A stretch of 15,316 nucleotides of DNA from Pseudobacteriovorax sp. (GCA_050293845.1 JBNKNM010000125.1:1-15316), one strand, 5' to 3'; positions 1-15,316 are shown, numbered from the stretch's first letter. The notes: a model not told the origin generated them from the sequence alone. Made by a program: numbers and translations.

Positions 1-442
1 TATTTAGATATTTCACCTGCCTCACCTCAATGGCAAGCTCATAGGCTTCATTTAAAGCTTCAATGCCAGCCTTGTTAGCTCCAGACTTATCAATATTTAT
101 GACCCGAGGAATCTCGCATTGTCGGATGGCTTTATTGAAAAAACGTAGGGCAGCTTTTTTATCTCTTTTTGCGGAAAGGAGAAATTCCACTGTATCTCCA
201 TCGGTGTCTACAGCTCTGTACAGCCATTTCCATTGGCCCTTGATTTTTATGCACATTTCATCACACCGCCAGCTGTCACTGGTCGCCTTTTTCCTCTTAC
301 GATTCTGAGTTTCCAGCTTTGGGGTGAATATTAAAACCCAGCGGTTAATGGAAGAGCAATCGACTTTGATACCGCGCTCTTCCATCTTTTCTTCAAGCTG
401 CCGGTAGCTAAAAGGATATCTAAGGTACTACCTGACACACTG
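1..442 (-). pseudogene. IS6-family DDE transposase, 5'-truncated with an in-frame stop
   Basis: Manual translation: QCVR*YLRYPFSYRQLEEKMEERGIKVDCSSINRWV...SWRCDEMCIKIKGQWKWLYRAVDTDGDTVEFLLSAKRDKKAALRFF...INIDKSGAN...RQVKYLN. TAG at 428-430 replaces the conserved Trp of VRWYLRY. The usual N-terminal FKGRHF segment and start codon are missing. Confidence 0.9.
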
Positions 443-457
443 GGTTTAGATGGTTAC

Positions 458-474
458 AAGTTTGCGACGGAACC
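458..474 (-). repeat. IS6-type terminal inverted repeat
   Basis: Plus strand AAGTTTGCGACGGAACC = minus strand GGTTCCGTCGCAAACTT, adjacent to the transposase remnant. Confidence 0.8.
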
Positions 475-497
475 GGAGTGACTCACTGGGTAACTCC
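475..497. other. Imperfect inverted repeat downstream of the lipoprotein gene, abutting the IS end
   Basis: GGAGTGACTCA-C-TGGGTAACTCC (9 of 11 Watson-Crick pairs), about 40 nt past the stop at 539. No U-tract, but the IS begins exactly where one would lie. Confidence 0.3.
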
Positions 498-538
498 ACT
501 TGCTAGTAACAAGTTCGCGTTCTAGATATTGAAACAGC

Positions 539-3500
539 TTATCTGTTGTATTTTATCCTACAAGTTTCAAGCCCGATATTCCATAGATCATGGTTTACGT
601 CCAAAAACCCAGACTCGCCACGATTACAATCTAACCACTTGGGGCGTGTTCTTGCTGTATAAGATATAACTTCATCTTGAGCCAGAACAGTCAGATTTTT
701 TTCATCTAAAATCCACACATCACCATTTGCATTTTTACCGATGGAATCCGGTTTTTCAAAACCATTTTCTCCAATACGGAATTCCACAAGCGAATCAGTA
801 CTCATCTCGTAGACTTTAGGAGGTTTACCGTCGTTCGAACCAAAGACCAAAAGTCGGCCCTGATATCTTACGATGTGATCACCATCGTAGAATTTTGGAT
901 AGGTTTTAATAATCTTGCCATCTTTCAAAAAACTTATGCCATCATCATGGGAGATTCCAATGATATTTTCGTTTAAAAGCTGTATATCACGAATCCCAAA
1001 GATGTACTCACTGTCGCTTTGCTCTTTTAAATAAGAACTCCAGAATCCATCTGATCCCTTTACATAGATTCCTGCAGCTCGGGTTGCTACAAAAATATGG
1101 TTTTCGTCGCTAGCAAGCCCAACAATCTCAGTTTCATAATCATCAAAATCTTTGCTAAGTGTTTCAATCGTCTTGTTAAAAGATTTATCGATTGTCCACC
1201 GGTCATCATTTCGAAAAGCCAGGGATGTCTTAAACTCACTGTCTCCAACAAGTTTCCCTCCGGCAATTGCTTGTATCATTCCGTTGGTTCCGCGAAGGAA
1301 GTGAGTTATTCGCTCAAAAGGGAAGCGGCGGTTTCTTGTATTTAGTCTATCAATTTGATTATCTTTAATTATTGCTAAGCCTTCAGTACGGGTGCCAACC
1401 CAAATCGAGCCATCCCGATCTTCTGAAAGAATTTGACTATCGAAAGGCAGAGTATCCCAAAATATAGTTTGATCAATATCGCCATCACTACTGATCAGAA
1501 TATCGTCATTTGCCAGCCAGAGTCGACCAGAGCTATCACGAAAACTAACCGAGAAGTCTTCAATATCTTGAAATGCTTCCAACTTCAAATCACCCCATTT
1601 ATCTCGAATTTGAATCGCGCTGGCATCGTAGAGCGTCTGGATCTTTTGGTTTTGGATCTCCAAAACAACTGGCTGCCGCCCCCTTGAATCATTTAGAGGA
1701 TTTGAAGTCTTACCGCCGACAATCCATTGCCGATTGCCTTCACTCCAACCGCCTAAACCTATAAATCCACTGTGCGAGCTTTGGTATTCGGTGGCATTGC
1801 TCCAAGTCTGATTTGCCGTTTTAATACGGCTGCGGCCAGGCTGAAGCCAAAAAATACTGCCATCCTGTACTTGCGTGATTCTTGAGTATGATGTTTTGCC
1901 CTTGCGGCCACGATAAATCGGGTATGATTCGTACATCCACTTAGTATCTCCAATTAGGTACGAACCAAAGCTTCCAAAAGCCCGCAAACTGCCATCGGGA
2001 TCTCGGTCAATAGCTTGAATGTCATCATATTCCCTGTAGGATGTTTCCTCAACAAACTGATTACCATGATCGGTCCATTGCCCATCCGTTGTCAGGCTAG
2101 CAATTCCAGCTGACATACCGGCAAACCAGAGGGTCCCATCCATATCCTCATCTATGGCCGTGAAATACTTTCCTGAGATACCAATATCTGCCGGCGTAAG
2201 ACGGACGAGAGTCTCATCAGGTTCCAAATAGGCAAAGCCTTTACTTACAAGCAACCATAGTCGACCAACTCGATCAAAATGAAGTCCTCGAATCTGACTA
2301 TCTTCCAGGTCCGCAACGGCTTCAAATTTCTGGCTACCAGGGTTTAGCTTAAATAGTCCTTTGTAGGCGGCCACATATATGGTTCCATCTTGACTCTCGC
2401 GAATATCGTTAACGCCGTCCTTTAGCTCTGGATCATCCCATATTTTCCAGCTTATAGAAGCCTTAAGGTTAAAGCGGACACTGGTGTGGCTCTGAAATTC
2501 TTGACCGATATAATCTGTAACACGAGCATTGACAATCATGGTCGCTTGGTCGAGTAGAGCCCAATCAGGATCAATACTGAACTCCAGTAGATCGTTACAG
2601 CTTCGAGGAGCACCTAAGGTTTCTAGATCACAGGAATCAGAGAGACAGGTGGCTGCGTCGCCGGGTAAAGGAGCACCGCTGGATAATTTAAATTCGACCC
2701 AACATTCTTGCCTCATTCTGAGTTCGTCCTGATTGAGCAAATCATCTTGCACACTGATGACTGCGGCGTATCTCAGTCGTGGCCGCCTCACTGTAGAAAA
2801 CTTATCATTTAGAGTCGGATCTTGCCATTTGATGTCCAAACGAGGTTTCGAACCGTCAACCAAAATATTTTGGACAATTTTCTCGGATCGATTTCCGGCG
2901 CGATCTTCGAGAAACAGAACCTGCCGAAAACGACCTACCTCAGAAAGAATGATGCTATTGACTTTTTCAAAATCTTCATCATTTTGACAACTAAACTCCG
3001 TCCAGTCTTCGATTGATTGGCGACAAACCTTGATCTCGGTGTCGTCGTTCAAAATAATGGGAATAACAGAATTTATGGCTAGTTGAAGGTTGTTTTCTTG
3101 AAGTTGGATGGCTTCGGAAATGTTTGGTGACCGAGTCAGAACCTTAATATTACACAGGGGCTCGGATCGAAATTGTTCACCCATAGCATCAACGATACTA
3201 TATCCAATTCTATAGACACCACCAACTGATGCTTCCAACCCAAGACTATCCCCTGTTGCATCAATTAGTGCAAAAGGCTCCTTCAGCGATCGTTGCAGTA
3301 TCTCATCGCCCGGCCCACTGGCCCAGATTGAAATCGTTGTACTTGTTGTACTCGATGAATTGAGATTTGAGCTATATGGTACTGTTAGAATACCACTGGA
3401 ATAGGTTTCGTTTTTGCGATCGCATATTAATCGAAACTCCGGTTTCTGATAATTTCTAAAATTTAATTGCGACAGCCTAGGTCTATTATTTTGTTGAGGC

Positions 3501-3823
3501 TCGATATGGCCGATCCAATTACGATCGGCTACGAGAACCTCAATATTTGCTGTTTCATACTCAGAAAGTTGAATGCAACCTTTCGACGAGATTGAAAAGC
3601 TAATTTGCTCTTTAGCGTTGACTCTAATTCTCGCTATGTCAGCAGGTTCCAACTCTTCATTTTCGGGAGTTAGGAGTTTAATAGCTTTAGCTGAAATATT
3701 GTTTTCAAACGGGCCACACTCTCGCAGAACCTGTGAGTAGTCAGCCGATATATTTGAAGGAGAACAGGATGGCAAAAGATTAATCACTAACGCAAGGAAT
3801 GGAAGATATTTTAAGATTATCAT
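539..3823 (-). CDS. Large secreted lipoprotein: Cys-containing Ig-like N-terminal region plus two-component-regulator-type beta-propeller repeats
   Basis: 1094-aa ORF. Hydrophobic signal ends in lipobox-like LLPSC. Ig-like strand motif EDRAGNRSE..VDGSKP. Repeated blade motifs ESQDGTIYVA, FDRVGRLWL, EDMDGTLWFA, RDPDGSLRA, RDSSGRLWLA, EDRDGSIWVGT, KNANGDVWI. No kinase or transmembrane segment at the C-terminus. Confidence 0.8.
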   Translation of the reverse strand: MIILKYLPFLALVINLLPSCSPSNISADYSQVLRECGPFENNISAKAIKLLTPENEELEPADIARIRVNAKEQISFSISSKGCIQLSEYETANIEVLVADRNWIGHIEPQQNNRPRLSQLNFRNYQKPEFRLICDRKNETYSSGILTVPYSSNLNSSSTTSTTISIWASGPGDEILQRSLKEPFALIDATGDSLGLEASVGGVYRIGYSIVDAMGEQFRSEPLCNIKVLTRSPNISEAIQLQENNLQLAINSVIPIILNDDTEIKVCRQSIEDWTEFSCQNDEDFEKVNSIILSEVGRFRQVLFLEDRAGNRSEKIVQNILVDGSKPRLDIKWQDPTLNDKFSTVRRPRLRYAAVISVQDDLLNQDELRMRQECWVEFKLSSGAPLPGDAATCLSDSCDLETLGAPRSCNDLLEFSIDPDWALLDQATMIVNARVTDYIGQEFQSHTSVRFNLKASISWKIWDDPELKDGVNDIRESQDGTIYVAAYKGLFKLNPGSQKFEAVADLEDSQIRGLHFDRVGRLWLLVSKGFAYLEPDETLVRLTPADIGISGKYFTAIDEDMDGTLWFAGMSAGIASLTTDGQWTDHGNQFVEETSYREYDDIQAIDRDPDGSLRAFGSFGSYLIGDTKWMYESYPIYRGRKGKTSYSRITQVQDGSIFWLQPGRSRIKTANQTWSNATEYQSSHSGFIGLGGWSEGNRQWIVGGKTSNPLNDSRGRQPVVLEIQNQKIQTLYDASAIQIRDKWGDLKLEAFQDIEDFSVSFRDSSGRLWLANDDILISSDGDIDQTIFWDTLPFDSQILSEDRDGSIWVGTRTEGLAIIKDNQIDRLNTRNRRFPFERITHFLRGTNGMIQAIAGGKLVGDSEFKTSLAFRNDDRWTIDKSFNKTIETLSKDFDDYETEIVGLASDENHIFVATRAAGIYVKGSDGFWSSYLKEQSDSEYIFGIRDIQLLNENIIGISHDDGISFLKDGKIIKTYPKFYDGDHIVRYQGRLLVFGSNDGKPPKVYEMSTDSLVEFRIGENGFEKPDSIGKNANGDVWILDEKNLTVLAQDEVISYTARTRPKWLDCNRGESGFLDVNHDLWNIGLETCRIKYNR

Positions 3824-3858
3824 TAGCTTATTGCGCCTTCATGTTTTTATTCCTTGGA

Positions 3859-3887
3859 GTTGTAACATGTTAGTACTGAGGTGTCAA
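3859..3887 (-). promoter_or_regulatory. Putative sigma70 promoter for the lipoprotein gene
   Basis: Minus strand TTGACA (3887-3882), 17-nt spacer ending in TGT, then TACAAC (3864-3859): perfect -35, canonical spacing, extended -10 TG motif. Confidence 0.6.
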
Positions 3888-3938
3888 TATGATGTTGTTC
3901 GATGGTTTGCGAAAGACTCGGCTCCGGTGGCGAAAGAG

Positions 3939-4457
3939 CTACTCCTGAAATGAGAATTTTTTTGATGGAATAGGAGATTCTACGCCTATTTCGCATCTAG
4001 GGTGATTTTCCCAGTATTTTCCAATAGATTTTAAAGATTCGTTCCCATTTGGGTCCAGAGGATAAAACGCTTTGTCGTTTTCTAGACTTCTTTCGCCAAC
4101 GACAAGATATTTAACCTCTTTATCGGTGCTATATATTATCGAGTGGGCTTGGCCAGTTCCTGGCTTGAATCCTACCCCATCTCCCGGAGCTAATGGGTAG
4201 AGTTTACCATCAATCCAAAGATCTGGATTGCCATCCAAAATATATATAAATTCCTCTTCTTCACTATGGGCATGTGGCCAAGAACTTCGTCTTCCTGGTG
4301 GCAATACTTCATGTAGAATTGCAATTCTCTCCAAGCCGAAAGCTTTCGAAAAATCAGCACCTCGTAGGAAAACTTCCTCATCGCCAAAGTATGATAAGCC
4401 AACAGGAGAAAGAAGTTCCGAGTAATGTTTCTTGATGGGGGAATCGTGCCTAATCAC
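3939..4457 (-). CDS. Cupin-domain protein (3' part of a longer interrupted frame)
   Basis: Cupin motif 1 LPPGRRSSWPHAHSEEEEFIYILDG and motif 2 LAPGDGVGFKPGTGQAH carry His/His/Glu/His metal ligands. The GTG start has no obvious RBS, and the frame stays open upstream to 4679. Confidence 0.8.
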   Translation of the reverse strand: MIRHDSPIKKHYSELLSPVGLSYFGDEEVFLRGADFSKAFGLERIAILHEVLPPGRRSSWPHAHSEEEEFIYILDGNPDLWIDGKLYPLAPGDGVGFKPGTGQAHSIIYSTDKEVKYLVVGERSLENDKAFYPLDPNGNESLKSIGKYWENHPRCEIGVESPIPSKKFSFQE

Positions 4458-4781
4458 ATCAACTGAACTAAAGCTATAGTAGTCAGCAAACCTAGACCGT
4501 AGATTGGATATATCGGAACAATTAATTATCGCGATATAATCATTTGAAAAAACAGGCTCGGCATTACCAAAATAAATTTTAACTTTCTGACCTAGAGATT
4601 TCAGGAATTTCTTTTGGATACCTTCTTTTTCATGTTTCCTATAACCTTCTTTCGTGAAGCAAACTAGATATTGCGGACCTTAGGGAGGGTAATCAATCCA
4701 CGAAAGATCCGTAGTTGGTATGATATTTCTAATATCGGAAATCAAATCCTTACCATTTAGCTCGTAGTGATAAACATTCAT
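3939..4781 (-). pseudogene. Probable original 280-codon gene (unknown N-terminal domain plus cupin) broken by a single TAA at 4680-4682
   Basis: ATG at 4781 preceded by GAAAGG. Frame reads MNVYHYELNGKDLISDIRNIIPTTDLSWIDYPP*GPQYLVCFTKEGYRKHEKEGIQKKFLKSLG...FSSVDVIRHDSP, continuous with the cupin ORF apart from one stop. Confidence 0.65.
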
Positions 4782-4819
4782 AATGAACCTTTCGATATTA
4801 GAATTGTGCTGTTTCAAAT

Positions 4820-4884
4820 GTGATCAAGTATCACTCATTATGCCAATATATAAGCAGTTGCATAACAGGTATCGTTGGCATAAC
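4820..4884. promoter_or_regulatory. Cluster of inverted and direct repeats upstream of the cupin gene (putative operator or promoter)
   Basis: GTGAT-N5-ATCAC (4820-4834). TTATGCCAA (4838-4846) pairs with TTGGCATAA (4875-4883). Internal GTTGCATAAC (4857-4866) repeats as GTTGGCATAAC (4874-4884). Confidence 0.4.
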
Positions 4885-4923
4885 GCAGCAAGCGATAAGT
4901 CTTTCGGATTCCGGCTTTATTTT

Positions 4924-5931
4924 CTAACAAATTCTTGGCAGTGGATCATCTTCAAGTTCAGGTAGAATGCGCTGCCCTCCCCATTCAGTGATTAATTTTA
5001 CCTTAGATAATGGGTCTGGAGCGCTGGTGATCTTCCCGAGGATACTGGCTGACTCTCCTCCTTCTAAAGCCTGCCATTGGGTCAGTAAAATTTCAGCACT
5101 TTCAGAACTAGTGATGGCAATGATCCGTCCTTCACAAGCAAGATACAGAGGATCAAAACCAAGCATGTGACAAAGTTCCTTGACAGAGTCTCTAATAGGT
5201 ATGGCATTTTCATATAGCTCGACTCCCCATCCTGTAGCTGCTGCTACTTCATGGGCAACTGTAGCGAGTCCTCCTCGCGTCGGGTCCCGTAGAAAACGCA
5301 GCCCCTCAACTTGCCAAGCTCGCTCGGCAAAGGGAAGAATTGATCCGCAATCTGACTTCAGGTCACCACGTAAACCAAAGTCTTCTCGGGCAAGAAGGAC
5401 GGCCACACCATGATCCCCAATGGGGCCACTGCAAATCAGTTGATCCCCTGCTTGGATCAAGGGAACGCCAAGAGTTTCGCGCTGTAAATAGCCCACCCCA
5501 GTTGTGGTGATATAAATACCTCCGCCATGGCCTTGGGGCACCACTTTAGTATCACCAGCAACCACCTTGACACCTGCAGTGGCAGCAGCATGTTTCATGG
5601 ATGCGGCAATACGTGACAAGGTTGCAAACTCCAGGCCTTCCTCAATAATGACAGCACAAGTCAAATGAGTCGGACGTGCGCCGGCAACGGCTAAATCATT
5701 CACGGTTCCATAGACGGACAAGGAACCAATATTTCCTCCAGGAAATTCCAATGGCTGAACGGTGAATCCATCGGTGGTGAAAGCTAATTTACCTGATGTT
5801 AATGAGGGCTGAATAATAGCTGCATCAAGATCGCTGTCCAAACTCTCACCAAAATCGAAAATGCTTTCAATAATTCTTCGTGTTCTTTTTCCACCATTAC
5901 CATCTGCCAGTATGATTCTTTTTTCTATCAA
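4924..5931 (-). CDS. hypE: Hydrogenase maturation protein HypE (carbamoyl dehydratase)
   Basis: FTTDGFTVQPLEFPGGNIGSLSVYGTVNDLAV, GDTKVV, RDPTRGG, ACEG and the diagnostic C-terminal PRIC. ATG overlaps the hypF stop. Confidence 0.97.
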   Translation of the reverse strand: MIEKRIILADGNGGKRTRRIIESIFDFGESLDSDLDAAIIQPSLTSGKLAFTTDGFTVQPLEFPGGNIGSLSVYGTVNDLAVAGARPTHLTCAVIIEEGLEFATLSRIAASMKHAAATAGVKVVAGDTKVVPQGHGGGIYITTTGVGYLQRETLGVPLIQAGDQLICSGPIGDHGVAVLLAREDFGLRGDLKSDCGSILPFAERAWQVEGLRFLRDPTRGGLATVAHEVAAATGWGVELYENAIPIRDSVKELCHMLGFDPLYLACEGRIIAITSSESAEILLTQWQALEGGESASILGKITSAPDPLSKVKLITEWGGQRILPELEDDPLPRIC

Positions 5932-8195
5932 CTTTGCTTTCCTAAATATTCAATGAGTTGCCCATACGCTATGCCGCCATCTCCCAACGGAATTTTGGGG
6001 GAAACATAGGTTTTTATATTTTCTTTTTGTAAGCGTTCCCATATTCCTTCGGTCAACAACTTATTAGCAAAAACGCCACCACCAAAGTTAACCGTAAAAG
6101 ACCCCCTATGTTGTCGCTCGGCGACTACAAAATGTACACAAGTGGCGATAAGGCTTTTGTGAAAAATAGCAGCACGTAAAGAAGCAGGTATATTTTGATT
6201 GCTCACGATAGAAATCAAGGGAGCGTAATCAATCCTCCTTAAACCAAAAGTGTCGCTGTAAACAGGGAGAATGAGCTCCTCGGCGTGGTCCATGGAACTT
6301 TGGGCTAGTGTTTCCAGCTCTTGGGGCCCCTGAGCTTCATAATCATAGTGATTCCGATCTAAAATCCAAGAAGCGGCAGCATCAAACAAACGGCCTACTG
6401 CCGAAGTCTCATAGCAGCCCACTTGCCTTTCCCAGGCTTGAAATAAAAAATCTCGATCTTTGACTACCGACCCCGGGTCTTGTTGCAGCGCAAATGCGAT
6501 ACCAGCTCGAGATCTCCAAGACTCACGGCCAGAGTGAACAGCTCCCGGAATCCTTAAGGGCCTCAAGCTGAGGATACGCTGCCAGTGACCGGGGCGTCCG
6601 TAAAAAGCTTCTCCTCCCCAAAGAGTATTGTCTTCACCAAGTCCCACACCATCCCAAGTGAAAACAAGGTGCTTCTCATGATGGGCTAGAGGATTTATCG
6701 CTGCAGCAGCATGGGCCCGATGATGGTAAATCATTTCCACTTTAAGATTTGATTGCTGAGCCCAAAGGTGACTGGTGTATTGCGGATGGGCATCACAGAG
6801 AACTTTTCGGGGAGATACCTGGTAAAGCTCACTCAATTCCCTAATTCTGTCCTGAAATGCTGCTAAAGAAGCAGGGCTATCTAAATCACCAACATGGGGG
6901 GAAAGAACGATTCTGCGTCCCCAGCCTATGGCAATAGCATTTTTTTTGTGACCTCCCACGGCTAAAATTGGCTCGGCAAACTCCTGTTCCGTATCTATTT
7001 CAACGGGACCCAGTCCGCGTCCGATGCGCAGTGGTATGATCTGTCCTGCGATCTCCTTGACTACGGAGTCATCGGCACGGCGGATAATTTTCCGGTTGGA
7101 ATGAATAAACATGTCGGTGATCATATGGAGCTGAGATGTGGCTGCCTCTTCAGTTGTGGCGAGGGGCTCTCCACTAGGATTTCCCGAGGTTACGACTAAA
7201 GGTCCATCGACCACTTTTAACAGAAATATATGAATGGCCGTATATGGTAACACCACTCCTATCTCAGCCAATCCCGGTGCTATCTGTTTAGATAAGGAAC
7301 TACTCCTCCGCGAGGGAAGCAGAACGATAGGGCGTTCTTGGGATCGCAGTACCTGTGATTGTAATGGTGTTGTATAAGCATAGTGTCGGATATGCTCCAA
7401 ACCATCGACACCGGTTTCCTCTACCATGATAGCAAGTGGTTTTGCTGGTCGATTTTTAAGTCTGCGCAACCGGTCGACAGCTTCATCATTACAGGCATCG
7501 CAAACCAAGTGATAGCCGCCGATCCCTTTTATAGCAAGAATGAAACCCGCTTTTAGCTTTTGTCCTGCTTCATAAAGGGCTGCGCTGCTAGAATGCGACT
7601 CAGAATAGAGCTGCGGGCCACAGTTCGGACAACAGATCGCTTCTGCATGGAAGCGACGCGATGAGGGATCTTGGTATTCATGTTCACATGCTACGCATAG
7701 GGTAAAGGGAGCCATACTAGTCTGGAGGCGGTCATAGGGCATGGTCTTGATGATCGTAAAGCGTGGACCACATTGGGTACAGTTAATAAAGGGATAAAGA
7801 TAGCGTCTATTGTTTTTGTCATTAAATTCTTTGAAGCAATCTAAACACAACCCGACATCTGGAGGGACAAAAATATCGGGATTTTCGTTATGGCTTGGAG
7901 CAATAGAAAAACTATTATAATAATCTACAAACTCATTTGTACTTATACTCCGAATAATCGTTGGATGTGATAGGTGAGGCGCATCTGTAATAAGCCGTTC
8001 TTCAAAGCGATCCAGTTTTTTTTCATTTCCCACCACGATGATCTGGACCCGGCCAGTACTATTCCAAACACAGCCTCTGAGCTTAAGATTCTGAGCTAAC
8101 TGGTATACAAAGGGACGGAAGCCCACACCCTGCACCCGGCCGCGTAATTCGATTTTACGCATGCGATCCTTTTCTGGTGCAGAAAGAGGAGTCAA
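5928..8195 (-). CDS. hypF: Carbamoyltransferase HypF
   Basis: Acylphosphatase-like GRVQGVGFRPFV, two zinc fingers (CLDC..CTQC; CVAC..CPNC), YrdC-like KGIGGYHLVCD, Kae1-like HHRAH, WDGVGLGEDNTLWGGE, GGVFAN, DGGIAYGQ. Start placed at TTG 8195, which overlaps the hypD TGA; the ORF-track start at 8255 lies inside hypD. Confidence 0.95.
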   Translation of the reverse strand: MTPLSAPEKDRMRKIELRGRVQGVGFRPFVYQLAQNLKLRGCVWNSTGRVQIIVVGNEKKLDRFEERLITDAPHLSHPTIIRSISTNEFVDYYNSFSIAPSHNENPDIFVPPDVGLCLDCFKEFNDKNNRRYLYPFINCTQCGPRFTIIKTMPYDRLQTSMAPFTLCVACEHEYQDPSSRRFHAEAICCPNCGPQLYSESHSSSAALYEAGQKLKAGFILAIKGIGGYHLVCDACNDEAVDRLRRLKNRPAKPLAIMVEETGVDGLEHIRHYAYTTPLQSQVLRSQERPIVLLPSRRSSSLSKQIAPGLAEIGVVLPYTAIHIFLLKVVDGPLVVTSGNPSGEPLATTEEAATSQLHMITDMFIHSNRKIIRRADDSVVKEIAGQIIPLRIGRGLGPVEIDTEQEFAEPILAVGGHKKNAIAIGWGRRIVLSPHVGDLDSPASLAAFQDRIRELSELYQVSPRKVLCDAHPQYTSHLWAQQSNLKVEMIYHHRAHAAAAINPLAHHEKHLVFTWDGVGLGEDNTLWGGEAFYGRPGHWQRILSLRPLRIPGAVHSGRESWRSRAGIAFALQQDPGSVVKDRDFLFQAWERQVGCYETSAVGRLFDAAASWILDRNHYDYEAQGPQELETLAQSSMDHAEELILPVYSDTFGLRRIDYAPLISIVSNQNIPASLRAAIFHKSLIATCVHFVVAERQHRGSFTVNFGGGVFANKLLTEGIWERLQKENIKTYVSPKIPLGDGGIAYGQLIEYLGKQS

Positions 8196-9298
8196 AGGCT
8201 CATCCCCACAGATTTTCTTTCTTTCCTCATACCAGCAGCCCACCATATGGCACAAGCGCCTTCATCTGATACCATACAGGGTCCTATTGGACTTTGTGGT
8301 GTACAATTTTTCCCATAAAGAGCGCATTCCAAGGGCTTTTTTAAACCAAGTACAACCTTGCTGCATGAGCAGCCGCGGGGCATCTGACCCTTATACCGTC
8401 GCTTGGGATCAGCTAAGTCTTGAAACTTTGTGCGAGCATCTAATGCCTTATAAGAACCCCTTAGTTGGTAACCGGAATGGTCGATGGCCCCGATTCCACG
8501 CCAATTTGATTCTGTAATCTCAAAAACTTCAGATAAAAGATTTTGAGCTGCCATAGAACCTTTCGGTGAAACAACGGTGGGATAGCAGTTGCTTAATTTT
8601 ACTTCGTGGGAGAGTGTTTGATGAGCAAGATCTCCCAGAGCAAAAATAAGCTCTTCTGGTTGAAAACCTGATATCGCTGTAGGCAGCCCATAGTTTTCGG
8701 GAACAAAACTCCATTCCTCAGCTCCCATTATGGTTGCGACATGCCCCGGAGCAATGAGAGCATCAAAACCTATGGGGCCCGTTTTTAACAGACTATCCAC
8801 AATGGGCCATGTTCGGCGCCCGGATAAGAGAATGCTAAGATTGTGCGGGATACCTTCTTTTATGCAAGCCGCCACAGGAGCCATAGTGGTTTCAAATCCT
8901 GCAGCAAAGAAGACTATATCCTTATGGGGGTTATCGCGGGCTAGTCGTACTACTTCCTGTGGGGAAGCTATGGGGACTACCCCAGCTCCCGCTGCCCGCG
9001 CTTCCGTCAGAGAGCGTATTTTTGTTGTATTTGCCGGAACTCTTAGCATATCACCAAAAGCGGCGACGATAACATTTTTTTGGAGTGCTATTTGGATGGC
9101 TAAGAAGATATCTTCTTCGGGGCAGACACAGACAGGGCAACCAGGTCCAGGGATGAGGTCAATCTTGTCTTCTAATACTGTCCTCAGCCCACCATGTGAA
9201 ATAGTCCTTTCATGGCCTCCGCAAACATTTAGAACCCGCAATGGTTTTGTAAAAGGTAACTCCCTTAATTTTTGCAGAACGTGTTGAACGGTGCTCAT
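8192..9298 (-). CDS. hypD: Hydrogenase maturation scaffold HypD
   Basis: VCGGHE, GPGCPVC, GFETT, PGHV and the C-terminal Fe-S region CSC..C....CTP..PIGPCMVSDEGAC. ATGA overlap with the hypB stop. Confidence 0.97.
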   Translation of the reverse strand: MSTVQHVLQKLRELPFTKPLRVLNVCGGHERTISHGGLRTVLEDKIDLIPGPGCPVCVCPEEDIFLAIQIALQKNVIVAAFGDMLRVPANTTKIRSLTEARAAGAGVVPIASPQEVVRLARDNPHKDIVFFAAGFETTMAPVAACIKEGIPHNLSILLSGRRTWPIVDSLLKTGPIGFDALIAPGHVATIMGAEEWSFVPENYGLPTAISGFQPEELIFALGDLAHQTLSHEVKLSNCYPTVVSPKGSMAAQNLLSEVFEITESNWRGIGAIDHSGYQLRGSYKALDARTKFQDLADPKRRYKGQMPRGCSCSKVVLGLKKPLECALYGKNCTPQSPIGPCMVSDEGACAIWWAAGMRKERKSVGMSL

Positions 9299-9747
9299 AA
9301 ATGAACCTTTAGTTTATGTTTCCTATTACCGTCGAGCTTCTCTCGAATCCAACGGAGCCAGGAATCGATACCAGGATGCGATCGTACACTAATCTCGCTA
9401 ATGGGGGCTGTAGTTCCTGTTGTTATTTGTACAGTGGGAACACCTTTGGCTCGCATTCTGTCGGCATCATTTTCTGTTTCTAAATCACCTTCGATGACTG
9501 CCATGCGCACTTCATCGCGCAGAGCTTCTATCGTCGCTTCGAGAAGGCTGGTTTTACCTGAGCCTGGCGACGACATGAGATTCATGGCTAAAACGTGGTG
9601 GCGGTCAAAATGCTCTCGATTGTGCAGCGCTTCATGGTCATTGGCACGTAATAGTCGTGTGGCTAGCTCTGTAACCTGGATTTTAGCTGTGCCACTAGAA
9701 ACAATCAAGTCCTTGCTATTTAATGAGCATCCACAATGGTCACACAT
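9295..9747 (-). pseudogene. hypB: HypB nickel-insertion GTPase with an in-frame internal deletion (150 aa)
   Basis: Starts MCDHCGC after a GGAG RBS. Keeps the P-loop SSPGSGKT and VIEGDLETENDA, then jumps from QITTGT to TAPISEIS...W. The CHLDA metal site, ENVGNLVCP and the NK/TKxD motif are absent. Confidence 0.92.
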
Positions 9748-10092
9748 CGTCACTCTCCATTTCCACCCGCTGCAACACCAGTTCATCGCCACTGACTACG
9801 GATGTTTTCCAATCGTGCAATGCAGGCAGGTTAAATTCTGCGCAGGAACTTCAGATTCCTTGCCACAGACAGAGCATCTTACTCTGATGGGGATTTCTTG
9901 TAAAATCATCTCTGCCTTGTGAGCCAAAGTTCCGTAACGGTCCAGGGTAAATACTCGTTGAAGTAAATCAAATTCCACCCCAGACAAAGACCCAACACTT
10001 ACAGTAATTCTTGTTACATGATGGGCGCGCTGAGATAAGGCTAACTCTTCAACTTGATTTAATTATGATTGGCAAACGGTAAGTTCATGCAT
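9740..10092 (-). pseudogene. hypA: HypA nickel chaperone with a nonsense codon and a 1-nt deletion
   Basis: MHELTVCQS*LNQVEELA...GSLSGVE...CSVC...CLHC, then shifts frame to DWKTSVVSGDELVLQRVEMESDDV*. TAA at 10063-10065; frameshift near 9815-9817; span 353 nt, one short of a multiple of three. Confidence 0.93.
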
Positions 10093-10099
10093 GGCTGAT

Positions 10100-10342
10100 T
10101 CACCTCTGATGTAGTTGAGCATCCAGCTCTAGCATTTCATCTAACATTTCCCATCGCAGCACGGCTTCATCCTGATCTACTTTCTGAATGGCATACCCGA
10201 CGTGGACTAATACAAAGTCTCCTGCTGCAATCGTTTCATCTTGTAGCATAAACAAGCTGACTTCTCGCTGAATACCCTTGATCTCGCAAGTGGCCGCAAA
10301 ACCATCGACCACTTTAACTTCCATTGGGATTGCTAAACACAT
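10100..10342 (-). CDS. hypC: HypC/HupF family hydrogenase chaperone
   Basis: N-terminal MCLAIP and GDFVLVHVGYAI motifs; 80 aa. Confidence 0.96.
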   Translation of the reverse strand: MCLAIPMEVKVVDGFAATCEIKGIQREVSLFMLQDETIAAGDFVLVHVGYAIQKVDQDEAVLRWEMLDEMLELDAQLHQR

Positions 10343-10345
10343 CGT

Positions 10346-11281
10346 TTATCGTACCTTTATCTTTGTCAATTCTTTACCGTCTGGATCGTGAACATGGACA
10401 GCACAGGCAATACAAGGGTCGAAGCTATGAACGGTGCGTTGGATTTCTAAGGGCTGCTTGGCGTCATAAAGTGTATGGTTATCCATCAACGCCGCTTCGT
10501 AGGGGCCGATCCCTTGCTGGGCATCACGAGGGCCGGCATTCCAAGTACTGGGAACGACCGCTACATAATTTCGTATTTTACGACCGCGAATGTCTACCCA
10601 ATGGCCCAAAGCTCCCCGGGGAACCTCCATAAATCCCACACCACGGCAGCGAGAAGACCAAGTTGATGGTTTCCACTTTTCAGGATTATGAACAGTGAGG
10701 TCGCCATTTTTTATATTGCTTATCAGCTGATTGTACCAATGGTCCATTTGGTCAATAAAAAGTCGCGACTCTAAAGCCCTAGCTGCGGTGCGACCCAGTG
10801 TGGAAAACAGAGCTTCCGTAGGCAAGTCCAAATGGGTTAAGGTTTTATTTACTAGTTCCTTAGTCGGCTCGTGGTCCTTAGCAAGCAGTACGGCCACCCG
10901 TGCCAGAGGTCCCACTTCTACCGGAGACTTTAGCCAAGAATAGCTCTGATTGGTATCCAATTGCTCGTAGGGAGGTTTCGGCCCAGTATAGTTTAACTTG
11001 GTTTCACCGTCATACGGATGAAGGCCTTTAGCTTTGCCCTCTTCGTAGTCATACCATGAATGGGTCACAAATTCTTGAACCTGCTTAGGATCGTTAAAAT
11101 CGACAGGTTCAACTTTGGATAAATCGCGATCTAAAACGACTCCAGGTGGGATATAGGCTTGATCAACAAAATTTTTCATGCTTTCGATTACCTGATGCAC
11201 TGTCTGCAAACTCACAATATTCACCGCAGTTCCTGCCGTTCCTCCATTTGATCCGGGGGGATCGGCGCTGATGGGTGATGC
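10346..11281 (-). pseudogene. Group 1 [NiFe]-hydrogenase large subunit, C-terminal remnant with internal deletions
   Basis: Retains HSWY, YSWLKSP, EVGPLAR, STLGRTAAR, PRGALGHW, VVPSTWN and L2 motif SFDPCIACAVH with a 15-aa cleavable tail. Homology extends upstream of GTG 11224 through ASPISADPPGSNGGTAGTAVN to about 11281, then an in-frame TAG follows. No L1 (RxCGxC) motif. Confidence 0.92.
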
Positions 11282-11410
11282 TAAATGACTATATTGAGAA
11301 AACTATAACTTTGGGATTCCGTTATCGTTGCACTGCCAGCAAGGCCATGGCCTGGAAACTCGATAATATTACCGTTTTCGCAAAGTAACCACACCAGACT
11401 TGCTCTCCTG

Positions 11411-11433
11411 AGCAGCTGGTCTAGCCAGCTGCT
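11411..11433 (-). terminator. Hairpin just downstream of the ACP gene (possible terminator or mRNA-stabilising stem)
   Basis: Perfect 9-bp stem AGCAGCTGG-N5-CCAGCTGCT, 16 nt after the ACP stop, extendable by TCCT/AGGA pairing. No U-tract. Confidence 0.4.
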
Positions 11434-11449
11434 ACTAGGATTGCAAAAG

Positions 11450-11695
11450 TCACTGCAGATACTTCTGCATGCACTTGACACCTGCATCAATTGTCAAAAA
11501 ATTCTTGTAATCATTGTTTGATATTTCAATTTTAAATTTTTCCTGGACTTTGATGATATAGTTCATAATATCCACCGAGTCCAAATCCAATTGCTCCTGT
11601 AAATTTTCCGTATCCACTAAAGGTTCATCCTGTGCCTCAGGTGCAATAAGGGTTAAGGCTGATACCAGTTGTTCTTTAATCTCGTTCGCTTCCAT
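11450..11695 (-). CDS. Standalone acyl carrier protein
   Basis: 81 aa, acidic, LQEQLDLDSVDIM with the phosphopantetheine-attachment Ser (DS), followed by EKFKIEI...TI. RBS AAGGAAGG 5 nt upstream. Confidence 0.9.
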   Translation of the reverse strand: MEANEIKEQLVSALTLIAPEAQDEPLVDTENLQEQLDLDSVDIMNYIIKVQEKFKIEISNNDYKNFLTIDAGVKCMQKYLQ

Positions 11696-11707
11696 GTTTA
11701 CCTTCCT

Positions 11708-12946
11708 TTACAGTCCCATTCCCAAGGATGTGGGATCAGCTAGATGTTTTTTAATATGATTCAGAAATAGACCACCACGGTGACCATCGCTAGCCCTATG
11801 ATCCGCTGATAATGTGACTGTGACAATTGGTTTAACTCCCACCATACCATCCGCAGCCCAAGGCTTGGGTGTTACAGTACCGAAACCGACAATGGCGACT
11901 TGGGGGGGGTATATCACTCCGAAAACAGTTTCAACTCCTTGATCCCCTAGGCTAGTTATGGTTATGGTCGGATCGGATATTTCAGATCCGCGTAACTTCC
12001 CAGACCGCGCCCGACTCACAAGATCCAGAAGATCAGCCATGATCGTATCTACCGATTTAGTATTAACATCATGAATCGCCGGTGCCACCAAACCTCCTTG
12101 CCTTAAGGAGATACCCATTCCTGTATGGACTGAGGATGCCGCGTGAAATTCACCCTCAATCCAGAAGCCATTCATTTCAGGAACCTTCATGCAGGCTAAG
12201 GCTACTGCCTTCGCATAGAGGGCAGCAGGCAATACCCGCTTGGTAATGGGTTTCTCGGTATTGAGCTTGTCAAGAGCCGCAAGACAGGTTTCCATATTAA
12301 CTTCAGTTTGTAGATAATAATGGGGAATTTCCCGTTTCGAGCGACTCATACTACTAGCTATTGCAGCCCTCATAGCCGAAGTTTTTTCGTGCTTAGCGGC
12401 TACATGATGGGGCACTGTCTTGCTTGGAGCCTGGTCATAATAGTCTTCAACATCTTTACGAGTAATGGTGCCATGGGGACCGCTACCATGGATAAGAGCT
12501 AAATCAATATTTTTGGCAGCAGCCATTTTTCGCGCCAGCGGTGAGGCCCTCAGCCTCCGGGAGCGGGGAGGACCTATATTGAGAATTTTGGGTGCGCTCA
12601 CATCACGATCATTTAACGCAACACTTTTAGCAATATCATGGAGAGTTCTTGAAGACAGCTCTTCCCGTGAAGGAGAGGCTTCTGACAGCGCTGGTTCTGG
12701 AGCAGAAGATTCTCCATCGATTAGGGCCAGCACGGTGCCCACAGGGACTTCTCTATCGACCCCAACAAGGGCCTCGCGAAACGTACCTGTATGCCAAACC
12801 TCGACTTCAATAATTCCTTTTTGGGTTTCCACCTCTGCTATGATATCACCACGATTGACATGATCACCTGGTTTGACATGCCAAGCTACTATCTTGCCAC
12901 TTTCCATATCTGCACCCAGGGATGGCATTTTGAATTCTTCAACCAT
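11708..12946 (-). CDS. pdhC: 2-oxoacid dehydrogenase E2 (dihydrolipoamide acyltransferase), single lipoyl domain
   Basis: Lipoyl domain [11 protein letters not shown]...[11 protein letters not shown]; subunit-binding domain ASPLARKMA...[13 protein letters not shown]; catalytic DHRASDG. Confidence 0.93.
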
Positions 12947-13928
12947 TGTTTTGTACCACCTCTTTAGCCATCTTTACGATACTATCCACCTGTGGAATAG
13001 CTGCCGTTTCTAAGTGTTTGGCATAGGGTATAGGAATTTCTTCACTGCATAGCCTAGCTACCGGCGCATCTAGCTCATAAAAAGCTTTCTCCATAATGCG
13101 CATGCCAAGTTCTGCGGAAAGACTTCCTGATTTCCAGCCTTCATCTACAATGAGGACATGGTTGGTTTTCTTTACAGCATTGACAATAGTTTCTTCGTCC
13201 AAGGGGCGCAATACGCGCAAGTCCACCACCTCGGCTGAGATACCTTCTTCACCCAAAATATTTGCCGCCTCCATCACTTTTGGTAACGATCCGCCATAGG
13301 TTAGAATAGTGAGATCACGTCCTTGCTTGTGGATCTGCGCTTTAGCGATATTAAAATCTTCCAGTACATCGGTATCCAAGGTACCCTTCATGTTATAGAG
13401 CATCGCATGTTCAAAAATAAGAACAGGATCGCGCTCTTTGAGGGCGGCAAGGAGCATTCCATAAGCGTCATTGATAGTTGCTGGTGTGAGAATTTTTATA
13501 CCTGGTATATGGGCGTACCAGCCCTCCCAACTGTGAGAATGTTGTGCTGCCAGCTGTTTACCAGCACCAGTAGACATACGGATCACAATGGGGACATTGA
13601 ATTGGCCACCTGACATATGACATAAGGTTGCTGCGTTATTGATGATCTGATCCAAGGCTAAGAGGCTAAAGTTTACCGTCATCACCTCTACAATGGGCTT
13701 CATGCCTCCTAGAGCGGCTCCAATACCTGCGCCCACAAAACCAGATTCTGACAAGGGAGTATCGCGCACTCTTTCGGGGCCATATTTTTTAAACAAGCCG
13801 TGAGTTACGGCATAGCTGCCACCATAGCCACCAACATCTTCCCCCATAATAAAGACCCGTTCGTCTTCCCCAAGGGCTCGGTCAATAGCTCTTTTTAATG
13901 CCTCTCGGTATGTGATTTCTTCAGACAT
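12939..13928 (-). CDS. pdhB: Pyruvate dehydrogenase-like E1 beta subunit
   Basis: [51 protein letters not shown]. Confidence 0.95.
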
Positions 13929-13930
13929 AA

Positions 13931-14896
13931 TTAACCCTCTTCCGCATAAACAAAACGGTGCAAGTCTTTAATTTCCTCTAAAGCAGCCTGTTGCGCGAAC
14001 TGAATGGCATCGGCTATTTCTGCAGCAACGTCATTTTTTATTCCTGTAAGGTCAGTCTCAGTAAGAAGATCAAGCTCCTTCAATTTATTTGAGAACAGAA
14101 GGATAGGGTCTTGCTTTTTCCACTCCTCAACTTCTGCTTTTTCCCGATAAAGCTCTGGATCGAACATGGAGTGAGCCCGGAAGCGATAGGTTTTACACTC
14201 GAGAAAGTAAGGCCCTCCTTCAGATTTAATTGTCGCAATAGCTTGACCCACAGCCTTCTTAACAGCAAGAAGGTCCATGCCATCAACGCTACTCGCAGGC
14301 AAATGGTATGACTCAGCTTTTTTTACTAAATTAATTTCTGACTCGGAACGCGCCAATGCCGTACCCATTGCATAGAGGTTGTTCTCACAAATAAATAATG
14401 CCGGAACCTTCCATAACGATGCTATGTTCATGGCTTCGTGAAATTCCCCTTCAGCCATGGCTCCTTCGCCAAAAAAGCAAACGGCTACTTGATCAAGTTT
14501 TTGCATCTTAAAGGACAGTGCCATGCCCGCCGCTACAGGGAGAGCTCCGGCCACTATAGCATTACCACCAATGAACTTGGTGTTCTTATCAAATAGATGC
14601 ATTGAACCACCACGACCGCGGCTGCAACCCTCCACCTTGCCAAACATTTCAGACATGATGGAACGGGCAGAGATGCCACGAATTAATGCATGACCATGCT
14701 CCCGGTAGGTCGCAAAAATAGCATCATCAGGAGTCAAGGATTCAATAGCTCCTACAGCTATAGCTTCTTCCCCAATATAAAGGTGAAGAAACCCTCTAAT
14801 ATTTCCAGCGGAATACTGCTCGGCACAAGCTTCCTCAAACATCCTAATGCGAAGCATTTGCTTTAAGAGGTGATGACCCTCATGGCGATCAATCAT
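13931..14896 (-). CDS. pdhA: Pyruvate dehydrogenase-like E1 alpha subunit
   Basis: [27 protein letters not shown], ThDP motif GEGA...[15 protein letters not shown]. Start overlaps the acs stop. Confidence 0.95.
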
Positions 14897-15316
14897 GGTT
14901 TGTTCCCCCCGTTGTCGTAGGATCTTGCTCTAGGGTAGAGGTATCCCCTTCAGGCAAGCCCATCTCTCGCGCTTTTAGTAGACGCCGCATGATTTTACCA
15001 CTGCGCGTCTTTGGTAAACTTTCTTTAATCTCAATCTCTCGCGGTGCTACCGCTGGTCCAAGTTTTTTACGAGCAAATCCCATAATATCGCGGTGCACCT
15101 CTTCAGAAGCTGTGTAGCCCCTATTGAGGGTTACAAAAGCTTTTACCATCTCCATCAATACAGGATCAGGTTTTCCTATGACCGCCGCTTCCGCAACGGC
15201 AGGATGTTCTATTAAAGTGCTTTCAACCTCAAAGGGACCAATAAGGTGTCCTGCAGATTTAATGACATCATCGGCGCGGCCAATAAACCAAAAATAACCA
15301 TCACTGTCTCTTTTGG
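14889..15316 (-). CDS. acsA: Acetyl-CoA synthetase / acetate-CoA ligase, 3' portion (partial at the right edge)
   Basis: Frame is open to the window edge: [48 protein letters not shown]...[15 protein letters not shown]...GDTSTL. Confidence 0.93.

Follow-up and report, generated by a model that had tools for sequence, protein, structure and literature searches.

The window, by which we mean the whole 15,316-nucleotide stretch of Pseudobacteriovorax sp. DNA that was analysed, is one entire contig. ORF calls gave five minus-strand genes in the order acs, E1 alpha, E1 beta, E2 and acyl carrier protein (ACP) (Table 1). The acs and E1 alpha genes overlap by 8 nt, E1 alpha and E1 beta are 2 nt apart, E1 beta and E2 overlap by 8 nt, and 12 nt separate E2 from ACP, in agreement with the first-pass annotation, which had described five co-oriented genes that overlap or lie no more than 12 nt apart. 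Of the Acs that it placed in the unit, only the last 141 codons are inside the window. This ORF (14889-15314, 141 aa) is open at its 5' end, and the remaining first 463 codons are on an adjoining contig (C157:3-1391); the two contig ends share 10 nt and the acs reading frame is continuous across both. A Pfam scan of the 14 window ORFs detected no E3, ketosynthase, NRPS or PPTase domains, as had been noted earlier for the last three.

Table 1. Coordinates of the cassette features in the window.
Feature	Coordinates	Strand	Model matches
acsA-type acetate-activating ligase, 3' end (last 141 codons)	14889..15316	-	AMP-binding_C 86.5 bits, NF003313
E1 alpha, PDH type, ThDP-binding subunit, 321 aa	13931..14896	-	PF00676 283 bits, TIGR03182
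E1 beta, 329 aa	12939..13928	-	Transket_pyr + Transketolase_C, NF006667
E2 dihydrolipoyl acyltransferase, 412 aa	11708..12946	-	PF00364 + PF02817 + PF00198
Private acyl carrier protein, 81 aa	11450..11695	-	PF00550 21.8 bits
Two hairpins at/just past the ACP stop codon, probable operon end	11414..11469	-	

A terminator-like site was found near the ACP stop codon (11469-11454; one found against 0.4 expected), and a perfect 9-bp inverted repeat, AGCAGCTGG/CCAGCTGCT, was read directly from the sequence farther downstream. The next gene encodes a truncated NiFe hydrogenase large subunit, and the operon therefore probably ends at ACP. Positions 9000-12526 are also covered, with zero differences, by a contig that an independent assembler produced from run X1, which may be the source sample; the join between ACP and the hydrogenase gene is therefore not a product of binning.

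The genes adjoining the cassette appear to be decaying. The hydrogenase large subunit gene (hupL) lacks its N-terminal half, which was not found anywhere in the genome, hypB is truncated, and an IS6-family transposase gene lies at the contig end. Five relatives were searched with the hydrogenase fragment for an intact hupL that the cassette might have interrupted, and this query returned no comparable gene. The cassette is missing from a relative of the same genus (G001), and in a relative of the same family (G007) it is damaged by a deletion joining E1 alpha to the E2 tail. These observations would fit an acquired island in decay that carries the cassette along unused as a passenger, and the cassette may be idle in this genome. 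However, all five reading frames are intact and keep every family-invariant residue, and contigs from a second sample show no frame-breaking differences; we regard the passenger explanation as decidedly improbable.

The genome has a second E1 alpha/E1 beta/E2 set on another contig (C143), which clears all three PDH equivalog cut-offs (for E2, TIGR01349 at 454.8 bits against 445). A further Acs is encoded on contig C59. Three lpdA genes score over the cut-off, all on other contigs. The possibility raised in the first-pass annotation, that this module is simply the regular PDH of the genome and that its E3 lies a little beyond the window, is thus not borne out. The annotation also advised a look upstream for lpdA; the 13 kb there hold acs, an APH-like/AAA_33 kinase gene and ppsA, and neither this region nor the window contains lpdA/E3. 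Its description of an ACP "where E3 usually sits" is right in that no E3 is in place, but this says little because the housekeeping PDH set on C143 also has no adjacent E3. The window E1 alpha, E1 beta and E2 are 42, 46 and 29% identical to their C143 counterparts; identities to cassette copies from other phyla are 52-68% for E1 and 34-59% for E2.

Identities of the enzymes and the carrier protein

The cassette ligase resembles AcsA, the AMP-forming acetyl-CoA synthetase (NF003313/PRK04319; Bacillus-type, 572 aa), in that its two halves cover the model end to end. The window half matches NF003313 positions 446-574 (234 bits) and the C157 half positions 7-445 (630 bits); together they come to roughly 864 bits, where the cut-off, set for one whole protein, is 729. 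The closest solved structure to an orthologue from the same order is a 572-aa acetyl-CoA synthetase (E 5e-172). WWQTETGG and a C-terminal motif of 11 residues, both of which we take as marks of ordinary AcsA, are intact. By every sequence measure the ligase looks like an ordinary CoA-using AcsA. Its gene departs from that of a standalone AcsA in its translational coupling to a PDH E1 gene and in sharing an operon with an ACP.

E1 alpha scored 433.4 bits against TIGR03182 (PDH_E1_alph_y; cut-off 393.85), and among solved structures human PDH E1 alpha is the closest to it (E 1.6e-70). E1 beta exceeded the cut-off of subfamily model NF006667 (406 against 321 bits) but not that of equivalog NF008854 (382 against 454). 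Transketolase models gave 18-43 bits on E1, against cut-offs of 488-788. E2 has a lipoyl domain (K43), a peripheral-subunit-binding domain (E3_binding) and a catalytic domain (D382 H383 R384); K43, the residues of the binding domain and DHR are invariant across 61 cassette E2 sequences. The catalytic domain is mitochondrial-E2p-like throughout, and the closest solved structure is a mitochondrial PDH E2 (E 4.9e-65). On these features the E1 and E2 parts look functional. The cassette shares with the heterotetrameric-E1 PDH complex (PdhA, PdhB, PdhC, Lpd; alphaproteobacterial/mitochondrial) an E1 alpha match at equivalog level, an E1 beta match at subfamily level and the lipoyl-binding-catalytic E2 architecture with its catalytic His. 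It differs from that complex in being an extra copy with no E3 in the unit, in its E2, which falls under the PDH equivalog cut-off (TIGR01349, 256.4 against 445 bits), in having acsA before and a dedicated ACP after, and in its spread across phyla and plasmids. Acetoin dehydrogenase, AcoABC(L), is similarly an accessory E1 alpha/beta set with a lipoyl E2, but the cassette E1 alpha passes the PDH model and no acetoin model, and the acetoin E2 model NF011457 matched E2 at 83 bits against a cut-off of 307, through the lipoyl domain only.

The product of the last gene matches the PP-binding family just over its cut-off of 20.8 bits, has a pI of 4.2 and carries Ser40 within LDLDSVD. The earlier call of an ACP with a DS motif after E2, rather than an E3, is thereby upheld. 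The protein is under the cut-offs of the AcpP model TIGR00517 (27.7 against 70.45 bits) and of its best ACP model, NF002150 (34.4 against 66). Residues A18, P19, D37, D39, S40 and D42 are invariant in 82 sequences; for 78 of them (80 pattern-found loci minus L079 and L098) Ser40 was demanded by the search pattern, and it is present in all six ACPs retrieved without that requirement. The ESM Atlas returned generic "carrier domain" clusters only, and the best PDB matches include, weakly, mitochondrial ACPM subunits (E 2.6e-4).

Mitochondrial ACP is known to serve as a subunit of other complexes. The cassette could be an ordinary second PDH with a second Acs, making acetyl-CoA under stress with a borrowed E3 and with the ACP as an auxiliary subunit, be it an octanoyl donor for E2 lipoylation or a regulatory or structural component. 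The ACPM matches, the intact PDH hallmarks with a retained E3/E1-binding domain, and the apparent match of the ligase to the full AcsA equivalog (judged from the rough sum of the halves and the orthologue's structure) all fit this explanation, whereas the drift of E2 under its equivalog cut-off speaks against it.

Conservation, spread and neighbouring genes

ACP lies directly after E2 in 77 of the 80 loci retrieved via ACP, and 60 of the 63 loci having sufficient upstream DNA keep all five genes in order. In the reverse search via E2, ACP followed E2 in all seven genomes of the same phylum, and the ACPs recovered in this way retain Ser40. This neighbourhood, which the first-pass annotation had named as a point to check, together with the separate housekeeping PDH, supports its proposal of a dedicated, conserved pathway. 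The cassette is present in about ten phyla and, unaccompanied, on plasmids of cultured strains, including a conjugative one; carriers include Rhodococcus sp. DK17, Methylocystis rosea GW6, Desulfotalea psychrophila LSv54 and Mycolicibacterium chlorophenolicum. A quick tree of E1 beta separated 75 cassette rows from three housekeeping rows (SH-aLRT 100), with phyla mixed among them. Collectively, these results establish with high confidence that acsA-pdhA-pdhB-E2-acp is an accessory, horizontally mobile five-gene operon, and with equally high confidence that it supplies a second copy of Acs and of PDH E1/E2 beside the housekeeping ones, together with an ACP of its own.

Pairwise distances were compared for the window and the 39 of 83 loci in which all six HSPs reached at least 85% coverage, the others being dropped. 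ACP distances correlate with those of all four enzymes (r 0.64-0.71), with partial r of 0.24 for Acs, 0.22 for the E2 catalytic domain, 0.19 for E1 alpha and 0.11 for E1 beta. These values mark out none of the enzymes, E2 and Acs included, as the ACP partner. One locus (L098) has an intact Acs followed directly by an intact ACP, without E1 or E2, an arrangement explained at least as readily, if not more so, by pairing of ACP with Acs as by pairing with E2. A search for longer relatives of the ACP returned 27 proteins, about 12 of them combining 2-oxoacid_dh and PP-binding domains, all in single-member clusters. In the four full-length E2-ACP fusions that were inspected, an R/P/G-rich out-of-frame stretch replaces the E2 C-terminus and enters the ACP frame; we rejected these fusions as Rosetta stone evidence, as frameshift artefacts. 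The two Acs-ACP chimeras appear to stem from deletion or misassembly and were likewise set aside.

Neighbour families were defined by clustering all ORFs outside the cassette within 8 kb at the 83 loci and were called recurrent when present at four or more. The neighbours are often stress or low-oxygen genes. Universal stress proteins occur at 15 loci, Hsp20 at seven, Pat-like acetyltransferases at five, WS/DGAT at five and alanine dehydrogenase at four. A pyruvate-kinase-like gene is inserted within one cassette, and the Rhodococcus DK17 copy adjoins genes for a universal stress protein, a GAF histidine kinase and a response regulator. Pat-like acetyltransferases regulate CoA-forming Acs, and their presence is in keeping with an ordinary second PDH and Acs. 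A lipoate-protein ligase gene that comes after ACP on the Desulfotalea plasmid similarly suggests that lipoylation matters to the unit, but it was seen once, and the enzyme scavenges lipoate in its free form, for which acyl-ACP is not required. Enzymes that form octanoyl groups or transfer lipoyl groups are not recurrent beside the cassette at the 83 loci, and an auxiliary role of this kind leaves the fixed position of ACP beside E2 unexplained. We therefore consider the ordinary-PDH explanation a serious one, though on balance somewhat unlikely.

The cassette might instead supply starter units: pyruvate or acetate would be turned into acetyl-ACP, or some other C2-ACP, for use by a synthase encoded elsewhere, for example in storage-lipid or fatty-acid synthesis as an electron sink in dormancy. 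The WS/DGAT neighbours are compatible with such a role, as is the closest non-cassette relative of the ACP (L079), which is found inside a ketosynthase/ketoreductase cluster. There is also precedent in QncN/QncL/QncM of quinocarcin and SclQ1-4 with the PPTase SclP of scleric acid, for which the published descriptions propose or show that a C2 unit, a glycolyl unit, reaches an ACP (PMC6335953). As far as these descriptions go, the Qnc/Scl systems and the cassette are alike in that genes for a ThDP enzyme, an acyltransferase with a lipoyl group and a discrete ACP occur together. They are set apart by the Qnc/Scl E1 parts, described as transketolase-like and as converting ketose phosphate to the glycolyl unit, whereas the cassette E1 alpha is a PDH equivalog; by their location within NRPS clusters with their own PPTase; and by the AcsA ligase of the cassette. 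The analogy to quinocarcin and naphthyridinomycin biosynthesis drawn in the first-pass annotation thus survives for the transfer from lipoyl-E2 to ACP, but not for the type of E1 or for an NRPS/PKS setting.

Further points against starter-unit supply are that no ketosynthase, condensation domain/NRPS or PPTase is recurrent (at least four loci) within 8 kb at the 83 loci, that none of the 83 loci has matches to the PPTases encoded in the Pseudobacteriovorax genome, that the ACP is far under the fatty acid synthase AcpP model, and that the cassette moves alone on plasmids. We judge this explanation improbable.

E1 and E2 could also work without E3, in non-oxidative or reverse chemistry such as acyloin formation or the reduction of acetate to acetaldehyde as an electron sink, the latter by way of acetyl-ACP and then acetyl-lipoamide. 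E3 is never included in the unit, an E3-like gene occurs at just one of the 83 loci, flavodoxin-like genes sit between E1 alpha and E1 beta at two loci (L049 and L080), and an Acs running forward would provide acetyl-ACP. However, the peripheral-subunit-binding domain is invariant in E2, the separation from E3 is shared with the housekeeping PDH, the route consumes ATP, which is unlikely in dormancy, and the unit has no aldehyde or alcohol dehydrogenase. E3-independent chemistry therefore appears very improbable.

Candidate transfer of acetyl groups to the carrier protein

We tentatively favour, at somewhat less than even confidence, a scheme in which E2 passes acetyl to the private ACP, the AcsA-type ligase interconverts the resulting thioester with acetate and ATP, and E3 acts in trans. 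Judging from family membership, E1 would decarboxylate pyruvate and reductively acetylate the lipoyl arm of E2. E2 would next acetylate ACP on its phosphopantetheine thiol, with free CoA either displaced as acceptor or used alongside it. This step is suggested by the constant, translationally coupled pairing of E2 with ACP, by how far E2 has diverged, by the example of the Qnc/Scl systems and, weakly, by a complex prediction. The low equivalog score of E2 (256 against 445 bits) would be expected if its acceptor had changed. The E2 catalytic domain shares the chloramphenicol-acetyltransferase fold with NRPS condensation domains, which accept phosphopantetheine thioesters borne on carrier proteins; by this analogy, exchanging CoA for ACP would be a chemically small step. 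One of the three PPTases encoded in the genome would convert ACP to its holo form. The lipoyl arm would be re-oxidised by an E3 from elsewhere in the genome, because E2 keeps its E3/E1-binding domain and the three lpdA genes lie elsewhere.

The complex prediction combined three copies of E2 residues 183-412 with ACP, using our own alignments in a job unlike the calibration set. It scored 0.58 (runs 0.58, 0.63 and 0.34), against 0.30 for the best control; contacts agree between runs to 93% or more, and the pLDDT of the partner is 83 or higher. No interface was reported for the E2 trimer and ACP. In the calibration, 116 of 157 solved complexes came up to the mark, as did two of 215 mismatched pairs, and scores of 0.60 or below comprised only 18 of the 157 solved complexes and both mismatches that passed. 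A score of 0.58 falls in a band where most predictions are wrong, except for pairings that were already probable in advance, and the model would lend weak support to ACP as the partner of E2 and likewise to the first-pass idea of ACP as acyl carrier in place of CoA between E2 and Acs.

In starved, low-oxygen cells the favoured direction of the ligase step would be from pyruvate through acetyl-S-ACP to acetate, with ATP made from AMP and PPi. This ATP-yielding direction seems the more likely one because of the neighbouring genes for PEP synthase, pyruvate kinase, alanine dehydrogenase and universal stress proteins. An AMP-forming ligase run backwards requires PPi, and the locus contains no PPi source, which counts against it. 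Other points against the scheme are the ordinary AcsA look of the ligase, the mitochondrial-E2p-like catalytic domain of E2, the distance correlations, the gene arrangement at L098 and the decaying genes beside the cassette. A stricter form of the scheme, a CoA-independent PDH in which ACP replaces free CoA both as E2 acceptor and as thiol substrate of the AcsA-type ligase, is in our view doubtful. If true, the cassette would be a closed module, transmissible by plasmid, in which pyruvate becomes acetate and ATP is made from AMP and PPi on a protein-bound arm; insulated from the CoA pool, it would supply dormant or oxygen-starved cells with energy.

The cassette appears undescribed: a keyword search of abstracts, drawn largely from open-access journals, found no description of an acs-PDH-ACP operon or of E2-dependent acetyl-ACP formation. 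The low-oxygen (lxa) locus of Burkholderia cenocepacia was considered as a carrier and rejected, the main text of that study containing no such genes, as was BCAS0739, an acs induced in stationary phase and low oxygen, which has unrelated neighbours in two supplementary tables. The 2-oxoacid dehydrogenase complexes are textbook enzymes for which CoA is taken to be the acyl acceptor. That a PDH-type E1/E2 keeps a dedicated ACP in its operon in about ten phyla, and on conjugative plasmids as well, would point to a function outside current pathway maps, for which a protein-bound acetyl pool, a new substrate-level phosphorylation of dormancy or a new auxiliary PDH subunit are candidates. With the role of the ACP settled, the labels that these genes routinely receive, namely ordinary acsA, pdhA, pdhB and "fatty acid biosynthesis" ACP, would be corrected as well.

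The cassette and its housekeeping counterparts

The cassette lies on a contig of 15,316 bases, one of 741 in an assembly of 6.68 Mb and 41% G+C. ORF calling with Pfam and NCBIfam profiles confirmed each of the five assignments, and acs and E1 alpha overlap by 8 nt, as do E1 beta and E2, with gaps of 2 nt between E1 alpha and E1 beta and 12 nt between E2 and ACP. The five-gene arrangement described in the first-pass annotation is correct. Window positions 9000-12526 were spanned with zero differences by a contig from another assembler, a run that is possibly the source sample and so tests the assembly only, not an independent sample. The cassette is a real feature. Its ACP barely passed PF00550 (21.8 against a cut-off of 20.8), its E2 scored 256 against the PDH E2 equivalog cut-off of 445, and two hairpins lie 3' of the ACP stop codon.

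Coordinates of the cassette, its flanks and related loci (C, contigs of the same assembly; L, loci)
Feature	Location	Strand	Remarks
Five cassette ORFs together	window 11450-15316	minus	
AMP-forming ligase (acs)	within 11450-15316	minus	last 141 codons
E1 alpha	within 11450-15316	minus	321 aa
E1 beta	within 11450-15316	minus	329 aa
E2	within 11450-15316	minus	412 aa; lipoyl, E3/E1-binding and catalytic domains
ACP	within 11450-15316	minus	81 aa; LDLDSVD motif
Hydrogenase island	window 10346-11224, 9295-9792, 4924-10342	minus	abuts cassette
1094-aa protein	window 539-3823	minus	faint Reg_prop (two-component regulator propeller) repeats only; hydrophobic N-terminus
IS6-family (DDE_Tnp_IS240) transposase fragment	window 2-385	minus	contig end
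530-aa protein	C157 (L014) 1529-3121	minus	directly upstream of acs
Housekeeping PDH E1 alpha/E1 beta/E2	C143 (L015) 3714-8429		fabF before, TnpB/IS605-type gene after
Pyruvate-kinase-like protein	L082 2921-4864		inserted in cassette; Nitrospira
Flavodoxin-like proteins	L049 5091-5657; L080 5050-5796		between E1 alpha and E1 beta; two betaproteobacterial MAGs
PNPOx-like FMN protein	L085 6358-6840		inserted in cassette
DnaJ/MerR pair	L104 3267-4520		inserted in cassette
Lipoate-protein ligase	L117 10520-11530		after ACP; plasmid of Desulfotalea psychrophila LSv54, a sulfate reducer
Decayed cassette	L032 9930-12657		same-family relative G007
Acs and ACP genes	L098 3032-5023		Rhodospirillales MAG

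The acs gene carries on into contig C157, which overlaps the window end by 10 nt; the first ORF of C157 covers positions 7-445 of the NF003313 profile and the window piece 446-574. Upstream of the window, C157 holds the rest of acs, the 530-aa protein, a PEP synthase (1206 bits), a P-type ATPase and a Na/Ca exchanger. No lpdA was found there, where the first-pass annotation had advised looking for one.

A second E1 alpha/E1 beta/E2 set, on contig C143, cleared all three PDH equivalog cut-offs (426 against 394, 476 against 454 and 455 against 445). Together with the lack of lpdA upstream, this distinguishes the cassette from an ordinary PDH with its E3 just outside the window. The C143 set has no adjoining E3 either, so finding an ACP in the usual place of E3 says little for this genome. 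Three lpdA genes score above cut-off (on C105, C11 and C54), sucA is split across two contigs, one of which also bears an E2 and an E3, a second Acs is on C59, and three PPTase-family genes are on contigs other than the window; no aceE-type E1 was found in the genome. Identity to cassette copies in other phyla was 52-64% for E1 alpha, 57-68% for E1 beta and 34-59% for E2, compared to 42%, 46% and 29%, respectively, for the paralogues in the same genome. The cassette is accessory to the housekeeping enzymes. At two loci in same-order genomes (L114 and L116, in G066 and G061), it lies about 4 kb or less from the housekeeping E1 alpha/E1 beta/E2, with a homologue of the APH-like kinase between.

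Pairing of ACP with E2 and spread of the cassette

The first-pass annotation made its reading depend on the ACP being conserved beside E2, which proved to be the case. A profile built from five cassette ACPs was searched against one-genome-per-species contigs; at least 600 stretches matched, at least 567 were confirmed and the best 80 loci were kept. Among these best 80, an E2 match ended no more than 250 nt before the ACP in 77 (median 14.5 nt), the exceptions being L090 (E2 detected in part), L098 (Acs then ACP) and L079 (no cassette gene). The complete order acs-E1 alpha-E1 beta-E2-acp was found in 60 of the 63 with at least 5.2 kb upstream; it was missed in L079, in L082, where an insertion pushes Acs off the locus, and in L101, which has no E1 beta. 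The ACP of L079 belongs to a ketosynthase/ketoreductase cluster and is most plausibly the nearest outgroup.

Searching through E2 is not circular, unlike searching through the ACP. Among 131 same-phylum genomes, 100 matched E2 at E 1e-40 or better. A cassette-type E2 (about 45-62% identity, E 1e-79 or better) was present in seven, that of the window among them, and in all seven an ACP with the D-x-D-S-x-D serine lies immediately 3' of it; the remaining matches, at 29-37% identity, were housekeeping copies. The cassette was not found in a same-genus relative. In an eighth genome, G007, a deletion fuses E1 alpha at residue ~160 to the C-terminal ~60 residues of E2, leaving Acs and ACP, with a P-type ATPase abutting the ACP. 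L098 has an intact cassette-type Acs and, ~50-80 nt beyond it, an intact cassette-type ACP, E1 and E2 both being missing from the interval; a Pat-like acetyltransferase lies upstream and the contig stops 72 nt past the ACP. This locus may be a minimal Acs-ACP pair.

The best 80 loci span Actinomycetota (many Mycobacterium and Mycolicibacterium, also Rhodococcus), Pseudomonadota, Nitrospirota, Acidobacteriota, Methylomirabilota/Rokubacteria, Gemmatimonadota, Myxococcota, Chloroflexota and Binatota. In a quick E1 beta tree (78 rows, those below 90% coverage dropped, SH-aLRT support only, midpoint root), a branch with support of 100 split 75 cassette rows from three housekeeping rows; the window clustered with three genomes of its phylum (97) and phyla were intermixed in the rest of the tree. 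At E 1e-30 or better, tblastn matched 33 plasmid records, and in 16 the match took in at least 80% of E2. In D. psychrophila LSv54, a conjugative plasmid of 122 kb encodes acsA-pdhA-E1b-E2-'phosphopantetheine-binding protein' and then a lipoate-protein ligase, so the cassette there travels with its own lipoylation enzyme. The B. cenocepacia lxa locus was considered as a carrier and rejected, the cassette being absent there.

In the window, the cassette abuts a decaying hydrogenase island. The NiFe hydrogenase large subunit gene, 3' of the ACP, retains only its C-terminal half (profile positions 243-508), and a search of the whole genome gave no N-terminal half; hypB is shortened to 165 aa, and hypC, hypD, hypF and hypE seem intact. 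The island was not found in the five relatives searched. The transposase fragment and the truncated genes suggest that the region was acquired and rearranged. That the cassette beside this island is itself an unused passenger in this genome is improbable. The cassette is a conserved, intact and mobile operon that combines an acetate-activating ligase with a PDH-type E1, a lipoyl E2 and an ACP.

Neighbouring genes

Non-cassette ORFs of 83 loci were clustered, with at least 3 kb available upstream in 43 and downstream in 69. The commonest family, universal stress protein, reached 15 of the 83, followed by DnaJ (12; with DnaK/GrpE/MerR, mostly in mycobacteria), a second AMP-binding enzyme (9), CBS-domain protein (8), Hsp20 (7), WS/DGAT and a Pat-like ADP-forming-ACS/GNAT protein (5 each), and alanine dehydrogenase and P-type ATPase (4 each). 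An E3-like gene occurred at one locus, and the PPTases of the window's genome had matches at none of the 83. The cassette itself encodes neither an E3 nor a PPTase or synthase. What recurs around it points to pyruvate metabolism and the survival of stress rather than to secondary metabolism. A role in supplying starter units is fairly unlikely.

In the 530-aa protein the N-terminal half is APH-like (HGDLRPEH) and the C-terminal half an AAA_33 kinase domain, and homologues adjoin the cassette in L108 (Chloroflexia), L112 and L119 (Rhodococcus), and L114 and L116 (same phylum as the window). Its architecture presumably resembles that of the mycobacterial dormancy protein Rv2004c. Plasmid pDK1 of Rhodococcus sp. 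DK17 also encodes a homologue (30% identity over 453 aa), with a universal stress protein, a GAF histidine kinase and response regulator, a GNAT protein and a PfkB-family kinase near the cassette; on Methylocystis rosea pGW6_1 a universal stress protein lies there. The neighbours of the cassette presumably resemble the mycobacterial DosR regulon (Rv2004c, ctpF, tgs1, hspX, pfkB); the five names co-occur in DosR-regulon papers, at the level of names only.

Possible roles of the ACP

The nearest solved structures were human PDH E1 alpha for E1 alpha (E 1.6e-70), mitochondrial PDH E2 for E2 (E 4.9e-65), a 572-aa acetyl-CoA synthetase for a same-order Acs orthologue (E 5e-172), and ordinary and mitochondrial ACPs for the ACP (E 1e-6 to 1e-4). 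All of 61 cassette E2 sequences share, without variation, the lipoyl Lys43, the glycines and prolines of the PSBD and the catalytic D382-H383-R384. Across 82 ACPs, A18, P19, D37, D39, S40 and D42 never vary and the IAPE and IPExDY motifs hardly do; the D-x-D-S-x-D residues were forced by the search pattern in 78 of the 82 (the 80 pattern-found less L079 and L098), the other motifs being unforced.

The equivalog match and the pyruvate-centred neighbours suggest that E1 would use pyruvate. Because E2 keeps its PSBD, E3 would probably be supplied in trans, and E3-independent chemistry is highly improbable, although the operon lacks its own E3. The ACP may accept acetyl from E2, serve Acs as its thiol substrate, or do both, since E2-ACP coupling is fixed, E2 appears to be the sole diverged PDH part, CoA and holo-ACP share the same phosphopantetheine arm, and Qnc/Scl offer a precedent (PMC6335953).

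Complex prediction for the E2 catalytic trimer with ACP gave 0.58 (runs 0.58, 0.63 and 0.34) against 0.30 for the best control, on a scale where 116 of 157 solved complexes reached the mark, as did 2 of 215 mismatches, and where scores of 0.60 or less comprised only 18 of the 157 and both passing mismatches. Contacts agreed by at least 93% between runs and partner pLDDT was at least 83; custom alignments were used in a set-up unlike the calibration, and the output is a score without a reported interface. The prediction lends weak support to a putative E2-ACP complex. Apparent E2-ACP fusion proteins were frameshift artefacts and were rejected as evidence.

The carrier reading is weakened because Acs is indistinguishable from CoA-using AcsA, because distance correlations single out no partner, and because L098 pairs Acs with ACP in the absence of E1 and E2. 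A conventional PDH/Acs for stress conditions, to which the ACP is an auxiliary, is only slightly less likely than the carrier reading, and both are doubtful. The proposal of the first-pass annotation, that ACP may replace CoA between the Acs-like enzyme and E2, stands as a tentative leading hypothesis for the ACP as acetyl carrier. Literature keyword searches found no description of the cassette. This combination of a PDH-type complex, an ACP dedicated to it and a coupled AcsA is widespread and apparently uncharacterised.
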